Source: a virus
Virus record (IMG/VR): IMGVR_UViG_3300020193_000015
Length of the DNA: 64,000 nt
Strand: one strand, 5' to 3'
The notes beneath the pieces are model-generated. The model was not told the DNA's origin, did not search any database, and saw only the letters and a program-made list of their open reading frames with translations. The translations under genes and the position numbers were made by a program. Positions 1 through 64,000 of this stretch are shown piece after piece. Numbering within the stretch: the first letter of the stretch is position 1; each line of letters begins with the position of its first letter.

Positions 1-13
1 TCCAAGGGATTAT

Positions 14-388
14 GTGGGCGGGTTATATTGGGAAGTAGAAGGGGACGAATTCCATCTTTATTTGGAAGCTGATCCGTTTAGTTTGCTTGAATTTAGGAGC
101 GGCGACAGATATAATAAGGATTGTCTGTCCAAAGATGATTCGGATTCTGTTTTTGATTGGTTAAAAGAGCAAGCTGATGGTTTAATACGTTTGGCTGGTG
201 TATCTGTGGAATCAAAGGGTACTAAATGCCCTTTTTGTGATTATGTTTCGCCGCCTACTGAACTTTTGAATGATTTAATGGATCATATGGAAGGGCATGA
301 TGGTGTAAAGGTTACAGGTATATTTATGGGTAAGTCAATTGTCATTGAAACCAACCGTGGCGACTTGACATTAGAGGAAAGTTGGTAA
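14..388 (+). CDS. hypothetical protein (CPFC motif); probably 5'-truncated by the window edge
   Basis: ORF track; the frame is open back to position 2; same-strand dense packing. Confidence 0.4.
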   Translation: MGGLYWEVEGDEFHLYLEADPFSLLEFRSGDRYNKDCLSKDDSDSVFDWLKEQADGLIRLAGVSVESKGTKCPFCDYVSPPTELLNDLMDHMEGHDGVKVTGIFMGKSIVIETNRGDLTLEESW

Positions 389-404
389 AATAAGAGGGTT
401 TGAA

Positions 405-740
405 ATGGCAGCACCTAAGGGTAATGTTTATGCACAAAAGGAACAATATGCGTATCCATCTTATCATGGTTCGCATAAGAGCATGGTCATGGAAGAGGAA
501 ACAAAGCAGTTGAAGGATAAAACTTTAACTGTATTGAAGGATGAATTTGGTCTTTATGTCACAAAGGCCAAATATCTTGACAATGGTTTGGCTGATCCTT
601 ATCGTAATGCTTGGCGTGGATATAGAAAGGAGCTTTACAGCAAGCTTATTGCACCTGTCAAGCCTGATGAAAAAGAAAAGTCTTTGGTAGAGATTGAAGA
701 AGAGTTGCAAGCTAACCTGGAACAAATCCTTAAAGATTAG
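405..740 (+). CDS. hypothetical protein
   Basis: ORF track; start 17 nt after the previous stop. Confidence 0.4.
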   Translation: MAAPKGNVYAQKEQYAYPSYHGSHKSMVMEEETKQLKDKTLTVLKDEFGLYVTKAKYLDNGLADPYRNAWRGYRKELYSKLIAPVKPDEKEKSLVEIEEELQANLEQILKD

Positions 741-748
741 AGGCTAAA

Positions 749-1144
749 ATGAATGATATTGTAAGCAAAATTGAGAAATCGCTTAAAGAATGTTGGGCGA
801 CACCTGGAAGCGTATCTTTTAACAGTCGGTGTAGAGATGATATTTTTAATATTAGCATTTCACCGGCAGTTAGGGAAACAGTAGGTGGGGCTGAGGATGG
901 TTCTCAGTCATATCCTCCCTTTGCTATGGAATTGAATAAGTTTATTGTCCAGGTATTTGATAAATGTCCCAAAATTACTTTAACTGGTCAAAATGGGGAT
1001 GACGTTCCTTATCTTCATTTTAGGGGTAAAATTGGTGGGCAACTGTGTAATGTTATTGTGTTAACTAGGCCGCATAATACACAGCAAGTTGCAGAAATTT
1101 TCTATGCATATGGGCCTAAAGCTGGGACAGTTGAGAACAAGTGA
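749..1144 (+). CDS. hypothetical protein
   Basis: ORF track; tight spacing. Confidence 0.4.
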   Translation: MNDIVSKIEKSLKECWATPGSVSFNSRCRDDIFNISISPAVRETVGGAEDGSQSYPPFAMELNKFIVQVFDKCPKITLTGQNGDDVPYLHFRGKIGGQLCNVIVLTRPHNTQQVAEIFYAYGPKAGTVENK

Positions 1145-1152
1145 AGGAATAT

Positions 1153-1209
1153 CCCCCAATCATATGTGAAAAAGGCAAAAATCTAACTGTTTTCACATAT
1201 GATTGGGGA
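1153..1209. promoter_or_regulatory. perfect 19-bp stem hairpin (CCCCAATCATATGTGAAAA / TTTTCACATATGATTGGGG, 17-nt loop) overlapping the RBS of the next gene
   Basis: inverted repeat read directly; the right arm contains the GGGGAGAAGG Shine-Dalgarno-like sequence ahead of the ATG at 1218. Confidence 0.6.
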
Positions 1210-1217
1210 GAAGGTTT

Positions 1218-1847
1218 ATGAAGGAATATCCAAAAATCTTGGGGGTGAGTGAAGCTAATGACAAGCCATGTGTTGCTTTCTACAAATATGACGGGTCTAA
1301 TCTAAGATTTGAATGGCGATTTAAGCGTGGGTGGTATAAATTTGGGACACGGCATAGATTATTTAATGAAACAGACCCAGAATATGGTGAATCTGTATCT
1401 ATATTTATGGCAAAATATGCTGATGGTATAGAAAAAATTTTAAAGGATAAATTCAAAAAAATAGAATCTGCAATCGCATATTGTGAATTTTTCGGGCCGT
1501 ATAGTTTTGCAGGAATCCATGAAGAAGCTTTTCTAGGCGTTAATTCTAACGCTCCTAAAGATTTAATCCTTTTTGACGTAAATGTACATAAAAAAGGATT
1601 TATTCCACCGTGGCAGTTTCTTGATTTTTTTAATCATTTGCATATAGCCAAAGTTGTTTATGAAGGACATTTTACCGAAGATTTTGTACAAGATATAAGA
1701 AATAGTGTCTATAATGTAGAGGAAGGTGTTATAGTAAAAGGAGGCCAATCTGTACATGAAATTTGGATGAGAAAAATTAAAACTTACGCATATCTTAAAA
1801 AACTTAAAGAAAAATTTAAAATTAATTGGAAAAATTATTGGGAATAA
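1218..1847 (+). CDS. RNA ligase-like nucleotidyltransferase (Rnl2/PF09414-like)
   Basis: motif I KYDGSN (KxDGxN), motif IV EEGVIVKG (EGxVxK), motif V KIKT (KxK); the ORF track starts at TTG 1203, but ATG 1218 is more likely. Confidence 0.5.
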   Translation: MKEYPKILGVSEANDKPCVAFYKYDGSNLRFEWRFKRGWYKFGTRHRLFNETDPEYGESVSIFMAKYADGIEKILKDKFKKIESAIAYCEFFGPYSFAGIHEEAFLGVNSNAPKDLILFDVNVHKKGFIPPWQFLDFFNHLHIAKVVYEGHFTEDFVQDIRNSVYNVEEGVIVKGGQSVHEIWMRKIKTYAYLKKLKEKFKINWKNYWE

Positions 1848-1913
1848 TGTATAATGTTAAATTGTGCCAAAATATAATATAGATGAATTGAGAAAATTGT
1901 ATGAGAGCGTGCA

Positions 1914-1959
1914 CTATAATAATTTATTATGCCTGTCCAGAGGCTATAGTATCTGGAAG
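1914..1959 (+). repeat. 46-bp conserved element CTATAATAATTTATTATGCCTGTCCAGAGGCTATAGTATCTGGAAG, copy 1 of 2
   Basis: identical to 8609..8654; contains a TATAAT box and a CCAGA..TCTGG hairpin. Confidence 0.6.
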
Positions 1960-2026
1960 GTGTAACGAATTACAAGAAAGATTTGGTTTAGAGTGGAAAA
2001 AATATGTGTGATTAATCTATTAAGAC

Positions 2027-3079
2027 ATGAGTTATGAATACGATTTAGAGATAATTATTCCGGTAGCTAATAAACAGCCATATCTTCAAAGAATTATTGA
2101 TTTTAAAGAATTTAATTTGCTTAACATTAATAAGTATAAAATTATAATTAAACTTTTAGTCGGTCCAGAAGAGATGCCGGAAGATATTTTTGAAAAATGG
2201 CCCTGTGATGTAGAAAAAATTGCTTTTGCATCAAATATTCATGTATCTAAGATATACAATTATTACCTTTCATTAAAAGACGGAGATTTTAAAAAGACCA
2301 GATGGTTTGCTAAGTTTGATGATGATTCTATCAGTGATATAGATGGGATAATATCAAATCTAGATGCAGATTTTGATTGCGAAAGAGACTATTATTTAGC
2401 CACCAATATATTTTATGATGATCATGAAGTGGAAATTGAACTTTTGGAAGAATTGGGGTTTTCACGTTGGTTTAAACATCATAAAAAAGTTCATCATGAG
2501 TGTGAAGGATCAATTCTATCAAACACTGCATTAAGGCGTATATTAAATAATGAACAAGCTAGAAATTTTTTGGAAAGAAGAAAAGATATAGAAAAAGGGT
2601 TTTGCGATATCGCTTTGGGGTGTGCTGCTAGAATATGTAAAATACATCTAACAAAAGCAGAATTCATGACGCATATGCATTTTTTACATAAATTCACTTT
2701 GTTTGGTGGCCATCTTGCTCATATTCATTTTTTGTCTCATGATCGTCGTGGAGAATTATATAATATTTTTAAGAAAGCCATTAATAATAAAATATGTCCT
2801 GATATAATTGCCGAGGAAATATGTGATAAAAGCTATTTGTTTTCTAGGGATGATGGGACAATAATTTCTACAGTAAAATTATCAAGAAATGGCAAGGTGA
2901 CTGGTAAAAAATTAAATGATAATGAAACTTTTTGGGATGTGGAAGATAGTAAACTAAGATTTTTAAATATAGAAGGGAAACCCAGCACTGTTTTTGATAT
3001 GTATAATTTCAATAAAATGTCTGGACAATTCTTATTTGACAAAAAAATAACTCATATGTTGCAAAGAGTATATGAATAA
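2027..3079 (+). CDS. hypothetical protein
   Basis: ORF track, 350 aa. Confidence 0.45.
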   Translation: MSYEYDLEIIIPVANKQPYLQRIIDFKEFNLLNINKYKIIIKLLVGPEEMPEDIFEKWPCDVEKIAFASNIHVSKIYNYYLSLKDGDFKKTRWFAKFDDDSISDIDGIISNLDADFDCERDYYLATNIFYDDHEVEIELLEELGFSRWFKHHKKVHHECEGSILSNTALRRILNNEQARNFLERRKDIEKGFCDIALGCAARICKIHLTKAEFMTHMHFLHKFTLFGGHLAHIHFLSHDRRGELYNIFKKAINNKICPDIIAEEICDKSYLFSRDDGTIISTVKLSRNGKVTGKKLNDNETFWDVEDSKLRFLNIEGKPSTVFDMYNFNKMSGQFLFDKKITHMLQRVYE

Positions 3080-3845
3080 ACCATTGATGATGTTGTCCCT
3101 GCCGAATACTGGAACTGATTGGTTGGTTAAATGTTTATTAAAGACTAATAAGTATAATTATTCTAGGGAATTTTTCAACCCAATGGTGAACGAAAAGTAT
3201 TGTGATATTTTATCGAAATGTTTTGGGTGTGAATATGCTTCTCTTGCGCATTTGATTGCTAAAGAGCCTATTTTGTCTTTGGCAACAAGTGTTTTAAATG
3301 ATAGTTGGAATAAAGAAACATTTGATTTTACTAAAGAGACATTTTCTGCTTTTAAAATTGATTTCTTTTTTAAAAAATTTACTTGTTTTGTTTTATTCAG
3401 AAAAATAGAACAAAGTATGCCGTCGAATGTCTTTGAAAGGATATATCCATTAAGAAGCTGGTATGATGCTATGTTTTTCTCTTTAATAGCCAATAAAGCA
3501 TCTCTTGAGCCAGATATAAGAAAAATGGTTGAAGTTACTGAAAAATATGGTTTGATAGAGAGACAAATAGCTGCTTTTGTGATATATTACAGCAAGTTAC
3601 TTAAAGAAGCTAAAGATCGTCAACTTATTGTTTTGGAATATGATAAATTGCTTTCCTTTTCAGCGGTAAAATTAGTTGATTATTTGACGATTCCATTTAT
3701 TTGCAATCCTACATTAACTGCATCTGAAGTTTTGGAAACTAGAAAACCACGAATGGATAATTTTTGCTCATTAGGGAAAAAAGCGGTTAAATTTAAAGAA
3801 CTAATCACATCTTTTGCACCAGAAGAATACAAGGCTTTATGTTAA
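3072..3845 (+). CDS. hypothetical protein, possibly sulfotransferase-like
   Basis: N-terminal LPNTGTDWL resembles the PAPS-binding PKSGTTW motif; weak. Confidence 0.3.
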   Translation: MNKPLMMLSLPNTGTDWLVKCLLKTNKYNYSREFFNPMVNEKYCDILSKCFGCEYASLAHLIAKEPILSLATSVLNDSWNKETFDFTKETFSAFKIDFFFKKFTCFVLFRKIEQSMPSNVFERIYPLRSWYDAMFFSLIANKASLEPDIRKMVEVTEKYGLIERQIAAFVIYYSKLLKEAKDRQLIVLEYDKLLSFSAVKLVDYLTIPFICNPTLTASEVLETRKPRMDNFCSLGKKAVKFKELITSFAPEEYKALC

Positions 3846-4363
3846 AGGTTATGCCTAGATATCAAACTGACAGACCTGATATAAGCGGGTGGTTCCTTGA
3901 TTATGAAGGACGTTTTTATCATGATTTAGTCTCTAAAATTGAAAATGGTATTGTTGTCGAAATTGGTAATTGGCATGGGCTTTCATTATCATATGTTGTG
4001 GAAGTTTGTGCCCAGCAAAACAACAAAATTTATGCAGTAGACAAATTTCATTGCACTGAATTTCTTAAAAATTTTAAAAATTGGCCTCAAAATACAGTAG
4101 AATTAATTACAATGTCTTCGGCGGAAGCTTCACTTAAGTTTGATGACGCTTCTATAGACCTAGTTTTCATAGACGCAAATCACGAATATAATTCAGTGCA
4201 TGCTGATATAAATGCTTGGATGCCTAAAATAAAAAAAGAAGGAATTATTTCAGGCCATGATTATTGTTTAGCTTGGCCTGGCGTTATAAAGGTTGTTGAT
4301 TCTTTGCTTCCTAATAGAAAAATTCAAGATAGAATTTGGTATTGTAAGCTGGAGGGAATATGA
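3839..4363 (+). CDS. class I SAM-dependent O-methyltransferase (TylF/Methyltransf_24-like)
   Basis: VVEIGNWHG motif I; VFIDANHEY; GHDY. Confidence 0.6.
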   Translation: MLKVMPRYQTDRPDISGWFLDYEGRFYHDLVSKIENGIVVEIGNWHGLSLSYVVEVCAQQNNKIYAVDKFHCTEFLKNFKNWPQNTVELITMSSAEASLKFDDASIDLVFIDANHEYNSVHADINAWMPKIKKEGIISGHDYCLAWPGVIKVVDSLLPNRKIQDRIWYCKLEGI

Positions 4364-4364
4364 A

Positions 4365-5561
4365 ATGGGCATGTATACAGAATTGGTTTTTGCTTCTGAA
4401 CTTAAAAAAGACATCCCAGATGAAACTGTAAATCTTTTGGATTTAATGGTTCGTGGGGAAGGCAAATTATTTGAAGAAACATTTTCAACTACGCTTCCAG
4501 ATCATGAATTTGTTATCACTGGAAGCATCAAACAAAAGAGTGCTGAAGATGTTAAGGAATTGGTAGATTTGACAGAAAAGTTCCTGCAAGAACAATCCAT
4601 CTATAAAGGCAAAGCTGTTAAAGTTTCTTTTGAATGGCAAAGAATTAACAGACAGTTTGATCCTTCCCAAGACTGTCCGCAATTCATGAATTTGGAGAAC
4701 GTTAAGGAAGATGACCTTATTTTTGGTGAAGATGTACAAAATGCCGTAAACATTGGTCTTTTTGCTCCACTTGAGAATGCTGATGCTTGCCGTCGTTATA
4801 AAGTACCGCTTAAGCGTGGTATTTTGCTGCATGGTCCATACGGCACAGGTAAAACTCTTTGTGCCAATGTTACAGCTTTGAAAGCAAGAAAGCACGGTTT
4901 TACTTTCATTTATCTTGATAGTGTTGAAGACCTCAAGAAAGGTTTACAATTTGCGGCTCAACATGCTCCTGCTGTACTATTTGCAGAAGATATTGATCGT
5001 GTCACAAATGGGTCAAGAACTAAAGACCTTGACGCCATTCTTAACACTTTGGACGGCGTTGATACTAAGAATTGTGAAATCATTACAGTTTTTACCAGCA
5101 ACCACATTGAAGATATTAATCCGGCTGCTTTGAGAATGGGCAGATTGGATACTTTAGTGGAAGTTACTCCTCCTGATGCCGTTGCTGCTGTGCGTTTAGT
5201 TAAACTTTATGGGCGTGGCTTGCTTTCCCATAATATTAATTTTGATAAAGTGGGAGTAGCTTTGTCTGGTAATATTCCTGCATATATTAGGGAAACTGTA
5301 GAAAGGGCTAAGATTGCAGCTATTTCCAGGCTAAAAGGGCAAGACATTAATGGACATGTATTGGAGCAGGATTTGTTAAATGCTGCTTCTTCTATGAAGG
5401 TGCATGCTGAATTGCTTAAAGATAAGAAGAAGATTGTTAATCCCAACGCTGAGGTTTTGGTTAAGATTCCTTCTCAGCACCAATTGGCTCAGACATTGCT
5501 TGGTGAACTTCACAAGAATGGGCAAGAGGTATTAGCAGCCTCCTCTGATGATTATGATTAG
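4365..5561 (+). CDS. AAA+ ATPase
   Basis: Walker A GPYGTGKT; Walker B VLFAEDID; ATG at 4365 directly after the upstream TGA stop; ends in TAG. Confidence 0.7.
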   Translation: MGMYTELVFASELKKDIPDETVNLLDLMVRGEGKLFEETFSTTLPDHEFVITGSIKQKSAEDVKELVDLTEKFLQEQSIYKGKAVKVSFEWQRINRQFDPSQDCPQFMNLENVKEDDLIFGEDVQNAVNIGLFAPLENADACRRYKVPLKRGILLHGPYGTGKTLCANVTALKARKHGFTFIYLDSVEDLKKGLQFAAQHAPAVLFAEDIDRVTNGSRTKDLDAILNTLDGVDTKNCEIITVFTSNHIEDINPAALRMGRLDTLVEVTPPDAVAAVRLVKLYGRGLLSHNINFDKVGVALSGNIPAYIRETVERAKIAAISRLKGQDINGHVLEQDLLNAASSMKVHAELLKDKKKIVNPNAEVLVKIPSQHQLAQTLLGELHKNGQEVLAASSDDYD

Positions 5562-5596
5562 TGCCAATTCCTTCATCAGAAGATGAATTGAAGCAC
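5561..5596. repeat. 36-nt sequence GTGCCAATTCCTTCATCAGAAGATGAATTGAAGCAC, near-identical (1 mismatch) to 36274..36309
   Basis: direct comparison; the intergenic copy here encodes a VPIPSSEDELKH peptide remnant. Confidence 0.5.
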
Positions 5597-5698
5597 ATTA
5601 GTCTGTTCTGTCACCTTCCTTGGTGGGGCTGGATTATGGGAAACTGTAATCCAGCCTTTTTTCTTGACAGCTAAAGGAAAAAGTGTTATAGAATTATT

Positions 5699-5983
5699 AT
5701 GTGGACTTCTGAAAAAAATGGTTGGGTAATTGCTTTTAAAGAACCATATCCAGAGACTTGTAATTATGAAGAAATACAAGCAATTTTTAAGAAATTATTT
5801 TTAAAATTGCGACATATTTGCCCAAAAGGAGTAAAACTTAAGTCAGTGCAGTCATTAGTTGGCACTTTATTTGTCGCTGGTTCAAATGAAGCTTGCCTTG
5901 AACTACAAAAAAGGTTAAAATCCACTAATCTGGCTCATATGGAAGAAAACAGGAGTAAAGTGGAGATTAGTTATGGAAAATGA
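5699..5983 (+). CDS. hypothetical protein
   Basis: ORF track. Confidence 0.35.
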   Translation: MWTSEKNGWVIAFKEPYPETCNYEEIQAIFKKLFLKLRHICPKGVKLKSVQSLVGTLFVAGSNEACLELQKRLKSTNLAHMEENRSKVEISYGK

Positions 5984-6155
5984 AAAATGCAAATTCATTG
6001 TGCCAACTTTCTGTGAATGGCAAATGTGTACTGATCCTTCTGCTTGTCCTTTCATAGATAAGCATGGGAATTGTAATAGACCCAAAGACGTAAAACAATG
6101 TCCAATAGAGGATGAAAATGCCGTACATCAAGCAAAAAGATCGACCGAAGTTTGA
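5973..6155 (+). CDS. hypothetical Cys-rich small protein
   Basis: ORF track. Confidence 0.35.
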   Translation: MENEKCKFIVPTFCEWQMCTDPSACPFIDKHGNCNRPKDVKQCPIEDENAVHQAKRSTEV

Positions 6156-6369
6156 TAGTGCATTAAAAGATTTCCCCGTTCCTGATACAGAAGGCGAACT
6201 TAATTATATTTTAACTAAGTTATGCCATCAGTATATCCAAAAAAAGGGAAAAACATATTCTACTTATAATCAAGTCGTTGGCGTATTAGACTGCGCCAAA
6301 TTAGAGATTTATAGACGACACGTTGGAATTTATGAAGATCAGAAAATTATTGAAAATGGTGACGTGTGA
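6112..6369 (+). CDS. hypothetical protein
   Basis: ORF track. Confidence 0.35.
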   Translation: MKMPYIKQKDRPKFDSALKDFPVPDTEGELNYILTKLCHQYIQKKGKTYSTYNQVVGVLDCAKLEIYRRHVGIYEDQKIIENGDV

Positions 6370-6632
6370 ATGTAATTTATTCAAACGAACCTTTTAAAAA
6401 TCACTCTCCTTCTATCTTCCTTGCGGGGCCAACAGTTAGGCGGCAGGATTTAAAATCGTGGCGTCCTAAAGCTATTGAGTTCCTTATTAAAGAATTAGAA
6501 TTCAAGGGCGCTATTTATGTCCCTGAGTGGAATAAAAACTTACAGCCAGTTGATTATTTAACACAAGTTGAATGGGAACATTTAGGACTTGAAAACGCTA
6601 CTTATATTAGTCGTACATTTTCAGGAGTGTAG
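6366..6632 (+). CDS. hypothetical protein
   Basis: ORF track; 4-nt overlap with the upstream gene. Confidence 0.35.
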   Translation: MNVIYSNEPFKNHSPSIFLAGPTVRRQDLKSWRPKAIEFLIKELEFKGAIYVPEWNKNLQPVDYLTQVEWEHLGLENATYISRTFSGV

Positions 6633-6907
6633 CTTAACCTTGAATTGATTCTATCTATTGAGGGACTGTAAGGATTTGCTTTGCCATTGTTTGTTTCTGT
6701 TGGAATGATTAAAGGCAGGCCAGTTATAGCACAAAGCCCATTTTGTTTATCCCATAAATTGCAAAGAAAATTAGTTGAAATGTTAAATTCTATATTTTTT
6801 CTTTTTGCTCTCCTTTTTGCGATTCGATTTAGTTCCACTAAACGACCTTTTATGCTTAAATAATAGTTGTGCCTGTATTCTTGAGAATAGCTTTTATTGG
6901 CTTTCAT
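6602..6907 (-). CDS. HNH-family endonuclease (endo VII-like QNGLCAITG segment; C-terminal SIDRIN..GYT..NV)
   Basis: motifs; the same frame stays open upstream to about 7027, encoding a CSRCH..CIDC zinc-ribbon-like segment with no canonical start codon and a TAG just upstream. Confidence 0.45.
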   Translation of the reverse strand: MKANKSYSQEYRHNYYLSIKGRLVELNRIAKRRAKRKNIEFNISTNFLCNLWDKQNGLCAITGLPLIIPTETNNGKANPYSPSIDRINSRLSYTPENVRLI

Positions 6908-7053
6908 CCAATTTTGGTTAAGTATTTTAAGATGTTCTTTATGTTTTTGTCTATATTCTTTTAAATATTTGCTCCTACAATCAATACACCAAGATTTATT
7001 TGTTGTGTTTTTGTGGCATCTAGAACATAATTTTATAACCTATAAAGAGTAAC

Positions 7054-7671
7054 TTGATAGGATTTTTTATGGCTAGATTCGTTGTGGCTGATTGGCATTT
7101 AGGGGAAAATAGATTTGAATTAATGAATCGACCATTTAGTTCTCAACAACAAATGGTTGATTATTTGATTAAAAAACATAATCAAATAGTAGCCAAAGAC
7201 GATGAAGTATTTATGCTGGGGGATGTTTGCTATAAAGAAACCCCAGAATATTTAAAATATGTTGCTGACTTCAATGGAAAGAAAATTTTAGTCCGTGGTA
7301 ATCATGACCGTGGTATTACAGATGAGGAATTCAAAAACTACTTTGAAGATATTATCCCTGAAGGAAAAGGGATAGAAATCAAGATCGAAGACATACCCTG
7401 TTATTTCACTCATTATCCTACACAGGGCAGGCAAGGATGTTTTAATGTAGTTGGCCACATTCATGCTGCTTGGAAATATCAATTGAATATGTTGAACTGC
7501 GGTGTGGATGTGCATCATTTCTCGCCAGTTAATCTATCCACTATTCCAATTCACTTCAAAGCAATCCATGAGTATTATGATGAAGATATATGGGCAGCTT
7601 ATTCCCCTCTCAATTCCTGCTATGTTGGCATAAGGGGGAAGAAGGGTACTTACTTTAAGAACCCAAGTTGA
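7054..7671 (+). CDS. calcineurin-like metallophosphoesterase
   Basis: ADWHLG, LGDVCY and RGNHD motifs; alternative start at 7069. Confidence 0.65.
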   Translation: MIGFFMARFVVADWHLGENRFELMNRPFSSQQQMVDYLIKKHNQIVAKDDEVFMLGDVCYKETPEYLKYVADFNGKKILVRGNHDRGITDEEFKNYFEDIIPEGKGIEIKIEDIPCYFTHYPTQGRQGCFNVVGHIHAAWKYQLNMLNCGVDVHHFSPVNLSTIPIHFKAIHEYYDEDIWAAYSPLNSCYVGIRGKKGTYFKNPS

Positions 7672-7736
7672 TTTTTTGAAATTTTGAAATATAATACAGG
7701 AAGCACTCTTTCTAACAACTCAATGGAGTATCCTGT

Positions 7737-8156
7737 ATGCAAATGAAAGTCAAAAAGAAATTCGTCTTGACTGCGCATGTAAGGGAACGATATCTTGAAA
7801 GAATCAAAGAAATTCGCAAATATAAACCCCTCAGTGAATGCTTTGAAGAAGATTGCTATGAATGCAAAAAGCTAAAAAGAACGTTAGAATTAGAAGTTTA
7901 TAACAATAAAAGGCAGCTTGACGAAGAGATTAAGGAAAGACTGAATCGAGCAACTTCTGAAAAGAGTTATTTGAACAATTCCTCTTTTATGTACAGTATT
8001 TATAAAAAGTATGGATACGATAGAAGGTTTGAATTGCTTTTAGACAAAGATGTGGTGTTTATAGTAATTTTAGATGAAGCTAACGTAGTAGTTACTTGTA
8101 TGAATTCTAGCACTACTATATTAGCTAATTATGCTTGTAAAAATAGGGTGATTTAA
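7737..8156 (+). CDS. hypothetical protein
   Basis: ORF track. Confidence 0.4.
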   Translation: MQMKVKKKFVLTAHVRERYLERIKEIRKYKPLSECFEEDCYECKKLKRTLELEVYNNKRQLDEEIKERLNRATSEKSYLNNSSFMYSIYKKYGYDRRFELLLDKDVVFIVILDEANVVVTCMNSSTTILANYACKNRVI

Positions 8157-8401
8157 TGAAGTGCCAATGTCGATCTAAAGACTTTTTCCATGAATTGCAA
8201 TGTCAAGGTGTTCAAAAGCATTCTGGGAAACATTGGGCTTATTGTCCGGCTGGTAATTTAATTTTGTGGCTCAATAAAAGGGAAGTTAAAAAGATAACTC
8301 CAATTACAATTATGCTTGAAGACATACCACCTGGCAGTAAAAGTTATATTTCTCCAGATAAGATGTTTGAAAAGAGATGGACAGTAATAAGGAGAAAGTA
8401 A
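8156..8401 (+). CDS. hypothetical protein
   Basis: ORF track. Confidence 0.35.
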   Translation: MKCQCRSKDFFHELQCQGVQKHSGKHWAYCPAGNLILWLNKREVKKITPITIMLEDIPPGSKSYISPDKMFEKRWTVIRRK

Positions 8402-8614
8402 ATGGGCGTAAGCTATAGTTCCAACCTTTGTGTTGGTGTTAAGATGAGTAAGGTATTTGAGATAAAGAATAAAACTGTACTTAAAACTAAATACAATCCT
8501 GACACTGGTGTTCCATATGAAAGCAAACTTATAGAAAAGGAGCTTTTGTTTTTTGGAAAAGTAATAGAAGAACCTGTTAAGTATTATCCTGGCGAATGGG
8601 CACTGCAACTATAA
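8402..8614 (+). CDS. hypothetical protein
   Basis: ORF track; the stop lies inside the 46-bp element. Confidence 0.35.
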   Translation: MGVSYSSNLCVGVKMSKVFEIKNKTVLKTKYNPDTGVPYESKLIEKELLFFGKVIEEPVKYYPGEWALQL

Positions 8615-8654
8615 TAATTTATTATGCCTGTCCAGAGGCTATAGTATCTGGAAG
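8609..8654 (+). repeat. 46-bp conserved element, copy 2 of 2
   Basis: identical to 1914..1959. Confidence 0.6.
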
Positions 8655-8709
8655 AAGTATGGAATGAACCTAAATATAAGCAACAGAGATTAAATTAAGT
8701 GTAAACTTA

Positions 8710-8746
8710 GTGTCGTTTTATTCTTACGGGAATGGAAGGATGCACA
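8710..8746 (+). promoter_or_regulatory. conserved hairpin motif GTGYCGTTYTATTCTTACGGGAATRGAAGGATGCACA (copy A of 7)
   Basis: shared with 56207, 56569, 56970, 57801, 57882 and 59670; the stem has compensatory changes; ends in AAGGATGCAC. Confidence 0.55.
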
Positions 8747-8764
8747 GCAACAGAGAGCAAACTA

Positions 8765-9850
8765 ATGCGAAGTCACTTTTGGGATGTAGTGGTAAGGGGA
8801 TTTTTACCCATTCGTGATCCTGTATTAAAGGGAGATTTATTTGAAAAAATACCCCTTACAGGATCAAGGAATGAAATATTTAATTATTTAAATCAAAATA
8901 AAGTTGATTTAACAGCATTTGTAAACAATGAAGAAGATTGTGAACGGCTCTTTAGAATGTATTCCTATGCTGCTAGTGCCTTTATTCATTCCCAAAGTGA
9001 ACCGCCTACAAACGTTCTACCAAAAGAAATAGCCGTACCTTTAGTTAAGTTCTCTCAGATACTAGACAGAAAGCCAATTCTATCATATGGTAGCTATTGT
9101 TTAAATAATTGGCAAAGAATAGATGTTACCAAACCTGTAGAACTAGGTAATATTCGTTTATTGACGCATTTTTGCCCTATTCCATATAATCGGGATGAAG
9201 CTTGGTTTATTCTGGTGCATGTGGATATAGAAAATTCAGCAGCTTTGGGTATTTTTGCTTGTCATTCGATGCTTTTGCAAGACCCCTTAACACCTGAATT
9301 TGCTTTCTTTGTGCTTAATCAGATAAAAACCAGTCTGATTAACATGAATAAAGCCTTGAATAGAATGCCAGAAGAATGTAGCCCAGAGCATTATTTTTTA
9401 TTCGTTAGACCTTATATATTCAGCTTTGAAAATGTTGTTTATGAAGATTGTTTTCATGGTAAACCGCAAACTTTTAGGGGTGAAACAGGGGCACAAAGTT
9501 CTATAATACCTGCTTTTCTTGCAGCATTGGAGATAAAGCATAAAGATTCAATGTTGACTCATCATTTGCAGGAAATGCGGGATTATATGCCTAAAGACCA
9601 TCGCATTTTCCTGAATAATTTAGAAAATAGTTCTGTGCATCTAAGGGAAGTGGCTAAGAAAGACAGCAAGTTAAAGCCTTTATATAATGAATGTTTAATG
9701 CAACTTATTGATTTTAGAGAAAAACATTTTGAATATGCTATTAACTATATTGCTAATAAAGTAGAGAATCCTAAAGGTACAGGAGGAACACCTTATGTGC
9801 CTTGGCTTAAGCAGCTGAAAGAAGAGACTAAGCAGCAAATTTTGGAGTAA
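8765..9850 (+). CDS. hypothetical protein
   Basis: the ORF track begins at 8732 inside the hairpin motif; ATG 8765 is more plausible. Confidence 0.45.
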   Translation: MRSHFWDVVVRGFLPIRDPVLKGDLFEKIPLTGSRNEIFNYLNQNKVDLTAFVNNEEDCERLFRMYSYAASAFIHSQSEPPTNVLPKEIAVPLVKFSQILDRKPILSYGSYCLNNWQRIDVTKPVELGNIRLLTHFCPIPYNRDEAWFILVHVDIENSAALGIFACHSMLLQDPLTPEFAFFVLNQIKTSLINMNKALNRMPEECSPEHYFLFVRPYIFSFENVVYEDCFHGKPQTFRGETGAQSSIIPAFLAALEIKHKDSMLTHHLQEMRDYMPKDHRIFLNNLENSSVHLREVAKKDSKLKPLYNECLMQLIDFREKHFEYAINYIANKVENPKGTGGTPYVPWLKQLKEETKQQILE

Positions 9851-9852
9851 AC

Positions 9853-9987
9853 ATGAAAGATTATTTAAGGACAATCAAGCTTGGCATCGGAGAAGGTGAA
9901 CCCGGCAAGCAAGCATGTTGGATGAGTGCCCTTTCTGCGCATTTGGGCGGGGAATGGACAGATAGTTTGGAATGTGTTGATCCTTAA
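9853..9987 (+). CDS. 44-aa N-terminal module MKDYLRTIKLG..CWMSALSAHLGGEWTD..CVDP, paralogous to the N-termini at 38949 and 39938; ends in TAA
   Basis: direct sequence comparison; the gene junction GAGTAAACATGAAAGATTAT is also duplicated at 38945. Confidence 0.45.
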   Translation: MKDYLRTIKLGIGEGEPGKQACWMSALSAHLGGEWTDSLECVDP

Positions 9988-10601
9988 ACTTTGAGGCAAA
10001 TGGTCCTGGGTGGAGAGGAGACAATTATTATTTAACAGAAAAAGAAAATAATTGTTCGGTTTGTGGAGCTACAGAAGAATTAACTCGGCATCATGTTGTT
10101 CCATACAGTTATAGAAGATATTTCCCAGAAGAAGTAAAATCACATAATCATCATGATATTGTGCTTTTATGTGTTCCTTGCCATACCGAATATGAACGTG
10201 AGGCACGTAAATTTAAAAAGCAAATTATAATTAAGTATGGCATTTCGGTTAATGGTACTGGATATCAATATGACCATGAAATAGCAATAGTTAAAAGGTT
10301 TTCTGGTACTTTATTGGAACATGCCGCTTTAATCCCACAAGCTAGAAAAGAGGAAATGTACCAAGTTATAAAGGATTATTGCAAAAAAGATGTGACGACA
10401 GAAGATATGAAAAAGCTGGTTGAGACTTTAAACCCACATACATACTCAGAAGATCATTTAAAACATGCAGATGCAATTGCAAAACTGGTTGATATTCAGG
10501 AATTTGCTAGAGAATGGAGACAGCATTTTATTGATTCTATGCAGCCTAAATTCTTACCGCTTCATTGGGATGTGAATCGTTCTGTTTATAAGGAAAATTA
10601 G
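9981..10601 (+). CDS. HNH endonuclease (CSVCG..RHHVVP..HNHHD..CVPCH); no canonical in-frame start
   Basis: the frame opens at 9981 immediately after a TGA; the first in-frame canonical start is GTG at 10161, downstream of the zinc knuckle; a -1 shift at the stop of the 9853 ORF would fuse the two. Confidence 0.55.
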   Translation, partial: SLNFEANGPGWRGDNYYLTEKENNCSVCGATEELTRHHVVPYSYRRYFPEEVKSHNHHDIVLLCVPCHTEYEREARKFKKQIIIKYGISVNGTGYQYDHEIAIVKRFSGTLLEHAALIPQARKEEMYQVIKDYCKKDVTTEDMKKLVETLNPHTYSEDHLKHADAIAKLVDIQEFAREWRQHFIDSMQPKFLPLHWDVNRSVYKEN

Positions 10602-11023
10602 TGTATTCATTTATATTTGCATGCATTTTAGATTTTGTAGTAATGAAGAAAGTAAGAAAGGTTCTTTTTCCACTCAAGACACCATCTGAAATCTTCCTAG
10701 CTAGAATGAAAAAATATGCTAGTTGTCTTATAAGGCATAGTTATTTTTATGTTAGTTCAGAGGAAACGAGTAATTTTTTCAATATTTGTGCAGATTACCT
10801 TGATGCCATAAATACAGAAAAATGTCCTGATATGGCTAATTTTGTATTAAAAGAAAAATTAGAATTAATAGACGCAAAATGGTATGCATTAACATATAGC
10901 TCATACAATGGTGAAAGTAATTATTTGACTTATACTGCTGAAGTATGGTATTATCGCATAACAGGAGACGAAGACCCACTGGCTTCTAAAATGAGATATG
11001 TGGATATTTTAAAGAAGGTTTAA
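10601..11023 (+). CDS. hypothetical protein
   Basis: ORF track. Confidence 0.4.
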   Translation: MYSFIFACILDFVVMKKVRKVLFPLKTPSEIFLARMKKYASCLIRHSYFYVSSEETSNFFNICADYLDAINTEKCPDMANFVLKEKLELIDAKWYALTYSSYNGESNYLTYTAEVWYYRITGDEDPLASKMRYVDILKKV

Positions 11024-11024
11024 C

Positions 11025-12932
11025 ATGTTATTTTATGGTATTGTTGCTGGAATTTGCTTTGTAGCTTTTCTGATCTTTGTATGGCTTACTACAAGATACA
11101 TACCTAATAACAAAATAGGTATTGTAGAGAAACTATGGTCCAGAAAAGGATCATTAGGCGAAGGTGAAATTGTTGCCTTGAAAGGTGAAGCTGGATTCCA
11201 ACCAGAAGTCCTAAGAGGCGGCATTCACTTTGGTTATTGGAGATGGCAATATGCTGTCCACAAACGCAATTTGATTACTATCAGGCAAGGCAAGATTGGT
11301 TATGTATTCTCTAGAGCCGGACAGCCTTTATCTGCAACTCAAACATTATGTAAATATGTTGAATGTAATAACTTCCAGAACGTAAAAGCTTTTCTTTCTA
11401 ATGGCGGTCAGAAAGGTCGTCAAAGAGCAATTTTGCGTGAAGGTGTATATGTTATCAACACAGCTATTTTATCTGTAATCACTGAACGGATTGTTTATTC
11501 AATGATTACGGATAAAGATGTTAACTTAAATGAATGGCAAAGTCAGCTAGCAGCAGTAAAAGGTTTTGATCCTATTATCATTGGTCATTCTTCCAATGAA
11601 TCAGATGATATTGGCATTGTGACTACTCATGATGGTCCTGCTTTGGAAGATGGAGAAATCATTGCACCGGCAGTAGGCACATCTTCTTCTGATTCAAATT
11701 ACCATAATAATTACCAAGATATTGAAGCGTTCTTAAGAGCGGGTGGCAGAAGAGGTTTGCAATATGCCACACTTTTAGATGGTACTTATTTCATTAATAG
11801 GTGGTTTGCTACTGTTGAACATATTAAAAAGGCAGTTGTTCCTATAGGTTCAGTAGGAGTTGTAGTAAGCTATTATGGGCGTCAAGGGGCTGATACTTCT
11901 GGAACTCAATTTAGGCATGGCGAAAGGGTACATCAAGGCGAAAAGGGTGTTTGGGAATCTACTCTTGGGCCTGGCAAGTATCCCTTTAACAATTATGCAG
12001 GCCAGATCATTTTAGTACCTACTACCAATTTCGTGCTGCATTGGGTGACAGGCAAGAGTGAATCGCACAAATATGATGAAAGTTTAAAGTCTATAGATTT
12101 AATTACTAAAGATGCTTATGAACCACTTTTGCCTTTAAGTGTGGTGGTGCATATTGATTACCAGAAAGCACCTAGCGTTATTCAAAGATTTGGTGATGTT
12201 AAGCAGCTTATTACGCAGACTTTAGACCCATTGTTAAGTGCTTATTTCAGGGACGTGGCACATAAAAAGACTATGCTTGAGTTAATCCATTCTAGAGACG
12301 AAATTCAAGCGCAAGCCAGGAAGGAATTGCAGGCTAAGTTTTCCCAATTTGATATTGAATGTGTTGATGTTTTAATTGGTCGCCCCGAATCCTATTCAGA
12401 TGATGGCAAAATTGAGAATTTACTTGAGCAATTGAGGTTAAGGCAATTAAGTCTTGAACAAATTGAGACTTATAATAAGCAAAAGCAAGCAGCAACTACA
12501 GAACAGACTTTAAATGAAGCTTTGGCCCATGCTGCTATGCAAAAGGAATTAACGGGTTCTAAGATTCATATTGAGATTACTTCTAATAATGCCGAAGCTG
12601 ATCTTGCTAAGGCCAAGAAAGAGGCAGAAAAGACGATTGTTATTGCAAAAGCAGATAGCGAAAAGGCTAAATTGCAAGGTGTTGGTGATAGTTCTAAAAT
12701 TCAATTGGTAGGTAGTAGTGAAGCTGAGGTTTTGCAGAAGAAGATTGCTTCTTTTGGTGATTCTAAACTTTATGCTTTGTCCGTGATTGCTGAAATGCTT
12801 TCTAATAGCAAGCAACCTTTAGTGCCTTCTACTATGTTGGGTGGCAATAATTCTAATACATTATTGACTGCTTTAATGTCCTTAATGGTTAATGAAAAAT
12901 TAAGTGTTTCTCCACAAGAGCCTCAAATTTAA
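11025..12932 (+). CDS. flotillin/SPFH (band 7) family membrane protein (YqiK-like)
   Basis: N-terminal TM helix, SPFH-like core, C-terminal Ala/Glu/Lys-rich coiled coil (AKAKKEAEKTIVIAKADSEKAKLQ). Confidence 0.55.
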   Translation: MLFYGIVAGICFVAFLIFVWLTTRYIPNNKIGIVEKLWSRKGSLGEGEIVALKGEAGFQPEVLRGGIHFGYWRWQYAVHKRNLITIRQGKIGYVFSRAGQPLSATQTLCKYVECNNFQNVKAFLSNGGQKGRQRAILREGVYVINTAILSVITERIVYSMITDKDVNLNEWQSQLAAVKGFDPIIIGHSSNESDDIGIVTTHDGPALEDGEIIAPAVGTSSSDSNYHNNYQDIEAFLRAGGRRGLQYATLLDGTYFINRWFATVEHIKKAVVPIGSVGVVVSYYGRQGADTSGTQFRHGERVHQGEKGVWESTLGPGKYPFNNYAGQIILVPTTNFVLHWVTGKSESHKYDESLKSIDLITKDAYEPLLPLSVVVHIDYQKAPSVIQRFGDVKQLITQTLDPLLSAYFRDVAHKKTMLELIHSRDEIQAQARKELQAKFSQFDIECVDVLIGRPESYSDDGKIENLLEQLRLRQLSLEQIETYNKQKQAATTEQTLNEALAHAAMQKELTGSKIHIEITSNNAEADLAKAKKEAEKTIVIAKADSEKAKLQGVGDSSKIQLVGSSEAEVLQKKIASFGDSKLYALSVIAEMLSNSKQPLVPSTMLGGNNSNTLLTALMSLMVNEKLSVSPQEPQI

Positions 12933-12942
12933 GGATAAAGAA

Positions 12943-13518
12943 ATGACTTATATTGAACTTGTTAAAGCGGTGGCGAACGATATCGAAATAGCTTTTATTA
13001 GCTATGGATTAACTCCTGTTTTCGGGAGTTTTGGGGATGGAATAAACACTGGCTGTGCTGTTACAGCTTTATCAAAGAATAGTAGTCTTAAACGTGATCA
13101 TGGCAACAAGCATTTTGATGTAATAGCTGCCAAGGCGCTTCAGGAAAAATATAGTTTGGGACATTTCAGCACAGAGGTAGTTCACGGTATTGTTTCAGGC
13201 TTTGACTGTTGGCCTGGCGATGAAATTTTTGATGCCTGTTCGGATATTGTTGGGCGCAAGACCTTCACTCTTAAGTTTAGACATGCCAAAGAATTTATAG
13301 GTTTTCAACTTTTGTCTGATCCGAAAGCGTGGATAGACGACACTTTCAAATTAAGCAGGAAACTTAAAGAGACTGGAATATTAATTGGAATGCTTGTTCG
13401 ACTCCGTTTGTCCAGAAAGATCAAGAAAAATGCTTACATGGATAAAAACAAAGAAAGAAAGCTTGAAGATAGTAATAGCAATCGGATTAAAGAAGACAGC
13501 GATTGTTGTTGCGTCTGA
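12943..13518 (+). CDS. hypothetical protein (paralog family with ELVKAVANDIEIAFIS..TPVF N-terminus)
   Basis: shared N-terminal module with 14046 and 14538. Confidence 0.4.
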   Translation: MTYIELVKAVANDIEIAFISYGLTPVFGSFGDGINTGCAVTALSKNSSLKRDHGNKHFDVIAAKALQEKYSLGHFSTEVVHGIVSGFDCWPGDEIFDACSDIVGRKTFTLKFRHAKEFIGFQLLSDPKAWIDDTFKLSRKLKETGILIGMLVRLRLSRKIKKNAYMDKNKERKLEDSNSNRIKEDSDCCCV

Positions 13519-14074
13519 TAATGATTCAATTTTAGACGAAGTATCTGATTATGGGCCTTTTGTAAATGAAATAGGCATATTAAAACACAAGGAATATGAT
13601 AATGTGCCTGGACTTTATTTATGGCAAGGAACGTGGGCGGTGGTGCCTTCATCTGGATTTGCAGAAGAGGGTGCGGATTCATATGTTGAGTACGAAGGGG
13701 AAATGACTTGCCTGCTAAATGCTGAGAATTTTTTGGATAAAGAAATTGGGGAATATGAATCTGAGAAAGAAATTGCAGAAATTACTGAACCAAGCTCCCA
13801 CGCAAAAGTAGTTATAGCAATTGGTTTAAGCCAAAAAGCAATTGTACTTTCTTCTGATAACGAGAGGGTATTGCAGGATATTGAAGATATAAGCTCTGAT
13901 ATAGATGACTTAGGCATTTTTAAACCTAAAGATTACAATAATCCCCCTGGACTTTATTTATGGGAAGGTGAAGTCCATTGTAAATTTGATTGGAATGACG
14001 AAGATGCTTATCTAGAATTTAAAGGTGAATTAACTAGCTTGGCAAATGCAGGAAAAGCTTATGATGATTGTTGA
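13430..14074 (+). CDS. hypothetical protein with an internal tandem duplicated about 90-aa domain
   Basis: KIVIAIGLKKTAIVVASDND..GLYLWQGTW repeated as KVVIAIGLSQKAIVLSSDNE..GLYLWEGEV. Confidence 0.4.
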   Translation: MLTWIKTKKESLKIVIAIGLKKTAIVVASDNDSILDEVSDYGPFVNEIGILKHKEYDNVPGLYLWQGTWAVVPSSGFAEEGADSYVEYEGEMTCLLNAENFLDKEIGEYESEKEIAEITEPSSHAKVVIAIGLSQKAIVLSSDNERVLQDIEDISSDIDDLGIFKPKDYNNPPGLYLWEGEVHCKFDWNDEDAYLEFKGELTSLANAGKAYDDC

Positions 14075-14534
14075 ATTTATCAAAAAGGTAGCTAATGACA
14101 TTGAAATGGCCTTTATTAGCCAAGGCATAACACCTGTTTTCAAATCATGGGGCAATAGCAAGACTACTGGCTGTGCTTTAACTGCATTGAATCTTGCTAA
14201 TGGCGTAATATTAAGATTTACTTCGCCAGAGGCTTTTAGTGAAACATTGAAAACACTTGAAAAATTATATGGTTTATCCTCAAAAGCTGCTTATTGCCTT
14301 AGAAGTGGTATTCTTATGGGATATGATAGCAACATTGGAACTAAATTAATGCTTTTAACATTTGGAGGGAAAGCGGCTTTCATTAGGGATACTTCAAAGA
14401 TGAGGATAGACATAGAATTAATCTCTCCTTATGATTATTATTTCGTAGGCAAACTGATAGGTCAATTAGTTCAGAAAAGAATTCTAAGAAAAGTTAAAGA
14501 AGAAACTGTACCTGCTTGTTTAATTGGAGCATAA
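14046..14534 (+). CDS. hypothetical protein (paralog of 12943)
   Basis: IVEFIKKVANDIEMAFISQGITPVF. Confidence 0.45.
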   Translation: MQEKLMMIVEFIKKVANDIEMAFISQGITPVFKSWGNSKTTGCALTALNLANGVILRFTSPEAFSETLKTLEKLYGLSSKAAYCLRSGILMGYDSNIGTKLMLLTFGGKAAFIRDTSKMRIDIELISPYDYYFVGKLIGQLVQKRILRKVKEETVPACLIGA

Positions 14535-14537
14535 AAT

Positions 14538-14778
14538 GACAGTTATTGAATTTATTAAAAAAGTGGCTAATGATGGCAAAAAGAAAATCTTAACGCTAAT
14601 GCTCTTATTATTGAATTTGCAAAGAAATTTAAACATAATATAAAAGTATTAGGCGAAATGGGAGAATATAGCAAACCAGATTATTTCTTCGCTGGACAAT
14701 TAATAGGCAAACTCATTCAGAAAAGAATTCTAAGAAAAGTTAAAAAAGAAACTGTGCCTGCTTTAGTTGGAGTGTAAA
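14538..14778 (+). pseudogene. degenerate third paralog (N- and C-terminal segments in different frames)
   Basis: MTVIEFIKKVAND.. stops after 35 codons; ..GQLIGKLIQKRILRKVKKETVPALVGV in another frame. Confidence 0.35.
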
Positions 14779-14971
14779 ATGAGTTAGAAAGAAAAAGGAC
14801 TCCAAGATTAAAGAAGATGCTCGTAATAAAGCCCAAGCCATTTTAGATTTCTATATTTCAGCAAAAGTAGATGGCCTAAATGAAATAAAACAAATTTTAC
14901 ATGAAATCCATGATGATATGGGCGGCGATTATGGGTTTTCTGGAGATTGGTGGAAAAACACTAAATAGTTA

Positions 14972-15958
14972 ATGGAATTCAAGACCTTTATAGAAAATCA
15001 ATATAAACTTTTTGGCAAAGATGCTCAAAGAATTACAACAAATGAGCTAAAACTAGTCTTTTATGAACTAAAGACTCTCATTGGTAACTCTTTCCCAGAA
15101 ATGGAACTTACAAGGTGGCTTCCCGCTAAAGAAGATCACGGCGATATTGATATCCTTGCTCATTCTCGGCAAACACCCGTCAAAGACATTCTTGCAGCTA
15201 ATTTAGGCAACCAATTAGTCAAATTCAGCAAGAATGGCAACGTCAATTCTTTTTTATTCAAAAGCAATCTAATCAACAAAGTCGTTCATGTCGATCTTAT
15301 TACTTCTCCACCCGATTTGATGGATGCAAAACGTAATTATTATGCCTTTGGTGATGCCAGCTTTGTAATAGGTGTTATATCTAAAAAACTACATTTTAAA
15401 TATGGGACAGAAGGGTTCTTTAAGAGATTTAAGGATCAAGGAACAATCTGGCACGATATTCCAGTTACTAATAATATGAAAGAAGCCATGTTGATTCTTG
15501 GCTTTTCTAATCCTGACCAATTTAATCAAATTAAGACTAATGATGATACTGTAGCTTTTATCGCTACCAATCCTTTTATTGATTCCAGTTGGTTTATGCA
15601 TGAGAATTTAATTTCTAAAGATAAACAGAGCCAGAATCGCAGAAAAGGCGCTGATTATATTCTTGATAAACTTAAAAGCTTAAATTTAAAAGGTAAAATT
15701 ACAGATGAAGACTATTTCTTTAAAACCCTTTATCCTGAAAAATATAAAGAAGTTGAAGAACAAAAGGTAGCATTAAATCAAAAAGCATATGTTAAAGCTT
15801 CCAATTATAATGGTTATTGGTTAATGAATAAATTTGGCATTAAGCCTGGACCGCAAATAGGAAATATATTAAGATTAATGACTCAGAAGTATGGCGATCA
15901 ATTGGATAATGTGCCAGAACCAGAAGCGATAGAGTTTGTCAAGGGAATTATGAAATGA
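14972..15958 (+). CDS. hypothetical protein (possible minimal nucleotidyltransferase fold)
   Basis: HGDIDILAH resembles a Gx..DxD motif; weak. Confidence 0.4.
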   Translation: MEFKTFIENQYKLFGKDAQRITTNELKLVFYELKTLIGNSFPEMELTRWLPAKEDHGDIDILAHSRQTPVKDILAANLGNQLVKFSKNGNVNSFLFKSNLINKVVHVDLITSPPDLMDAKRNYYAFGDASFVIGVISKKLHFKYGTEGFFKRFKDQGTIWHDIPVTNNMKEAMLILGFSNPDQFNQIKTNDDTVAFIATNPFIDSSWFMHENLISKDKQSQNRRKGADYILDKLKSLNLKGKITDEDYFFKTLYPEKYKEVEEQKVALNQKAYVKASNYNGYWLMNKFGIKPGPQIGNILRLMTQKYGDQLDNVPEPEAIEFVKGIMK

Positions 15959-16374
15959 CCTTTGAGGAAATTAAGAAAGCATGGTTCAAAGCGAAGATAG
16001 GATTTGTTGATGAGTCCGATCTTAGGTTGATTAAATCTGAAGTGTTTGATGATCGAATATGTATGTTTTATAAGTGTCCATGCGGTAGTGATCATTATGC
16101 AATGCGTTTTATGGTACAAGAAGGTTATTCGCAATATCCATCATGTATTCTCAATTGTTTTGTTAATAATCATCAATGGGGTATAAAGGTTGCTGATGTT
16201 GCCGCTATTATAAAAGAAGAGGAAGAAAAGTATCTTCGACTTATAGAACGGGCACCAAAGATTATCAAGAAAGTTATTGCCCAACGTGGAATGTCGGAGG
16301 AAACATTATTTTTCTTGGAAAATACACATGGCATTGATCGTGAAATGGTTTCTATTATAGAATTAAATCTATAA
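15955..16374 (+). CDS. hypothetical protein
   Basis: ORF track. Confidence 0.4.
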   Translation: MTFEEIKKAWFKAKIGFVDESDLRLIKSEVFDDRICMFYKCPCGSDHYAMRFMVQEGYSQYPSCILNCFVNNHQWGIKVADVAAIIKEEEEKYLRLIERAPKIIKKVIAQRGMSEETLFFLENTHGIDREMVSIIELNL

Positions 16375-16415
16375 ATCCTATTGTAAAACAGAGATAAATA
16401 TGTTATATTTAACTA

Positions 16416-17588
16416 ATGCTTGTAGCAGAACGACATTATATACAAGAAACACTTGAAATTGTCCGACTATGTACATTAAGCAAAGAACTTTACAATAAAT
16501 GCAATTTCTTGATGAGGCAAGCATGGTTTATAAATGAAAAATTACCTAATATAAATTTGCTTGTTCGAGAGACAAAGCCATTAGACTGTTACAAAAACCT
16601 TCACAACACCAAAACAGCAGCACAAACAATACGTAAATGTCTTGTAGATTGGGCAAACTTCCTCAAAACCCTGAAAGCATACAAGAAAGACCCAACAAAA
16701 TTCAAAACTAGACCTAAACCGCCTTATTATAAAAATAAACTCACACAAATTATATTCTTTAATGAAACTATCAAGAAAAGACCATTGAAACAAGATGTAA
16801 TTACCCCAACGAACAATCTATTTTCAATTAAAAGTGACATTAAAGAATTTAAGCAAGTAATGATTACTCCTAAAACATTTGGTTTTATAGTAGACATTCA
16901 ATATGAAAAAGAAGTCAAGAAAGTAAAAGTAAGCAAGAATAGGTTTGCCTGTATAGATGTTGGTGTAAATAATTTAGCTACGATAACTTCAAACCAACTG
17001 GAGCATCCCATATTGGTTAATGGTCGCATACTAAAAAGCATCAATAGATTCTATAATAAAAAACCTAATAAGAATAATAGTAGGAAACGTTATTTCCGTA
17101 TTGAGAATTATTTCCATCATGCTTCTAAATTTATAATTGATTTATGTATTAAACATAAAATTGGCAAAATCATTATCGGTAAGAATGATGGTTGGAAGCA
17201 ATTTTCTAAAATACGAAAAGTACAAAACCAAAATTTTCAATATATTCCTTTTTATAAATTTTTAGATAAGATTAAGTATAAAGCAACATTAGCGGGCATT
17301 GAAGTTATATTTACTGAAGAATCATATACAAGTAAAGCAAGTTTCCTTGACCATGATTCAATACCAACTTATAAAAAAGGCAATAAACCTCCTACTTTTT
17401 CTGGTAAAAGAGATAAAGGAATGTATAGAACATTTAGACCTATTCATGCTGACGTGAATGGAAGTTTAAACATAGGATGTAAAGTATTCGGGGATAAAGT
17501 CTACAAGGCTTTCCCTGATAGGAGCATTGCCGCAATGCCAGTACGAATTAATCCATTGAAGATTTTTGCATATAACAGCAAAAATTAG
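16416..17588 (+). CDS. tnpB: TnpB-like (IS200/IS605 OrfB / Cas12-ancestor) RuvC-fold protein, 390 aa
   Basis: RuvC-I FACIDVGVNNLATIT; RuvC-III HADVNGSLNIGCKVFG; TnpB-like C-terminus; no CxxC..CxxC zinc finger; RuvC-II glutamate not evident (IIIGKND). Confidence 0.65.
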   Translation: MLVAERHYIQETLEIVRLCTLSKELYNKCNFLMRQAWFINEKLPNINLLVRETKPLDCYKNLHNTKTAAQTIRKCLVDWANFLKTLKAYKKDPTKFKTRPKPPYYKNKLTQIIFFNETIKKRPLKQDVITPTNNLFSIKSDIKEFKQVMITPKTFGFIVDIQYEKEVKKVKVSKNRFACIDVGVNNLATITSNQLEHPILVNGRILKSINRFYNKKPNKNNSRKRYFRIENYFHHASKFIIDLCIKHKIGKIIIGKNDGWKQFSKIRKVQNQNFQYIPFYKFLDKIKYKATLAGIEVIFTEESYTSKASFLDHDSIPTYKKGNKPPTFSGKRDKGMYRTFRPIHADVNGSLNIGCKVFGDKVYKAFPDRSIAAMPVRINPLKIFAYNSKN

Positions 17589-17814
17589 ATTAATTCTCAA
17601 ACTTAGATTTATTTATTTCTAGGAACGGTGGACTATTCAATGTTCTGAGTGTAAAAGACATACTTGGCCCAATTTAGGTGTCAACTGCCCTGCTGGGTGC
17701 GATGTTGCTCTTAGTGCATGTTACGCTTGGTGGTATGGATATCAAAATGAAAAGTCTTTTGATGCCGTAAAATTGATATACAGTAAAGTTAATTGGTTAA
17801 AATCTATATAATGC

Positions 17815-18567
17815 ATGCTTTCTTTGCATGCTAGGAAAAAAAGTCCTCCAGTACCGCCAATTACATTAAGAGAATATTATTTTTCACAAGATAACCAGGC
17901 ATTTCTATTAAGTGGGCAAGTTGATTTCAATAAGATGATGGCCGGTATCAATCTTCCTATAAATTCTCACATCTTAGAAATAGGTTGTTGTACAGGTAGA
18001 GTGTTACGCAATTTTTGGCCTGTATTGAAAAAATATAGAGTTGATGGTTGTGATATAGAACCGGCATATGTTCAATGGTGTAGAGAACATATGAATCCAA
18101 TGCGATTCTATTTTCCTGAAGAAATTCCTTTAAATACTTATGATTTTGTTTATTGCCAATCTGTATTTACTCATATTCCAAATCCAATTCCAGATTTATT
18201 TAAAATAAGGAAATTTCTCAAGAAAGATGGTTTATTTTATGTAACAATTCATGATGAAGTTGATTTAGAAAGAATAAAGGGATTTCCAGAGAAAGAACAG
18301 TTACGTCGTTTTATCGAAGACTATGTTAATTTAAATGAATTTCATGTGTCCACAATCTATTCAATTGCTCTAGAACAAGGAAGAAATTGTAAAGTTTTCT
18401 ATAACAGAGACTTTTTTGTAAAATTAGCTTCTTATGCTGGATTTAAATTAATAAAAATAGTTGACAAAGCACATAGAAATGGCACTACGCAAACTGGACT
18501 GTTATTCCGTACATATCTTCAACAAAAATCAGAGGTTTGCATTATTTTCAAAAAAAGTGTCATTTGA
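17815..18567 (+). CDS. class I SAM-dependent methyltransferase
   Basis: ILEIGCCTGR motif I. Confidence 0.5.
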   Translation: MLSLHARKKSPPVPPITLREYYFSQDNQAFLLSGQVDFNKMMAGINLPINSHILEIGCCTGRVLRNFWPVLKKYRVDGCDIEPAYVQWCREHMNPMRFYFPEEIPLNTYDFVYCQSVFTHIPNPIPDLFKIRKFLKKDGLFYVTIHDEVDLERIKGFPEKEQLRRFIEDYVNLNEFHVSTIYSIALEQGRNCKVFYNRDFFVKLASYAGFKLIKIVDKAHRNGTTQTGLLFRTYLQQKSEVCIIFKKSVI

Positions 18568-18662
18568 TGTTTATTTTTGGAAAACATCTGCTATAATAAA
18601 AGTGTAAGGCAAAAGGGCCTTGCGATTTTGCAGTAAAAGACTGCGTAGAAAAGGAGAACGAA

Positions 18663-19700
18663 ATGTTAGAGCAAATGTTTGAGTCCGTGCGCACACTTCT
18701 TAATTCCCACAATCAAGTAATCGGTGAAGGAAATCCTGGGTATGTAAACCCTGATGAATTTCTTACTGCCATTAAAGTTGCTGGTGGGACAAGTGAAGAA
18801 AGATTGAAAAGAATGTCCCATGAGGATATTTTGCATTTTCTTCCAAAGACTAATTATCTACCTATTATGTTGGCCAAGGATATTGCAAAGGTATTCCGTG
18901 GCAATGATAGTGTGAACCATATCGAAACAGATACGGTCGAAGCACAAAGCCGTAAGCCTGTCACATCTAAAAAGGCTGATAGGATGAGTTTGCGTGAACT
19001 TATCCAAAATTATGATCCTGAAGAAAATAATGCTGTTTCCAAGCGGCTTAAAGAGGTTTCTAGAAATGAACCTTTTATTGTGTTTTCAACTGATAATGCT
19101 GTTAATGTTGAAGTTACTTTAAAGTTATTGCTAGAAGTTAAAGGTGGTTTTGACGGTAGAACCGATTATAAAGTTGGCAATGACATATTTCCAGTCTACA
19201 AAGTTGGTGAAAGAACCGATTATTATGTAGATGAGAATCCGCTTTATGATAATCGCCCTTTGCGGCCTGATGGTACTTGTGATCAAACAGGAAGGTCATG
19301 GGAAGGTGTTGAACTTAAAATAAGGCAGCTAGTCAGGTTGGCTGTAGCAACTGGAGAACTTCATGTTAGCTTGGAAAATGCAAATAACATCTTGGATATG
19401 GTTTTATCTACAGATGCTTGGAGCAAGTTGACAACAAGGTATCGTAAGGCTACACTTAAGTTTAATGAACTTAGCAAGACTGGCGAATTACCTAAGTTAA
19501 AGATGGCATTGGGGGTTGCCCGCAAACGCCCTTTTGAGGATGGGAAGAAGGTTGTATTTATTAAAGAATCTTCTCCCAAAAACAAGCGTGGCCAACAGAA
19601 CGCTGGAATTTGGCAGTATCCAATTGGCGGTGGGGTTGCTCATCCTGATTGCATATACAAAAATGATGGCGGTAAGTGGACGATGAATGTTGAAAAGTAA
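18663..19700 (+). CDS. hypothetical protein
   Basis: ORF track; AAGGAGAACGAAATG RBS. Confidence 0.45.
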   Translation: MLEQMFESVRTLLNSHNQVIGEGNPGYVNPDEFLTAIKVAGGTSEERLKRMSHEDILHFLPKTNYLPIMLAKDIAKVFRGNDSVNHIETDTVEAQSRKPVTSKKADRMSLRELIQNYDPEENNAVSKRLKEVSRNEPFIVFSTDNAVNVEVTLKLLLEVKGGFDGRTDYKVGNDIFPVYKVGERTDYYVDENPLYDNRPLRPDGTCDQTGRSWEGVELKIRQLVRLAVATGELHVSLENANNILDMVLSTDAWSKLTTRYRKATLKFNELSKTGELPKLKMALGVARKRPFEDGKKVVFIKESSPKNKRGQQNAGIWQYPIGGGVAHPDCIYKNDGGKWTMNVEK

Positions 19701-19707
19701 AACTTTT

Positions 19708-19751
19708 AGCAAGTGCAGGTATTTTAATTGTACCAAGTACCTGCACTTGCT
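19708..19751 (+). terminator. perfect 14-bp inverted repeat AGCAAGTGCAGGTA/TACCTGCACTTGCT with the 15-mer motif in its 16-nt loop, followed by a T-run
   Basis: read directly. Confidence 0.6.
19723..19737 (+). promoter_or_regulatory. conserved 15-mer TTTAATTGTACCAAG (copy 1 of 12)
   Basis: exact 15-mer; next ATG at 19786. Confidence 0.6.
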
Positions 19752-19785
19752 TTTTCTTAAAATTTAAATTACAAAGGAAATTAAT

Positions 19786-20550
19786 ATGAAAAAGCAAAAA
19801 AAAGACAAGCCTACTACGATTATTTCTGTAATTTTAGATAAAAGCGGAAGTATGGGCGGGCGTGAAAAAGAAATAGTAGCTGGATATAATGAACAAATCC
19901 AGCAAGCTAAATTAAGTTCTAAAGATCAAAATATATTGTTTAATTTGATTTCGTTTAATGGCGAGGTCAGCGAGCATCATTGGGGTCAAAAAGTAGAAGA
20001 ATTACAAGAAGCTACAGTTGAAGACTATCAACCTGAAGGATCAACAGCACTTAGGGATGCTGTAGGTTATACGATAGATAAACTGTTAAAGACTACAGAC
20101 CCAACTGATCCTAATGTTGCGTATTTAGTTATTATAATGTCTGATGGTGCCGAAAATGCATCTAGGCATTATTCTCCATATGAATTGCAAAGAGTTAAAT
20201 CGCAGGCAGAAGAACATAAAAACTTTACTTTCACCTATATGGGATGTTCAGAGGCAATTGTAAAACAAGTAGCTGCTGAATATTCTATACCGTTGTCAAA
20301 TTGTGCTGTTTGGAGTAATAACAGTGTAGGCAGTACAGAATTTGCATATAAGGCTAGTAATAAGAGAATGAGTGAAAAGTATCTTAGTGCTAGAAGTGTT
20401 GGCAAGGGTGTATTAAATGACGTATATAGTGATACAGGTGGCATGGCTAATTTTGCTCCTGAAGAGGCAGCAGATTCAGTTGTACCAGATGTATCAGTAG
20501 TAACACCTGATAAGTTTAATATAACCAATACTGTAGATGTTCAGGGTTAA
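19786..20550 (+). CDS. von Willebrand factor type A (vWA) domain protein
   Basis: MIDAS motif ILDKSGSM. Confidence 0.65.
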   Translation: MKKQKKDKPTTIISVILDKSGSMGGREKEIVAGYNEQIQQAKLSSKDQNILFNLISFNGEVSEHHWGQKVEELQEATVEDYQPEGSTALRDAVGYTIDKLLKTTDPTDPNVAYLVIIMSDGAENASRHYSPYELQRVKSQAEEHKNFTFTYMGCSEAIVKQVAAEYSIPLSNCAVWSNNSVGSTEFAYKASNKRMSEKYLSARSVGKGVLNDVYSDTGGMANFAPEEAADSVVPDVSVVTPDKFNITNTVDVQG

Positions 20551-20584
20551 ATAAAAAAGGAACCCCTGTGCAATGGACAAATAA

Positions 20585-21349
20585 ATGAAAAGTGACTTTG
20601 CAAAAATCGTAACGGAGAGGCCAAGAGCAGGGGGCGGCTATAAAAACCCAAAAGGTTGGAATGCCCGTTCTCAACATCGTACTGCCAATCAATGTGAACA
20701 GGAAAACTGGCCCAAAAGGGAAAAAATCCGACAAAAATGGCAGTCCAGTTTCGGTGAGAAACAATTCACCGATGTTCTTGGCCCTCTCTACGGTTATCTT
20801 TTAAAGCAAGTTGGGCGTCATTGGGATGATGTATTTTCCGAAATCTGCGAGAATCTACCAGCCAATAACACCAATACCAGCCATGTCAGGGACCACGTTT
20901 TCGATTTCGTTGAGGTTGACGTGGTTATGGTTGATGGCGTTCCTTGTTATCGCAGAAGCTTTGGAAAATATACTTGGTTAAAGAAACAAGAATGGACTCC
21001 CTTGAGCGTCTATGGAAGTCGCCAATTCCAATTGTATGTTAATCCCGAAAATGGTTTACTCTGCAAACTTGAGAAAAAGAAAGAAGTCAAGAAGGACAAA
21101 AAAGAAGGCAAAGGTGTCATTGTAGACGATACCCATCAATACCATAAGATTGATGGAGTTTGGTATCTGTTGGCACTTAAGATCGTTAACCGTCATCCTG
21201 AATATTACGAACTTTTCTATGATGTTGGTTACAAAAAGAACTTTCGTGACTCTGAAATGTTCCGCCATTATGGAAAACGTTGCTATTGCATTCACAAAAC
21301 TCAATTAAACAAACGACAAATCAAAAAGGCTAAATTAAATGGAGAATAG
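20585..21349 (+). CDS. hypothetical basic protein
   Basis: ORF track. Confidence 0.4.
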   Translation: MKSDFAKIVTERPRAGGGYKNPKGWNARSQHRTANQCEQENWPKREKIRQKWQSSFGEKQFTDVLGPLYGYLLKQVGRHWDDVFSEICENLPANNTNTSHVRDHVFDFVEVDVVMVDGVPCYRRSFGKYTWLKKQEWTPLSVYGSRQFQLYVNPENGLLCKLEKKKEVKKDKKEGKGVIVDDTHQYHKIDGVWYLLALKIVNRHPEYYELFYDVGYKKNFRDSEMFRHYGKRCYCIHKTQLNKRQIKKAKLNGE

Positions 21350-21764
21350 GCCATTAATAGGTGTCGCTACTTGTATTTTCAAAGACGGTCAAGTTTTATT
21401 AGGTTTGCGTAAAGGTAAGCATGCCAATAATACATGGGGATTTCCTGGCGGGCATCTTGAATTCGGAGAAAAAATAGAAGATTGTGCCAGAAGAGAAATA
21501 GCTGAAGAAGTTGATGTGGAAGTAAATTGTTTAAGTTTTATATCAGTTGTTGGCAATGTTTATGAAGAAGAAAATAAACATTATTTGACAATACTTTATA
21601 CAGCCAATTATGTTTCTGGTGATTTAACAGTAAAAGAACCAGATAAACACTTGGAATGGAAATGGTTTCCCATCTGTGATTTGCCAGAAAACTTAATGCC
21701 TCCTGCCAAGAAATTTTTGAAGGAACTTAGTAAAGATACTTTGTGTTCGGTTATAATTGAATGA
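21339..21764 (+). CDS. NUDIX hydrolase
   Basis: Nudix box GGHLEFGEKIEDCARREIAEEVDV. Confidence 0.75.
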   Translation: MENRPLIGVATCIFKDGQVLLGLRKGKHANNTWGFPGGHLEFGEKIEDCARREIAEEVDVEVNCLSFISVVGNVYEEENKHYLTILYTANYVSGDLTVKEPDKHLEWKWFPICDLPENLMPPAKKFLKELSKDTLCSVIIE

Positions 21765-21938
21765 CACAACAACAAAATTTTTTAAATTCTTTGGTTGAAA
21801 TGCTCAAGGCATTAAATGATGATGAGAGAACAGAAGTTTTAAATAATTTCTGTCGATCTTGCGGTACGTATATACAGAGTAGTGATTGGGCCGACTTGAA
21901 TTATTGTTATTCGTGTTCCCCTGACCCTAGAGAATAAC

Positions 21939-22343
21939 ATGAGCATTTTTGCAGATAGATTGAAAACCCTTCTTACGGTGGACAATAGCTGTTTTGCCTA
22001 TACATTAAAAGAATGGGCTTATATATTACACAGACCCGTTGAGCGAATAGAAGATTGGTTTAATGATAAAGATATACCTAGTTTTTATACTTTAAACCTT
22101 ATAACTATAGTTTTTGAGCATTCCAGCGATATGAATGTGGAAGCCTTAGCCCAATTTAAAGAATTGTTTGACATGAATCCTCTTGATATATCGCCGCATG
22201 GGGCTAGAATGTTGCCTTCCCTTGGGGAATACATCAAACGCACTATTTTTTCCGACGAATCCAGTATATTAGCAAAACTAAATAAAGATGAGCAAGCTGA
22301 ATACCTATTAAATAAATATGCAAGCCAGCAAACTACCAATTGA
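21939..22343 (+). CDS. hypothetical protein
   Basis: ORF track. Confidence 0.4.
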   Translation: MSIFADRLKTLLTVDNSCFAYTLKEWAYILHRPVERIEDWFNDKDIPSFYTLNLITIVFEHSSDMNVEALAQFKELFDMNPLDISPHGARMLPSLGEYIKRTIFSDESSILAKLNKDEQAEYLLNKYASQQTTN

Positions 22344-22824
22344 GTCTGCATTACTTATAACCCCAACTCGTCAGATAGATGAAAGAGGGTCGCTTTTAGA
22401 AGTCTTTAATGAAGATGTTTTCAGGAAAAATGGTATAAACAATAAATGGGTAGGTATTGAAGCCCATGTTTCTAACAAAGATGTTATTCGTGGCATTTAT
22501 ATTACAGATTTTGCCAAGATAATAAGCTGTGTTAGTGGTAATGTTTTTTGTGCTATTGTAGACATGCGAATAGGTTCTAAGACTTATTTTCAACATATTG
22601 GTGTTGGTCTTAGTCCTGATATTGGAGTTCAATTATTTGTTCCTCCTGGTTGTGGGTATGGTTTCTTTTGCCATGTGGATAGTTCTGTATTGGTTTTACA
22701 AGAAGGCATACAAAAAGAACGTGTTTTGAAATATAATGATCAAAAAATTAAAATAAATTGGCCTAAACCTTCTGGGGCTGATTATATTTTATCATTAAGG
22801 GATAGATTAGCCCAATGCAATTAA
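22318..22824 (+). CDS. RmlC-like cupin (dTDP-4-dehydrorhamnose 3,5-epimerase-like)
   Basis: VFCAIVDMRIGSKTYFQHIGVGLS..LFVPPGCGYGF resembles the RmlC core. Confidence 0.5.
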   Translation: MQASKLPIESALLITPTRQIDERGSLLEVFNEDVFRKNGINNKWVGIEAHVSNKDVIRGIYITDFAKIISCVSGNVFCAIVDMRIGSKTYFQHIGVGLSPDIGVQLFVPPGCGYGFFCHVDSSVLVLQEGIQKERVLKYNDQKIKINWPKPSGADYILSLRDRLAQCN

Positions 22825-23006
22825 ATAAACTTTTTCCAGATAGAGTAGACGTTATAAGTCGTGAAACTATGATGAATGTAACTGATATTATAGCTTGGAT
22901 TTATGATAAGAATCCAGATATAGTATTGGAAGTATTTAAAGCATTAGGCAAGAAGCATAAAGATTCATTGAACCAGTTAGAAAATTATTTGGACATATAC
23001 CGATGA
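22815..23006 (+). CDS. hypothetical protein
   Basis: ORF track. Confidence 0.3.
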   Translation: MQLNKLFPDRVDVISRETMMNVTDIIAWIYDKNPDIVLEVFKALGKKHKDSLNQLENYLDIYR

Positions 23007-23464
23007 TGTACAGAACAAATCAAGAATGGTTTGATTTGATTGCAAAGGATTATCCTAATGAAGATTGGGATGCTGTTCCTGATGTGGAAACTTTACCAGA
23101 TATTTATAAGGTTTGTGGTAAATTTAAAAGCAAATTCAATTGCAGTGATTCATTTGTTGTTATAACTGAATTTAAAACATTGGAAGAGGCGAAAGCACAA
23201 GTGGAAAGGTGTAAAACTACCTGGGGTGTTGAATTTGATTCCATTGAGATAAAATCACAAAAGCCTAAAGAAGCTCTTTGGAAGTCATGGGCTAAAGAAT
23301 TACGTGAAAAGCTAATGGAAGAAACCGCTCCTGATGTTGTTCTTTCTCCAGAAGGTGCAGAACTTTGGGAAAAGATTGAAAATGATCCAAATTCTCCCGT
23401 AGGCCGTCCAGTCAATCATGTACGAAGAAGATTACCTGAAAAATCTGATAAAATTGATAAATAA
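23003..23464 (+). CDS. hypothetical protein
   Basis: ORF track. Confidence 0.4.
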   Translation: MMYRTNQEWFDLIAKDYPNEDWDAVPDVETLPDIYKVCGKFKSKFNCSDSFVVITEFKTLEEAKAQVERCKTTWGVEFDSIEIKSQKPKEALWKSWAKELREKLMEETAPDVVLSPEGAELWEKIENDPNSPVGRPVNHVRRRLPEKSDKIDK

Positions 23465-23467
23465 GGG

Positions 23468-23725
23468 ATGAAAACATTTAATCAATTTTTCGAAGCAGTT
23501 GATGAGCCGGTAGCTGGTTATGAAGATTTTATGGCAAATAGGCCACCTAAAGAGTTAGACCCTTTTCAAACAGCAGCACAAGAGGCACAAGACCATCTTA
23601 AACAGGCAATGGCGTCTATAAGTAAAATGTTACAAAATCCAATGGGCTGGGAACAACATCTTAATGCTTTTATTGAACAATTGAATGTTATGAGCCAAAA
23701 TTTGAACTATTTGCAACACAAGTAA
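23468..23725 (+). CDS. hypothetical protein
   Basis: ORF track. Confidence 0.35.
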   Translation: MKTFNQFFEAVDEPVAGYEDFMANRPPKELDPFQTAAQEAQDHLKQAMASISKMLQNPMGWEQHLNAFIEQLNVMSQNLNYLQHK

Positions 23726-23731
23726 GGCTTT

Positions 23732-23746
23732 TTTAATTGTACCAAG
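23732..23746 (+). promoter_or_regulatory. conserved 15-mer TTTAATTGTACCAAG (copy 2)
   Basis: 8 nt upstream of ATG 23755. Confidence 0.6.
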
Positions 23747-23754
23747 AGGCAGCA

Positions 23755-24018
23755 ATGAAACTTTTATTTTTTTCTGCCCCTGGTTGCGGTCCTTGCACCC
23801 TATTTTTCCCCATTGTGGAGAAAATTTCAGCAGATTTAAATTTAGAATTAGAGAAAATTGACGTTTCAGAGAACCTGGATTTAGCTGTGAAATATGGCAT
23901 TGGCAGCATTCCACAGCTTTTAGTCTTGGAAAATGATAATGTTAATGGTCGCCTTGTCGGTTTGTGTAATGAAAATGATGTATTTAAACTTCTTCAAGAA
24001 TCAACAACAAAAATGTAA
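23755..24018 (+). CDS. trx: thioredoxin
   Basis: CGPC active site (FSAPGCGPC); the ORF track starts at 23737, but ATG 23755 is likely. Confidence 0.75.
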   Translation: MKLLFFSAPGCGPCTLFFPIVEKISADLNLELEKIDVSENLDLAVKYGIGSIPQLLVLENDNVNGRLVGLCNENDVFKLLQESTTKM

Positions 24019-24028
24019 ATAATTAATA

Positions 24029-24958
24029 ATGTCTACGCCTTTACAGAAGAAATGGGCTGCAAAAAGTATTGATGCAGATGATGTTTATAACTATGATGAT
24101 GACTCAATAACATTTGTCTATGCACCAAAAAATGACAAATTGTACACAAGTAAATATCCCGATACACATATTGAAGTTGGTTATCAATTAAGTCCAGAAG
24201 AACAAGCTGCCCTTAAAGATATTAGCCGAAAAGCAATGCTTAATAAAGGTTATATTTTAGGCAGGATGGGGCATTTGCCTTGGAGCAAAGTAGAAGGCAG
24301 AGCATCAAATCAAGAAGATGCATTTGTTATTCCAGTTATAGCCTTCTGGAATCAAATTAACTTTACAGAAGCACAAATTAAGAGAACTTTACAGAAATTG
24401 ATGGAAGCGTATCCAGGCTATTTCATTGTTCCTGCAAACGAAGTAGTTGTAACAGGCGAAAGAGGAAATGGTGTTAAAACTTCCTTTTTATCAGATTGGG
24501 GAATGGAAATATCAGGAGAACCCCAATCAAAAAAAAGAGATGCCCCTGATTGCAAAGCACTTGAAAAAATAGACATTTTAGGCAAACCTTATGGACTGCA
24601 AGGCATTCTGGGGGCTATTCATTCTACCAAAGGCGAAGAACTAGGCTACCTAAGAGGCTCTTTCTGTAGTGCTTATCCTATAAAAAGACAACAAGCACAG
24701 GAAAAAGACTGCCCATTGCAAGCTAAAATGCTAGATGCCCTTTCAAGCAAATTTAAATGTGGTGAAAATGACTGGAATAAATACGTAAATGCTGGTAAAT
24801 TTGCCAGAAGGCAGCAACTTAAAAATATTTTCTCTAAACCAGAAGAAATTGATAAAAATTTTAGAACACAAAAAGAAATCGATGCCGCTTGGGATGAACT
24901 AATGAACAAAAAGGAATGTGTTTTAAATTTCAAATCCTGGCTAACTTCCAAAAATTGA
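24029..24958 (+). CDS. hypothetical protein
   Basis: ORF track. Confidence 0.45.
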   Translation: MSTPLQKKWAAKSIDADDVYNYDDDSITFVYAPKNDKLYTSKYPDTHIEVGYQLSPEEQAALKDISRKAMLNKGYILGRMGHLPWSKVEGRASNQEDAFVIPVIAFWNQINFTEAQIKRTLQKLMEAYPGYFIVPANEVVVTGERGNGVKTSFLSDWGMEISGEPQSKKRDAPDCKALEKIDILGKPYGLQGILGAIHSTKGEELGYLRGSFCSAYPIKRQQAQEKDCPLQAKMLDALSSKFKCGENDWNKYVNAGKFARRQQLKNIFSKPEEIDKNFRTQKEIDAAWDELMNKKECVLNFKSWLTSKN

Positions 24959-24993
24959 AATTTACTTTTCAAAAAAAAGCTATACAATGAAGT

Positions 24994-25167
24994 ATGGTGC
25001 GAGCTTATTGGTCCCAAAATAAACTAATTGTTGAACAAGTTTCACCCGAAAAAGAGGCAGAATTGGCCGATTTTGTACAGGAAACCCTAGATTTGGTTGG
25101 CATAGCTGTATTTGAAGGTATGGCCTATTCAACCGAAGCAACTGCCAGAGAAAAGTTGGAATTTTAA
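24994..25167 (+). CDS. hypothetical 57-aa protein (below the ORF-track cutoff)
   Basis: manual translation MVRAYWSQNKLIVEQVSPEKEAELADFVQETLDLVGIAVFEGMAYSTEATAREKLEF; its TAA stop lies inside the 15-mer motif. Confidence 0.3.
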   Translation: MVRAYWSQNKLIVEQVSPEKEAELADFVQETLDLVGIAVFEGMAYSTEATAREKLEF

Positions 25168-25177
25168 TTGTACCAAG
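25163..25177 (+). promoter_or_regulatory. conserved 15-mer TTTAATTGTACCAAG (copy 3)
   Basis: next ATG at 25219, which has an AGGAG RBS. Confidence 0.6.
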
Positions 25178-25218
25178 AACCGGAATCAGAGTTAAAAATA
25201 ACAAAAAAGGAGCTAATC

Positions 25219-26133
25219 ATGCGTCAAATTAGTTTTATTGTCACAAATGATGGGTCTATCTGTGCCTTTGCTAATAACAAGGCTTTCCCTCCCATCGCCA
25301 AAGATCATCCCAAGTATAACCAAGTAAAACAAGCCATCAAAGATGACAATGTTGATGAACTTAGTAAGCTTGTGGATATTGTGCAGCAGATTATCAATTT
25401 CTCTGATGGCAAGGTTGAAATCAAGGATGGGGTAGTTTATTACAACGGTCAGGCAATGCATAACGTGTTGACTAATAGGATTATTGGTCTTATGCGTGAA
25501 GATTTCCCATTTGCCCCTGTAGTTAAGTTTTTTGATAACTTGATGCAGAACCCATCTAGTTCCTCTGTAAATGAGCTATACACGTTCCTAGAGCATCGTG
25601 CGCTACCTATTACGGAAGATGGTCATTTCCTTGCCTATAAGCACGTTAGGGACGATTGGACTGATATTTGGACTGGCAAGATTGATAATAGTGTTGGCAA
25701 GGTTGTTGAAATTATCAGGAACCAAGTTGACGATGACCGCAACAAGGGCTGTTCTTATGGTTTGCATTGTGGAACCATTGAATATGTTAAAAACTATTCT
25801 GGTTCTGGTTGCAATGATGGTGGTCATTACATCATTGTTAAGGTTAATCCCAAGGATGTAGTTTCTGTGCCGTTGGAATCAAATTGCACTAAGCTACGTA
25901 CTTGCCGCTATGAAGTCCTTGGCATTTATAGTGGTGATTTGGTTGCTCCGCTTTATAATAATATGGGTGGGCCTCCTACTACCTTTGATGACCCAGAGGA
26001 TGAAGAGGAAGAGTACGAAGATTTTGATTTGGATAACGAAGAAGAGGAAGAGGAAGAGGAAGACGTTTTGGAAGCTGAGTTAGTAGACCCAACGGATTCC
26101 GATCATAGGTCTTTTAACCCAAATAACAATTAA
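25219..26133 (+). CDS. hypothetical protein with a poly-acidic C-terminal tail (DEEEEYEDFDLDNEEEEEEEED)
   Basis: ORF track (25168 alternative start); GAA/GAG triplet-repeat tract around 25990..26080. Confidence 0.45.
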   Translation: MRQISFIVTNDGSICAFANNKAFPPIAKDHPKYNQVKQAIKDDNVDELSKLVDIVQQIINFSDGKVEIKDGVVYYNGQAMHNVLTNRIIGLMREDFPFAPVVKFFDNLMQNPSSSSVNELYTFLEHRALPITEDGHFLAYKHVRDDWTDIWTGKIDNSVGKVVEIIRNQVDDDRNKGCSYGLHCGTIEYVKNYSGSGCNDGGHYIIVKVNPKDVVSVPLESNCTKLRTCRYEVLGIYSGDLVAPLYNNMGGPPTTFDDPEDEEEEYEDFDLDNEEEEEEEEDVLEAELVDPTDSDHRSFNPNNN

Positions 26134-26351
26134 TGTCTAATAAACTTAATTTGACATTTGAACAATTGTGGGATACTTTTGTTTTGGCCAATCCTATAAT
26201 TGGTGAAGGTCAGGAAATAACTATACCCACATTATTGATAAAGCAATTATGTGAAGTATCTTACGAAATAGGCCAAACCTACGAAGAAATTGAAGATTTC
26301 CAGGCAGCAATTGATGAAATAGAACGTTTAAAAAAGAAATTAGAGGAATAG
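26133..26351 (+). CDS. hypothetical protein
   Basis: ORF track. Confidence 0.35.
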   Translation: MSNKLNLTFEQLWDTFVLANPIIGEGQEITIPTLLIKQLCEVSYEIGQTYEEIEDFQAAIDEIERLKKKLEE

Positions 26352-26353
26352 TT

Positions 26354-26569
26354 GTGCGTTGGATATTTATTTTAGTTTGTTTTTTAATTTGTTCTTGCAG
26401 TAATAATAGCGACAAGGATTCAGGCCGTTGCCGTTGCGAGAAACCGACACCGGGCCATCATTGCACTTGTTATGCAGATTGTACATGTAAAGAAAACGAT
26501 AAGTGCAAGAATTGGTATTGCACATGTAGTAAAAGCCCAACAGAAGGTAAACCTTGGCCTAAAAGGTAG
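26354..26569 (+). CDS. Cys-rich putative lipoprotein
   Basis: signal peptide plus lipobox ICSCSNN; 12 Cys in the mature part. Confidence 0.4.
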   Translation: MRWIFILVCFLICSCSNNSDKDSGRCRCEKPTPGHHCTCYADCTCKENDKCKNWYCTCSKSPTEGKPWPKR

Positions 26570-26777
26570 TTAAAATAATGTAAAAATGTTTCGCCCACAT
26601 TTTTTACACCATCTTTTACCTTTATAGGAACTTTTAAATAAAGGAAACCAAGTGCCACACCAAGGGCAACGAAGGGCAATTAAACCACCTAGAAAACTAA
26701 GTATAGCCATCAAAACTGTGAATCCCATAATTTATATATGAGCCGTTATAAAGTAAGTTAAAATAAGAGGAAACACA

Positions 26778-27470
26778 ATGTTGAATGAAAACAAGATGGA
26801 CCTTAATTTATTTTGCAATAATCCAATATCAGCGATAAGGGCTATTTTAGCATGGCATTGGGGCAATCCTTTAATTGGCGAAGGTAATCTTTCTAAAGAC
26901 TTAGTAAGGGGATTACGTCTTACTAATAAATTTTGCAATGGTGATACCGATAATTTTACTCAATGGGATTTTTGGATTTTTCTTGATGAAAATGGAAAGA
27001 AAAGATGTAGCAAATGTCAAATAACAAAAGATACAGAAGATTTTAAAACTTCCAATAATTCCAAAGATGGTTACAAATCTGCTTGTATGAGATGTGAAAA
27101 AAATAGTGATTTGCTGAGCCAATATGGTATAACTTTGAAGCAATATGAGGCAATAGAAAAGAATCAAAATCATTGTTGTGCTATATGTGAATCAAAAGAC
27201 TCAAAAATTCCTAGAAAACATAGAAAAACTAAAATAGATGTATTTTGTGTAGACCATGACCACGATACAGGCGAAATAAGAGGTTTACTTTGTTTTAATT
27301 GTAATACTGGATTAGGGCAGTTTAAAGATTCTGCCGATGTTCTGGGAAACGCTTTGTGTTATTTGAGGAAGTTTAATTGTACCAAGAACGAGAAAAGTTC
27401 AACGAACAATCAAATAGGAAATACAAATGATTTTGGTACAGAACCCATTGAATTTGGAAAAGTCTGCTGA
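26778..27470 (+). CDS. endonuclease VII-family HNH nuclease
   Basis: CAICE..VDHDHDTGEIRGLLCFNCNTGLG. Confidence 0.75.
   Translation: MLNENKMDLNLFCNNPISAIRAILAWHWGNPLIGEGNLSKDLVRGLRLTNKFCNGDTDNFTQWDFWIFLDENGKKRCSKCQITKDTEDFKTSNNSKDGYKSACMRCEKNSDLLSQYGITLKQYEAIEKNQNHCCAICESKDSKIPRKHRKTKIDVFCVDHDHDTGEIRGLLCFNCNTGLGQFKDSADVLGNALCYLRKFNCTKNEKSSTNNQIGNTNDFGTEPIEFGKVC
27372..27386 (+). promoter_or_regulatory. conserved 15-mer TTTAATTGTACCAAG (copy 4)
   Basis: lies within the 3' end of the 26778 CDS (FNCTK); next ATG at 27427. Confidence 0.6.
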
Positions 27471-29466
27471 TGTTAAGCCATCTACTTTTAGGATTAAAGC
27501 GTCTCAAAAAGCTTTTGCGATCTTGTCGTCTGGTTTATATTCAGATAAGGTGTCATCGACCATCCGTGAATTGTCTACCAATGCCGCTGATGCCCATATC
27601 GCTGCTGGCAACAAGGAATCTTTTACCGTTCATCTGCCCAATACCCTTGAACCATTTTTCTCCGTAAAGGACAATGGCACTGGACTTTCCGAACATCACC
27701 TTAATACCCTTTATACAACCTATTTTGAATCAGATAAAACTCATTCAAATGACTTTACTGGTTGCTTGGGATTGGGCAGTAAGAGTCCATTTAGCTATAC
27801 CGATCAATTCACCGTTGAAAGCCGATTCAATGGCAACAAGTATACCTATAGTTGCTTCATTGATCAGGATGGATTGCCTTCTATCGCCAAGATGGGTGAA
27901 GAAGTTACTGAAGAATCCAACGGTCTAGAAGTTAAGTTTGCTGTTAAAAGTTCTGATTTCTGGGAATTTCAGAATAAGGCATCAAATATTCTATCTTGGT
28001 TTAATCCTCAGCCTAATGTTGTTGGCGTTGCTGGGTTTGAACTTACGCAACGAGAATACATTAGGAAAACTGATAAGTATGCTCTCCGCAAGGAAAAGCA
28101 TTATGGTGATGCGAGCCGATTGATCATGGGTAATGTTGCTTATAAGCTGTCTACCTACAGTCTTGGCAACAAGGTTAGTTTGGATGAACTTGACCGGCAG
28201 ATTCTAGATTGGGGCTGTGAAATCTTTGTCCCAATTGGCACTGTTGAAGTAACTGCAAACCGTGAAGATATTACTTATACTGAAAATAGTGCTAAGGTCA
28301 TTAAGGAATGTCTTGCTGAAGCTGTCAAGGATGTTAGGGGAGAAATTGATAACATGATAGCTTCCGCTCCTACAATTTGGGAAGCTAGGCGTGTTCTCCA
28401 TGATTCTCACCATTCCATCATTGGCAAGATTAAGAATTTAACTTCTGCTACTTGGAATGGTCAGGAAATTCATAGTTATGTAAGTTCTGCCAAGTGGAAT
28501 GAAAAGAACCCTGACAAGGAAATTAATATTCAGTTTTTGCGACGTAAGAAGGAACGTTTCGCAAAGAGCAATGGGCATAGCCACATTCACGCTGATAACA
28601 AGCCCATTTATGTGAATGACTTGGGGCATGGTGGTTACACAAGGGTTTTGCATGATTTAAATAAGAAACGCACAGATGAAGCTTACTTGCTGCAAAACAA
28701 TAACGTAAGTTTCTTGGAAGAAGCTGGACTAAAAGAAATTGTAATTCGTGCTAGTTCTTTACCTAAGCCTGAAAGCAAGCGTTCTTATGTTCCACGTCGC
28801 AAGGGAGTAAGGGCACAGCTTAATCGTTGGGTTGAATCTCATTCCTATAAAAAAGAAGCTTGTTCATATTGGCAACCAGCTGACGTTGATTTGGAACAAG
28901 GTGGCATTTATGTAGAAATGTCTTACTATAAATATACGTTGTTTGGTAATGAAGGTAATAGCCCAGACGGTTTGGAGTCTACCATCAGCGCTTTGTCGGC
29001 TTTCCATGAATCTGAGGATGGAAAATTGGAAGTTTTTGGAATTCGTTCGGCTGATAAGAAGATTCTGGAAAAGATGGATAACTGGATTAGCCTTGACGAT
29101 TATATCAAGGAAGTTGTTGAAGCTAATGAATATCTTGATGCCACTATCAAGATGAATAATGAATGGACTCATTATCGTGACAATCTTGCCGAAGCTTTCT
29201 TTAATGATGATTTGAGTGAAAAAACCTTATTTGGCCGTTATGTGGAATATTGCAAAAAGGCTTACAAGGCTCATTCCAGTGAAAGTCGGGCATATATTAG
29301 ACTGTGCGGTTTGGTTAATAAGAACATTGGAACTGGAACTAAGTTAAAGGAAATGCGGGATGAATTGCAGGCCAAGTATCCTTTGATTAGTTTTCTTAGT
29401 TCTTACGATACTCCTTACAACAGTAAAACTTTTAAGGCAGCACTTTTGAAATATGTGAAGGAGTAA
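27427..29466 (+). CDS. GHKL-family ATPase domain protein (Hsp90/MutL/MORC-like ATP-binding fold)
   Basis: IRELSTNAADAH (N box-like), VKDNGTGL (G1-like), GCLGLGSKSPFSY (G2-like). Confidence 0.5.
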   Translation: MILVQNPLNLEKSADVKPSTFRIKASQKAFAILSSGLYSDKVSSTIRELSTNAADAHIAAGNKESFTVHLPNTLEPFFSVKDNGTGLSEHHLNTLYTTYFESDKTHSNDFTGCLGLGSKSPFSYTDQFTVESRFNGNKYTYSCFIDQDGLPSIAKMGEEVTEESNGLEVKFAVKSSDFWEFQNKASNILSWFNPQPNVVGVAGFELTQREYIRKTDKYALRKEKHYGDASRLIMGNVAYKLSTYSLGNKVSLDELDRQILDWGCEIFVPIGTVEVTANREDITYTENSAKVIKECLAEAVKDVRGEIDNMIASAPTIWEARRVLHDSHHSIIGKIKNLTSATWNGQEIHSYVSSAKWNEKNPDKEINIQFLRRKKERFAKSNGHSHIHADNKPIYVNDLGHGGYTRVLHDLNKKRTDEAYLLQNNNVSFLEEAGLKEIVIRASSLPKPESKRSYVPRRKGVRAQLNRWVESHSYKKEACSYWQPADVDLEQGGIYVEMSYYKYTLFGNEGNSPDGLESTISALSAFHESEDGKLEVFGIRSADKKILEKMDNWISLDDYIKEVVEANEYLDATIKMNNEWTHYRDNLAEAFFNDDLSEKTLFGRYVEYCKKAYKAHSSESRAYIRLCGLVNKNIGTGTKLKEMRDELQAKYPLISFLSSYDTPYNSKTFKAALLKYVKE

Positions 29467-29468
29467 AC

Positions 29469-29708
29469 ATGGAGTTATATTTACTTTGGATTAGCTGGGG
29501 TGATTATGATGATAAGGAAGATCATTTATTGGGAGTGTATAGTTCCCTAGATGAACGTCAAGCTGCTATTAAGCGATATGAAAGTAATGGTAATTGTTGG
29601 ATATTCAAGGATGGAAAGCCTTTTGCCTCTGATGCACAATATACTTTTCAGAAAACAGAAATAAACAAGGACATTTATCTTGAAAAACCTCTTGAAAAAC
29701 CTAATTAA
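29469..29708 (+). CDS. hypothetical protein
   Basis: ORF track. Confidence 0.35.
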   Translation: MELYLLWISWGDYDDKEDHLLGVYSSLDERQAAIKRYESNGNCWIFKDGKPFASDAQYTFQKTEINKDIYLEKPLEKPN

Positions 29709-29994
29709 AGCTATAAAATGTTTGAAGAAGTATCGTGACCAACTTGGCAAAAAGGATTTAACTTATGCTGATCAAGTGATGAAAGAACTTCAAAATCACA
29801 TCGTCAGTTTGTCCAGGCATTTAACCTTCATGTTGGAGTTTGATCAACATGCTACAGACCTTAATCTTTATGAAAAGTCTGAGGTTGCAGCTAAGAATAT
29901 TGTAAAGGCTACCAAGCTTTACCGTGAAAGGACTGGTGTTGGACTTACCGAGGCACATAAAGCTGTTCAACAATATGTAAAAGATCGAGACTAA
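29680..29994 (+). CDS. hypothetical protein
   Basis: ORF track. Confidence 0.35.
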   Translation: MKNLLKNLIKAIKCLKKYRDQLGKKDLTYADQVMKELQNHIVSLSRHLTFMLEFDQHATDLNLYEKSEVAAKNIVKATKLYRERTGVGLTEAHKAVQQYVKDRD

Positions 29995-30206
29995 TGATGA
30001 AACCACAATGGTTATACTCTGAGTGTTCTCTATTTATCAGGAAAATACTTAAAGCTAAAACTGATGTTGAACGAACGGCAACGGCTCGAAAATGGGCTGA
30101 TTGGCTTGAAGCAAGAGGAGATAGAGAATATGTTGAGTGGCTTCGTCATCCAAAACTTTCCTGGGAGACAAAAAACGGCTATGTAGTATGGCAAGTGCAT
30201 CCTTGA
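29994..30206 (+). CDS. hypothetical protein
   Basis: ORF track. Confidence 0.35.
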   Translation: MMKPQWLYSECSLFIRKILKAKTDVERTATARKWADWLEARGDREYVEWLRHPKLSWETKNGYVVWQVHP

Positions 30207-30236
30207 TCTAACAGTGGTCATGGGTGCAGTAGTAGG

Positions 30237-30518
30237 GTGGATAATGACTGGTGGACGATTTATTATCCAACTGAAGAATGGACCAATAGTTCCCACGCTG
30301 AAAGTTTATTGAAAGCTTGGATTAAAAATGGTGTTGGTTTAGAGAAATATCCTTGGACTAAGATTGTTTCAGAAAGAATTGGTTTAATTAATAAGTGGAA
30401 TCAATTAGTTGAAGAGTGCAAAGACGAAAAGAACTTGCAGCATATAATGAAGAACAAGATATTAAAGAATTTGAAAGGCTTAAAAAAAAGTTTGGTGATG
30501 GTGGCGTTTGGATTTTAG
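30237..30518 (+). CDS. hypothetical protein
   Basis: ORF track. Confidence 0.35.
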   Translation: MDNDWWTIYYPTEEWTNSSHAESLLKAWIKNGVGLEKYPWTKIVSERIGLINKWNQLVEECKDEKNLQHIMKNKILKNLKGLKKSLVMVAFGF

Positions 30519-30537
30519 TTAAGCCAAAGGGGTAATA

Positions 30538-30846
30538 ATGAAATTCTATACTGCCGAAAAGATTATGGAATTGTTTTGTTCTCCCACAAGAGAATTTGTT
30601 ATTACTACAATCTCCGACAATGGGGCAATTAGAGTTTGGAATGGTATTGATTTTGAGTTTCCTAATGATGATCCTTGGGGATACAAGAATTTAAAAGCTG
30701 CTCAAAGGGTTGCCAATAAGATTGAAAAAGACAAAGGTATAAAGACTAAAGTTTGTTTTTGGGTTCATTCTGAAGATGATTATAAGCCAATTGAAAAATA
30801 CGCTAAAATGACCGGTAAACGCTGGGAAGGGTGTCCGACGCAATAG
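30538..30846 (+). CDS. hypothetical protein directly upstream of the Cas12-like gene (stop and start separated by 1 nt)
   Basis: ORF track. Confidence 0.4.
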   Translation: MKFYTAEKIMELFCSPTREFVITTISDNGAIRVWNGIDFEFPNDDPWGYKNLKAAQRVANKIEKDKGIKTKVCFWVHSEDDYKPIEKYAKMTGKRWEGCPTQ

Positions 30847-30847
30847 C

Positions 30848-33800
30848 ATGTCGCAATTTAAGACAGTTGAGAATTTTAAGGATATTTTAATGTTAAAAGA
30901 AAAAACTACTTTGCGATCCTATCAGCTGCTTCTATTAGATAATCATGATTTAGTAGAAAAGACGATAGATGTTTATACAAAAGGAGCTTCTGCTTGGTTG
31001 GACTTTTGGCTTACTGTTTTGGGCGGTATAGAATTTGAGATGATTCCATTATCTCCTCTTAGCAGTTATTGTATTACTAAAAAATTAAAGAGGAAATCCC
31101 AAGAAGATAAAGAAATATTTATTCCTATTAGCGAAGAAGCTTTATTGTTTGGCTGTTGGTTTTCTTTAGAAACGAATAGCAATTCGCCATTCATTATTTC
31201 TGTTCAAGATGTTTGGAACAAGTTCAAATCTTATCTGCCGAATAATGTGAAAATAAGCTACAATTGGGAAAGAACTATCAAAGCACAAATTAATTCCTTT
31301 GTGTCTGAGAATACTTGTTGGGTAGATAGAAGAAAAGCATTTCAAGACCTATCATTTAAAATTAATGTTGCTGATCTTGTTTGTAAAAAAGATTTTTGGC
31401 TTAATAAAGATGTGGATAGCAAATTGTATATGAGAAGTGCCTTGGGGCAATGGTGGAATGATGGAACAAAATCAGATTGGGTTAATCTTAAAATTAAATG
31501 TGAACAGTCTATAAAATTTATCGAACAAGAATCAGATATCAGAAATGCAAAAACAAAAATTCTACAATCTCTTGGATTGCCAGATATAGCAGAAGCTAAA
31601 GAAATTGGCAAAGCTTATGGCAAAAAAGGAAAGCCTTCCAGAGTGTTTATTAAATTGGAAAAATTAACAGAAGATACTACCAAAGACCAATTGGTTAAGG
31701 AATTTCAAGAAGAAATTGTAAACGCAGAAGAACATGTTGCTTTTAAGCGTTGTCCCTGGCATGCGAAAATTAGAGAAAACATTGAAAAAGCAATAGGTGT
31801 AAGTTATTTTAATGAAAAAGGTAATAGTAGTCAAAATAATTTTGGAGAAATGGGCAATCTTGCTCTTGAAAAAATTAAAAGTTGGAAATCTAATTTTTTT
31901 AATGTCTTAGGAGAAAGATATCATAACTGTAAATCTGATTTCCATGATTCAGAGGTAAAAGAATGGTTTGAAGAATACAAAAAAACAAACAAACAACTTA
32001 GAAATAGCAGCCTTTCAGGACTTGAAAAAGTATTTGATTTACTAGATAACAAGTCTTTTGAAGATGCTATTAAAGAAGCCCAAAAATCCTACAACATTCT
32101 TGGAAGAAGATTTGGAGACGCTAACTTTTTCAACTTTTTAGGCAATAAAATTCAGTCCAGAAAGGACAAAGATTGGTTGAAATTAATACGAGAATATGAT
32201 AATTGGGATAATGTAAATTACAAATTTATAAATCATAAAAGTCCAAGACTTAAGCATTTTGGGGATGATCACTTAGCCACTCCTAGATTTGGGGAGTCAA
32301 GACCAACAGGCAATATCAAAAGCACAACTGGAAATAGTCACTCAATTACATTGAATGTTTTCGATGGCAAATCATTCAAACTGACTAAAATTAATTCTGC
32401 TTGCAAAAGATTGTCTAATGAAATTAAAGATAATCAATCAATTAGACAGACTAAGTTATCTGGAAAAATCTTTGAAAACTATCGAATTCTTCCTAAGAGT
32501 TTAGTTAAAAAGGGTGGACTTAAACTTTGTAAACAAAATGATAAATGGTATGCCCATCTAACAGTCAATTTGCCAGTATTTGAAAAAGCTTCATGGCAAA
32601 AATTGATGAAAACCGGCACCATAATAATGAGTATAGACCCTGGTATTAGAAGTTCTATATCATATACTATATTTGAAATATTTGAATGTGATCGAGATAC
32701 AGATTATTTTATTGAAAATGGCATTACTCATGTGAAAATACATTCATGGGAAGATCATAGTGGTACTAAGTTTAAAGTGCCTCATAATAATTTGTGGGTT
32801 AAATTGTTGGAATGGGGACATATTCGTGATCTACAACCTATTGGCGAAAATGGTTATCGTCAGTGCAGATTAGATGGTGGAACAAACACCAATTTAGACT
32901 CAGAAGAAATAGAATTTTGGAAATATCTTTTAATAACTGGTGTTGAGCAAAAAGACATGCCTGATCCTTTGCCAAAAAGGTCTGAATATTCTAGAATTAT
33001 TGCAAATTTAATTAACAAGTGGTATACAAACAAATCAAAAGAAATTACAGATAAGGTTAAACAACTAAATATTAATGATCCTGTAGAGTTTTCAAAAACT
33101 TTACAACATGTAAGAAAAGAAAGCGATTTATCATCAGAATTATTGATAAAGGCGTCCCAAATATTATTTGTAAATAATTCAGATAAAATTGGGAGAGGCG
33201 GGTTATCCTATGCTAGAATTAAGATGCTCCAAACACTTTCTTCTGCTTGTAATAAATTCTTAAAAGTTAAAGAAAATAATGCAGAAATTATTGAATTTCA
33301 GAATTTTCTTAGAAAGAAAATTAATGCCATAAGAACGGAACGAGTAAGAATTACTGTAAACAAAGTTTTGCATGAAGCTGTCAATAACAAAGTAAATCTA
33401 ATTCTATATGAAAATACCCAACTAAAATCTTCTTCCAGTTCCCCCAGAGGTCTTAATAGAAGTATAACATCCTGGTGCCCGTCAAAAGTAATCGAAGAAT
33501 TGAAAAAACAAATAGATTTGTTGCCAATTTCTATAATGGGAGTAAACTCTGCTTATACGTCTCATAACTGTTTTGTAACTTGCAAGAAAAAATGTCGTTA
33601 TGATAAAGTTCATTTAGATGATCTTAATATTGAGCCTTGGAAAGAAAGAATAACCGATATTTTTACAAAAAAACAATTAAGCTTAACTGATTGTTTGTTG
33701 AAAAAAGGTTGGGAAAATTTCCTGAAAGAAAATGACTTGATGAGCTACAAACAAATACCTGAATTTGTTAAAAACAAAAAAGCTTTTTGTTTAGTTCCCT

Positions 33801-33910
33801 CCAGGACAGGAAAATTGTTTGTTACAGAAATTGGAGAATTGAATGCTGATATCGCCGCTGCTGCTACAATAGGAATGAAAGGTCTTGCAATAATCCTATC
33901 CAAAGCTTAA
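30848..33910 (+). CDS. cas12: type V CRISPR effector, Cas12-like (1020 aa; size and repeat suggest the Cas12i-like compact class)
   Basis: split RuvC motifs in TnpB/Cas12 order: RuvC-I MSIDPGIRSS (D about 32636), RuvC-II LILYENTQL (E about 33410), Cys-containing stretch SHNCFVTCKKKC, RuvC-III ELNADIAAAATIGMKGL (D about 33849); a 26-repeat array follows directly. Confidence 0.75.
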   Translation: MSQFKTVENFKDILMLKEKTTLRSYQLLLLDNHDLVEKTIDVYTKGASAWLDFWLTVLGGIEFEMIPLSPLSSYCITKKLKRKSQEDKEIFIPISEEALLFGCWFSLETNSNSPFIISVQDVWNKFKSYLPNNVKISYNWERTIKAQINSFVSENTCWVDRRKAFQDLSFKINVADLVCKKDFWLNKDVDSKLYMRSALGQWWNDGTKSDWVNLKIKCEQSIKFIEQESDIRNAKTKILQSLGLPDIAEAKEIGKAYGKKGKPSRVFIKLEKLTEDTTKDQLVKEFQEEIVNAEEHVAFKRCPWHAKIRENIEKAIGVSYFNEKGNSSQNNFGEMGNLALEKIKSWKSNFFNVLGERYHNCKSDFHDSEVKEWFEEYKKTNKQLRNSSLSGLEKVFDLLDNKSFEDAIKEAQKSYNILGRRFGDANFFNFLGNKIQSRKDKDWLKLIREYDNWDNVNYKFINHKSPRLKHFGDDHLATPRFGESRPTGNIKSTTGNSHSITLNVFDGKSFKLTKINSACKRLSNEIKDNQSIRQTKLSGKIFENYRILPKSLVKKGGLKLCKQNDKWYAHLTVNLPVFEKASWQKLMKTGTIIMSIDPGIRSSISYTIFEIFECDRDTDYFIENGITHVKIHSWEDHSGTKFKVPHNNLWVKLLEWGHIRDLQPIGENGYRQCRLDGGTNTNLDSEEIEFWKYLLITGVEQKDMPDPLPKRSEYSRIIANLINKWYTNKSKEITDKVKQLNINDPVEFSKTLQHVRKESDLSSELLIKASQILFVNNSDKIGRGGLSYARIKMLQTLSSACNKFLKVKENNAEIIEFQNFLRKKINAIRTERVRITVNKVLHEAVNNKVNLILYENTQLKSSSSSPRGLNRSITSWCPSKVIEELKKQIDLLPISIMGVNSAYTSHNCFVTCKKKCRYDKVHLDDLNIEPWKERITDIFTKKQLSLTDCLLKKGWENFLKENDLMSYKQIPEFVKNKKAFCLVPSRTGKLFVTEIGELNADIAAAATIGMKGLAIILSKA

Positions 33911-33959
33911 AATGGCTCTGTTCGTTGATCTTTGACATCTTATTTTTAAGTTTATTTTA

Positions 33960-33996
33960 AACAGAAAGCAAACTGTTATCAGTTTTTCTTTCTGTT
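33960..33996 (+). terminator. hairpin AACAGAAAGCAAACTG..CAGTTTTTCTTTCTGTT downstream of cas12
   Basis: about 16-bp imperfect stem, T-rich. Confidence 0.55.
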
Positions 33997-33997
33997 C

Positions 33998-34035
33998 AGT
34001 CTCTCGCCCTTATTTAAAAATAAGGGCGAGAGACT
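33998..34035 (+). terminator. perfect 15-bp stem AGTCTCTCGCCCTTA/TAAGGGCGAGAGACT with loop TTTAAAAA
   Basis: read directly. Confidence 0.6.
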
Positions 34036-34259
34036 ATGTGGTGAAAAACGTTGGAAAAGAAAATTTTTCTTAAGTCCTGATGAATTAAGCTTTTGCGATA
34101 AAGTTATCCTGTGCTGCCTATCGCTCGTTTTAAGTCTTTATTTGAAAAAGGTTTATGGCATCAAACCAATAAAATTCGGATATGCAGTTGTTCTAAAGTA
34201 ATTGCCTCTCGCATACTTGTTTGTAAGTTGTTTTATTAAAAGGCTTTATGCAAATGAGC

Positions 34260-36080
34260 GTTGCAATAGATTAAAACAATGTGCTGTTATTGGCACTTCG
34301 GCGTCATCGTCGGCATGGCCGCCCTGGTCCTGGTTGCAATAGATTAAAACAATGTGCTGTTATTGGCACACCAATGGCCAGTTTCAGAAAAGCACTTTTT
34401 CAATGTTGCAATAGATTAAAACAATGTGCTGTTATTGGCACAAATAAAACCAGCCAGTAACCGCTATATCCGCAAAAGTTGCAATAGATTAAAACAATGT
34501 GCTGTTATTGGCACTATTTGATTGTACATTGCATTACAATCGCCGTTTTTGTTGCAATAGATTAAAACAATGTGCTGTTATTGGCACCCAAAGGCCAGTC
34601 TCCGCCTTTGGCGCTCAAGAGCGTTGCAATAGATTAAAACAATGTGCTGTTATTGGCACCGATACAATGAAAGTAATCACGTGCACGATGGCAAGGTTGC
34701 AATAGATTAAAACAATGTGCTGTTATTGGCACGTCAAATATGGAGTAGGATGAAGGGCGAATTTTGGAGTTGCAATAGATTAAAACAATGTGCTGTTATT
34801 GGCACTGGAGGCTAAGGACTAACAAGAAGAAACTAGGAATGGTTGCAATAGATTAAAACAATGTGCTGTTATTGGCACGGAGTCCAGATACCATAGTTAA
34901 TTCGTTGCAATAGATTAAAACAATGTGCTGTTATTGGCACACTAATCAGCCAATCTTCTTAGGTGTTGATCTTTCGTTGCAATAGATTAAAACAATGTGC
35001 TGTTATTGGCACCGAACCGCCCTTGCCGCCGCCGTACACCTTAATGGTGTTGCAATAGATTAAAACAATGTGCTGTTATTGGCACTATCCGCAAAAAAAG
35101 AATGTGTCAATGCAAGGGTATTGTTGCAATAGATTAAAACAATGTGCTGTTATTGGCACCCAGCTTGGCAATCTGTCCTTCAATGTGCGTTCTTTGTTGC
35201 AATAGATTAAAACAATGTGCTGTTATTGGCACTATAGTGTATGCACCGACTAATATATAATAGTAGCGTTGCAATAGATTAAAACAATGTGCTGTTATTG
35301 GCACTTTTTGGTCCTCGTCGTGGCCGTACACGTGATCGAGGTTGCAATAGATTAAAACAATGTGCTGTTATTGGCACTCCAGTTATTGCTTGTTACTGAG
35401 AGAAGGGCTGGGCAGCGTTGCAATAGATTAAAACAATGTGCTGTTATTGGCACTATAGCAATCGATTATCTCCGCATCGTCCAGTAGATGTTGCAATAGA
35501 TTAAAACAATGTGCTGTTATTGGCACCTGCGCAGCGTAGAAGGTTGTTTCGTCGATGACCTGGTTGCAATAGATTAAAACAATGTGCTGTTATTGGCACA
35601 AACGTGACAAAGAGGTTGCAATAGATTAAAACAATGTGCTGTTATTGGCACATGAATTCGCCAGTGGCGACATGTCGGTCCGTGTCTGGTTGCAATAGAT
35701 TAAAACAATGTGCTGTTATTGGCACTTGATGCTCTGCCCCAGACTTTCGTGGAAATCCGTGTTGCAATAGATTAAAACAATGTGCTGTTATTGGCACGGC
35801 ATTTGCTTAGCCACCTCCGCACTCTTACACTTCTGTTGCAATAGATTAAAACAATGTGCTGTTATTGGCACAATGTTCCAGACTTGCTACTACCTAATAT
35901 GTTTCCGTTGCAATAGATTAAAACAATGTGCTGTTATTGGCACGTGCGAAGGTTGCCGGACTGCTTATGTTGCAATAGATTAAAACAATGTGCTGTTATT
36001 GGCACTGGAACGCACTTTTTCTTTTTTGCGATGCAGCAAGGAAGTTGCAATAGATTAAAACAATGTGCTGTTATTAGCAC
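34260..36080 (+). CRISPR. CRISPR array of 26 repeats and 25 spacers; repeat GTTGCAATAGATTAAAACAATGTGCTGTTATTGGCAC (37 bp); terminal repeat is degenerate (..TTATTAGCAC)
   Basis: repeats enumerated at 34260, 34333, 34405 and so on to 36044; spacer lengths are mostly 35-37 nt, with outliers of 15, 25, 25, 38 and 39 nt; the repeat 3' end forms GTGC-TGTTATTG-GCAC; the degenerate repeat at the 3' end implies a leader at the 5' (cas12-proximal) side. Confidence 0.95.
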
Positions 36081-36216
36081 TCCAAGCAGCAACATTCCTG
36101 ATCGTTTAGCTGAAATTTATAGTAAAGATGATCCTGTGCCGCCTCAAGTATGGGAAGCAGTTAAAGAAGTCCGAAAAGGAATGGGCATGATGTGGCATTA
36201 CGCAGGAGATTAATTT

Positions 36217-36732
36217 ATGTCATTGATTTTAGCTAAGTCTGCTCCTAAACTGGAGGTTAAAACTTTTGGTATTGTGCCAATTCCTTCATTAGAAGATGAA
36301 TTGAAGCACCCCAACATATGGATTCGTACCAGAGATTCTAAAGAAGTAGATTTTGAAATAGATTTTATTGATTTTAATCAAATATTGGATTGTTATTTTG
36401 GATTTAAACCATCGGCAGACATATTTTCCATTGACGAAGAGGAGATGGAATTTTGGTTCGGTAGTAATAATTGGGCAGAAAATTGCATTCTATTCAAATT
36501 CAAAACCAATGACGCTAATGTATTTGCCATTGATGAAACAGATTTCAAAGTAATGGCACAATATGTTTATACCAATACAGATTTAATAGCAAATGACGTA
36601 AGATTAAATTATTTGGGAAGGCATAAAAAGAAGTCAGAAAAACTAAAAAGAGGGCAAGATTTATTTGATTGGTTGCTTTCTTTGAAATTGGTCGATGGTT
36701 TTAATACAAAAAACAAAAGGCTTGCAAAATAA
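36217..36732 (+). CDS. hypothetical protein
   Basis: ORF track; contains the second copy of the 36-nt repeat (36274..36309). Confidence 0.4.
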   Translation: MSLILAKSAPKLEVKTFGIVPIPSLEDELKHPNIWIRTRDSKEVDFEIDFIDFNQILDCYFGFKPSADIFSIDEEEMEFWFGSNNWAENCILFKFKTNDANVFAIDETDFKVMAQYVYTNTDLIANDVRLNYLGRHKKKSEKLKRGQDLFDWLLSLKLVDGFNTKNKRLAK

Positions 36733-36733
36733 C

Positions 36734-37450
36734 ATGACATTTTGGCAAGAAGCAAAGGGGTTGGCCAAGTCTTTATGGTTCGACCCTTTTTGGTATTTGA
36801 TGTTATTTTTGATAACATTTGGGCCGGTTCTTAGTCATGGAGAATTTCCTTGGTGGACTTGGCTATGGATTCCAGGGTCTATTCTGGTTATGTTCTTTAT
36901 TATATTGTGCAAGCAAAGATATGGCTACCGTTGGAATAAGGAAGAGGAAGATGCCAAAGACCCTATGCGGTATAGCGTGAAAAAAGTAAAGTTTAGCATG
37001 GAAAAAGGTGGAAATTCTGTGAATACTGAAATTATTGTTAGATATGCCAGAAAAGAAGACGCACATACTTTATATCAACTTTATAATGGCGATTGGTCTA
37101 ACTTTATAATGTTGGGGCATAGTTTTTATGAATATGAAGAAATGATATTGGCTTCTCATGTTAAAGTAATTGGGGCTTTTAGAGAAGATGCGTTTCTTGA
37201 AATTAAAACTTCGACAGCAGTTGGAATTTTAATTGCAGTTGATGTAGTTTGCTGGGGGTATTTGGATATAATTTATGTTGATGAAGAATATAGAAAATTA
37301 GGTGTTGGCAAGAGAATGATAGATTTACTTATAGCATCTAATCCCAAATGGAAAAAACTGGAAGCTGGGGATATAAATGAGAATGAGAAGATAAAAGAAA
37401 TGGGTTTTCAGTACGTTGAACCTTTAAATTGGTGCGTGAAAAGCTTATGA
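36734..37450 (+). CDS. membrane-anchored GNAT-family N-acetyltransferase
   Basis: two N-terminal TM segments; motif A VDEEYRKLGVGKRMI; the ORF track starts at 36695. Confidence 0.45.
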   Translation: MTFWQEAKGLAKSLWFDPFWYLMLFLITFGPVLSHGEFPWWTWLWIPGSILVMFFIILCKQRYGYRWNKEEEDAKDPMRYSVKKVKFSMEKGGNSVNTEIIVRYARKEDAHTLYQLYNGDWSNFIMLGHSFYEYEEMILASHVKVIGAFREDAFLEIKTSTAVGILIAVDVVCWGYLDIIYVDEEYRKLGVGKRMIDLLIASNPKWKKLEAGDINENEKIKEMGFQYVEPLNWCVKSL

Positions 37451-37638
37451 TAACAAGTGATGATCCTCTTACTGCAAAATTGATAAAGCTTTTGAACCGG
37501 GCACATGATATAATATGGCTCAATGCTTTAGAACCTATTTATAAAGAAGAGGTTTTGTCACAAGCAGAAATTGAAGCTTTTCTGATGGAAGTTGAGGAAG
37601 TAATATATAAGCCAAACCCAAAAGCCCCTGTAGTTTAA
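37429..37638 (+). CDS. hypothetical protein
   Basis: ORF track. Confidence 0.3.
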   Translation: MVREKLMITSDDPLTAKLIKLLNRAHDIIWLNALEPIYKEEVLSQAEIEAFLMEVEEVIYKPNPKAPVV

Positions 37639-37697
37639 TTGTGCAAAACGTGCTACTTTAGATAGCTAAGATGTGGGTTCGAATCCTGCCAGGGGCG
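37624..37697 (+). tRNA. tRNA with anticodon UUA (candidate ochre/amber suppressor tRNA)
   Basis: manual cloverleaf: acceptor GCCCCTG/CAGGGGC, D-stem GTTT/AAAC, anticodon stem TGCTA/TAGCT with loop CTTTAGA, variable loop AAGAT, T-arm GTGGG-TTCGAAT-CCTGC, discriminator G; unusual G at position 37. Confidence 0.55.
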
Positions 37698-37726
37698 TTA
37701 GTTTCATTGCATATTTACTATGATAT

Positions 37727-38300
37727 GTGATGAAGAAAACAAAACCAACACAACTTAATGAACAAATATTACAAAAAATAATTCCAAATTGTATTTCTTA
37801 CAGCGAAGTGTTTAGGCAATTAGGTATGGTTCCTGCTGGTGCCAATTATAGAACCTTGCATAAGTATGTTAAATTATGGAATATTGATGTATCTCACATT
37901 GAGGCACGTACTTGGCATAAACATATAAGTAATGGGAGGGGCAGACCTTTAGAAGAAATTTTGGTTAAAGGCAGATTCGAGACGGGACACATTCTAAAAA
38001 AAAGACTTATAGCAGCAGGAATCAAAAAACATGCTTGCGAAGGATGTGGTTTAACTGAATGGCGTGGCAAGTCAATTCCTTTAGAAGTTCACCATAAAGA
38101 CGGGGATAGGAATAACAACTTGCTTGTAAGTCTTGTGATGAAAAAAACCGAAAAACAAAAATTTCTTGGCCATCCTGTGAAGAACTTCAATCAATGATAA
38201 AATCTTCTTCATTTTTAGCTGTTGGAAGGCAATTAGGAGTTTCAGATAGGGCAGTTCATAAGCGGTTAAAGAATCATTGTGGAATCAAAAATGAGTAAAA
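37727..38300 (+). CDS. HNH homing-type endonuclease with an apparent -1 frameshift near 38125 (1-nt indel)
   Basis: CEGCG..LEVHHKDGDRNNNLL in frame 1 (stop at 38197), then CKSCDEKNRK..SSFLAVGRQLGVSDRAVHKRLKNHCGIKNE in the -1 frame to 38300; together these rebuild a complete HNH plus C-terminal HTH tail. Confidence 0.6.
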
Positions 38301-38947
38301 TTAAAGTTTTAACTATAGAAGAAGCTATGTGGAATATAGGCCAATATAAACCTAGCAAAGTCAGACTTCCAAAGAAACTAGTTGAAATTGGAAAACTGAA
38401 AATCCATGCAGACACACAATATTACGATGCCTTTGCTAATTATTATAGCAGGCTAAAAACTCAATTGCCACATGATAAGTTCTGGCAAATAATTGAATTT
38501 CTAAGAAAGCTAATCGCAAATCGTGGTTTCACCTATGACAAATTAAAAACTTCCATAGATGAATTGTTCCGGCTAACTGCAACTGGAGAAAGCGAACACC
38601 CTGAAGGTGGTTTTGATGGTCCACATGTTGCATATAATTTCAAGGACTTATTGCAGTTCTGCTTTACATATGAAGGAATTTCCGATAAAATAGACCAGAA
38701 GCTTGATGACTTTTCTCTTGGCAGTGATGATTCTAGAGGCGATTTGATGGATTCACTGCCCTTGGCTGGTGTAAAAGTGTACGAAAATATACTAAATGGC
38801 ACAGTCAAGAATGAGCAAGATTTAGAAAAAGAATTGAAGTCATTGGCTAAAAAATGGTATGAGTTTATCCGAAATGGCGAAAACTATGTGTGGATGACAT
38901 TAAAGGAAGAAGCGGCAAGTAGAGCCTTAAATCTAATGATGGAGTAA
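38291..38947 (+). CDS. hypothetical protein
   Basis: ORF track (38279). Confidence 0.4.
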   Translation: MSKIKVLTIEEAMWNIGQYKPSKVRLPKKLVEIGKLKIHADTQYYDAFANYYSRLKTQLPHDKFWQIIEFLRKLIANRGFTYDKLKTSIDELFRLTATGESEHPEGGFDGPHVAYNFKDLLQFCFTYEGISDKIDQKLDDFSLGSDDSRGDLMDSLPLAGVKVYENILNGTVKNEQDLEKELKSLAKKWYEFIRNGENYVWMTLKEEAASRALNLMME

Positions 38948-38948
38948 C

Positions 38949-39641
38949 ATGAAAGATTATCTAAGAACAATTAACTTGGGGTAGGGAGTCGGTGAATCTG
39001 GCAAGCAAGCATGTTGGATGAGCGCTCTTTCTGCTCATTTGGGTGGGGAATGGACCGATACATTAGATTGCGTTGATCCTATCATTAATAGCCTTTGCAT
39101 AATTATTAATGATCTTTATTATATGGACAATAAGGGCAGAACCAATGACATTATGAAATTTGGTTTGTTTGCTCCATTGGGAACTAAAGGCACTTGGAAA
39201 GATACTGAGAAAAGACTATTTAAACTTGCGGATATTGCTATAAGAAAATGGGCAGCAACCGTGAGTTTTCATACAGGATTTATACAAGATGAAAAATTCC
39301 TAAGAAATTTGGATGAAATTGTAGATTTGCCTAGTCTTCGTAAAGCTAGAAATGATATTGAAATTGCAGCTTGTTATTTAATGAGTGAATTGGACATAAT
39401 AATTTATCATATAAAAGGCATTTTGATAATCCACGAAACTTGCAAGAGAGAAATGATAGCTAATTTATATAAGTTTACTGGAATTTTGATAGATCATATG
39501 GGTAGAAACGTTCTCGTAAAAGATCATTTATATTCTGCACTAAGAGAACTAATTGAAATGGGTCCACATGCACCAGAAGAACCTGAATATCCTGCTTGTG
39601 GTATTCCAAAGTTTCAAGAACTAGTAGGTATTAAAACATAA
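38949..39641 (+). CDS. paralog B1 (N-terminal MKDYLRTINLG.. module); in-frame TAG at codon 12 (38982..38984)
   Basis: ATG 1 nt after the upstream stop; the frame is continuous with ORF 39018..39641 except for the single TAG; the aligned position is Ile or Phe in the paralogs. Confidence 0.5.
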
Positions 39642-39653
39642 ACTAAAAGAATT

Positions 39654-39682
39654 AGTGGATTAAAACAATGTGCTGCTGGCAC
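39654..39682 (+). repeat. orphan degenerate CRISPR repeat GATTAAAACAATGTGCTG-CTGGCAC (3-nt deletion in the hairpin loop)
   Basis: 18 of 18 nt plus TGGCAC match the array repeat; lies between the 38949 gene stop and the 39694 gene start. Confidence 0.55.
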
Positions 39683-39693
39683 ATAGGTATTAA

Positions 39694-39936
39694 ATGTCAA
39701 AGTTAACTGTTAGGACTATCTTTAATGGTGCAATGAATGCCAAGTATGAAGTTAGTATTCCTCTTAACAAGAAAGAAACAGAGGAACTTAAAAGTGCTTT
39801 GGAAGTGGTAAGAAAGTATGAGAAACAAGCTTTAGACGCCACAAAGGTATCTAGAAAGACAGAAGCAGTTGTAATTGATTATCTGGTTAAATCAAATAGT
39901 GTGCTTATCTCTGTTGAAGCTGGAGGTTTTGGTTAA
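39694..39936 (+). CDS. hypothetical protein
   Basis: ORF track. Confidence 0.35.
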   Translation: MSKLTVRTIFNGAMNAKYEVSIPLNKKETEELKSALEVVRKYEKQALDATKVSRKTEAVVIDYLVKSNSVLISVEAGGFG

Positions 39937-39937
39937 A

Positions 39938-40489
39938 ATGAATGATTATCTTAAAACAATCAAGCTAGGATTTGGCAAAGGCAAAAGGGGAGAACAAGGA
40001 TGTTGGATGAGGGTGTTCCACATTGCAGATACTGTTATTAGAGAGTGGACGCCAACTGTGTTAAGAAATTATTGGCACGGTTTACGGATCGGTTGTCCAA
40101 TGCACCTTTTATATCAAAAAATTGCTGATAAATTAGAAGAAATGCCTAAAATTTCAAAAGAAACATCTAAACTTTATCGTGTTTTAGATACTTTAAATGA
40201 AATGGAAATTAAAGAATTAAAATCTGCAAAAACTATTATTATGGCTGCATGTTTTCTTTCCATTAAACATAGTCGTATAATGTGTGATGGCATTGCCGAT
40301 TCCGTTGTTGGCACATTTCCTTGGCCTTGGTTAGAATTGAATGCCGACCGTGATCATAGAAAATACCTAAAGACCAAAGTTTACCCATTGTTAAGAGAAC
40401 TAATCGAAATGGGACCACATGCACCAAAAGAATCAGAATATCCTGCTTGTGGTGTACAAAAGTTCAAGGAAGCGGTGGGAATAGTTTAA
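39938..40489 (+). CDS. paralog B2 (MNDYLKTIKLGFGKG..CWM.. module; C-terminal LRELIEMGPHAP..YPACG shared with B1)
   Basis: sequence comparison; the ORF track starts at 39875. Confidence 0.5.
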   Translation: MNDYLKTIKLGFGKGKRGEQGCWMRVFHIADTVIREWTPTVLRNYWHGLRIGCPMHLLYQKIADKLEEMPKISKETSKLYRVLDTLNEMEIKELKSAKTIIMAACFLSIKHSRIMCDGIADSVVGTFPWPWLELNADRDHRKYLKTKVYPLLRELIEMGPHAPKESEYPACGVQKFKEAVGIV

Positions 40490-40499
40490 TTGTACCAAG
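40485..40499 (+). promoter_or_regulatory. conserved 15-mer TTTAATTGTACCAAG (copy 5)
   Basis: contains the TAA stop of the 39938 gene; ATG at 40503 and 40508. Confidence 0.6.
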
Positions 40500-40507
40500 C
40501 AAATGCC

Positions 40508-41578
40508 ATGCAACCATATTTTCAATTTTTCAGGGAAGGGGAAAATCCACCCTCTCCTAACTGTCGTAATTGGTATCTTGACCCATCTAACCCAGAGTCC
40601 CCATATTACGGGTTCGTGGGTAATGAGAATGCTATTAAGAGGCTTGTCCGTATTGACTTTAATGCTTTGGGTAAGTTCAATCATGCCACAGAGGGATTAA
40701 ATGTGGCGGTTATTGGTCCTGCTGGTACTGGCAAGACTAGCCTCGTAAAGCGTCACAATAGGGCTAGAATGCTTCCGTTTGTGGAAATTAGCCCAAAGTC
40801 CGTCAAGAACACTCAGGATTTATTTAAAGAAATCTCAGGTGTTGCATTTAGGTCTGGCGTGACCCTTGAGAAGCAGAATAATGGGTTTTACCTTCCGCCA
40901 ATGGACATTTTCATTGACGAAGTTCATGCCCTTCATAACAACATGGTCCAAGGATTGCTTAAAGCTACTGAACCCAGCGATAGCATCCTTGTTACCTCTG
41001 AGGGCATGACGGTTAATTGTAAAAATATCCACTGGATTATTGCTACAACTGACCGTGGTAAGCTGTTTGATGCCTTTGATACCCGTTTCATAAAGATTCA
41101 ACTGCATCTTTATGACAAGGAAACGATGGCTCAGATTGTAAATGCCCATTATCCTAACTGGTCTATGGACGTTTGTAGGCTGGTTGCCCATTATAGCTCC
41201 AGGGTTCCTAGAGAAGCTATTGCATTCGCTAAGGAAATGACTTTGGAATATAACATGAATCCTGGCAATTGGGAATCAGTAGCAAAGCAAATAGCCTGTG
41301 ATAATGAAATTGACCCTTGGGGAATGACTTATCAGCGGCTTAAAATCCTTAAAGCATTAGGCCAACACCCGGTTTCTGCTGCTAGACTTCCTGGCGTGGC
41401 TGAATGTAAAATCGAAGAATTGGATAAGTTTGTTCTGCCCTGGTTGCTTGAATCGACTCCAGATCAGGCGGCAATGGTTTCTGTTAGCAGCAAAGGTTAT
41501 TGTATAACTGAGGCTGGAGTTGAGCAATTGGAAGTCAGGGGTATTGAGTATAACAAAGACGTACTTGAGGCTGCATAA
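40508..41578 (+). CDS. AAA+ ATPase, RuvB/RFC-like
   Basis: Walker A GPAGTGKTS; Walker B DIFIDEVHAL; sensor ATTDRG; the ORF track starts at TTG 40490. Confidence 0.55.
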   Translation: MQPYFQFFREGENPPSPNCRNWYLDPSNPESPYYGFVGNENAIKRLVRIDFNALGKFNHATEGLNVAVIGPAGTGKTSLVKRHNRARMLPFVEISPKSVKNTQDLFKEISGVAFRSGVTLEKQNNGFYLPPMDIFIDEVHALHNNMVQGLLKATEPSDSILVTSEGMTVNCKNIHWIIATTDRGKLFDAFDTRFIKIQLHLYDKETMAQIVNAHYPNWSMDVCRLVAHYSSRVPREAIAFAKEMTLEYNMNPGNWESVAKQIACDNEIDPWGMTYQRLKILKALGQHPVSAARLPGVAECKIEELDKFVLPWLLESTPDQAAMVSVSSKGYCITEAGVEQLEVRGIEYNKDVLEAA

Positions 41579-41836
41579 AATGGGAGCTAAGTCAACGGTA
41601 GACATTACTAGGGCTGAAGCTCTCTGTTTTATTTTTGGCCATCTGGAGAATGCAGATAATAAAACGATAGCAGCTGTATTGGATAAATGATGCACTGTAT
41701 GAAAATGAGAAAGAAAGTTTAGGACTCCATAACTTTTGGGTGTATGATGAGTAAGCAATACAATAATTTTGATACATTTTGTAAAACAAGATTGGTACGA
41801 AAATAATGTGCCAAGTGATTTGTGGAAGCTTAAACA

Positions 41837-42109
41837 ATGAATAATTATCAGCCAGAAATAGGGCAGATGTGTTTTGGGCAACAGTGGAAGAAATATGAAG
41901 GCAGCAATCTTCTTATTGCCGCATTACAGGCTATTGATAGTGAGCTTAGGCGTATAATGTGGAATGCCAATCAAGAGGAATACAATTCACCATTTGATAA
42001 TACCGGCAACAGATATAAAAATGATGTATTTGAAGTCCAGGCTTATTCTTGGGATGATTCCTATGAACAACCTTTTAACTTTAAATGGGACAATGTAGAG
42101 GTTAGCTGA
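41837..42109 (+). CDS. hypothetical protein
   Basis: ORF track. Confidence 0.35.
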   Translation: MNNYQPEIGQMCFGQQWKKYEGSNLLIAALQAIDSELRRIMWNANQEEYNSPFDNTGNRYKNDVFEVQAYSWDDSYEQPFNFKWDNVEVS

Positions 42110-42192
42110 TATAAGTATTTAGGGCGTGGAGTTTCCGTTAATCAAGAACTATGCCCAGATAGAATCAATAAGATGTTGGATGCTTGTCTTGA

Positions 42193-42609
42193 ATGTTTAG
42201 AGAAGTTGGAACAATTAAGGGATTAATTTTGATAGCTGAATACTACCTTCAAAGCAGTCATTATCTTCATCGGGCATATGCTGCTGGAGTACGTGCTGCA
42301 CAAAGCGATAATGATTATTGTCGCATTCATGTTATGTATCAGAAATTTAATCCTGGTTATAAATTAGTGCTGCATAAGGATGGGGATTATTGTTATAAAA
42401 GAGTAGTTATATTAAATTTATCTGGATATGCCAATTTGCTGTTCTCTAAATATGAATATATTCCTCTTGATGGCGTACCTGTCTATCATTATGTACATGC
42501 TGGTGATATCGTTTATATGGAAGGTGACTCATTGGATAGATACTATCATGGTATTCCTCACATGCCGGTAGAAAGATTGTTATCAGGTATTACAAATAAT
42601 GGCCGTTGA
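42193..42609 (+). CDS. hypothetical protein
   Basis: ORF track. Confidence 0.4.
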   Translation: MFREVGTIKGLILIAEYYLQSSHYLHRAYAAGVRAAQSDNDYCRIHVMYQKFNPGYKLVLHKDGDYCYKRVVILNLSGYANLLFSKYEYIPLDGVPVYHYVHAGDIVYMEGDSLDRYYHGIPHMPVERLLSGITNNGR

Positions 42610-42799
42610 ATGGTGTCAATATGAGCATATATGTCTTGGAATCATAAGCCAATTTGAAAGAGTTAGGCAAAGATGTGGCTATGGAAAAGTCAAAGTTCCT
42701 CCAAGAGTACGTTGTAAGAAATGCAAGAAAAGATTTAAGCCTTATTTTAAAACAGATCATGATGGTGATTTAAGGTGGTATTTGCCCAAGCATAAATGA
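42599..42799 (+). CDS. hypothetical zinc-ribbon protein
   Basis: CKKCKKRF. Confidence 0.35.
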   Translation: MAVEWCQYEHICLGIISQFERVRQRCGYGKVKVPPRVRCKKCKKRFKPYFKTDHDGDLRWYLPKHK

Positions 42800-42805
42800 G
42801 ACAAC

Positions 42806-43168
42806 ATGGAACATCCTATGATTAATGATGGAATTTTAAAACTCGCATACGGGCAAGAAGCTTATACTCCAGATGCAGGCAAAATTCCCGTTGGCACAAT
42901 AGTTTTATGTGGTTTGTGCGGAGATAAATGTAATGAAACCAGAAATGAATATGGGCCTAGAAGTTATGCGATGTCAATGTTGGGGTCAAAATCACATTAT
43001 GATTGTTGGCTTTGCTCCAATAGAGAGGCAAGATGGCATATTCAAGCACAAAGACTTAGAAGAGAGGCCAGAAATTCTCCAAGTGCTACGATAGAAAGAA
43101 TATTGTTGGAAGAAATGGAACAGGTTATAAAGACCAGAAAACAAACAAAAGAAAATGTATATCCATGA
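42806..43168 (+). CDS. hypothetical Cys-rich protein
   Basis: ORF track. Confidence 0.4.
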   Translation: MEHPMINDGILKLAYGQEAYTPDAGKIPVGTIVLCGLCGDKCNETRNEYGPRSYAMSMLGSKSHYDCWLCSNREARWHIQAQRLRREARNSPSATIERILLEEMEQVIKTRKQTKENVYP

Positions 43169-43533
43169 ACGAACCACTTTCATATCAACGATTACTTGAA
43201 ATAACTGATGGGCATCCTGAACAAGAATATATCTTTAAATTCATTTTAAATAATGAAAGAAAGACTATTAGTAGGCTTTCTGAATTGAGAAAATCTGAAA
43301 ATGAGTTAAACAAGCTGAAACGGAAAGCTGAGGATAAGTTTAAAAAGCTAGAAGAACGGACTAAAAAATTAGACAAAAGAATTAAAAAGGCTGGAAATAT
43401 TAAAACTTACAAAGGTCTAAAAGAATTAAATGTGCATTTGGAATATATTATCAAACAACCAGAGAAATATAAAGAATTGGAAAGCAAAATAAGTGAACTA
43501 GCCAAGTTAATAACTGACTATATTAGTGCATGA
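43165..43533 (+). CDS. hypothetical coiled-coil protein
   Basis: ORF track; K/E-rich heptads. Confidence 0.4.
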   Translation: MNEPLSYQRLLEITDGHPEQEYIFKFILNNERKTISRLSELRKSENELNKLKRKAEDKFKKLEERTKKLDKRIKKAGNIKTYKGLKELNVHLEYIIKQPEKYKELESKISELAKLITDYISA

Positions 43534-43817
43534 AAAAATTAAGTGTTGTTTTCTTTGGAAGTCTATTGGGGTTAACCATTCTCGGCAGCGGTTCCCTTTT
43601 ACTAATTAAATTCCGTAACTTTTTTATTGGTAATCCTTACGTTTATCAAAAAGATACGAAAACGGAAGGAATCGTAGCTTGCCTTTTAACTGGCTTGGCT
43701 ATGATTTTTATGTTTACAGGCTTGTATTTTACGATAGAATTAACTTGGTTCCTTTTAGCTTTAGTGGGCTATTTGGGTGTTTCCTTTATAATGTGGCAAA
43801 AGATGTTTTTAAACTAA
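43530..43817 (+). CDS. hypothetical membrane protein
   Basis: three hydrophobic segments. Confidence 0.4.
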   Translation: MKKLSVVFFGSLLGLTILGSGSLLLIKFRNFFIGNPYVYQKDTKTEGIVACLLTGLAMIFMFTGLYFTIELTWFLLALVGYLGVSFIMWQKMFLN

Positions 43818-43855
43818 TCCTTGTCATCTGGTAGCGGAACATAAAGGAAAAATAA

Positions 43856-44779
43856 ATGAATGATAAGGTAAAAGGAGCATTGTGGGGAGGAGTTGTGGGA
43901 GATTCAGCTGGGATGTGCGCCGAATTCCTTCCGAGAGGGAGTTTTCCACCAATTACTGGATATAGAAGCGGTGGGCCATTCAATTTAGAAAAAGGGGCAT
44001 TCACCGATGACACTTCTATGGCCTTGTGTTTGGCTGATAGCATTGCCACTGTTGGTTGGGACTTGAAAGATCAATTGAAACGGTATGTAGATTGGTATGA
44101 AAATGGAAAATATTCAGTAAATGGTAAATGTTTTGATATTGGCTGTACAACTAGGCATGCTTTAAATGAATTTATTCGTACTGGAGAAGTTAATGCAGAC
44201 CTAGACGAAAATGCTTCTGGCAATGGTTGCATAATGAGACTTTCTGCCGTTCCAGCCTATTATAGATATCTTTTCCCTCACTATTTGCCTGAATTAATGG
44301 TAAAGGCCGAAGAGTCTAGTGCAACAACTCACGGAAGCGAACAATGCAAATCTAGTTGTCGTTATATGACTGCAATTATTTGTGCTTTTATTCATGGAGA
44401 TTATACAAAAGATGAAGTTTTATCAACAAATTGGAGAATACTAAAAGAAATTGAAAACTTAAAGCCTTTGCATCCTTTAGTTAAAACTATTGCAAATGGC
44501 AGTTTTAAAACAAAAACTTTAGAAGAAATTGATTCATCAGGATGGGTGATTGCTACGCTTGAAGCGGCAATTTATTCATTTTATCATTCGAATAGTTTTG
44601 AAGAAGCAGTATTTCGTTCTTGCAACATGGGATTAGATGCAGATACGGTAGGTTGCGTTACAGGCCAAATTGCTGGTGCGTATTATGGTTTTGATGCTAT
44701 CCCCAAGGAACTAATTGAAGGTTTGAGTAGAAAAGACATGCTGGAAGAATATTTCGGCAAGTTATATAAAGGAAACTAA
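43856..44779 (+). CDS. ADP-ribosylglycohydrolase (DraG/ARH family)
   Basis: GALWGGVVGDSAGMCAEF; DDTSMALCLADSI. Confidence 0.75.
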   Translation: MNDKVKGALWGGVVGDSAGMCAEFLPRGSFPPITGYRSGGPFNLEKGAFTDDTSMALCLADSIATVGWDLKDQLKRYVDWYENGKYSVNGKCFDIGCTTRHALNEFIRTGEVNADLDENASGNGCIMRLSAVPAYYRYLFPHYLPELMVKAEESSATTHGSEQCKSSCRYMTAIICAFIHGDYTKDEVLSTNWRILKEIENLKPLHPLVKTIANGSFKTKTLEEIDSSGWVIATLEAAIYSFYHSNSFEEAVFRSCNMGLDADTVGCVTGQIAGAYYGFDAIPKELIEGLSRKDMLEEYFGKLYKGN

Positions 44780-44829
44780 AATGTTAATTGGTGCTATAGG
44801 ATACGATTCTAAGGCTATTATTGTAAGTT

Positions 44830-45300
44830 ATGAAAACCGTCACTCTCACAAGCAAATTGATCTGTCCTTATTGTAAAACAAGGCAAGAATACAAGGCTAT
44901 AGATTATTTTGTTTATAACCGTGCTGGTCCTAAACATGCTAAAAACACCTTGGCCAGAAAAACTATGACCGGATTACTAATTACTGAAGAATTGCTGGAA
45001 TCCCTTGGGGCAACAAAAATAGGCAATGCTTGGGAACTAAATTCTAGGGGATATTTGTTTTCTTTCGAGAAACCTAAACCTCGGAAGGGAGTAACTTATC
45101 CTCCTAATCAGTGGGAGCTTAGTTGCCCTGGATCAGCATATAGCCATTCCGTAGATAATTTAAGTGAATGCTTTGGCTTTATAGCAAATGCATCCTTTGC
45201 TTCTGGTAAGGAATATAAATTGCATGAAATTAGGGATGCTCTTGGTATTGGCGGTGCAATTGGTAGCTCAGCTAATATTATAACCCCACAAATGGATTAA
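44830..45300 (+). CDS. hypothetical protein
   Basis: ORF track. Confidence 0.4.
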   Translation: MKTVTLTSKLICPYCKTRQEYKAIDYFVYNRAGPKHAKNTLARKTMTGLLITEELLESLGATKIGNAWELNSRGYLFSFEKPKPRKGVTYPPNQWELSCPGSAYSHSVDNLSECFGFIANASFASGKEYKLHEIRDALGIGGAIGSSANIITPQMD

Positions 45301-45302
45301 AT

Positions 45303-45488
45303 ATGAAATTCTCTCTTGACCCTCAAAAAGAAGTTGAAAAATTAAGTAAAGCTACTTGGTGTGATAAATTTGTGGCTGATTTCATTCGAGAACGTGGAAT
45401 TGATGCCCTTAGCCGTTTATCAGCCAGGGGAGCTATTGGTGAATTTTATCATTGGTTAGACGAACAAGGCAAAATTAAACATGATTAA
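45303..45488 (+). CDS. hypothetical protein
   Basis: ORF track. Confidence 0.3.
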   Translation: MKFSLDPQKEVEKLSKATWCDKFVADFIRERGIDALSRLSARGAIGEFYHWLDEQGKIKHD

Positions 45489-46170
45489 TGAACTAGGTCC
45501 GACTGGAGATTTTCGCTGTCCAAAATGCAAAAACAGCCTCCAAAATAGCGTTGTTGGGGACAAATATCGTTGCGCAAATTGTAAGCACGATTGGAAACCT
45601 ACCATTGTCGATTGGGCATTAAAGATTGCAACCGAAGCGCATATTTATCAAAAGAGGAAATGGGCTACTGGAACGGCAGAAGTTCCTTATATTGTCCATC
45701 CAATCCGTGTTGCTAAAAAGATTGCTACGTTAAAAGGCACTACTGAAGTTGACGTTGCAGCAGCTTTAGTCCATGATTTAGCGGAAGATGTTGCTATTCC
45801 CCAAAAGAAAGTTGCAGAATATAATCAGCTTGTTGAAGAAAAGTGTGGTAAGTTAGTTCTTGAATTGATGTGGGAACTTACTAATCCAACGGAAGGACCG
45901 GAATGGGCAGATGTTCCAAGGACTGAGAAGAGAAAGCATGATTGGCAGCATTTAGCTCAAGTTTCTGATCGTGCCAAACGTATTAAAATGGTTGATCGCT
46001 GGGATAATGTCAGTGACTTTGGCAATGCTCCGTCCAGGCTTGTTTTCAAATACATCCCAGAAAGTTATCATCTTTTAAGTATGACTCGTTATGTTGATGA
46101 AGAAATGGGTCAAGAATTAGAAGATGCAATTAAGGCATTAGAAAAACGTTATAAACACAAAAATGGCTAA
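45481..46170 (+). CDS. HD-domain phosphohydrolase (RelA/SpoT-type (p)ppGpp hydrolase-like) with an N-terminal zinc ribbon
   Basis: HPIRVAKKIA..AAALVHDLAEDV; CPKCKN..CANCKH. Confidence 0.6.
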   Translation: MINELGPTGDFRCPKCKNSLQNSVVGDKYRCANCKHDWKPTIVDWALKIATEAHIYQKRKWATGTAEVPYIVHPIRVAKKIATLKGTTEVDVAAALVHDLAEDVAIPQKKVAEYNQLVEEKCGKLVLELMWELTNPTEGPEWADVPRTEKRKHDWQHLAQVSDRAKRIKMVDRWDNVSDFGNAPSRLVFKYIPESYHLLSMTRYVDEEMGQELEDAIKALEKRYKHKNG

Positions 46171-46441
46171 CCAAATTAAAGTGACTGGTCCGACACAATT
46201 TGCACAGAAATGTTTGAAAGACATTGAAGTTGGAGAATGTTTTTCTACGGAACATGAAGAAGTATACATAAAAAGTAATGTTTTAGATAATATTGATGAA
46301 AATGAAATTGGTTGTTATTGCCTTTTGTTAAATGAAACAACAATTGAGAATCCTGGCTATATTCATACTTTAAAACAAACCATGTTAGTGTACCCGTTAA
46401 CTTGTACGATCCAAATAGAAAGAATTTCAAAGGAGAATTAA
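46163..46441 (+). CDS. hypothetical protein
   Basis: ORF track. Confidence 0.35.
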   Translation: MANQIKVTGPTQFAQKCLKDIEVGECFSTEHEEVYIKSNVLDNIDENEIGCYCLLLNETTIENPGYIHTLKQTMLVYPLTCTIQIERISKEN

Positions 46442-46442
46442 A

Positions 46443-46898
46443 ATGATTTCGATTGCTGGATTGAGTAAAGGTGCTGTTTTAGCTGCATTGTATAACCGTA
46501 GCCGACCACAAGGCATGGGTTTCCTTCATTATGATCCCACGCCTATGACCGAAGAAATTGCCAATGAACTTCTAGCCCAAACTCAATATTTTGATTATGT
46601 TAAAGGTCGGGTAATGAAAGTTGACCTGAAGAAAAATGAATTTGATGAACGTCTTTATGACAGGGATAATGGACATGGAGCGGCCCAAAGTGCTATCAAT
46701 GAAGTCTTGAAAGGTCAAGTTAATTCAGAAAAGCTACAGGAAGATCATAATGCTTCCAAGTCTGCTGCTGCTTTGGAAGCGTATGTTGGAATGCAAACGC
46801 CTACCAAATATGAAAAGGATTGCGTTACAATGGGTCTGGATGACGTTGCTGATATTTTAGGACCGGCTGTGAAAAAAGCTTTAAACCCGGAGAGTTAA
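46443..46898 (+). CDS. hypothetical protein
   Basis: ORF track. Confidence 0.4.
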   Translation: MISIAGLSKGAVLAALYNRSRPQGMGFLHYDPTPMTEEIANELLAQTQYFDYVKGRVMKVDLKKNEFDERLYDRDNGHGAAQSAINEVLKGQVNSEKLQEDHNASKSAAALEAYVGMQTPTKYEKDCVTMGLDDVADILGPAVKKALNPES

Positions 46899-47022
46899 AT
46901 GCCAATTTTAGCCAAAACAGCTAAAAAGCTTGGAAAATCTGCAACACCACGTTCTGATCGTAAAGAACTAGTAATGCTACGTGTTTCTATAGCTAAACTT
47001 GCTAGAAAATTAAAAGTAGATT

Positions 47023-47235
47023 ATGGAGATTTATGTTTTACTGATGCAATATTTATGTTTTACTGATGCAATTTATGAAGAAATTTGCGCAAAAGCTAGA
47101 AGAAAAGAGCGGGGCTGGAACAGACTTGTAAGTGAATGTTATAAGAAAATTACAAAGATTCATAGGCAAATTTGTCAAATGCTGGCTATAACAAAGGAGC
47201 TTAAAATTGAAGGTTATGAAGTACAAGAATTATGA
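47023..47235 (+). CDS. hypothetical protein
   Basis: ORF track. Confidence 0.3.
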   Translation: MEIYVLLMQYLCFTDAIYEEICAKARRKERGWNRLVSECYKKITKIHRQICQMLAITKELKIEGYEVQEL

Positions 47236-47494
47236 TGTTTATTTGCAATACAAAAAGTATTATAATGGCAGAGTGTGCATTCAACTGACGCATGCACATG
47301 ACCATGATCCAGTTGCAATTGCTACAGTAAATTTACCTGATGATGAATTGGGCGAAGGGGAAGTTTTCATCAAGAACTATTCAGAGAATGAAGGAATGCT
47401 TGAATGGCTTGAGAAAAATGGCATTGTGGAACGAACCGGGAGGGTAGTACCAAGTGGATATGTAACAATTCCAGTTTGCAGGTTGCTTAAGTAA
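47207..47494 (+). CDS. hypothetical protein
   Basis: ORF track. Confidence 0.35.
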   Translation: MKVMKYKNYDVYLQYKKYYNGRVCIQLTHAHDHDPVAIATVNLPDDELGEGEVFIKNYSENEGMLEWLEKNGIVERTGRVVPSGYVTIPVCRLLK

Positions 47495-47742
47495 TGGCTT
47501 TAATATCTTATATTACATGCTCTGTTTGTCAGCAAGAGAAAACAGTTAGCCACAGTGCATCTGATTGGCCTCCTGAAGTTTGTGATGAATGTGTAGAGAA
47601 GAAAAAAGAACAGGATAAAGAAGTGTATCTGGCGTGGTGCGCTAGTTTGCCGATTGAGGAAAGATTGGTAAAGATTGAGACGGCTTTATATGATTTGGAA
47701 AGAAAACCGCCGCCTTTTGATAGTAATACGCTTATAGGATGA
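47494..47742 (+). CDS. hypothetical zinc-ribbon protein
   Basis: CSVCQ..CDEC. Confidence 0.35.
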   Translation: MALISYITCSVCQQEKTVSHSASDWPPEVCDECVEKKKEQDKEVYLAWCASLPIEERLVKIETALYDLERKPPPFDSNTLIG

Positions 47743-48218
47743 AATATATGTATACGTTTGAGGAACATTTAGACAACTTAATTAGACATATAGAATTAGT
47801 AAGAGAAGCCTGTATTTTAATGGGCAAGAGGCTTATAGCACAAGGTAGAAAAGATCATGGACGATTATTGATAATGCGGGGGCATATGCATGATGTAAGC
47901 AAATTCACTGGCATAGAATTTGACTACCTTCACGTTGGTCCAGATGTAAATCAAGTAGAATTAGAGGATATGCAAGAATTAGTTGGAGGCTATATTGAAC
48001 CTCTTACTTTTGAAGGTTTTACAGGCTATGTCAACGAAGAAGGCAAAATGATGGGGTTGATTTATAATGAATTAGCTACAACTTTTTGCTTCAAAAATAA
48101 CCTTGGCTTGAGAGATGATGATTATATAGTTGGCAATTTGCTTTTACTAGGCCCAATTGATGAAAACGGCGATGATACAGATGTGCCTCATTTTGTTCAA
48201 AAGAATCTAGGTTTTTAG
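47739..48218 (+). CDS. hypothetical protein
   Basis: ORF track. Confidence 0.4.
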   Translation: MKYMYTFEEHLDNLIRHIELVREACILMGKRLIAQGRKDHGRLLIMRGHMHDVSKFTGIEFDYLHVGPDVNQVELEDMQELVGGYIEPLTFEGFTGYVNEEGKMMGLIYNELATTFCFKNNLGLRDDDYIVGNLLLLGPIDENGDDTDVPHFVQKNLGF

Positions 48219-48231
48219 ACTATATTAAATT

Positions 48232-48447
48232 ATGGCAGCAAGAGAACTAGACGCAAAAAGAGAACTTAAAAGACTGCAAATAGTCAGCAGAAGCCAAACT
48301 GCGCAATTTAACAATATGGTCAGATTGGCAAATGCTGTAGCCCAAGAAAACGCTAATTTAAAAAAAGCTATTGGAGAATTGATTAAAGTCAAATCAGATC
48401 ATCCAAATTACGAAAAAGTAGTAGCTGCTGCAAAAGCACTACTTTAA
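48232..48447 (+). CDS. hypothetical protein
   Basis: ORF track; its TAA stop lies inside the 15-mer motif. Confidence 0.35.
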   Translation: MAARELDAKRELKRLQIVSRSQTAQFNNMVRLANAVAQENANLKKAIGELIKVKSDHPNYEKVVAAAKALL

Positions 48448-48457
48448 TTGTACCAAG
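48443..48457 (+). promoter_or_regulatory. conserved 15-mer TTTAATTGTACCAAG (copy 6)
   Basis: 6 nt upstream of ATG 48464. Confidence 0.6.
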
Positions 48458-48463
48458 ACAGTC

Positions 48464-48745
48464 ATGCGAAAACTCATTCTAAGTCTGATTATTGTTTTAG
48501 CAATTCTTAATCCTGCTTATGCCAGGAATCTACGTAATTTCAGGCCAATTACACCTGGATTGCCGATTCAAACTCAATGGCAAATGCGTCAAGCACAATG
48601 GATGCAGCAACAATATATCATGCAGCAACGGTATATTCAAAATTACCAGCTATTAATGCAACAGAGAATGCAATGGTGGCTTATTACTAGGCAGCAACAA
48701 ATCAACATGTGGCTTTATTGGCGAGCTATGATGTATGGATATTAG
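48464..48745 (+). CDS. secreted Gln/Met/Trp/Tyr-rich low-complexity protein
   Basis: signal peptide MRKLILSLIIVLAILNPAYA, then QWQMRQAQWMQQQYIMQQRYIQNYQLLMQQRMQWW. Confidence 0.4.
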   Translation: MRKLILSLIIVLAILNPAYARNLRNFRPITPGLPIQTQWQMRQAQWMQQQYIMQQRYIQNYQLLMQQRMQWWLITRQQQINMWLYWRAMMYGY

Positions 48746-49072
48746 TTTAGAAGAATATCAAAAAGCATGCTCATGACTGACGAACAAGAATTTGAATCTG
48801 AATCTTCCTTTAAGTATTACAAACGATATGCCAATGGGCAACTTGTAATTGTTACCCAAAGACCATTTAATACCCAATTGACGATTGGAAGAGACTGGTC
48901 AAGTTGGGACAAGGGTTATTGATACAAAGATACAGCTTCGGCGGTCGCTGCGGCACAAACCTTTGATCCAGAACGAGATATTGAACCTGATGGCTGGTTT
49001 CGCTGTCCTGTAGATGGCAGACGAAGGCCAGATGGGGATAAAACTAAGGAATATTATAATATGTAAAGGAGG

Positions 49073-49288
49073 ATGCAAGTGATCTGTAACTATGGCGACA
49101 GCGTTCAGTTCAACAATGATGGTCAAGGAGATTGGAGAACTGGAACAATAATAGGGCGAAGCATGGAAAATGGAGTAGGGCCTTTTGTTTGGATAGAAAT
49201 GTTTGACGGAATGCGAGTGATGGTGCTTGAATCTAACGTGATTACTTGGAGCGTTCCCTTTCCTAAATACTCACAATTTCCTAACTAA
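49073..49288 (+). CDS. hypothetical protein
   Basis: ORF track. Confidence 0.3.
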   Translation: MQVICNYGDSVQFNNDGQGDWRTGTIIGRSMENGVGPFVWIEMFDGMRVMVLESNVITWSVPFPKYSQFPN

Positions 49289-49344
49289 ACTAAGGGTCAT
49301 TATGAATACTTTACGTGAAGGTCTTGAAACCTTAGCTGGACAAT

Positions 49345-49530
49345 TTGATAGATTTCATAAAGAACTTGCTTCTCTTAAACAAAGTGCCATTATTTCACAG
49401 CAAGAAAAAAGCAATTAAGTTTTTGGATGAACCTGGCTTGTACGATTTAGGTGATAAAGATGATAAATATGATGATTATCAGGTTGTGTTTTTTAATAGA
49501 GACGAAAGCATTTGGCAACTTCTAAAATGA
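49345..49530 (+). CDS. hypothetical protein
   Basis: ORF track. Confidence 0.3.
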   Translation: MIDFIKNLLLLNKVPLFHSKKKAIKFLDEPGLYDLGDKDDKYDDYQVVFFNRDESIWQLLK

Positions 49531-49569
49531 GGTTGATTTATCTTGAAATTTAGTATATAATTATTTCAT

Positions 49570-49640
49570 GGCCCCATAGCTTAAGAGGAAAGCAGGGTGC
49601 TTATAACGCCAAGACGGTAGTGCGACTCTACCTGGGGCTA
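49570..49640 (+). tRNA. tRNA-like gene, anticodon UAU by manual fold (atypical T-loop TGCGACT, G1-U72)
   Basis: acceptor GGCCCCA/TGGGGCT, D-stem GCTT/AAGC, anticodon stem GGTG/CGCC with loop CTTATAA, T-stem GGTAG/CTACC; a TATATAAT promoter-like box lies just upstream. Confidence 0.4.
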
Positions 49641-49656
49641 CTTTAAAGGCTAACAA

Positions 49657-49833
49657 ATGAATTTTGAAGCTGATAGACCTGTTTTTGAAAATATGACCAA
49701 AGAAGAACTAATTGCTATATTAGACAGTTTTCGCAGTTCTTTGGTTAACTGTGAAGATGCTGGTGGATTCTGTTTATATGTTGGCAAACGTTTAAAGGTT
49801 AGTTGCGAATCAGGTGCTTATGATGATGAGTAA
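49657..49833 (+). CDS. hypothetical 58-aa protein (below the ORF-track cutoff)
   Basis: manual translation MNFEADRPVFENMTKEELIAILDSF..; its stop overlaps the next start (ATGAGTAA). Confidence 0.3.
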   Translation: MNFEADRPVFENMTKEELIAILDSFRSSLVNCEDAGGFCLYVGKRLKVSCESGAYDDE

Positions 49834-50170
49834 AACTTTTGAAGTTAAACCAGAACATATTAAGTTATTGCAAAGAGCATACATCGATTGGCAAGATTGT
49901 GAAACTGGCGCTCCTGCAATTGACCCTAAAAGGCCATATGGCAATAGCTATGTTGTAGGTGATATTTTTGAAATTTTGGAATGGAAACATCCAGAAGAAG
50001 ATGATGATTTAGATGAGGAATTTGAAGATTTAGAAGATAAGGCAATGACTTTACATCAAGAAACTCAAACTGTCTTGCAAATTCTAGTTAGTAATATAAG
50101 TGTTGGTATCAGTCCTGGGAAGTATAGACAAGTTGAAGAATATAGCAATGAATGGGTTAGAGTGAAATGA
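49826..50170 (+). CDS. hypothetical acidic protein
   Basis: the ORF track starts at 49814; ATG 49826 (MSKTFEV) is more likely. Confidence 0.4.
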   Translation: MSKTFEVKPEHIKLLQRAYIDWQDCETGAPAIDPKRPYGNSYVVGDIFEILEWKHPEEDDDLDEEFEDLEDKAMTLHQETQTVLQILVSNISVGISPGKYRQVEEYSNEWVRVK

Positions 50171-50213
50171 AAGTTAAATGGGCAAAGGAAGTTGAGAAGG
50201 AATGCAAAAAGTT

Positions 50214-50228
50214 TTTAATTGTACCAAG
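50214..50228 (+). promoter_or_regulatory. conserved 15-mer TTTAATTGTACCAAG (copy 7; no plus-strand gene follows; abuts the 3' end of a minus-strand HNH gene)
   Basis: read directly. Confidence 0.5.
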
Positions 50229-50232
50229 GTAG

Positions 50233-50943
50233 TTAGGCAACAATTGAAATTAAAGCAGTGGAATTTATTTCCCATAAGTTGTGGTCTAACTCCCAATGAC
50301 AATTTCTACATAAAGATATAAGATTGCTGAGTTGATTTATGTCATTAACAATTGTTTCCTTGGGAAAACTCCGTATTGGCTTAATGTGGCAGACTTCGTA
50401 GTGTTTATCATAACCACATTTGACGCAATATTTTGGTAGACTTGATTCTCTGTATTTTGTCCTAGCGTGTTCTCTTATTCTCGCATAGATTTGGTATTTG
50501 TATTTATAATGAAATTCTTTTATAGCTATTTTACCAAGACTCTCTAATGAAATTTTATTTGTTTCTGGTTTATTCGTTATGCATTTTTCGCAATATTTTT
50601 TCCTCGAAGCAATAGGGTCATTACAGACACGGCAATAACCTTTAGGCTTTCGTTTTGGGCAATGAACATTAGTATGTATTGCGCAGCATCTAGAGGAACA
50701 GAATTTGGGGTTTAAAGTTGGTTTTTCACAAAGATGGCATGGATGAAGTTTTCTATAATGTCTTGAAACATCAGTATTGAATATTTCTTTTATTGCATTA
50801 GCCCATGAACCGAATCTATTTTTAATTGTTGTTCTGGCATATTGGCCTAATTTGTCATAATGTTTTGAAGTAGGTATTTTATTTATTTGTTCAAAAACTA
50901 ATTTTATATCTTCGGCTATTTGTTCTTTGGTTAATCTATACAT
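50233..50943 (-). CDS. HNH homing-type endonuclease
   Basis: C-terminal CVKCGYDKHYEVCHIKP..NLISLCRNCHWELDHN; additional upstream Cys clusters. Confidence 0.65.
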   Translation of the reverse strand: MYRLTKEQIAEDIKLVFEQINKIPTSKHYDKLGQYARTTIKNRFGSWANAIKEIFNTDVSRHYRKLHPCHLCEKPTLNPKFCSSRCCAIHTNVHCPKRKPKGYCRVCNDPIASRKKYCEKCITNKPETNKISLESLGKIAIKEFHYKYKYQIYARIREHARTKYRESSLPKYCVKCGYDKHYEVCHIKPIRSFPKETIVNDINQLSNLISLCRNCHWELDHNLWEINSTALISIVA

Positions 50944-51038
50944 ATTATATTAGAGTGCCATTTCGATTTTTATAAGGAGTATTTTATAAAAATTTTGTTT
51001 GAAAAAAGTAAAGTATGTGATATAATATATTATTAAAT

Positions 51039-51114
51039 GCCCCTGTACCGGCTCCGGTTTCTACCCGGATGTACCGTAATTGGAATAGATGCAGGTTCGA
51101 GTCCTGCCAGGGGT
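51039..51114 (+). other. atypical tRNA-like element (same acceptor ends as tRNA 37624; canonical T-arm GCAGG-TTCGAGT-CCTGC; perfect anticodon-like arm TCCGG-TTTCTAC-CCGGA with UCU; no conventional D-arm)
   Basis: manual folding; cannot be fitted to a standard cloverleaf. Confidence 0.3.
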
Positions 51115-51180
51115 GCTTTTATCACTTTTAATAGCTTAAAAAGTCAGGCTGGCATAACAATGACATTCAACTTCATCTAA

Positions 51181-51411
51181 TTGCATATGTATCGTGCTGA
51201 AATGTCTAAACAAAAGCAAAGAGTAATTGAAGCAAAACGTCTTGCTAATATATGGCATTTAACTCTTGCTTGCAGAGCAAAAATAACTCGTCCCGTTATT
51301 CCTTACTATCCTTATTATGGATCAGGGATTTATGGTGTTCCAGTTGCCGTAAAAATTCAATATGTTTGGTGTGAATGTTACAAGTGCAAAGGTTTAAATA
51401 ATGAAAATTAA
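51181..51411 (+). CDS. hypothetical protein
   Basis: ORF track. Confidence 0.35.
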   Translation: MHMYRAEMSKQKQRVIEAKRLANIWHLTLACRAKITRPVIPYYPYYGSGIYGVPVAVKIQYVWCECYKCKGLNNEN

Positions 51412-51727
51412 ATTCTGCATTGCCCTATTGCTTTTAGTAGGATGTAAGCAACAAAGTGAGAAAAAGGATTTGGATTGGCACATAGCGGATCGATCCAGGT
51501 TTATGAGTGAAAATCGGCAGGCTGTTCGCATTCTAAGCATTGATGACGAAGGAGCATTCCGTAAAGTCGAAGTAGAAGGCATTGTAACAAAAGAAAGAAC
51601 GTGGGCATATTTTCGGAAAAGTACAAAACCAAAAGTAGGCGAAATCTGGCGTGTTAATCCTGTGGCTGACGGGAAAATAGCTTGGTTTGAACTTTCTTGG
51701 ACACCTGCTTCTCTGGAGGATAAATAA
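51401..51727 (+). CDS. putative lipoprotein
   Basis: MKIKFCIALLLLVGC lipobox. Confidence 0.45.
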   Translation: MKIKFCIALLLLVGCKQQSEKKDLDWHIADRSRFMSENRQAVRILSIDDEGAFRKVEVEGIVTKERTWAYFRKSTKPKVGEIWRVNPVADGKIAWFELSWTPASLEDK

Positions 51728-51912
51728 TGTCATCAGAATTTCTAGAAGGATACAGAGCGGTTCTTCAGGCGGAAATAAAAAAATATAATACCGCAACAAG
51801 AATCAAATTACGTTTAATAGATGATGATGACAAAATTGCTTATGGCGAATTTGAGGTTGAAGAGTTAACAAAATTTTTAGAAGAAGTGAAAAATGGCTGT
51901 GACAAAAGGTGA
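51727..51912 (+). CDS. hypothetical protein
   Basis: ORF track. Confidence 0.3.
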   Translation: MSSEFLEGYRAVLQAEIKKYNTATRIKLRLIDDDDKIAYGEFEVEELTKFLEEVKNGCDKR

Positions 51913-52066
51913 AATCAGAACATGGTTGCTTGAAGCTAAAAAAGAAGGTGCAACACACGTTATTGTAGTTTGCGACACATTTGACTACGATGATTATCCA
52001 GTTAAAGTAATGCCTGGAGAAGATGCGAAAAAAAGGGCATTTCAGATTAATGGAAACGACATATGA
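51893..52066 (+). CDS. hypothetical 57-aa protein (below the cutoff)
   Basis: manual translation MAVTKGEIRTWLLEAKKEGATHVIVVCDTFDYDDYPVKV.. Confidence 0.3.
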   Translation: MAVTKGEIRTWLLEAKKEGATHVIVVCDTFDYDDYPVKVMPGEDAKKRAFQINGNDI

Positions 52067-52182
52067 TAAAAAATGTGCGTGACCAACATCATGTTTTCTT
52101 GGAAGGATTGAAAAGCACCACACCTAAATTACTTAACCCCAAAGAAGGCGTAACTTACCATGAATTTATAATGGGAAGCTAA

Positions 52183-52374
52183 ATGAGAAATATCAAAACC
52201 TATACTGTTGTTCTTAATCGTCCACACACTAATTCATTTCTTATGTTGGAAATCGAAGCTAAGGACTTTGATAATGCATGCTGTCAGGCTTTACACAACA
52301 TGGATGAATGGGTGATTGCTGATATGCCTATTGATGAGGGATATGAACAGAAGCGTGATAATGGTGAATCATGA
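52183..52374 (+). CDS. hypothetical protein
   Basis: ORF track. Confidence 0.3.
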   Translation: MRNIKTYTVVLNRPHTNSFLMLEIEAKDFDNACCQALHNMDEWVIADMPIDEGYEQKRDNGES

Positions 52375-52511
52375 ATAAAGTAATTGTGGATGATAAGTTT
52401 AACTTAATCCCAGCATATAGTTTGATTAAAGGTCAACTTGGTATAATACATGCTCCAGAAGGCGAAGAAACTAAGTATGATGGTTGGGTTTTACTATAAA
52501 TGGAATAAACC

Positions 52512-52904
52512 ATGAACGAACGAATTAACTTATCTGATACTCCTATTAGTGCCATTACCAAGCTATGTGAAGGTAATCCAGGGGCATTAACTGTACTTGC
52601 CAATATCTTAAAAGAGGGTGGCAAGATTGATCCTGATGCTGGATTCGGTGAACCATTCTTTATAATCCTTAATTTCGATAGTTATAATATCTATGGGCCT
52701 AGAATTTGGATGTTGTATAAGGATGTATGCGAACAGAAGCTTGATAAAACGATTGCGATGGTAAGAGCTACCCAAATGGGGTTTATTAGTGCAAGTAAAT
52801 TAAATTTTGCAATCGACAATGGTGGGGCTGGATTAGACGTTGAGGCTGTTTGTAAGCAAGTAAAAGAACGTTTGCCTAATTTTCAATTCAAAGAAGAAGT
52901 TTAA
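52512..52904 (+). CDS. hypothetical protein
   Basis: ORF track; its TAA stop lies inside the 15-mer motif. Confidence 0.4.
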   Translation: MNERINLSDTPISAITKLCEGNPGALTVLANILKEGGKIDPDAGFGEPFFIILNFDSYNIYGPRIWMLYKDVCEQKLDKTIAMVRATQMGFISASKLNFAIDNGGAGLDVEAVCKQVKERLPNFQFKEEV

Positions 52905-52913
52905 TTGTACCAA
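52899..52913 (+). promoter_or_regulatory. conserved 15-mer TTTAATTGTACCAAG (copy 8)
   Basis: next ATG at 53033; an 11-bp wobble-containing inverted repeat (ATGCGTCCAGA .. TCTGGATGCGT) lies in between. Confidence 0.55.
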
Positions 52914-53032
52914 GAAGGTTAAAACCCCTCCTAATGCGTCCAGATTAGCTTATAATAAGTTTTGTAAGTTAAAATGAGATTCGGATCGTTAAATGGGTCT
53001 GGATGCGTTATAATTGAATTTAAAGGGATAAA

Positions 53033-53524
53033 ATGGGATATGAGACTAAGATGTATGTGGTTAAGCCTTATGGGTTTGCAGATGATGTACCACATGGTCA
53101 GGTTATTTGCAGTATTGATCTTTGCAAATGTGATGAGGATGGGGCTGTAGGAAGGTTGGTAAGTGATTCACACAGTTTTAAAGATAAAAATCCTACATTT
53201 GCTTTGTATAATGATTTTCATCCAGATGGGCAACTTGGCGCAATTGAAAAATTACAAAAATTGCATGATGAATTAAAGGATAATGGGCATAAAGAACTAA
53301 TACAGGAAGTTATTGATTATGTAGAAGACCCAGGACATTGCACCAAAGATAATTATGATGACTTTTTTGGTGTTATTTCGATTGATGATATGATTGAGGC
53401 ATTGGAGAAGGATATTGCCAGCGAAAAAGTGCCGTATCGCAGGTTTGTAATTGCTTTGGATATGCTGCAATCTGTTAAAAAGAACTTCCAAGAGAAAGTG
53501 AAGATTCTTACATACGGGCACTAA
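53033..53524 (+). CDS. hypothetical protein
   Basis: ORF track. Confidence 0.4.
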   Translation: MGYETKMYVVKPYGFADDVPHGQVICSIDLCKCDEDGAVGRLVSDSHSFKDKNPTFALYNDFHPDGQLGAIEKLQKLHDELKDNGHKELIQEVIDYVEDPGHCTKDNYDDFFGVISIDDMIEALEKDIASEKVPYRRFVIALDMLQSVKKNFQEKVKILTYGH

Positions 53525-53531
53525 ATTATGT

Positions 53532-54050
53532 ATGTTGAGTTTTATGGACTGGCTTGAGAGTGTTTATCGTATAGACCAAAACCCAATTAGTGATTTTTCA
53601 TCGGATTTAAAAACTTATTACAGAAGTCCAGATTGGAGCAGTAGCGGTTCATTCTCTAATCAAGAAAATATACCTAAAGATTGGCTAAAGGAAGTAGGTT
53701 TGTTTGGCGGAAAACTAAAAAATATAATTCCTTATGCCACACCTAGAAATGTAAGATGGATTGTCACAAAGGATTTAAGCCGCCCTACAGTCATATTTGC
53801 TGAAAAAGATAAACAGGCGATTACTTCTTATCGGCCTTATTTATCTAAATTTTCTCAATCGTCATTTACTCAGCAATCAAATGGAGAATTTTTCAGTCAT
53901 GACCCTAAACAAGCGATGAAACAGGAAATGATTAGGAATCCGTTGCGTTTTATGCAAAAATGGTATAATGTTAAATTTGTGCCTAATTTAGATGATTATG
54001 CCAAGCAGTTGAAGTCACAAGATATCAATTTTGACTCAGAAGGGTTATAA
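53532..54050 (+). CDS. hypothetical protein
   Basis: ORF track. Confidence 0.4.
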   Translation: MLSFMDWLESVYRIDQNPISDFSSDLKTYYRSPDWSSSGSFSNQENIPKDWLKEVGLFGGKLKNIIPYATPRNVRWIVTKDLSRPTVIFAEKDKQAITSYRPYLSKFSQSSFTQQSNGEFFSHDPKQAMKQEMIRNPLRFMQKWYNVKFVPNLDDYAKQLKSQDINFDSEGL

Positions 54051-54054
54051 GATT

Positions 54055-54069
54055 TTTAATTGTACCAAG
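54055..54069 (+). promoter_or_regulatory. conserved 15-mer TTTAATTGTACCAAG (copy 9)
   Basis: 7 nt upstream of ATG 54077. Confidence 0.6.
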
Positions 54070-54076
54070 AGAAAAC

Positions 54077-54379
54077 ATGAAAGTGAAATTAGAATTATAC
54101 AAGTATGGTGGAATTAGTTGTTTGGATGAAGGTTGCATATTTAAGCGTGAATGTGCAAATCATATGACTGCTGGAGACTTTAGATCAGAAGATGGATTTA
54201 CTCCTCAGTTGGAAGAAAAAAATGGCGAATATTTCTGTGCTACTAAAGATGCAGAAATTGATGAGTGGTATAGCTGTGAATATGGCACAACTTATCCCGA
54301 AGGAAGGGAAAAATTGGGCGATGGAGCTATGACACAGAAGGATTTAAAGTTGGTATCCGTTATCAACTATGTAATCTAG
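54077..54379 (+). CDS. hypothetical protein
   Basis: ORF track. Confidence 0.4.
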   Translation: MKVKLELYKYGGISCLDEGCIFKRECANHMTAGDFRSEDGFTPQLEEKNGEYFCATKDAEIDEWYSCEYGTTYPEGREKLGDGAMTQKDLKLVSVINYVI

Positions 54380-54565
54380 GTTTGGCGTCCATCTGAATCT
54401 AGCACAAGTGCAGTTTTTTTTGCAGCAGCTTCCGGCACAATTGATTCTGTAAATTTTTCCATCCCTTCTAAGCACCAGACTTCCATGATCTTTTTTGCTG
54501 CACCCGCATTTGCAAATTTCTACTTTTTTTGCTTTTTTTGTTGCCAGCATGACTTCTTCCCCCAA
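54344..54565 (-). CDS. hypothetical Cys-rich small protein (minus strand)
   Basis: the only ORF in an otherwise ORF-free 400-bp gap; 9 Cys. Confidence 0.3.
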   Translation of the reverse strand: MGEEVMLATKKAKKVEICKCGCSKKDHGSLVLRRDGKIYRINCAGSCCKKNCTCARFRWTPNLDYIVDNGYQL

Positions 54566-54775
54566 TCTTGAACATTGTTGTTAAAACCTAGATGCCAATA
54601 CAAAAATATTGAAAACGTTGAAATTTGCAGGAAAAACGATAGAATGCTGTGTGTAGATGGGCATTCACTGTGCGATTTCGGGCAATTGATTTCCTATGAC
54701 TGAGCAAAATTTTACATTACCTGATTGTAGACTTCCTGATGCGAATGGCAAGAGAAATCTCCAGATGATTTCGAT

Positions 54776-54982
54776 TTGTTAACTGCTTCCAAAAAGGCGC
54801 TAAAGGATTGCCCATTTTGTGGCCGAAGTCCTATTACTATTTGCACAGTGAACGATAAAACGGGAATATACGGATGTCAAGTAACTTGCGATGTATTTTG
54901 TGGTATTAGTTTATTTTTTAGTGCTTATGATAGAGAAACAGCAAGAAAAGGTGCAATTGAAAGGTGGACTAAGAGAATATGA
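54776..54982 (+). CDS. hypothetical Cys-rich protein
   Basis: ORF track. Confidence 0.35.
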   Translation: MLTASKKALKDCPFCGRSPITICTVNDKTGIYGCQVTCDVFCGISLFFSAYDRETARKGAIERWTKRI

Positions 54983-55821
54983 ACGTTGATGATTTAGGTT
55001 CACGCATGAAACTTTTTGAAGGACAGACTGAAGGAAATTTAATTCCTATGCTTCCTGCAATGTGCCGAATTGATGGAAGATCGTTTTCTAGTTTCACAAT
55101 GGGACTTCGCAGACCATATGATGAACGTCTTTCTAAGTTAATGGTTGATACTACTAAATTTTTGGTCAAAGAGACTTGTGCAACTTGTGGTTATACTCAG
55201 TCGGATGAAATTACTTTATCGTGGTATCACCCTACAATGCAAACCCAGATGTTTTTTGATGGTAGAATCCAAAAAATCAATTCTGTGGTCGCCAGCATGA
55301 CCTCTGTTTACTTTATTTCGCAGATTTTAACTAATGATGCATTGCCAATTGAATATGCTGCTAAATTGCCTCATTTTGATTGTAGGGTTTGGAATGTACC
55401 CAAATTAGAAGAAGCAGTTAATTGTTTCATGTGGAGAGAGTGGGATTGTACCAAAAACTCAGTTTCAATGGCTGCGCAAAATTACTACAAGCACAAAGAA
55501 TTAATGGGCAAGCACAGCGGAGAACTCCAAGAATTGCTTTTTCAAAAAGGGATCAATTGGAATGATTATAACAGGCATTTCAAGAGGGGGACTTTTGTTC
55601 AAAGACGAAAAGTAATTAAAAAGTTTTCGGCTATGGATATTGAAGCTTTGCCCCCAATGCATGAAGCTAGACTTAATCCAAATTTAATGGTAGAAAGAAG
55701 TGAAATTCAAGAACTTGATATGCCGCCTTTTATTAAAGTGACCAACAAGGCAGATGTAATTTTTAACGGTGCTGAACCTTTGACAGAATTTAATTGTACC
55801 AAGGAAAGCCATGAAAACTAA
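54979..55821 (+). CDS. Thg1-like protein (tRNA-His guanylyltransferase / 3'-5' polymerase family)
   Basis: [34 protein letters not shown] and [20 protein letters not shown] match conserved Thg1/TLP blocks. Confidence 0.7.
55789..55803 (+). promoter_or_regulatory. conserved 15-mer TTTAATTGTACCAAG (copy 10)
   Basis: inside the Thg1-like C-terminus (FNCTK); 7 nt upstream of ATG 55811. Confidence 0.6.
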
Positions 55822-56140
55822 AAAAGCAAAAAAAGCTTTCCTTGATGGCTATAAAACCTATTCCCCAGAGAAGGAAGGCTATGGTTCTCCCTCTGATTGG
55901 GTAGAGAATTTCCGTTCTAGGATGGGTTTAAATGAAGCCAAAGAGGTTCTAGGAGACAATGATCCCTTTAACATCCTTGGACTGCCTAAAGGGGCAAGCT
56001 GGGGCGAAATTAAGTCAGCCTACCGTAAACTGGCCATGCAAACTCATCCTGACCGCAACCCAGGTGATGAGGAAGCTGCTATTAAATTTAAGAAAGTCCA
56101 AGCTGCGTATGAAATTCTAGAGGCAAGATATAAGGAGTAA
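55811..56140 (+). CDS. J-domain (DnaJ-like) protein
   Basis: [49 protein letters not shown] with HPD. Confidence 0.8.
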
Positions 56141-56206
56141 ATTAAAGATAAAATTTTCCAGAAAGTTTTCTTTGACAAAAAGTAGCAAATTTGTTATTGA
56201 AGTTAT

Positions 56207-56243
56207 GTGCCGTTCTATTCTTACGGGGATAGAAGGATGCACA
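56207..56243 (+). promoter_or_regulatory. conserved hairpin motif (copy B)
   Basis: GTGCCGTTCTATTCTTACGGGGATAGAAGGATGCACA; a partial second copy (ATTCTTACGG..AAAAATGCAT) lies immediately before ATG 56272. Confidence 0.55.
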
Positions 56244-56271
56244 CCCATTTAGCATTCTTACGGAGATAAAA

Positions 56272-56508
56272 ATGCATGATGAAGGGCATTGGCGTTTAAA
56301 AGTAGATGAAGAGGGGTATTGTCCTTGGCATTTAACAGAAAAAATCGCTGTTAAATGTCATGAAGAAGGTATATCAGCAAAGGATGGATTTGGTCTAATC
56401 TATAAAATTGAAGGTGATGATCGTCCCAAATATGTTCGCTGGATAATATCTGACATACAATATAAAATAAATAGGTTAATCAATGCATTCTCAAAAACTA
56501 AAAATTGA
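56272..56508 (+). CDS. hypothetical protein
   Basis: ORF track. Confidence 0.4.
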   Translation: MHDEGHWRLKVDEEGYCPWHLTEKIAVKCHEEGISAKDGFGLIYKIEGDDRPKYVRWIISDIQYKINRLINAFSKTKN

Positions 56509-56568
56509 AAGTTTACCGATTGAATTGCAAAATATTTATGATAAATTGCATTGGTCAAAAGTATTGGA

Positions 56569-56605
56569 GTGCCGTTCTATTCTTACGGGGATAGAAGGAT
56601 GCACA
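56569..56605 (+). promoter_or_regulatory. conserved hairpin motif (copy C; no plus-strand gene follows)
   Basis: exact match to copy B. Confidence 0.5.
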
Positions 56606-56664
56606 GTGTATTCCTTTAGACTCCGAACCAATACATATTTGTGGCATGAATTGATTGTAATTTA

Positions 56665-56952
56665 TCATATAGGTCGATATTGTCTCGTAACAACTTCAAT
56701 ATTCTCTAATTCTTGTGGTAATGGCGGACTGTAAGCTGTATCATTAGGGTTTTCTTTTTGTATACTTCTGGCATTGTCAATAATTTGTCTTGCTTGAATA
56801 GGATTAATGATTTCTTCAGACGGTGCATATGGGTTTTTAGTTGGTCTGCCTAATTGTAATGCTTGATATGCAGCCAGAAAGCGGCCTCTACGGTATTGAT
56901 GCCTTGGATTAGGGATAAATTCGTCACCCATGAATTCTCTGAAAGTAACCAT
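56665..56952 (-). CDS. hypothetical protein (minus strand)
   Basis: fills a region with no plus-strand gene between hairpin copies C and D. Confidence 0.3.
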   Translation of the reverse strand: MVTFREFMGDEFIPNPRHQYRRGRFLAAYQALQLGRPTKNPYAPSEEIINPIQARQIIDNARSIQKENPNDTAYSPPLPQELENIEVVTRQYRPI

Positions 56953-56969
56953 GATAATTATCTATTCAA

Positions 56970-57008
56970 GTATCGTTCTATTCTTACGGGAATACGAAGG
57001 ATGTACTC
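56970..57008 (+). promoter_or_regulatory. conserved hairpin motif (copy D; 1-nt insertion; ends in GGATGTACT)
   Basis: read directly. Confidence 0.5.
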
Positions 57009-57026
57009 TAATCAACTTCAAGCAAT

Positions 57027-57041
57027 TTTAATTGTACCAAG
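57027..57041 (+). promoter_or_regulatory. conserved 15-mer TTTAATTGTACCAAG (copy 11)
   Basis: 21 nt upstream of ATG 57063. Confidence 0.6.
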
Positions 57042-57062
57042 GAGAAATAAAAAAGGAAAAAA

Positions 57063-57314
57063 ATGGCTAACCAATTACAAGTCCTGCGAATCCCTGTAAA
57101 AGATGCTCTGCCCGATAACGATCAATGGACGAATCGCTTCGAAATTCGTAGTCAAACCAGTAATCGTGTGTATATTGTGGCTCAGAATAAGGCTAAACGG
57201 CACTTCGGGTGCAGTTGCCCGGCGTACCGTGTTCACCGTCATTGCAAGCATCTGAAGGCTTTGGCCCTTCCTTGCTATGAAAAGCCTCATGAAGTTCAAG
57301 TTACTAAGGGGTAA
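57063..57314 (+). CDS. SWIM zinc-finger-like small protein
   Basis: CSCPAYRVHRHCKH (CxC..CxH). Confidence 0.4.
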   Translation: MANQLQVLRIPVKDALPDNDQWTNRFEIRSQTSNRVYIVAQNKAKRHFGCSCPAYRVHRHCKHLKALALPCYEKPHEVQVTKG

Positions 57315-57522
57315 ATTATGAAAAACCCTTTTGACCAATTAAGTTGGATAGGATTGTTGTTTTTGCTAGAACGCACAGACTTTAATGAACCTTAGATGGG
57401 TTTGGATTTGCTTCAACTATGAGACAAGAGTTGTTAGAGGCAGCGAATCGCAAAGTTCAAGCAAATAATAATGATCCAATTATGATGGGAGTTCTTCAAC
57501 AAATTCGCAAAAGATTAAATTA

Positions 57523-57792
57523 ATGGAAAAATATAACGGTCAAACACTTGGATGGGGACCGTGGCGTAAGGATTGGTATAGTATCTGTTCCGCACACAGA
57601 AACTACGATTCTGAATGCCATTTGTGTGCCGCTGGCCATTATTGCAATAAATGGAAGTTGTTTTTGTGGCATATCGTTTTTAAAATTTCCCCTAAGTTGT
57701 GGCAATGGTGGGCAAATCAGCCAAACAGAAAGTCTAGAAAATTCATTGAAGAGGTTTTCCCTAATCTAAGGCACGAAGATAACATCCAGTAA
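57523..57792 (+). CDS. hypothetical Cys/His-rich protein
   Basis: ORF track. Confidence 0.35.
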   Translation: MEKYNGQTLGWGPWRKDWYSICSAHRNYDSECHLCAAGHYCNKWKLFLWHIVFKISPKLWQWWANQPNRKSRKFIEEVFPNLRHEDNIQ

Positions 57793-57800
57793 AAACCAAA

Positions 57801-57838
57801 AGTACCGTTCTGTTCTTACGGGAATAGAAGGATGTACT
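57801..57838 (+). promoter_or_regulatory. conserved hairpin motif (copy E)
   Basis: stem TTCTGTTC/GAATAGAA with one G-U pair. Confidence 0.5.
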
Positions 57839-57881
57839 ACGCATAGACAGAAACTAAAATTTTGGATATAATATTGATACC

Positions 57882-57918
57882 GTGCCGTTTTATCCTCAAG
57901 GGGACAAAAGGATGCACA
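57882..57918 (+). promoter_or_regulatory. conserved hairpin motif (copy F); its embedded ATG (57912) is the likely start of the next gene
   Basis: stem TTTTATCC/GGACAAAA. Confidence 0.55.
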
Positions 57919-58196
57919 CATTACCAGATTTTGAATATAAAGGCTGGGAACTCAATGATGCCTTGAATGCCATTTATGCATATGATAAAGGTTTTACAGA
58001 TTCAGGCGTCAGTGATCCAATCATGATGCAGGCTGTAAGTGATTATTTTGGTAAACTGGATAGAAATCAAACTGAATTAGTTGTATCAAATTATCTGTTT
58101 AAATATTGTTTATCACCAGAGGCTATTATGGCTGGTTATGGTGTCGCTGATGCACAAGAATTCATTAAATGGTGGGAAGAAAATTTTTATTTATAG
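57912..58196 (+). CDS. hypothetical protein (MHTLPDFEYKGW..)
   Basis: the ORF track starts at GTG 57882 inside the motif. Confidence 0.4.
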   Translation: MHTLPDFEYKGWELNDALNAIYAYDKGFTDSGVSDPIMMQAVSDYFGKLDRNQTELVVSNYLFKYCLSPEAIMAGYGVADAQEFIKWWEENFYL

Positions 58197-58210
58197 AAGG
58201 GAGTAACTAA

Positions 58211-58597
58211 TTGAAACCAACTACTCGCAATATTATCGTTGACATTATTATCAGCGATCATCAAACTAAAGGCAATGCTTATCTGCCTCATCAAGATAAA
58301 GTTGAATTAACGAATTACTTAGTTCACGTTTTAGTTAATCCAGCGACATTAAAAAGGCATTTGCAATTCTTAGCTGATATGAATGTTAAACCTAATTGCG
58401 CAGTAGATAGCGAAACGGCCAATTTGATGCTTCATGAAGGTTTAGATAATATTAATAAGTCGGCAATTGCTAAACTGGCTATTGATAAAATTGCTTTGAT
58501 TTTTCTTCATAGGCAAATCGACAAATTAACTCCTGAAAAGTGGATAAAGGCGATTGAAGCTGAAGGTGTTAAGAAGCTAGTACCTCAAGAGAAATGA
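58211..58597 (+). CDS. hypothetical protein
   Basis: ORF track. Confidence 0.4.
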   Translation: MKPTTRNIIVDIIISDHQTKGNAYLPHQDKVELTNYLVHVLVNPATLKRHLQFLADMNVKPNCAVDSETANLMLHEGLDNINKSAIAKLAIDKIALIFLHRQIDKLTPEKWIKAIEAEGVKKLVPQEK

Positions 58598-58598
58598 A

Positions 58599-58871
58599 AT
58601 GAAATATTTTCTTATTGTTTTATGTTTGTTCATTTGTGGATGCAGAAAACAAAATAATAAAGCTGTAGAAGCTGTGTCTGTCCGACCCGTTTTTGCAAGC
58701 CAAGAAGATTTTTTATCTCAATTTCCAACAGATTCAAAAAACATCAAAGATATTGGCAATGGCTGGTTTACATTTGATTGTGTAGTTTCGGGAAAAAACA
58801 GAACCTTTTTGCTGGGGCGATATAGAACCTACGGCAGCTATATCTCAGGGACAATTACGGAGTTAAAGTGA
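58599..58871 (+). CDS. putative lipoprotein
   Basis: MKYFLIVLCLFICGC lipobox. Confidence 0.4.
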   Translation: MKYFLIVLCLFICGCRKQNNKAVEAVSVRPVFASQEDFLSQFPTDSKNIKDIGNGWFTFDCVVSGKNRTFLLGRYRTYGSYISGTITELK

Positions 58872-59025
58872 TAAAGTGATGACTATGACCAAAGAAGATT
58901 TAAAGGATTGCGATGAAACACCCACTTTAATTCTAAGTTTACCTGAACATGGTTTAATTGTAAATGTAGTTGATCTTGTAGCAAATAGAGAAGATAATTC
59001 AGTTAGAGTAATAGTAAGAATTTAA

Positions 59026-59391
59026 ATGGAAGGGAAAGTGATGGACCAAAAAACATGGCAGGAATTCTATTGCAATAAATGTCCAGGCGGCAACTACATC
59101 ATGGTCAAACTCAATATAGGGCTTGACTATACTGTAGCTGTTGTTTGCCCTATGTGTGGCGCTAAACATGAACGCACAATTGAAAAGGGGCAAATCTTTG
59201 ATAGAGGCAAAAAAAATAATTATATAGAAGAAATCTGCCCACCTAAATCTGCTTGTAGTAAAGAAGCAAGACATTCTAAAATTAAACCTGGAGCAAGAGA
59301 TGGTGCTATAGTTAAAACAGATAAAGATTTAGTCAGAGATAGCATCATGCGTGAACTTTGGTTAAGCTATCATGGTGGCGAGCAAGATTAA
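59026..59391 (+). CDS. hypothetical zinc-ribbon protein
   Basis: CNKCPGG..CPMCG. Confidence 0.4.
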   Translation: MEGKVMDQKTWQEFYCNKCPGGNYIMVKLNIGLDYTVAVVCPMCGAKHERTIEKGQIFDRGKKNNYIEEICPPKSACSKEARHSKIKPGARDGAIVKTDKDLVRDSIMRELWLSYHGGEQD

Positions 59392-59668
59392 TGGTATTGA
59401 ACTTTTAAATAAAAAGCATCTCGGTTGGAAAGAAAAGATTGATAAAGATAAGATCAAGATGGAATGGGGAAATCCTGAACCCTTTACCGGCTGCGGTTGT
59501 ATTTTGACACAGATTTATGGGCTATATGCTAAAGGTTTGTTAGAAGTGTGCCCAGATTATAAAGAAAAAGGCGGCTATCGTGGTTCTGCTGTTTACTATG
59601 GTTTTACGATAGCTGAATCAGATACCTATTTCAATGAATTAACAGAAGAATGGAAAAAACAATTATAA
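59372..59668 (+). CDS. hypothetical protein
   Basis: ORF track. Confidence 0.35.
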   Translation: MVASKINGIELLNKKHLGWKEKIDKDKIKMEWGNPEPFTGCGCILTQIYGLYAKGLLEVCPDYKEKGGYRGSAVYYGFTIAESDTYFNELTEEWKKQL

Positions 59669-59669
59669 T

Positions 59670-59705
59670 GTGCCGTTTTATTCTCAAGGGAATAAAAGGA
59701 TGCAC
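59670..59705 (+). promoter_or_regulatory. conserved hairpin motif (copy G), perfect stem TTTTATTC/GAATAAAA
   Basis: read directly; an MHEKTTRD uORF, then the gene at 59729. Confidence 0.55.
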
Positions 59706-59728
59706 GAAAAAACAACTAGAGACTGAAA

Positions 59729-60571
59729 ATGCGTAGAGGCAATAATAATTCCTGGTTAATGCTGTCCAATTTAGTCCCCGAAACCAAAAATGATGTTCTA
59801 CTTGGCATCAATTTAGGCGCTGACTACACTGCGGAGCATGAATGGGGAATTGATGGTCTTAAACAATCATTCAAGATCAAGGATGAAGGTTTAGGTATTG
59901 AAAAGAGACGTATAGAAGATTGCTCAAAAGTTGAATACAGCGAAAAAGTTAAAACTGTAAAGAAAACAAAGACAAAAGAAGCAGTCTTATTTGTTAATCG
60001 CTATGGTTTGCCAAATTTCGCTGATAGGATTTGTGAAGATGGCGAACTAAATTGGCCTTGTTATTTTAATCCTACTATTCCAAAGGATTTAGTAACAGCT
60101 TGGAGCGAAGATGATTTTGGCATTCGTGTAAGAAACGAAGAAGTTGCCAAACTTAATGAACTTTATCAAGAATTTAAGAAAAAGAATGTCGCTGTTTGGG
60201 TAGGTGGTGGCCATGTTTTCCAAAACGGTGGTCTTATTTTTGGAATTATTGATAGGATTCCAGAACAATATAAACAACAAATGTATGATAGCGACCTGGA
60301 CAGGCAGAACTTAAATGAAGCTGCTGAAAAGACAGGTATTAAAAAGAAATTGGAAGATGCAGATAAAGGTAAAAGATGGGAACTTAAGGAGTTTGGCTTT
60401 TATGCATTAAGTCCACGATGGGCCAAAGAACGAAAAGAAATTGAAACACAATACCCTGTAATTTTCTGGCTTAACCCTAACCATCAAGATAGGTTTAAAG
60501 CTGGGTATTTTAGTGTGGAAAATTTGAAAGATTGGATGCTGAATAAGGGTCCGATTATCAAAAAGTCATGA
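59729..60571 (+). CDS. hypothetical protein
   Basis: ORF track. Confidence 0.45.
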   Translation: MRRGNNNSWLMLSNLVPETKNDVLLGINLGADYTAEHEWGIDGLKQSFKIKDEGLGIEKRRIEDCSKVEYSEKVKTVKKTKTKEAVLFVNRYGLPNFADRICEDGELNWPCYFNPTIPKDLVTAWSEDDFGIRVRNEEVAKLNELYQEFKKKNVAVWVGGGHVFQNGGLIFGIIDRIPEQYKQQMYDSDLDRQNLNEAAEKTGIKKKLEDADKGKRWELKEFGFYALSPRWAKERKEIETQYPVIFWLNPNHQDRFKAGYFSVENLKDWMLNKGPIIKKS

Positions 60572-61071
60572 GTTACAAAGATCACGCCAAGATTAGTCAA
60601 TTACGCTATACCGATCCGAAACTTTCAAAAACCGGCTTTGAATTTAAAGTTGACCGCTGGTTTACGCCAGTAATCGACCCTGATAACTTGGCTTATTATT
60701 CTTTATTTAAGCCATTTAATCTGTCATATTATCTAAGCCCACGTCTGCCTATTGACATGGGTTTGACTGACTTTGAGACAATATTTGGGAAAGTGCCTAA
60801 TGTATTGAGAATGCCCATTAAGTTTCCCAATACTGAATACAGAATCCCAAAGGAATTTGCTAGACTTCAACCATTCTTTCAAAGATTAGCTGGATATGAG
60901 GCTTGGATTAATGAACAGCATGATAGTTCTTTCGCTCATATGGCATTACCCAACAGTTTATTTGAGAAGCGGGTGTCGGTCAACGGGACTTTGAATATCA
61001 TATTCTTTAATTTTTCCGAGTTATCTGTGAAGGATTCATTGATCCAGAGTTTGAAGTTTCGCATGAAATAG
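60568..61071 (+). CDS. hypothetical protein
   Basis: ORF track. Confidence 0.4.
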   Translation: MSYKDHAKISQLRYTDPKLSKTGFEFKVDRWFTPVIDPDNLAYYSLFKPFNLSYYLSPRLPIDMGLTDFETIFGKVPNVLRMPIKFPNTEYRIPKEFARLQPFFQRLAGYEAWINEQHDSSFAHMALPNSLFEKRVSVNGTLNIIFFNFSELSVKDSLIQSLKFRMK

Positions 61072-61079
61072 TTATAGAT

Positions 61080-61568
61080 ATGGTTATGAAATTTAAAGAG
61101 TGGTTTAGATTAGATGAAGGATTGCAGATCATACACATTGATCCAGAAGAGGATTGGGAGTATGGGGAGCAGGCTTATCAGATAGCTAAGATGGTAAATA
61201 TTCGTCCATCACGGAACAAGAATCCTACGATAATTGCCTTAAACGACAAATCGGAGGTAATTGGTGCGGCATTTACGTCATGGGAGGACGATCATGATGC
61301 TACGCAAGAGGCAGGGGAGCCGATAGCTCATTATGATTTTGATGTTGTGGTACATCCATCGTGGCAGGGATATGAGATGGTGGGGATGAAGTTGATACGT
61401 CAGGCGGAATTAGAGCGTAAGAATTTAGAATCACAATATGGTCAGAAGGCATATACACGAACTTGGGTAGTGAATCCGAAGTTAGCTAGGGTATTACAGA
61501 CGCCACGCTATGGATACGAGGCAGATTCCGAGTATTCTGATGGTTCTGCTCATTTGAGGAAGTGGTAA
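61080..61568 (+). CDS. hypothetical protein
   Basis: ORF track. Confidence 0.4.
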   Translation: MVMKFKEWFRLDEGLQIIHIDPEEDWEYGEQAYQIAKMVNIRPSRNKNPTIIALNDKSEVIGAAFTSWEDDHDATQEAGEPIAHYDFDVVVHPSWQGYEMVGMKLIRQAELERKNLESQYGQKAYTRTWVVNPKLARVLQTPRYGYEADSEYSDGSAHLRKW

Positions 61569-61759
61569 TGTTTAAAAAATGGTTAGAGAATGAGGAATTA
61601 GTGCAATAAAAACGAAATGCACGAAATGTCACTCATTCAATTGTCTTTATTTGAAGATGGTCGTCTATTTGCATGACGGTCATCATCGTGTTGTATCGAC
61701 GTTTCTGGCGGGGCGGAAAGAACTCGATCCATCCGAATATCATGTCACCAATTGGACCT

Positions 61760-62470
61760 ATTCGGTAGGCATTAAGGCTCCTTATAGGCCACGGACGATT
61801 TGGCGGAAGTGGTCCACGTCTTCACGGCTGTCCTGGATTTGTCCTTCAAGGAAAATCTCAAGCCACTGCCCATCAACGCCTCCTAACTCGTCAGAGTCAC
61901 GCATACGCTTGACGTAGTTGGTGACTACCTCTTCTTCCATCGTCAAGGCATACCGAAGTATATCCTTCGGGTCCGTCATGAGGGGGAAACTATTGCTTTC
62001 TTCCGTGGCTTTTCCACCCAGGCCCACGATCACGTCCGAGAAGGCCGTAACGTGAAGCATCTCGCCAGCGGCTTCTTTGAGGAATAATTCCTTGTATTCC
62101 TCGCAGTGGAGGCCCTGGACGGCGCTGGCGTGATACAGGTAGAAGCGAAGATGCTTCCACTCGTTCTTGAGATCGTCGTTCAGCAAGTCAATCATCTGTT
62201 GCTTGTTCATTCTTTTCTTTACTTTCCAAAGGGCGTCGTGCCGTGGTCGTGGGAGTATTCCATTTCCTTGAAACCGCCGTAGTTGAACGACGGCCTTTCG
62301 TTGGATTGGGCGACTTGCCAAGCCAACTCAAAAGCGTAGCACGCCACGCTTTGAATGCCCGCCATGTTGATCCGGTCAACCGTGTCGCTAGGCGTATGGT
62401 AGGCACTGATGCATCTGAAATTGAACCAGATCATTACCATCGTTTCCCCGGATTTCATGGCGATGGCATT
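61760..62470. other. GC-rich segment of foreign (bacterial-like) composition inserted in AT-rich phage sequence
   Basis: abrupt composition change visible by eye; carries minus-strand ferritin-like and peptidase-fragment ORFs; flanking plus-strand phage ORF pieces (61651.. and ..62896) lie in different frames. Confidence 0.5.
61782..62210 (-). CDS. ferritin-like (bacterioferritin/Dps-type) protein
   Basis: IDLLNDDLKNEWKHLRFYLYHASAVQGLHCEEYKELFLKEAAGEMLHVTAFSDVIVGLGG follows the ferritin-like diiron helix pattern; start taken at MNKQQ (the ORF track extends to 62321). Confidence 0.5.
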   Translation of the reverse strand: MNKQQMIDLLNDDLKNEWKHLRFYLYHASAVQGLHCEEYKELFLKEAAGEMLHVTAFSDVIVGLGGKATEESNSFPLMTDPKDILRYALTMEEEVVTNYVKRMRDSDELGGVDGQWLEIFLEGQIQDSREDVDHFRQIVRGL

Positions 62471-62473
62471 CAA
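62219..62473 (-). pseudogene. 3' fragment of an M28-family peptidase gene
   Basis: YHTPSDTVDRIN motif; the 5' part is missing at the segment boundary. Confidence 0.4.
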
Positions 62474-62896
62474 GGGACTAAATTAACTCCAAAGGTAAAT
62501 GTTGAGCATTCTTATATTGTAACGACTGCTCCAGCTACAGAGTTTTGCTTGCAACCATTCTTCCTTAAACATTTGGATGAAGCAAAGCATAATTTCTTTT
62601 TGGAATTTGACAAGCAAGCCAAAAAAGATAACATTTATACATCTTTACCGGGGCATTTGTATCTGATTGATCCTTATATGGTTCATAGGACACCTAAGAT
62701 TACTAAAAAGTGCAGAAGGGTATTCGTCAGGATTACATATGCATTTACTGAATTGCAACATCCTAAAAATACTGTGAACCCTATGTTTGAAGGGCAGCAA
62801 TATGAAAAAAGGGTGGATATCAGAGAAAATCTAACACCTTTTGAATTTGCTGTGCCTTATCATCTGTATGGAATTAATTGTACCAAGAAAGCGTAG
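62470..62896 (+). CDS. C-terminal portion of a phage gene apparently split by the GC-rich insertion
   Basis: AT-rich coding continuation of ORF 62243..62896 after the patch; the putative N-terminal piece is 61651..about 61765. Confidence 0.3.
62873..62887 (+). promoter_or_regulatory. 15-mer variant ATTAATTGTACCAAG (copy 12)
   Basis: followed by a perfect 10-bp hairpin AGAGAATCAC..GTGATTCTCT, then ATG 62976. Confidence 0.5.
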
Positions 62897-62975
62897 ATAA
62901 GGCTTGACTTTAGAGAATCACATTTGTAGGATAAGTGATTCTCTGGTTTTTACAATTTCAAAAAGGACAAGGAAA

Positions 62976-63197
62976 ATGTCGAAAACGGAGTATTTGCTAA
63001 GAAGTGTGTTGCGGAATGTGAATCAGATTCAAGCAGATGATGAATTCACAAAAAATAGGCTATCCGATATATCCTATTTTACCAAAGCAGCTATAATTGC
63101 CCAAGAATTCCATGAACAATATACTGCTGATGACCAAAGGGGCCGGGATAAACTACGTGATAGGAGCAATTATTTTTTGAAGACCATTGACCATTAG
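62976..63197 (+). CDS. hypothetical protein
   Basis: ATG preceded by AAGGACAAGGAAA; the ORF track starts at 62904. Confidence 0.35.
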   Translation: MSKTEYLLRSVLRNVNQIQADDEFTKNRLSDISYFTKAAIIAQEFHEQYTADDQRGRDKLRDRSNYFLKTIDH

Positions 63198-63579
63198 TTG
63201 CCAACCACCTGTGCCGGTTTTTGTTTGTGCATATTGGTCAATTAGTTGTTTTATTTGTAATTGGATTGGTCCGGTTGAACTCGGCGTGTTGTCAAGTTGT
63301 TGGGCGGCTGTTTTATTGGTATTGATAGACTTGTGGAGCATTTTTATGAAGCAAAAATTCAGTGTAGCGGAAGACACGACAGGCGACAAAGTGCATAAAA
63401 TCATGGTGGAAAACTGCCCTACTTCTGGGCTTCAACGAACAGAACAAATAGGTATGTATTTTTGGAATAGAATTTGGCTAATGCGTCCATGTACTTTAAG
63501 TGAGATAGAACATATAGTTAAAGTTGTCAAAGACTTAGAAGACCAACTTTGGGGTGTGGGAGAAACGTGCTGCAAGTAG
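63187..63579 (+). CDS. hypothetical membrane protein
   Basis: ORF track. Confidence 0.3.
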   Translation: MTISCQPPVPVFVCAYWSISCFICNWIGPVELGVLSSCWAAVLLVLIDLWSIFMKQKFSVAEDTTGDKVHKIMVENCPTSGLQRTEQIGMYFWNRIWLMRPCTLSEIEHIVKVVKDLEDQLWGVGETCCK

Positions 63580-63833
63580 AGCGTCACCATCACAAAGGCA
63601 ACGATCAGATCGTCGCCCTCTGCAAGACCAGCAAGGAGTTGTACAAGCAAGTAGTTATCACGCCCAAGACCTTCGGGTTCGTGATTGACGTGCAGTACGA
63701 AGTACCCGATCAGCCAAAAGGTGAGAAACATAAAGGTGTTTGTGCCATAGGCAGGAAAGTAATCAGGGACGAGGATGTTTCAAGGAACGGTTTGTTTCCG
63801 TCATCGTCCAATAGGAGAATTGCCAGTAATTAA
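63570..63833 (+). pseudogene. degraded TnpB-like fragment
   Basis: KQVVITPKTFGFVIDVQYE matches KQVMITPKTFGFIVDIQYE of the 16416 TnpB-like gene; the RuvC-I Asp is lost (GVCAIG); composition is more GC-rich than the surroundings. Confidence 0.45.
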
Positions 63834-63987
63834 TGAATGTGTAATATGTAGAGAACCATTTTACATGTGGCTTTGTTCAGATATCGTATGGCATGGACTC
63901 CCAAAAAAACTATGGAAAAAAACAATCTGTGAAAACTGTTTTGTGAGTAAAATCAATGGCTGTAAAACTAAAAAAGCGTGTCGTTAG
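63775..63987 (+). CDS. hypothetical Cys-rich protein
   Basis: ORF track. Confidence 0.3.
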   Translation: MFQGTVCFRHRPIGELPVINECVICREPFYMWLCSDIVWHGLPKKLWKKTICENCFVSKINGCKTKKACR

Positions 63988-64000
63988 AGAAACAAATGAA

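Follow-up and report, generated by a model that had tools for sequence, protein, structure and literature searches.

What is a gene for a Cas12-like protein doing next to a long repeat array in phage DNA, by what RNA would that protein be guided, and against whose DNA? The initial annotation took the pair for a minimal type V CRISPR-Cas system embedded in a phage. The analysis of the window, that is, the whole 64-kb stretch of DNA, favors a more specific answer, at a probability of roughly 0.8: the locus, resident in a large freshwater phage, is a type V-I-like CRISPR-Cas module confined to interference, most likely turned against host-resident DNA and/or rival elements. The features on which the argument turns are these:

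30848..33910, plus strand: cas12i-like effector gene; ORF of 1020 aa, probably starting at 30890 (1006 aa); RuvC triad D597, E855 and D1001
33960..33996, plus strand: stem-loop 1, 3′ of the effector gene; no U-tract; possible terminator or processing site
33998..34035, plus strand: stem-loop 2; 17-bp stem; contains the first CTCTCGC motif (34001-34007)
34036..34259, plus strand: array leader, with GCCTCTCGCA at 34204-34213
34260..36080, plus strand: CRISPR array; 37-nt repeat in 26 copies, with 25 spacers; sole mutation in the terminal repeat (36044-36080)
34370..34404, plus strand: spacer S02; identical at 35/35 positions to bacterial contig Ga0194132_10011303 (L013, 1883..1849), with a 5′-TTC flank
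39658..39682, plus strand: orphan 'handle-only' repeat copy, GATTAAAACAATGTGCTG---CTGGCAC; repeat positions 10-37 with one mismatch and a 3-nt loop deletion

The effector gene and its protein family

The ORF first described, 1020 aa long, does exist, but translation probably begins further in, at ATG 30890, and yields 1006 aa. This start is preferred because an AAGGA ribosome-binding site lies 7 nt upstream of it, public gene calls give a 1006-aa protein, alignment with homologues begins only at residue 15-19, and residues 1-17 of the AlphaFold model have a pLDDT below 50. The model as a whole is confident across its full length (pLDDT 87).

Profile and structure searches, the check that the initial annotation had proposed for its suggestion of a type V-I-like effector, support assignment of the protein to the Cas12i (type V-I) family as a very divergent member with an intact RuvC triad. 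PADLOC places Cas12i first among defense families (4.3e-24, vs 9.3e-17 for Cas12b), and Foldseek ranks Cas12i2 and Cas12i1 at the top, with a TM-score of about 0.65 under both normalizations. Only 39 cluster representatives came out of an exhaustive HMMER search; 33 of them are full-length homologues, and the Cas12i HMM matches 32 of these (best 1.3e-178); throughout the effector and its homologues, Cas12i HMMs score above those for Cas12b. A profile built from the family matches Cas12i2 at 5e-87 and Cas12i1 at 3e-64, both over the full length, and Cas12b at 1e-29. The sub-profile, for its part, finds its best PDB match in ChCas12b (1.9e-31), and the predicted structure is about equally close to this tracrRNA-dependent enzyme as to Cas12i1 and Cas12i2.

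The divergence is considerable. Structural alignments give 14-16% identity to Cas12i1 and Cas12i2, and in a set of about 15 billion proteins no relative comes closer than 40% identity. A phmmer search of PDB sequences found no Cas12i match, Pfam gave no match, and NCBIfam returned a sub-threshold Cas12b match and nothing else. A word-index protein search recovered the effector itself and no other protein; INPHARED yielded no tblastn match to the effector or to three family members, and a scan of IMG/VR with the protein pattern was likewise empty. The effector belongs to a small sub-clade, P0001-P0006, in which P0004 and P0006 lie on phage-like contigs and the contigs of the other members are too short to judge. 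A separate candidate identity, P0017 as Cas12i2, was rejected despite identical length.

The split RuvC triad described at the outset holds up well: the motifs IDPG, LYENT and NADIAAA contain D597, E855 and D1001, which occupy near-invariant columns in the alignment of 33 homologues and align with the RuvC motifs of Cas12i2. The pre-crRNA-processing histidines of Cas12i2, H485 and H486, align instead with T513 and K514, at a position that varies across the family. Since the effector lacks conserved equivalents of this pair, self-processing cannot be read from the sequence, and processing of pre-crRNA by the effector is a prediction by analogy.

Phage surroundings and adaptation genes

Judging by sequence, the locus is embedded in the genome of a large phage whose relatives are T4-like and huge phages. 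It is flanked by genes for rIIA (2.9e-117), rIIB (3.1e-71), endonuclease VII and an HNH homing endonuclease, along with a clamp-loader-like protein, and the best rIIA match comes from a 595-kb uncultured phage. Nearly all genes in the window run on one strand, and most ORFs lack a family match. Conceivably, the window could instead be a segment of a bacterial chromosome or plasmid, and the locus an ordinary cellular type V-I system: none of the ORFs examined was identified as a virion structural gene, and effector and array alike are unmatched in INPHARED and IMG/VR. Such an origin is nonetheless highly improbable in view of the phage genes, the strand bias, the scarcity of family matches, the affinity of rIIA to a very large phage, and the similarly phage-like contigs of P0004 and P0006. 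The original description of a phage-embedded, resident locus thus stands, and its composition resembles that of the surrounding DNA (GC 0.30-0.32 for the effector gene, about 0.35 for the window).

The reported lack of cas1, cas2 and cas4 near the locus extends to the entire 64 kb, where none was found by PADLOC among 117 ORFs of at least 75 aa (E<=1e-3). Lacking these genes, the phage would be unable to add spacers unaided.

The array, its leader and the tracrRNA question

The array consists of 26 copies of GTTGCAATAGATTAAAACAATGTGCTGTTATTGGCAC, as first counted, of which 25 are identical; the last carries a single G>A change, placing the degenerate repeat at the end distal to the effector gene. 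Most of the 25 spacers measure 35-37 nt, and three are short (S09 and S24, 25 nt each; S19, 15 nt). The final 16 nt of the repeat form a conserved stem-loop adjoining the spacer. A 3′ hairpin had been recognized at this place from the start, but drawn as GUGC-N8-GCAC; the actual stem is 5-6 bp, GUGCU(G)...(U)GGCAC. Six repeat variants from four loci all keep its 5-bp form; one CG>UA change among them is compensatory, and the U-G wobbles of the stem pair solely in the plus sense. The ends of the repeat may resemble those of the Cas12i1 repeat. No family was found in an Rfam search of the locus, the array has no match in INPHARED phages or in plasmids, and neither the repeat nor a degenerate repeat pattern occurs in IMG/VR.

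Between gene and array lie the two hairpins that the initial annotation called strong terminators. Strong they are, the region folding with a z of -5.2; as terminators they fare less well, for both are devoid of a U-tract and neither was called by a terminator scan. In the leader that follows, a CCnCTCG motif precedes the first repeat by about 55 nt; all five related loci, whose proteins are 25-40% identical, keep the motif at this fixed distance.

The guide RNA is the point at which a different classification has to be weighed. ChCas12b (Candidatus Hydrogenedentes Cas12b, 9KLN) uses a tracrRNA (PMC12204704); it is a protein of 1496 aa whose 75-nt tracrRNA pairs with a 16-nt segment of the repeat, unlike the present system with its protein of about 1006 aa, self-folding repeat and no nearby anti-repeat. 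The earlier finding that no sequence complementary to the repeat lies in the flanks holds within about 3.5 kb: from 29 to 38.5 kb there is no outlier, the best duplex with the repeat reaching -22.5 kcal/mol, where the mean over the window is -11.7 (sd 3.4). Farther out, it has to be amended by the same-sense partial repeat at 39658-39682, which is complementary to the repeat if transcribed from the minus strand and would then be an anti-repeat. At 39.66 kb, a duplex of -37 kcal/mol between the minus strand and the repeat is the sole outlier in the window, and a weak minus-strand promoter-like match and a hairpin with a T-run are found at the same site. Together with the ChCas12b match of the sub-profile, these observations could describe a tracrRNA-dependent, Cas12b-like system akin to ChCas12b, with the minus strand of 39658-39682 supplying the anti-repeat. 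The orphan unit, however, is 3.6 kb from the array, separated from it by six plus-strand ORFs, and overlaps a plus-strand gene at its 5′ end, its position being 10 nt upstream of the ATG of a small ORF (39694-39933). Its likeness to the repeat covers exactly the portion corresponding to the crRNA handle, with a U-G wobble in the stem that again pairs only in the plus sense, and the promoter and terminator matches are both at chance level. Three homologous loci were likewise without an anti-repeat outlier. The locus has neither an adjacent tracrRNA gene with an anti-repeat nor the cas1, cas2 and cas4 usual in type V-B loci, and the Cas12i HMMs outscore those for Cas12b. A Cas12b-like, tracrRNA-guided system is therefore quite improbable here, and the type V-I-like reading is retained.

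Spacer S02, its target and related systems

The most direct indication of what the module may be aimed at comes from spacer S02, the sole spacer with a target among six searched individually. S02 was run in both collections; the other five, searched in the viral collection (IMG/VR) alone, gave zero matches, and no spacer has a target in the window itself. S02 matches a bacterial contig of 55% GC from the same JGI lake sample at all 35 positions. The protospacer lies in a variable, lower-GC segment, 3.3 kb from brxA, brxB and brxC of a BREX anti-phage defense locus, and its 5′-TTC flank fits the Cas12i PAM 5′-TTN (a single instance, in a T-rich context). The 3′ flank resembles the start of the repeat at 8 of 10 positions, and no CRISPR repeat was found in the contig. 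Genes around the protospacer have no match in Pfam, PHROG or PADLOC. No other spacer matched this contig, 80 BREX loci, or integrase-bearing elements with a homologue of the protospacer-adjacent gene.

Might the module be an inert relic, or a device for binding or regulation that cuts no DNA, its spacer match a record of old history? The missing adaptation genes would fit, as would the three truncated spacers and the five of six individually searched spacers that found nothing. The four copies of the locus show no differences (100% identity), and this invariance, which gives no evidence of array turnover, points the same way. A relic would hardly be expected, on the other hand, to retain an intact RuvC triad, 25 of 26 repeats identical, a confidently modeled full-length protein, a conserved leader, and a perfect same-sample target with a correct-looking PAM; this alternative is accordingly very improbable.

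In the preferred reading, an active type V-I-like module, the array would be transcribed on the plus strand from the leader beside the effector gene, and the 3′ stem-loop of each repeat would be bound by the Cas12i-like protein as the crRNA's 5′ handle. By analogy with Cas12i1 and Cas12i2, the effector itself may trim the pre-crRNA without a tracrRNA. The resulting complex would recognize double-stranded DNA bearing 5′-TTN beside the protospacer and cut it with its single RuvC site. Lack of a tracrRNA, self-processing and a TTN PAM are established traits of Cas12i (PMC8190297, PMC7567891). Because at least one guide matches DNA carried by a bacterium from the same community, the most likely use of the module to the phage is against host-resident DNA, whether an island, a mobile element or the chromosome, and/or against rival elements. 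Transcription, processing, cleavage and purpose are all inferred.

Measured against characterized type V-I systems (Cas12i1, Cas12i2; Yan et al. 2019; 6W5C, 7D2L, 6LTU), the locus shares a lone effector in the range of about 1000-1100 aa that carries a split RuvC, a full-length profile and fold match, a locus of effector and array alone, a repeat ending in a spacer-adjoining stem-loop, a TTN-type 5′ flank on its sole target, and no evident tracrRNA. It differs in being phage-encoded, within its small sub-clade, in an identity to Cas12i1 and Cas12i2 too low for single-sequence searches to reach, and in the processing histidines, which are not conserved. Phage-encoded type V-I systems without Cas1, Cas2 or Cas4 are already known from huge phages (Al-Shayeb 2020, PMC7162821), so the general phenomenon is published; what is new here is the divergent effector together with a perfect bacterial target near BREX. 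Like the huge-phage systems, which include phage Cas12i and CasPhi/Cas12j, the module is class 2 type V, resides in a large phage, lacks Cas1/2/4, keeps its catalytic residues and has a spacer aimed at the DNA of other community members (PMC7162821). Unlike them, it has an effector without detectable relative in the deposited phage genomes searched, an array as long as 26 repeats, and, as its only identified target, a bacterial contig beside BREX rather than another phage.

The effector adds a very divergent, compact member of about 1006 aa to the Cas12i family, and, along with its defined repeat, its natural target and a PAM that is likely TTN, offers raw material for enzyme discovery. Since it sits near the Cas12i/Cas12b boundary, its need or otherwise for a tracrRNA bears on the origin of crRNA-only guidance. 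The S02 match to bacterial DNA by BREX in the same sample also makes the targets of phage class 2 CRISPR testable.

A further parallel is Vibrio phage ICP1, whose type I-F CRISPR-Cas reportedly targets the PLE island of its host (Seed et al. 2013). Both are phage-carried CRISPR systems with a spacer matching host-resident DNA associated with anti-phage defense. That of ICP1 is class 1, has Cas1 and Cas2-3 and acquires spacers, whereas the present one is class 2 without adaptation genes, and its link to defense is mere proximity to BREX (3.3 kb). Pushed further, the comparison would make the module a single-effector counterpart of ICP1 against PLE, a class 2 Cas12i attack on a BREX-linked host element; the orphan handle at 39658-39682 might in addition recruit Cas12i to the 5′ end of a gene or transcript of the phage, whether for its regulation or for the cutting of relatives without the insertion, and the 8/10 likeness of the protospacer flank to the repeat might hint at spacer capture free of Cas1-Cas2. 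This combined scenario is speculative and rather unlikely.

Viruses reportedly also carry mini-arrays and solitary repeat units (Medvedeva 2019; Camara-Wilpert 2023). The orphan unit resembles the latter, being isolated outside any array in a viral genome; it differs in that the same genome holds a cognate effector and a full array, and in comprising only the handle part, directly upstream of a gene start. The sequence downstream of it has no second match within the window.

Effector near the Cas12i/Cas12b boundary

Type V-I systems with phage-encoded Cas12i have been reported from huge phages (Al-Shayeb et al., 2020; PMC7162821), and the kind of system described here is therefore already known. 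What is new is a very divergent effector from a small sub-clade close to the Cas12i/Cas12b boundary, a leader motif kept across related loci, a handle-only copy of the repeat, and a same-sample target of one spacer, situated beside BREX.

The 1020-aa ORF of the initial annotation is present (30848–33910, + strand), and the locus is indeed as AT-rich as the surrounding phage genes (gene GC 0.30–0.32 vs. about 0.35 for the window). Four observations make ATG 30890 its probable start codon: an AAGGA ribosome-binding site precedes it by 7 nt, public gene calls give a length of 1006 aa, homologue alignments begin at residue 15–19, and residues 1–17 are disordered in the AlphaFold2 model. The effector has no match in Pfam and a sub-threshold Cas12b match in NCBIfam; phmmer against PDB sequences retrieved no Cas12i, and a word-index search of 5.8 billion clusters returned the effector itself only, on JGI, ENA and Logan contigs that are all 100% identical to the window. 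PADLOC models scored it as Cas12i at 4.3e-24 vs. Cas12b at 9.3e-17. Exhaustive HMMER searching of 1.84 billion cluster representatives yielded 39 relatives in total, the nearest being P0002 at 40% identity and the next at 30%. The Cas12i HMM is matched by 32 of the 33 full-length relatives (best 1.3e-178), among which the best Cas12b score is about 1e-25; the family retrieved by the effector is therefore the Cas12i family, and the effector is among its outliers. Full-length matches of the 33-sequence profile comprise Cas12i2 (5e-87, residues 4–1029) and Cas12i1 (3e-64), the same profile giving 2.5e-72 for the comparison enzyme ChCas12b and 1e-29 for classical Cas12b. A profile of the six nearest sequences finds Cas12i2 over its full length at 6.7e-24, misses Cas12i1, and scores ChCas12b better than Cas12i2, at 1.9e-31. 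The type V-I resemblance, as originally proposed, agrees with PADLOC, the 32 of 33 relatives and the family profile; likewise, the split RuvC triad can be placed at D597, E855 and D1001, in near-invariant RuvC columns of the homologue alignment. The contig of P0017, a distant family member, also encodes an AcrVA2-like protein (Pfam PF26125; L008, 2049–3047), which lies a few kb upstream of its effector.

AlphaFold2 gave a confident model (pLDDT 87, pTM 0.81). Foldseek placed Cas12i2 (6LTU; 5.8e-31, TM 0.66/0.65) and Cas12i1 (7D2L; TM 0.67/0.64) at the top, followed by ChCas12b (TM 0.70 normalised to the query length and 0.52 to that of the target) and, below it, AacCas12b (TM about 0.49). The predicted fold is that of the Cas12b/Cas12i group, structure alone giving no choice between the two. 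Since ChCas12b, a 1496-aa enzyme, is tracrRNA-dependent (PMC12204704), the guide-RNA question was examined separately.

Array, leader and guide RNA

Features downstream of the effector gene
33960–33996, + strand: stem-loop 1, in the 350-nt gap between gene and array
33998–34035, + strand: stem-loop 2, in the same gap
34260–36080, + strand: CRISPR array, 26 copies of the 37-nt repeat GTTGCAATAGATTAAAACAATGTGCTGTTATTGGCAC, 25 of them identical and the last with one G>A
39658–39682, + strand: handle-only repeat copy, GATTAAAACAATGTGCTG followed by a 3-nt gap and CTGGCAC; repeat positions 10–37 with one mismatch and a 3-nt loop deletion

The array thus has the 26 units first ascribed to it. Its 25 spacers measure 35–39 nt apart from S09 and S24, both of 25 nt, and S19, of 15 nt, and their GC averages 0.47 (range 0.31–0.69) vs. 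about 0.35 in the window and 0.30–0.32 in the gene. Over the first 15 nt, S02 (34370–34404) and S05 (34588–34622) agree at 13 positions, while GCCGTACAC occurs in both S11 and S15; such look-alikes may provide coverage of variants of the same target region. The two stem-loops, initially taken for strong terminators, are strong hairpins (region z = −5.2), but they have no U-tract and a terminator scan makes no call.

The last 16 nt of the repeat form a 5–6-bp stem beside the spacer, where a GUGC-N8-GCAC fold was noted at the outset. Arrays also lie downstream of the P0003, P0012 and P0004 effectors, on the same strand, with repeats GTCGTCACACCGAAACAACTAGTGCCGGACTTGGCAC in P0003 and GTTGCAATGCCTAATCAAATTGTGTCGATATGGACAC in P0012, and a mini-array of three units in P0004 whose conservation is limited to ...ATAGAATGTGCCGTATATGGGCAC; a 5-bp stem at the 3′ end is kept in all. 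Across loci, the stems show one compensatory CG>UA change and U-G wobbles that pair in the + sense only, evidence that is supportive rather than statistical because the sample is small. All five related loci (the window, L004, L005, L006 and L009) share CCnCTCG some 55 nt ahead of their first repeat, perhaps as a promoter element or a binding site for a protein. The 64-kb window has only two + strand copies of CTCTCGC, at 34001–34007 and 34206–34212, both between effector gene and array. Leader conservation, the mutation in the distal repeat and the PAM agree with one another in pointing to an array read on the + strand, starting at the effector-gene end.

Anti-repeats were sought with RNAduplex, pairing the repeat with both window strands. 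Nothing unusual appeared within 29–38.5 kb (best −22.5 kcal/mol; mean −11.7, sd 3.4), nor was there an outlier in three related loci. The earlier statement that the flanks hold no complement of the repeat stands for that interval, but the window does contain one outlier, its sole one, at 39.66 kb (−37 kcal/mol), which is the same-sense partial repeat copy. No tracrRNA is required by Cas12i1 and Cas12i2, which carry out pre-crRNA processing themselves (PMC8190297; PMC7567891). In the alignment, the effector has T513/K514 where Cas12i2 has its processing residues H485/H486, at a position variable across the family, and it is therefore by analogy that we infer self-processing of its pre-crRNA.

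The unit at 39658–39682 preserves the stem and corresponds to the part of the repeat expected to stay as crRNA handle, which in Cas12i2 is 23 nt long (PMC7567891). It sits inside a 52-nt gap between ORF 39018–39641 and ORF 39694–39933, 10 nt before the ATG of the latter, and the "guide" downstream of it has no second match in the window. The unit could be a relic, a one-unit guide, a site at which Cas12i binds or processes a phage mRNA or, were the minus strand transcribed, an anti-repeat; the promoter- and terminator-like matches on that strand are no better than chance. A + sense handle copy is tentatively favoured. Less similar to the repeat is TTGCCTATACATTAAAAGAATGGGCTTATAT (21994–22024, + strand, inside ORF 21939–22343), which matches it at 25 of 31 positions and is probably chance, since the hairpin part is lost.

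Phage setting

Phage genes around the locus
25168–26133: rIIB
26778–27470: endonuclease VII
27427–29466: rIIA
37727–38197: HNH homing endonuclease
40490–41578: clamp-loader-like protein

NUDIX, thioredoxin and Thg1-like genes occur elsewhere, and nearly all genes lie on the + strand. The best match of rIIA is the 595-kb uncultured phage LR756511.1 (37% identity), and the contigs of relatives P0004 and P0006 are likewise phage-like. In keeping with the initial annotation, none of the 117 window ORFs of at least 75 aa matches Cas1, Cas2 or Cas4. Located 1.5 kb downstream of the array, a tRNA (37624–37697, + strand; Rfam tRNA 57.4 bits, gathering threshold 29) carries a UUA anticodon that would decode UAA stop codons, and it may be a suppressor. 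A TnpB/Cas12f-like gene of 390 aa (16416–17588, + strand) matches a PHROG transposase, the Pfam OrfB_IS605 and TNB domains, and PADLOC Cas12f (2.6e-10); L006 and L011, contigs of Cas12i-bearing relatives, also carry TnpB genes, 34% identical to each other and with no BLAST match to that of the window. In a batch PADLOC scan, one window ORF matched a Csx1-like model (1.3e-7), and IetA, TRIP13 and type II restriction enzyme models were matched by others.

A spacer match beside BREX

Five spacers and the repeat have no match in IMG/VR, nor does the array in INPHARED or among plasmids. One metagenome scan, made with the first 24 nt of S02, turned up a single contig, Ga0194132_10011303 (L013, 11.5 kb), from the JGI sample that also yielded phage contig L002. 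The match extends to 35/35, and L013 has no repeat copy. On the spacer-identical strand, the 5′ flank of the protospacer reads ...TTTTTTC, that is, TTC, in agreement with the 5′-TTN PAM of Cas12i (PMC8190297; PMC7567891); the opposite orientation would give AAA.

BREX genes of L013
5171–5761: BrxA
following: BrxB
6346–9945: BrxC
following: beginning of another gene, probably pglX, which relatives also keep downstream of brxC

BrxC is 83–90% identical to proteins of Planctomycetota MAGs, although BREX is widely transferred. The GC of L013 is 55%; T4 and E. coli differ similarly, so 35% vs. 55% is no objection to a phage–host pairing. At 3.3 kb upstream of brxA, the protospacer falls on the first part of a hypothetical ORF of 81 aa, within a stretch of 44–49% GC that related genomes do not share beside BREX. 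An adjoining 186-aa gene has 66%-identical homologues in gene clusters with a phage-type integrase and a resolvase, elements that no other spacer matches. What these comparisons support goes no further than this: among the guides of the phage, one is a perfect and PAM-compatible match to DNA, bacterial or of a mobile element, from its own community, in a variable region beside a defence locus; that S02 is aimed at "the defence island" one might at most hypothesize. The 10 nt 3′ of the protospacer (L013 1839–1848, minus strand; TTTGCAGTAG) match the repeat start GTTGCAATAG (window 34405–34414) at 8 of 10 positions, which brings the alignment between L013 and the array to 44/46; the resemblance may be fortuitous (about 4e-4) or may hint at spacer entry without Cas1–Cas2.

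Follow-up and report, generated by a model that had tools for sequence, protein, structure and literature searches.

A type V-I CRISPR-Cas locus on an AT-rich Lake Tanganyika phage, with spacers of mixed composition and an exact spacer match in a Gemmataceae bacterium

A large AT-rich phage, represented by the IMG/VR virus record IMGVR_UViG_3300020193_000015, carries what looks like a working type V-I CRISPR-Cas locus. The spacers of its array probably derive from at least two compositionally different pools of DNA, with a Gemmataceae bacterium (Planctomycetota) as the most likely host. An explanation for the odd composition of the spacers comes from the leader-proximal one, S1, which perfectly copies a piece of an apparently chromosomal gene found in a GC-rich planctomycete that shares its lake with the phage. 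The stretch analysed, here called the window, comprises 64,000 nt read on one strand and contains the following features.

30848 to 33910, + strand: cas12i-family effector gene, type V-I, 1020 aa, 31% GC, directly upstream of the array
33911 to 34259, + strand: leader (the intergenic region between cas12i and the array), with a strong hairpin at 33997-34037 and two CCnCTCGC...TAAG boxes
about 34113-34131 and 34205-34231, + strand: the two copies of the CCnCTCGC...TAAG motif in the leader
34260 to 36080, + strand: CRISPR array in which 26 repeats (37 nt each) separate 25 spacers, taken to be transcribed on this strand
34297 to 34332, + strand: spacer S1, leader-proximal, 36 nt, 69% GC
34515 to 34550, + strand: spacer S4, 36 nt, 31% GC
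34879 to 34903, + strand: spacer S9, short, 25 nt
35600 to 35614, + strand: spacer S19, very short, 15 nt
35944 to 35968, + strand: spacer S24, short, 25 nt
36044 to 36080, + strand: terminal repeat, with G33 changed to A at 36076
39658 to 39682, + strand: solitary repeat-like element, the repeat 3' handle with a shortened loop, 3.6 kb downstream of the array

An AT-rich phage with a divergent Cas12i

The carrier comes from Lake Tanganyika and is, by its gene content, best classed as a T4-like phage, large and AT-rich. The window encodes rIIA (PHROG 612, E 3e-117), rIIB, endonuclease VII, a clamp loader and homing endonucleases, almost all genes lie on one strand, and the best match of the rIIA (37% identity) is the protein of an uncultured phage of 595 kb (LR756511.1). 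Outside the spacers the GC content is 35.8%, in keeping with the AT-richness that the original prediction had ascribed to the carrier. Several assemblies contain the same phage sequence, among them JGI Ga0194132, Ga0194128 and Ga0194126, and the longest contig recorded for it has 112 kb; K_Offshore_80m (Ga0194132) is a sample label of a Lake Tanganyika study (preprint 10.1101/834861). Rfam models found two tRNAs and nothing else in the window. The second of these might, from its anticodon loop, be an isoleucine tRNA for the AUA codon, which would perhaps be of use to a phage that is AT-rich while its host is GC-rich.

Taken alone, the 1020-aa open reading frame upstream of the array gave no Pfam domain and no PDB match at the single-sequence level, and a word-indexed protein search, run with the single sequence and then with a profile, returned only the query protein itself. 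An exhaustive HMMER search recovered 39 relatives (cluster representatives at 50% identity, E <= 0.001), mostly of about 1000 aa. The profile built from these representatives (A1) matched Cas12i2 in the PDB (6ltp, E 5e-87, profile 5-992 on chain 4-1029), followed by Cas12i1 (E 3e-64) and Cas12b (1.5e-29, over part of the length), and the best PADLOC model for the effector was Cas12i (E 4e-24). Residues D597 (IDPG), E855 (YEN) and D1001 (NADIAA) fall in columns that are nearly invariant in the family and align with the RuvC I, II and III motifs of a solved relative. On these sequence grounds the effector is identified as a divergent Cas12i with a predicted intact RuvC catalytic triad. No Cas12i relatives were found in IMG/VR.

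PADLOC and Pfam scans detected no cas1, cas2 or cas4 among the 102 open reading frames of the window, which covers part of a longer phage genome. The presence of a tracrRNA was considered and rejected, as antisense matches to the repeat nowhere exceed 10 nt in the window. Type V-I loci are described as consisting of the effector and an array with no other cas genes (PMC10691335).

Array, leader and irregular spacer lengths

All 26 copies of the 37-nt repeat (GTTGCAATAGATTAAAACAATGTGCTGTTATTGGCAC) have at their 3' end a Cas12i-type stem-loop, GUGCUG-UUAU-UGGCAC, for which a 6-bp hairpin is predicted. Because this stem-loop ends the repeat, the array is oriented on the + strand; 33911-34259 is then the leader, S1 is the most recently added spacer, and the degenerate repeat lies distally. 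Spacer lengths are 15 nt (S19), 25 nt (S9 and S24), 35 nt (six spacers), 36 nt (eleven), 37 nt (three), 38 nt and 39 nt, exactly the heterogeneity counted in the original prediction. The G-to-A change that had been noticed in the last repeat is likewise present at 36076 and recurs in a second assembly (L095); it puts a U-A pair in place of a U.G wobble in the 3' hairpin and retains the stem in the predicted fold. The entire array, comprising the 25 spacers and the variant terminal repeat, is found in JGI 3300020197 (L095), and parts of it that include the 15- and 25-nt units are found in JGI 3300020603 (L098) and ENA ERZ27247963 (L096, L001). Across these four further contigs from three assemblies the spacers are identical, including the short units and the variant terminal repeat.

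The short spacers had been suspected of marking deletion scars or non-functional units. Deletion scars are unlikely because the repeats that flank the short spacers are all intact; moreover, related Cas12i arrays are equally irregular. For instance, the array of one relative (L090), whose carrier has 36.5% GC and whose spacers reach 54% GC, contains spacers of 36, 38, 19, 10, 35, 28, 25 and 38 nt. Another (L087), on a contig of 59% GC, contains spacers of 15, 36, 31, 37, 33, 36 and 31 nt, with one unit bearing a truncated repeat, and its repeat is also predicted to form a 6-bp 3' hairpin. A third related locus (L089) is a mini-array with repeats of about 25 nt. Loss of function is plausible only for the 15-nt S19, which is probably unable to support cleavage, but the 25-nt S9 and S24 should be of sufficient length by analogy with characterised enzymes. 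The Cas12i crRNA consists of a 23-nt repeat handle with a simple 3' stem-loop and a guide of which about 19-20 nt are paired, and in Cas12i1, the homologue characterised by structure, the heteroduplex spans about 19-20 bp and the cut in the target strand falls 24 nt away from the PAM (PMC8190297).

Conservation of the leader extends over the family. Both boxes are kept in all seven aligned family loci, and in three loci (the window, L087 and L090) the start of the second box precedes the first repeat by exactly 54 nt. The heptamer CTCTCGC is absent from the rest of the 64 kb. The solitary element at 39658 matches repeat positions 10-27 at 18 of 18 nucleotides and continues with CTGGCAC, so that the hairpin is kept, and it is bordered by a 10-nt direct repeat (AGGTATTAAA). 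A search of IMG/VR with the repeat 18-mer gave one match, in an unrelated coding sequence.

Spacer composition and protospacers

Mean spacer GC is 46.4%, against 35.8% in the rest of the window. Ten of the 25 spacers have at least 50% GC and three have at least 60% (S1 69%, S11 64%, S5 63%), thresholds reached by 6.7% and 0.33% of window 36-mers, respectively; the binomial probability of at least 10 of 25 spacers at 50% GC or above is 2e-6. The GC excess is thus real, but the original prediction went too far in calling the spacers mostly far more GC-rich than the phage, since 15 of the 25 lie below 50% GC and the set is mixed. A second-order Markov test, trained on phage and Gemmataceae DNA and calibrated on TTN-flanked 36-mers, places S1, S5, S11, S15, S18 and S20 at values exceeded by at most 0.2% of phage TTN-flanked 36-mers, with S24 and S21 as weaker outliers (at most 1.6%). 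About eight spacers are therefore incompatible with a phage-like composition, S24 and S21 more weakly so, and about 15-17 fit a low-GC source in the same test. Along the array, AT-rich and GC-rich spacers alternate irregularly, and the GC-richest, S1, is the leader-proximal and newest one.

The origin of S1 can be named. This spacer reads as FGVIVGMAALVL, and its third codon positions are all G or C. A metagenome scan, carried out with S1 only and with the wobble positions left free, returned a single locus that matches the spacer at 36 of 36 positions. The protospacer (L005, 7603-7638, minus strand) lies on VGYC01000006.1, deposited as "Planctomycetota bacterium K_Offshore_120m_mx_222" (contig Ga0194131_10000260, 85 kb, 65% GC), and its 5' flank in L005/L006 is TTC, which fits the TTN PAM of Cas12i. 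It falls in a gene for a HAMP/HATPase sensor kinase of 472 aa, where it codes for the second transmembrane helix. Directly upstream of the kinase gene lies the gene of a class I tRNA synthetase, and rpsA, a DUF1501 gene and a xylose-isomerase-like gene are further neighbours, a context that reads as chromosomal and not as that of a mobile element. The rpsA protein of this contig is 83-88% identical to those of Gemmataceae MAGs. The MAG comes from K_Offshore_120m and the phage occurs in K_Offshore_80m (Ga0194132) and sister samples, all from Lake Tanganyika.

A GC-rich host had been among the targets suggested for the array. For S1 a GC-rich bacterium as the target is directly supported by the 36/36 match, the TTC flank and the 65% GC Gemmataceae sequence, and this is shown for this one spacer only. 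When compared with 1.29 Mb of Gemmataceae loci, the other spacers gave chance-level partial matches only (e.g., S11 at 25/36), and the window gave no match except S1. The ten spacers of at least 50% GC average 57%, compared with 65% for TTN-flanked 36-mers of the Gemmataceae MAG; therefore not all ten can come from this MAG, and sources of intermediate GC are likely.

A second candidate protospacer belongs to S4. In one Logan contig (L099), 323 nt of unrelated sequence with 45% GC run into S4 and then into the terminal repeat; TTC precedes S4, and S4 extends an open reading frame on the opposite strand. The contig is probably a chimeric join through the S4 protospacer on an element of 45% GC, and the candidate S4 target is known from this single contig. 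Its non-array DNA has no match in the phage collection, and the 40-aa fragment of the reading frame has no relative in the protein database. Both recovered protospacers (S1 and S4) are thus preceded by TTC, which fits a TTN PAM with n = 2.

The other 23 spacers are unmatched, the metagenome scan having covered S1 only. The whole array has no match in the phage collection and only chance-level matches in the plasmid collection (E >= 2, for instance a 23-mer in gdhA and IncP traF look-alikes). An exact-match scan of IMG/VR, in which spacer pairs sharing at least 14 bases were merged as IUPAC patterns, covered 12 spacers, including the GC-rich S1, S11, S15 and S20, and found none of them. Self-targeting, also raised by the original prediction, was not seen in the 62 kb of the window outside the array, where nothing better than 14/16 occurs.

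Origin of the spacers and relation to known systems

In the account that we favour, a GC-rich pool of about 8-10 spacers would derive from GC-rich bacterial DNA, as shown for S1, and the Gemmataceae bacterium of the same station would be the most likely host of the phage. A lytic phage could gain and retain host spacers because cutting the host chromosome would cost it nothing and may help takeover. Such targeting may be under selection, as a means of shutting off the host or degrading its DNA, or it may simply be tolerated, and either would fit the findings on huge phages (PMC7162821). The second pool, of low or intermediate GC and about 15-17 spacers, would most likely stem from other mobile elements in the same cells, to which S4 points. 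By analogy with characterised Cas12i enzymes, the array would be transcribed from the leader, Cas12i would process the pre-crRNA itself without a tracrRNA, and each crRNA would combine about 23 nt of the repeat 3' hairpin with a guide of roughly 20 nt, directing the nicking or cutting of targets beside a 5'-TTN PAM. Because the window is without cas1, cas2 and cas4, we infer that an adaptation module of the host probably acts in trans and adds new spacers at the family-conserved leader, where loose length control would give rise to occasional spacers of 10-25 nt. The 29-point GC gap between the phage and its putative host is unusual; phiKZ on Pseudomonas provides a precedent for a gap of similar size.

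A more ambitious version joins these elements, and as a whole we regard it as doubtful. It would make the phage an AT-rich large phage of GC-rich Gemmataceae whose self-contained Cas12i array serves as a weapon with two purposes. The spacers near the leader, being copies of host chromosomal DNA, would direct the nicking or cutting of host DNA during takeover, and AT-rich spacers would exclude rival elements. The adaptation module of the host would recognise the family-conserved leader motif and load spacers in trans; type V-B is one candidate for such a module, as it shares the TTN PAM and one of its sub-clades is common in Planctomycetota. Guides as short as 10-15 nt may be binding-only and regulatory, as may the solitary handle at 39658. 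Were this version true, immunity derived from the host could be told from immunity derived from rivals in phage arrays simply by the GC split among spacers.

Other sources for the GC-rich spacers have to be weighed against the favoured account. It is possible, but unlikely, that these spacers mainly target GC-rich competing mobile elements, S1 being an exception or its target lying in a mobile region that went unrecognised. Competing phages are among the known targets of phage arrays (PMC7162821), 7-9 of the GC-rich spacers are unmatched, and their mean of 57% GC, below the 65% of the MAG, is what phages of that host might show. However, the kinase gene hit by S1 sits directly downstream of a tRNA synthetase gene and near rpsA on an 85-kb contig, which argues for a chromosomal location, and neither an exact IMG/VR match for S1, S11, S15 and S20 nor a significant match of the array in the plasmid and phage collections was obtained.

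Also improbable is a low-GC bacterium as the host in place of Gemmataceae, with the GC-rich spacers taken from foreign DNA through uptake, predation or a broad-host-range element. The 36% GC of the phage, far from the 65% of the MAG, speaks for such a host. Spacer capture nevertheless presupposes that the source DNA is present in the same cell as the array, and about one third of the array is GC-rich, which is much for incidental foreign DNA. In addition, a perfect, PAM-flanked match of the newest spacer to a co-occurring bacterium has served as a criterion for host assignment elsewhere (PMC7162821).

Inheritance of the array from a different background, another suggestion of the original prediction, would mean that the array, with or without cas12i, was recently acquired from a GC-rich genome. 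Family members do occur in GC-rich contigs, such as the 59% GC contig of L087, but this origin is very improbable because cas12i (31% GC, GC3 23%), the repeat (35%) and the leader (33%) are all AT-rich and typical of the phage. The GC-rich and AT-rich spacers are, furthermore, interleaved with the GC-richest being the newest, and in an array borne by Gemmataceae S1 would be a lethal self-target. Assembly artefact or chance as the cause of the length heterogeneity and composition can be dismissed: although repeats often break or collapse assemblies, and the Logan contig L099 is indeed collapsed or chimeric, the same spacers and lengths are present in four more contigs from three assemblies and the GC excess has P of about 2e-6.

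The favoured account, of bacterium-derived and element-derived spacers in one phage array, builds on what is known. That phages can encode CRISPR systems with spacers against bacterial chromosomes is already known in general terms, and in huge phages a phage-encoded Cas12i and spacers against the chromosomes of presumed hosts have been documented (Al-Shayeb et al., 2020; PMC7162821). The specific interest of the present locus lies in the link to a planctomycete host, the large array, the split in spacer composition and the conserved leader. Through the phage's own CRISPR memory, a large AT-rich uncultured phage would be connected to a planctomycete lineage. To our knowledge, very few phages are known for that lineage. 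If the GC contents of phage and host are far apart, composition by itself may separate bacterium-derived from element-derived spacers. The relatives of the effector also define a deep Cas12i sub-clade (39 cluster representatives at 50% identity) with a conserved leader and loose control of spacer length, which bears on how type V systems that lack adaptation genes gain spacers and may, by analogy, offer new self-processing TTN nucleases for engineering.

Like the type V-I enzymes Cas12i1 and Cas12i2, the effector has about 1000 aa, full-length profile similarity and a seemingly intact RuvC triad, and it is accompanied by 37-nt repeats with a simple 3' stem-loop (...GUGC..GGCAC), by 5'-TTC flanks that fit TTN and, in the window, by neither a tracrRNA-like anti-repeat nor other cas genes. 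In contrast to them, it is very divergent, Cas12i being found in the PDB only via the family profile, and its 1020 aa fall slightly under the 1033-1093 aa of the family (PMC10734277). The locus also differs in being phage-borne and in the irregular spacer lengths of its array.

The closest parallel is provided by the CRISPR systems of huge phages (PMC7162821). There, as here, a class 2 effector and an array are carried on a large phage with no Cas1, Cas2 or Cas4 (in the present case within the window), a spacer matches a bacterium of the same study, and other mobile elements are likely targets. The present array has 26 repeats, compared with a reported median of 6, and the target of S1 is a sensor kinase instead of a gene for transcription or translation (PMC7162821). 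A further difference is the putative planctomycete host, which lies 29 GC points above the phage, so that spacers derived from it stand out by composition.

A phage-borne CRISPR system directed against DNA residing in the host cell is shared with Vibrio phage ICP1, which, as Seed et al. reportedly described in 2013, encodes a type I-F system together with adaptation genes and directs it against an anti-phage island borne by the host. In contrast to ICP1, the Lake Tanganyika phage has a single-effector type V-I locus with no adaptation genes in the window, and its recovered bacterial target appears to be an ordinary chromosomal gene.

Possible signals between cas12i and the array

The intergenic region that separates cas12i, the divergent type V-I effector gene, from the array contains three features.

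34113-34131, first CCnCTCGC...TAAG box
34205-34231, second CCnCTCGC...TAAG box
33997-34037, strong hairpin 3' of cas12i, stem arms GTCTCTCGCCCTTATTT/AAATAAGGGCGAGAGAC

When the leaders of the Cas12i-family relatives L086-L092 are compared, both boxes are found to be kept in 7/7 loci. The second box starts exactly 54 nt 5' of the first repeat in the window and in two of the relatives (L087 and L090). Several family loci additionally carry a TTTGACA(T/A)C box 3' of the cas12i stop. Both kinds of box may serve as leader or promoter signals. The stem of the hairpin holds a CTCTCGC motif that is also present in the leader box.

Spacers and the 3' end of the array

In a Logan contig, L099 (1-359), unrelated 45% GC sequence leads into spacer S4 and from there directly into the terminal repeat. 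The putative S4 target on this contig is flanked by TTC, and the ORF in which it lies has no relative in the database. L099 is probably a de Bruijn-graph chimera formed through the S4 protospacer. Two other spacers, S11 and S15, have the 9-mer GCCGTACAC in common (35031-35039 in S11, 35323-35331 in S15) at an identical offset (spacer positions 19-27), encoding VYG in the reverse frame of both; this may be chance. At its 3' end, the array is overlapped by a reading frame.

36031-36213, ORF through the terminal repeat, with a 44-aa tail, PSSNIPDRLAEIYSKDDPVPPQVWEAVKEVRKGMGMMWHYAGD

Gene callers of other assemblies give this ORF 25-60 aa, and it may represent a small gene or a remnant adjoining the array.

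A solitary repeat-like element and truncated repeats

Downstream of the array, a repeat-like element stands alone in a 52-nt gap separating two genes.

39658-39682 (within 39626-39696), solitary repeat-like element, GATTAAAACAATGTGCTG followed by CTGGCAC

The element corresponds to the repeat's crRNA handle, except that its loop is 3 nt shorter. Copies of a 10-nt direct repeat, AGGTATTAAA, lie on either side of it, at 39626-39635 and 39685-39694. ORF 39694 has its start codon inside the pseudo-spacer 3' of the element, and a search of the window found no second match to this pseudo-spacer. Units with the 3' handle alone also occur in the arrays of two relatives.

L087 3553-3623, stretch with a truncated repeat of 19 nt
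L089 8279-8416, mini-array with repeats of ~25 nt

The surroundings of the L089 mini-array are phage-like, with a UvrD helicase and an RNA ligase.

tRNAs and a TnpB-like gene

Three further features are encoded by the phage.

37624-37697 and 49570-49640, two tRNAs, one called by ARAGORN and the second by Rfam only
16416-17585, TnpB-like ORF of 390 aa

ARAGORN assigns its tRNA a TTA anticodon that would decode the UAA stop, whereas TAA terminates 30 of the 54 large ORFs in the window. By our own reading of its loop, the Rfam-only tRNA has the anticodon TAT (Ile, AUA). The TnpB-like ORF matches IS605 OrfB, a Cas12f1-like TNB domain and PADLOC Cas12f models; in the relative L089, a TnpB gene is also found near cas12i.

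Follow-up and report, generated by a model that had tools for sequence, protein, structure and literature searches.

The window, a 64,000-nt stretch of viral DNA (IMG/VR record IMGVR_UViG_3300020193_000015), contains a tRNA gene with the ochre-type anticodon UUA upstream of a gene interrupted by an in-frame TAG codon (Table 1). On balance, this tRNA is probably a dispensable and at best weak ochre-type suppressor, which lies beside a nonsense mutation fixed in a redundant gene family, in a huge lake phage that uses the standard genetic code.

Table 1. Coordinates of the features of the tRNA and TAG-gene locus and of the related copies in the window
Feature	Position	Strand	Details
44-codon N-terminal stub of the TAG-gene family	9853..9987	+	ends in TAA; called as a 44-aa gene in assembly L191
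HNH endonuclease ORF directly after the 9853 stub	9981..10601	+	Pfam HNH 2e-05; several HNH PHROGs
tRNA gene	37624..37697	+	anticodon UUA 37658-37660; G37 at 37661; discriminator G73; Arg-type acceptor stem and T arm
9-nt deletion site GTGCAAAAC, between GTGC direct repeats	37641..37649	+	assembly L183
HNH homing-endonuclease gene, apparently frameshifted	37730..38298	+	N-terminal part 37730..38197; C-terminal helix-turn-helix part 38116..38298, in another frame
218-aa gene flanked by the HNH and TAG genes	38291..38947	+	its TAA is 1 nt upstream of the TAG-gene ATG
TAG gene, member of a multi-copy family	38949..39641	+	in-frame TAG at codon 12 (38982-38984); next in-frame ATG 39018 = Met24
Solitary CRISPR-repeat-like element	39650..39685	+	just downstream of the TAG gene; core GATTAAAACAATGTGCTG identical to array repeat
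Third family copy	39938..40489	+	29% identical; without the conserved block at about residues 25-88

A tRNA gene with an ochre-type anticodon and an arginine-type body

The tRNA gene was called by ARAGORN as tRNA-Stop with the anticodon tta, and it matched the Rfam model RF00005 with 57.4 bits against the gathering score of 29 (E=9e-10), which agrees with the earlier note, where a tRNA with the anticodon UUA had been proposed at this place. The following features expected from RF00005 were found: a 7-bp acceptor stem, a D arm, a 5-bp anticodon stem, a 7-nt anticodon loop (CTTTAGA, first C at 37656) in which position 33 is U and position 37 is a purine, and a T arm whose loop, TTCGAAT, is of the TPsiC type. 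The bases involved in tertiary interactions are mostly intact (U8, A14, U33, U54-A58, and G53-C61). The cloverleaf is good, though not quite as clean as initially described: the anticodon stem contains a U27.U43 mismatch, the T stem has two G.U pairs, and in the D-loop (AAUUGUGCA) a uridine splits the G18G19 pair, whereas the loop of the Arg-type relatives is AATGGAYA. In tRNAs G18 and G19 pair with Psi55 and C56. The thermodynamic MFE fold alone did not recover the cloverleaf from the tRNA sequence (z=-1.6).

The UUA anticodon is complementary to UAA, and ochre-type suppressors are known from classical genetics to read UAG as well. Efficient bacterial decoders of U-starting codons have A37, which is usually hypermodified, on the 3′ side of A36, while the window tRNA has G at this position; the m1G37 modification of the TrmD type requires G36G37. 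Because of G37, the interrupted G18G19, and the U.U pair in the anticodon stem, the tRNA would be at most a weak suppressor, reading UAA and, by wobble, UAG. A second tRNA in the window, which was missed by ARAGORN, is also aberrant and has the T-loop UGCGACU.

The window tRNA is a genuine tRNA gene with an Arg-type body. It was compared with 120 bacterial tRNAs in which the acceptor stem (GCCCCUG/CAGGGGC), G73, and the T-loop are identical to its own, and nearly all of them (118/120) are tRNA-Arg. The D-stem GCTC/GAGC, present in 108 members of this set, has become GTTT/AAAC in the window tRNA by two compensated C-G to T-A changes, and arm-by-arm comparison showed that the D-loop AATGGAYA of the Arg-type relatives has been replaced by AATTGTGCA. 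The anticodon loops of the set include CTCCGGA (nine tRNAs) and CTTCGGA (one tRNA), and CTTTAGA can be derived from such Arg loops by C>T and G>A transitions. This derivation explains G37, which the earlier note had singled out as atypical and deserving scrutiny, as having been left over from an ancestor of the Arg(CCG/UCG) type. Such a tRNA-Arg, with a UCG or CCG anticodon, would have acquired UUA via these transitions while its ancestral G37 was kept; the phage is AT-rich (36% GC).

The identity elements recognized by ArgRS are A20 and C35, as known from work on E. coli, T. thermophilus, and yeast. Both are absent from the window tRNA, in which position 35 is U and the D-loop does not contain the GGA(Y)A context by which A20 is located. 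With these two main determinants lost, charging would need another synthetase, and E. coli suppressor work leads one to expect that it would be the Lys or Gln enzyme. The compensatory changes and the retention of most tertiary bases imply long selection as a tRNA, and the intact allele may well be active, which would count against reading the gene as decaying.

Searches of IMG/VR, of 241 M metagenome records, and of deposited phages yielded no orthologue of the tRNA. Patterns of the anticodon arm and T arm, exact or degenerate, had no matches in IMG/VR, and blastn against 50,697 phage records returned only partial T-arm matches. In the metagenome records 39 pattern matches were obtained, and were rejected, 38 as chance matches and one as an unrelated GC-rich Sup-tta tRNA (L035). 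A Gordonia "tRNA-OTHER" match was also set aside as a low-score undetermined tRNA.

A fixed in-frame TAG codon in a multi-copy gene family

The TAG gene is a single frame of 230 codons with one TAG at codon 12; apart from this codon the 218-codon ORF is intact, and motifs in its C-terminal part are conserved. Direct reading of the frame bore out what the earlier note had said of its continuity and of its start directly after the upstream stop. The TAG lies within a conserved N-terminal motif (family N-terminus MDYLRTIKLGxGxGxPGKQACWM), which is conserved on both sides of it, while the TAG column itself is variable in the alignment (F, L, Y, H, or I). The two residues that had been named for this column were found where expected, with Ile in the 9853 copy and Phe in the 39938 copy. 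The 67-nt context with the TAG is identical in seven independent assemblies (L182-L187 and L189), which indicates that the TAG is fixed and is not an assembly artefact. The pN/pS ratio between the TAG gene and the 9853 stub, which share 82% nucleotide identity, is about 0.13 (0.069/0.522).

Both other local copies of the family are defective, one being a stub and the other internally deleted. The sequence at 9853, taken previously for a paralog gene, is a 44-codon stub, terminated by TAA, with an HNH ORF after it. The junction before the TAG gene, TGGAGTAA(A)CATGAAAGATTAT, is indeed common to both copies, but it is not the same throughout, as the two differ by a 1-nt indel. Family turnover is seen in L003 and L004, each of which contains three tandem copies. 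Only eight homologues of the family were present in a set of 5.8 billion proteins, all of them on short contigs, and no relatives were found in IMG/VR.

The tRNA sits in an accessory, homing-endonuclease-associated patch, beside the apparently frameshifted HNH gene. The N-terminal part of this gene matched phrog_10822 with E=7e-25, at profile positions 6-134 of 245 only, while the piece in the other frame matched positions 125-170 of 183 of the HNH phrog_15471 (E=0.0013). The exact product of 38291..38947 is present on 10 public contigs. The HNH ORF behind the 9853 stub is missing a start codon in its first 60 codons, though the HNH motif is located there, and its leader has a coding score of 36.9. 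A scan for promoters and terminators gave only background level, and megablast of the tRNA and TAG-gene locus against phages found nothing.

A Cas12i CRISPR system is located 1.5 kb upstream of the locus. Its assignment to type V-I is based on full-length similarity (profile A3 versus Cas12i2, 6ltp_A, E=1.7e-62 over profile positions 5-982), on the RuvC triad, and on the adjacent CRISPR array of 26 repeats of 37 nt.

Structure-breaking alleles of the tRNA

Variants were surveyed over 67,480 aligned nt in 18 assemblies, which for the tRNA is a small sample of four full-length alleles. Of about 11 variant calls in total, two fall in the 74-nt tRNA gene, and both harm its structure; three more calls, two of them distinct, are in the HNH gene 37730..38298. 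The deletion in L183 takes out the 3′ part of the D-loop together with the 3′ strand of the D-stem and lowers the Rfam score from 57.4 to 37.0 bits, while the G37673T substitution in L182 breaks the first T-stem pair and lowers the score to 51.6 bits. In the L183 contig the D-arm-deleted tRNA occurs together with the unchanged TAG of gene 38949. These data point to relaxed constraint on the tRNA, which is apparently decaying. The phage does not depend on this tRNA, as alleles with a broken structure are present in its population. Alternatively, the variants could be the outcome of selection to tune a suppressor that is toxic, and not of neutral decay.

The genome segment uses the standard genetic code

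The survey of the code covered about 73 kb with early-type genes, from a genome that is probably several hundred kb long. It included an extra 9 kb beyond the left end of the window, which is densely filled with intact gene calls. The segment uses the standard code. The 116 ORF ends in the window consisted of 59 TAA, 36 TGA, and 21 TAG codons, so that TAA (about 51%) and TAG (18%) are without the depletion that marks a recoded stop. The lengths of read-through extensions were similar after each stop type, and a test of tandem stops and extension lengths detected no adaptation to a suppressor. The ORF gains under alternative codes were no greater than on the non-coding strand, and there were no release factor or aaRS genes among 45 ORFs scanned.

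The survey of in-frame TAG and TAA codons and of stop usage, which the earlier note had called for genome-wide, revealed here no second interrupted gene among about 115 ORFs, the 38949 gene standing alone. Three read-through candidates, a polymerase-like gene (TAG 14966), a rIIB-like gene (TAA 25165), and the clamp loader gene (TAA 40487), were rejected, since in each of these same-frame neighbor pairs the downstream ORF has its own ATG. Stop-codon recoding, which had been offered as one explanation of the TAG, is unsupported in the window and the 9 kb to its left, where all three stops terminate regularly, a single ORF is interrupted, and genes for rewiring translation were not found. No phage has ever been seen to reassign TAA (PMC13037316; bioRxiv 10.1101/2021.08.26.457843).

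Relationship between the tRNA and the interrupted gene

A nonsense mutation, which was also among the original proposals, fits the data best, but calling it recent is not warranted, given that the TAG is fixed in all samples. In the explanation that we favor, this nonsense mutation in gene 38949 would have become fixed in a single copy of a redundant, fast-turnover family, and the product would be made either in an N-terminally truncated form from Met24 or in small amounts by read-through, to which the intact tRNA allele may add without being required. The charging identity of the tRNA, its weakness or inactivity in suppression, and the mode of expression of the TAG gene are what we infer here. 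Nothing shows a mutual dependence of the tRNA and the TAG gene. On the other hand, a stop-anticodon tRNA is located 1.25 kb upstream, and on the same strand, of the sole nonsense-interrupted conserved gene among about 115 ORFs, and this proximity is a notable coincidence, which speaks against the best explanation, as does the otherwise intact ORF of this gene. Suppressor-dependent expression, as had been suggested, is possible but has no support other than the proximity. The tRNA is of the ochre type, but it looks weak, given G37, the lost A20 and C35, and the broken G18G19; its structure-breaking alleles, and the coexistence of a damaged tRNA with the TAG in L183, also weigh against this proposal.

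It is possible, though rather unlikely, that the two genes form a functional suppressor pair, or an incipient recoding, in which the intact tRNA is charged with Gln or Lys and provides useful low-level read-through of UAG and UAA. The TAG could then have drifted to fixation at a tolerant site, or the tRNA could be retained by rescuing the 38949 gene. Such a pair would stand at the start of the path to a changed code that Borges et al. proposed. This would be consistent with the UUA anticodon within a well-scoring cloverleaf, with the compensated D-stem changes, and with a same-strand gene that is intact except for a TAG fixed in seven assemblies, which lies in a conserved motif but at its only hypervariable column, a position that tolerates many residues. 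The +4 base after the codon-12 TAG is G, which follows only 2 of the 21 real TAG stops, and the Borges model puts the gain of a suppressor tRNA before the accumulation of in-frame stops (bioRxiv 10.1101/2021.08.26.457843). However, only one of about 115 ORFs shows this, damaging tRNA alleles exist, one of them linked to the TAG, and TAA and TAG together end about 70% of ORFs, among which tandem stops give no sign of adaptation. Poor activity is also suggested by G37 and by the loss of identity elements, and the tRNA is conserved in no relative.

A related proposal, which we consider improbable, is that the locus represents the first step of stop reassignment, where a former Arg tRNA was captured by another synthetase, its weak UAA and UAG read-through let one TAG become fixed, and its cost explains why loss-of-function alleles segregate. 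If so, this would be the first natural example with an ochre-type (UUA) suppressor. If the tRNA is an active suppressor, the locus would be a rare natural intermediate toward an altered genetic code and a source of an orthogonal-looking tRNA that reads UAA and UAG.

Also improbable is the opposite possibility, that the RNA is not aminoacylated, and is either a pseudogene of a homing-endonuclease-associated cassette or serves as an anticodon-nuclease decoy, a processing site, or a recombination site. The loss of A20 and C35, the interrupted GG, G37 after A36, and the U.U pair would agree with a dead relic, as would the variant hotspot common to the tRNA and the adjacent decayed HNH gene, the lack of orthologues in the searches above, and the aberrant second tRNA of the window. 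However, the 57-bit score and the compensated stem changes exceed what is expected for an old pseudogene, and positive evidence for a decoy role is absent.

It is very improbable that early genes keep the standard code while TAG, TAA, or both are reassigned in structural and lysis genes outside the window, with the tRNA as part of that switch. In favor of this, recoded crAss-like and Agate phages keep a standard replication module and have recoded stops in late genes only (bioRxiv 10.1101/2021.08.26.457843), the window genes are early-type (rIIA/rIIB, clamp loader, endonuclease VII) with no structural genes seen, and the 595-kb genome of the closest deposited relative implies that most of the genome lies outside the 73 kb. 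Against it, the suppressors of recoded phages described so far are CUA or UCA, and their recoded stop is depleted as a terminator, phages recoding TAA are not known (PMC13037316), RF and aaRS genes were not found nearby, and an essential recoding tRNA should not show a D-arm deletion as the sample consensus.

Hence, recoding cannot be concluded merely from a stop-anticodon tRNA beside a nonsense codon. The Arg ancestry with the relic G37 and the damaging alleles point to a dispensable tRNA, and independent metagenome assemblies separate the fixed feature, which is the TAG, from the decaying ones, which are the tRNA and the HNH gene.

Comparison with known suppressor tRNAs

The window tRNA resembles the classical ochre suppressors of E. 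coli (supB, supC, supG/L) and the psu tRNAs of T4 (Eggertsson and Soll, 1988, and McClain, 1970, as cited in PMC8386662) in its UUA anticodon, in the expected reading of UAA and, by wobble, UAG, and in its origin by anticodon mutation of an ordinary tRNA. Ochre suppressors can rescue phage nonsense mutants, and their typical weakness comes from the role of TAA as main terminator. The E. coli and T4 suppressors arose from Gln, Lys, or Tyr tRNAs when the anticodon changed once, and they keep A37 and the cognate identity, while the window tRNA has an Arg body with at least two anticodon changes, G37, and lost Arg determinants.

Stop-codon-recoded phages (Lak, crAss-like, Agate, Jade, and others) are similar to the window phage in their low GC content, stop-reading tRNA, and in-frame stops (bioRxiv 10.1101/2021.08.26.457843; PMC9523058). 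In contrast to the UUA tRNA of the window, their suppressors are CUA (TAG to Gln) or UCA (TGA to Trp), and only these phages have tens to hundreds of in-frame stops in late genes with the recoded terminator depleted. Recoded phages have a CUA or UCA suppressor, often together with RF1/RF2 or an aaRS, and this combination was not found in the window (45 ORFs scanned).

Zeta crAss-like phages have apparently inactive suppressor tRNAs and no or nearly no use of in-frame stops (PMC12386605). They share with the window a suppressor tRNA without matching in-frame stop usage (PMC12386605), but their suppressors read TAG or TGA, they belong to another phage order, and population evidence of decay is reported only for the window tRNA. 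Blastn of the window tRNA against the 50,697 phage records found no similarity to the jumbo Klebsiella phage phiKp24, which has a tRNA-Sup-TTA with "arginine identity" and uses the standard code (PMC8386662). The likeness follows from the published description, which is of a TTA tRNA with an Arg-type body in a large standard-code phage (PMC8386662), while the host and environment differ, and an adjacent nonsense gene is described only here. By analogy, phiKp24 and the Zeta crAss-like phages would provide precedents for a stop-anticodon tRNA in a phage that uses the standard code.

A stop-anticodon tRNA of probable arginine ancestry

The earlier note had proposed a suppressor tRNA with the anticodon UUA and an atypical G37, and the tRNA predictors agree with it: ARAGORN accepts this gene as its sole call in the window, tRNA-Stop with the anticodon tta, and the Rfam tRNA model gives it 57.4 bits (gathering score 29). 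Its cloverleaf was not obtained from a thermodynamic fold alone; such folds commonly miss the cloverleaf of A+U-rich tRNAs. A second, aberrant tRNA lies further downstream (Table), where a C>T transition in CAU could have produced the anticodon UAU; AUA codons are frequent in the window (20 per 1000).

To trace the ancestry of the tRNA, 185,579 species of bacteria and archaea, represented by one genome apiece, were scanned with a pattern in which U8-A9-G10, the acceptor stem, G73 and the T-loop were fixed and everything between was free. This gave at least 120 matches, and 118 of the 120 listed were classified by ARAGORN as tRNA-Arg; the Arg anticodons among the matches listed were UCU (86), CCU (20), CCG (10) and UCG (2). 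When G73 was not required, viral contigs yielded the same stem in Leu, Thr and Lys tRNAs whose position 73 is A or C. Because the matches bearing G73 are almost all Arg, and the viral ones with A73 or C73 are Leu, Thr or Lys, the combination of this acceptor stem and T-loop with G73 is, judged from these sequences, Arg-specific. Of the 120 tRNAs listed, 108 have the D stem GCTC/GAGC where the window tRNA has GTTT/AAAC, a difference of two compensated C-G to T-A changes. The D-loop AATGGAYA of the Arg tRNAs is AATTGTGCA in the window tRNA, with the GG split and the A20 context gone. The Arg anticodon loops among the matches listed include CTTCTAA (80), CTCCGGA (9) and CTTCGGA (1), and the loop CTTTAGA equals CTTCGGA with two transitions (C35>T, G36>A), or alternatively CTCCGGA with three. 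As G37 and A38 are kept in either path, the G37 flagged as atypical in the earlier note is accounted for as a legacy of an ancestor of the Arg(UCG/CCG) type.

The main determinants of ArgRS are A20 and C35, and the window tRNA has neither the A20 context nor C35. An anticodon that contains U34 and U35 tends to be recognised by LysRS, GlnRS or GluRS, and Arg-derived amber suppressors engineered in E. coli inserted mainly Lys. For these reasons the amino acid carried by the tRNA is uncertain, and would, if there is one, most likely be Lys or Gln. TrmD is not known to accept G37 beside A36, and this G37 also lacks the i6A-type modification on which efficient suppression depends; hence, weak decoding by this tRNA is predicted.

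Features of the tRNA and TAG-gene region and of the remaining window
Feature	Coordinates	Details	Source
tRNA	37624..37697 (+)		ARAGORN, Rfam
Acceptor stem		GCCCCUG/CAGGGGC; discriminator G73	Rfam alignment and sequence
D arm		Stem GUUU/AAAC; D-loop AAUUGUGCA	Rfam alignment and sequence
Anticodon stem		UGCUA/UAGCU; U.U pair at 27-43	Rfam alignment and sequence
Anticodon loop	37658-37660 (anticodon); 37661 (G37)	C-U-UUA-G-A	Rfam alignment and sequence
T arm		GUGGG-UUCGAAU-CCUGC	Rfam alignment and sequence
G37673T	37673	First T-stem pair broken	L182
9-nt deletion	37641-37649	Between GTGC repeats; 3' half of D arm lost	L183
HNH endonuclease immediately 3' of tRNA	37730..38197 and 38116..38298	Two reading frames	
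C37836A and A37871C	HNH gene 37730..38298	Three variant calls, two distinct SNPs	
Family copy 1	9853..9987	44-codon stub, TAA end	
Family copy 2	39938..40489	Without conserved block at about residues 25-88	
Family copy 3 (TAG gene)	38949..39641	Carries TAG	
HNH ORF after copy 1	9981..10601	Other frame; no ATG/GTG/TTG in first 60 codons; HNH motif, high coding potential	
Indoleamine 2,3-dioxygenase-like gene	8732..9850	Directly upstream of copy 1; odd for a phage	Pfam IDO 5e-58
TnpB/IS605 OrfB-type gene	16416..17588	Cas12f1-like TNB domain	
Second TnpB-type gene	1299..2525 of L192	About 8 kb upstream of window start	
Cas12i2-like ORF	30848..33910	1020 aa	
Leader	33911..34259		
CRISPR array	34260..36080	ORF-poor; 26 repeats of 37 nt, last one the sole degenerate; repeat GTTGCAATAGATTAAAACAATGTGCTGTTATTGGCAC	
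Lone CRISPR-repeat-like element	39650..39685	In 233-nt gap between TAG gene and next family copy; 18-nt core as in array repeat, then CTGGCAC completing a 3' hairpin	
Second tRNA	49570..49640 (+)	Loop CUUAUAA, anticodon UAU (Ile, AUA); unusual T-loop UGCGACU, G at expected U55	Rfam 53.6 bits; ARAGORN none
Thg1-like gene	54979..55821	tRNA-His guanylyltransferase/3'-5' polymerase family	Pfam Thg1 3e-28

A fixed TAG in one member of a multicopy family

Translation bore out the earlier description of the TAG gene, which has 230 codons in one frame with a lone TAG at codon 12 and begins one base past the stop codon (TAA) of the 218-aa gene before it. Eight homologues were found among 5.8 billion proteins, all of them unannotated metagenome proteins, and each has the N-terminus MDYLRTIKLGxGxGxPGKQACWM. 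Y4, L5, T7, I8, L10, G11, G13, G15, Q20, C22, W23 and M24 are invariant around the TAG, which itself occupies a variable x column (F, L, Y, H or I) and can be reached in one step from Tyr (TAT/TAC) and Leu (TTG) codons. The gene at 9853, taken before for a paralog, does belong to the family, but only as an N-terminal stub followed by an HNH ORF. Over the first 43 comparable codons the TAG gene and this stub gave pN = 0.069 and pS = 0.522, which indicates that the sequence around the TAG has long been evolving as coding. The stub is called as a 44-aa gene in the independent assembly L191, and 9853..10601 may represent a pseudogene, an insertion that was disrupted, or a fusion that depends on a frameshift.

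Exact-protein look-up of the 218-aa gene brought together seven independent assemblies (JGI, ENA and Logan) in which the beginning of the TAG gene is covered. Because the 67-nt context including the TAG is identical in all seven, the TAG is a fixed feature of the phage population and not an error; two of them reach approximately codons 135-145 and are otherwise unchanged. In the annotations of those projects, the gene was called from Met24 (ATG 39018) onwards.

The family is multicopy and stands in tandem in related contigs (L003 and L004 have three copies apiece), and none of the three window copies is intact. In the homologues P0001-P0006 from these two contigs, the conserved blocks at the two ends of the protein flank a middle part made up of long low-complexity repeats, rich in Ala, Tyr and Val and highly variable; as these repeats are absent from the window copies, they suggest a tandemly amplified family with a hypervariable central region. 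Family members also lie beside eight tRNAs (Ser x3, Leu x3, Tyr, Phe) in the related contig L001 (4140..6930) and beside tRNA-Leu(UAA) in L004 (3430..3523), so the association with tRNA genes is recurrent, with suppressor anticodons absent there.

Population variants of the tRNA

No orthologue of the tRNA was found in IMG/VR, deposited phages or 241 million metagenome records, and the only other real tRNA with the same loop in those metagenome records (L035) has an unrelated body. Alignment of 18 assemblies to the window over 67,480 nt gave 11 variant calls in total, two of which lie inside the 74-nt tRNA. With full-length tRNA coverage at about 0.5% of the aligned bases, the probability of at least two of 11 events falling there by chance is about 0.001-0.002. 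Besides the calls in the adjoining HNH gene (Table), one variant elsewhere is common to two assemblies, and four calls are at a divergent contig end. The Rfam score falls to 51.6 bits for the L182 allele and to 37.0 for the L183 allele, which is without any D-loop, and the TAG is still present in L183. The HNH gene after the tRNA is also disrupted, its N-terminal HNH part ending at profile position 134 of 245 and its C-terminal part lying in a different frame. Since the tRNA variants are damaging and the adjoining gene is itself disrupted, the tRNA-HNH module looks like a patch under relaxed constraint.

Stop codon usage

Among 116 ORFs chosen greedily, 59 terminate in TAA, 36 in TGA and 21 in TAG, and when any one stop was made sense, the ORFs of the + strand gained no more length than the noise on the − strand. 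Same-frame neighbours parted by a single stop were screened, and at the three most suspicious junctions read-through was rejected, as an ATG of the downstream gene itself follows within a few codons in each case. A second screen, for a short N-terminal piece, a stop and a long ORF, recovered the 38949 gene alone for TAG or TAA. There was no sign of ochre-suppressor adaptation, the read-through extensions and next in-frame stops being alike after TAA, TAG and TGA; no release factor or aminoacyl-tRNA synthetase was found among 45 ORFs scanned; and the 9 kb past the left end of the window show dense, normal coding. As far as can be seen, the code is not altered, and stop-codon recoding, one of the options previously offered, finds no support in the window, where TAA and TAG are regular terminators and no other ORF is interrupted by either. 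Phage recoding in surveys comprises TAG>Gln and TGA>Trp only (bioRxiv 10.1101/2021.08.26.457843), and no TAA-recoding jumbo phage has been reported (PMC13037316).

The phage and its CRISPR system

The window has 36% GC and nearly all genes on the + strand. Its gene content (rIIA, an rIIB-like protein, clamp loader, endonuclease VII, several HNH endonucleases and TnpB) and the similarity of its clamp loader to that of the closest deposited record, the 595-kb uncultured phage LR756511.1 (57% identical at the protein level), identify it as part of a huge-phage genome. Several public metagenome assemblies contain near-identical contigs. Thg1-like enzymes, one of which is encoded here, are of the tRNA 5'-end repair or editing type.

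On sequence grounds, 30848..36080 is a phage-encoded type V-I CRISPR system. A family profile built on the ORF directly upstream of the array matches Cas12i2 over the full length (PDB 6ltp/6ltr, E=1.7e-62), with the RuvC motifs SIDPG, YEN and NADIAAA; the ORF itself has no Pfam or PHROG match, and its family has only 39 cluster representatives among 1.84 billion. The 25 spacers (31-69% GC) have no match within the window or the fetched loci, and public assemblies end at the array. The lone repeat-like element after the TAG gene could be a mini-array, an orphan crRNA or a regulatory repeat.

Interpretation and comparison with known systems

On the best-supported reading, the tRNA gene is genuine and probably drifted from an Arg type to an ochre-type anticodon, being dispensable and at most weakly active, and the TAG would be a nonsense mutation that became fixed in a single copy of a family whose members are redundant and turn over fast. 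The product of the TAG gene would then start at Met24, lacking the conserved N-terminus, or else arise in small amounts through read-through. The intact tRNA allele might add to the latter, since in classical genetics UAG, too, is read by ochre suppressors. Among the earlier options a nonsense mutation fares best, and suppression would be at most weak and, as damaged tRNA alleles circulate, not required by the phage. It is rather unlikely that the intact allele is a working suppressor which let the TAG become fixed, as in the incipient-recoding model of Borges et al. Genome-wide recoding of late genes outside the window is very improbable because of the UUA anticodon, the heavy termination at TAA and TAG, and the damaged alleles.

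The tRNA has precedents in other phages. For the standard-code jumbo phage phiKp24, a Sup-TTA tRNA with a body of 'arginine identity' has already been reported (PMC8386662), and the suppressor tRNAs of Zeta crAss-like phages are apparently unused (PMC12386605). Because these precede it, the locus belongs with the already known, still unexplained stop-anticodon tRNAs of phages. To these it adds an explicit proposed Arg ancestry that would account for G37, the finding of a fixed TAG next door, and population evidence against strong constraint on the tRNA.
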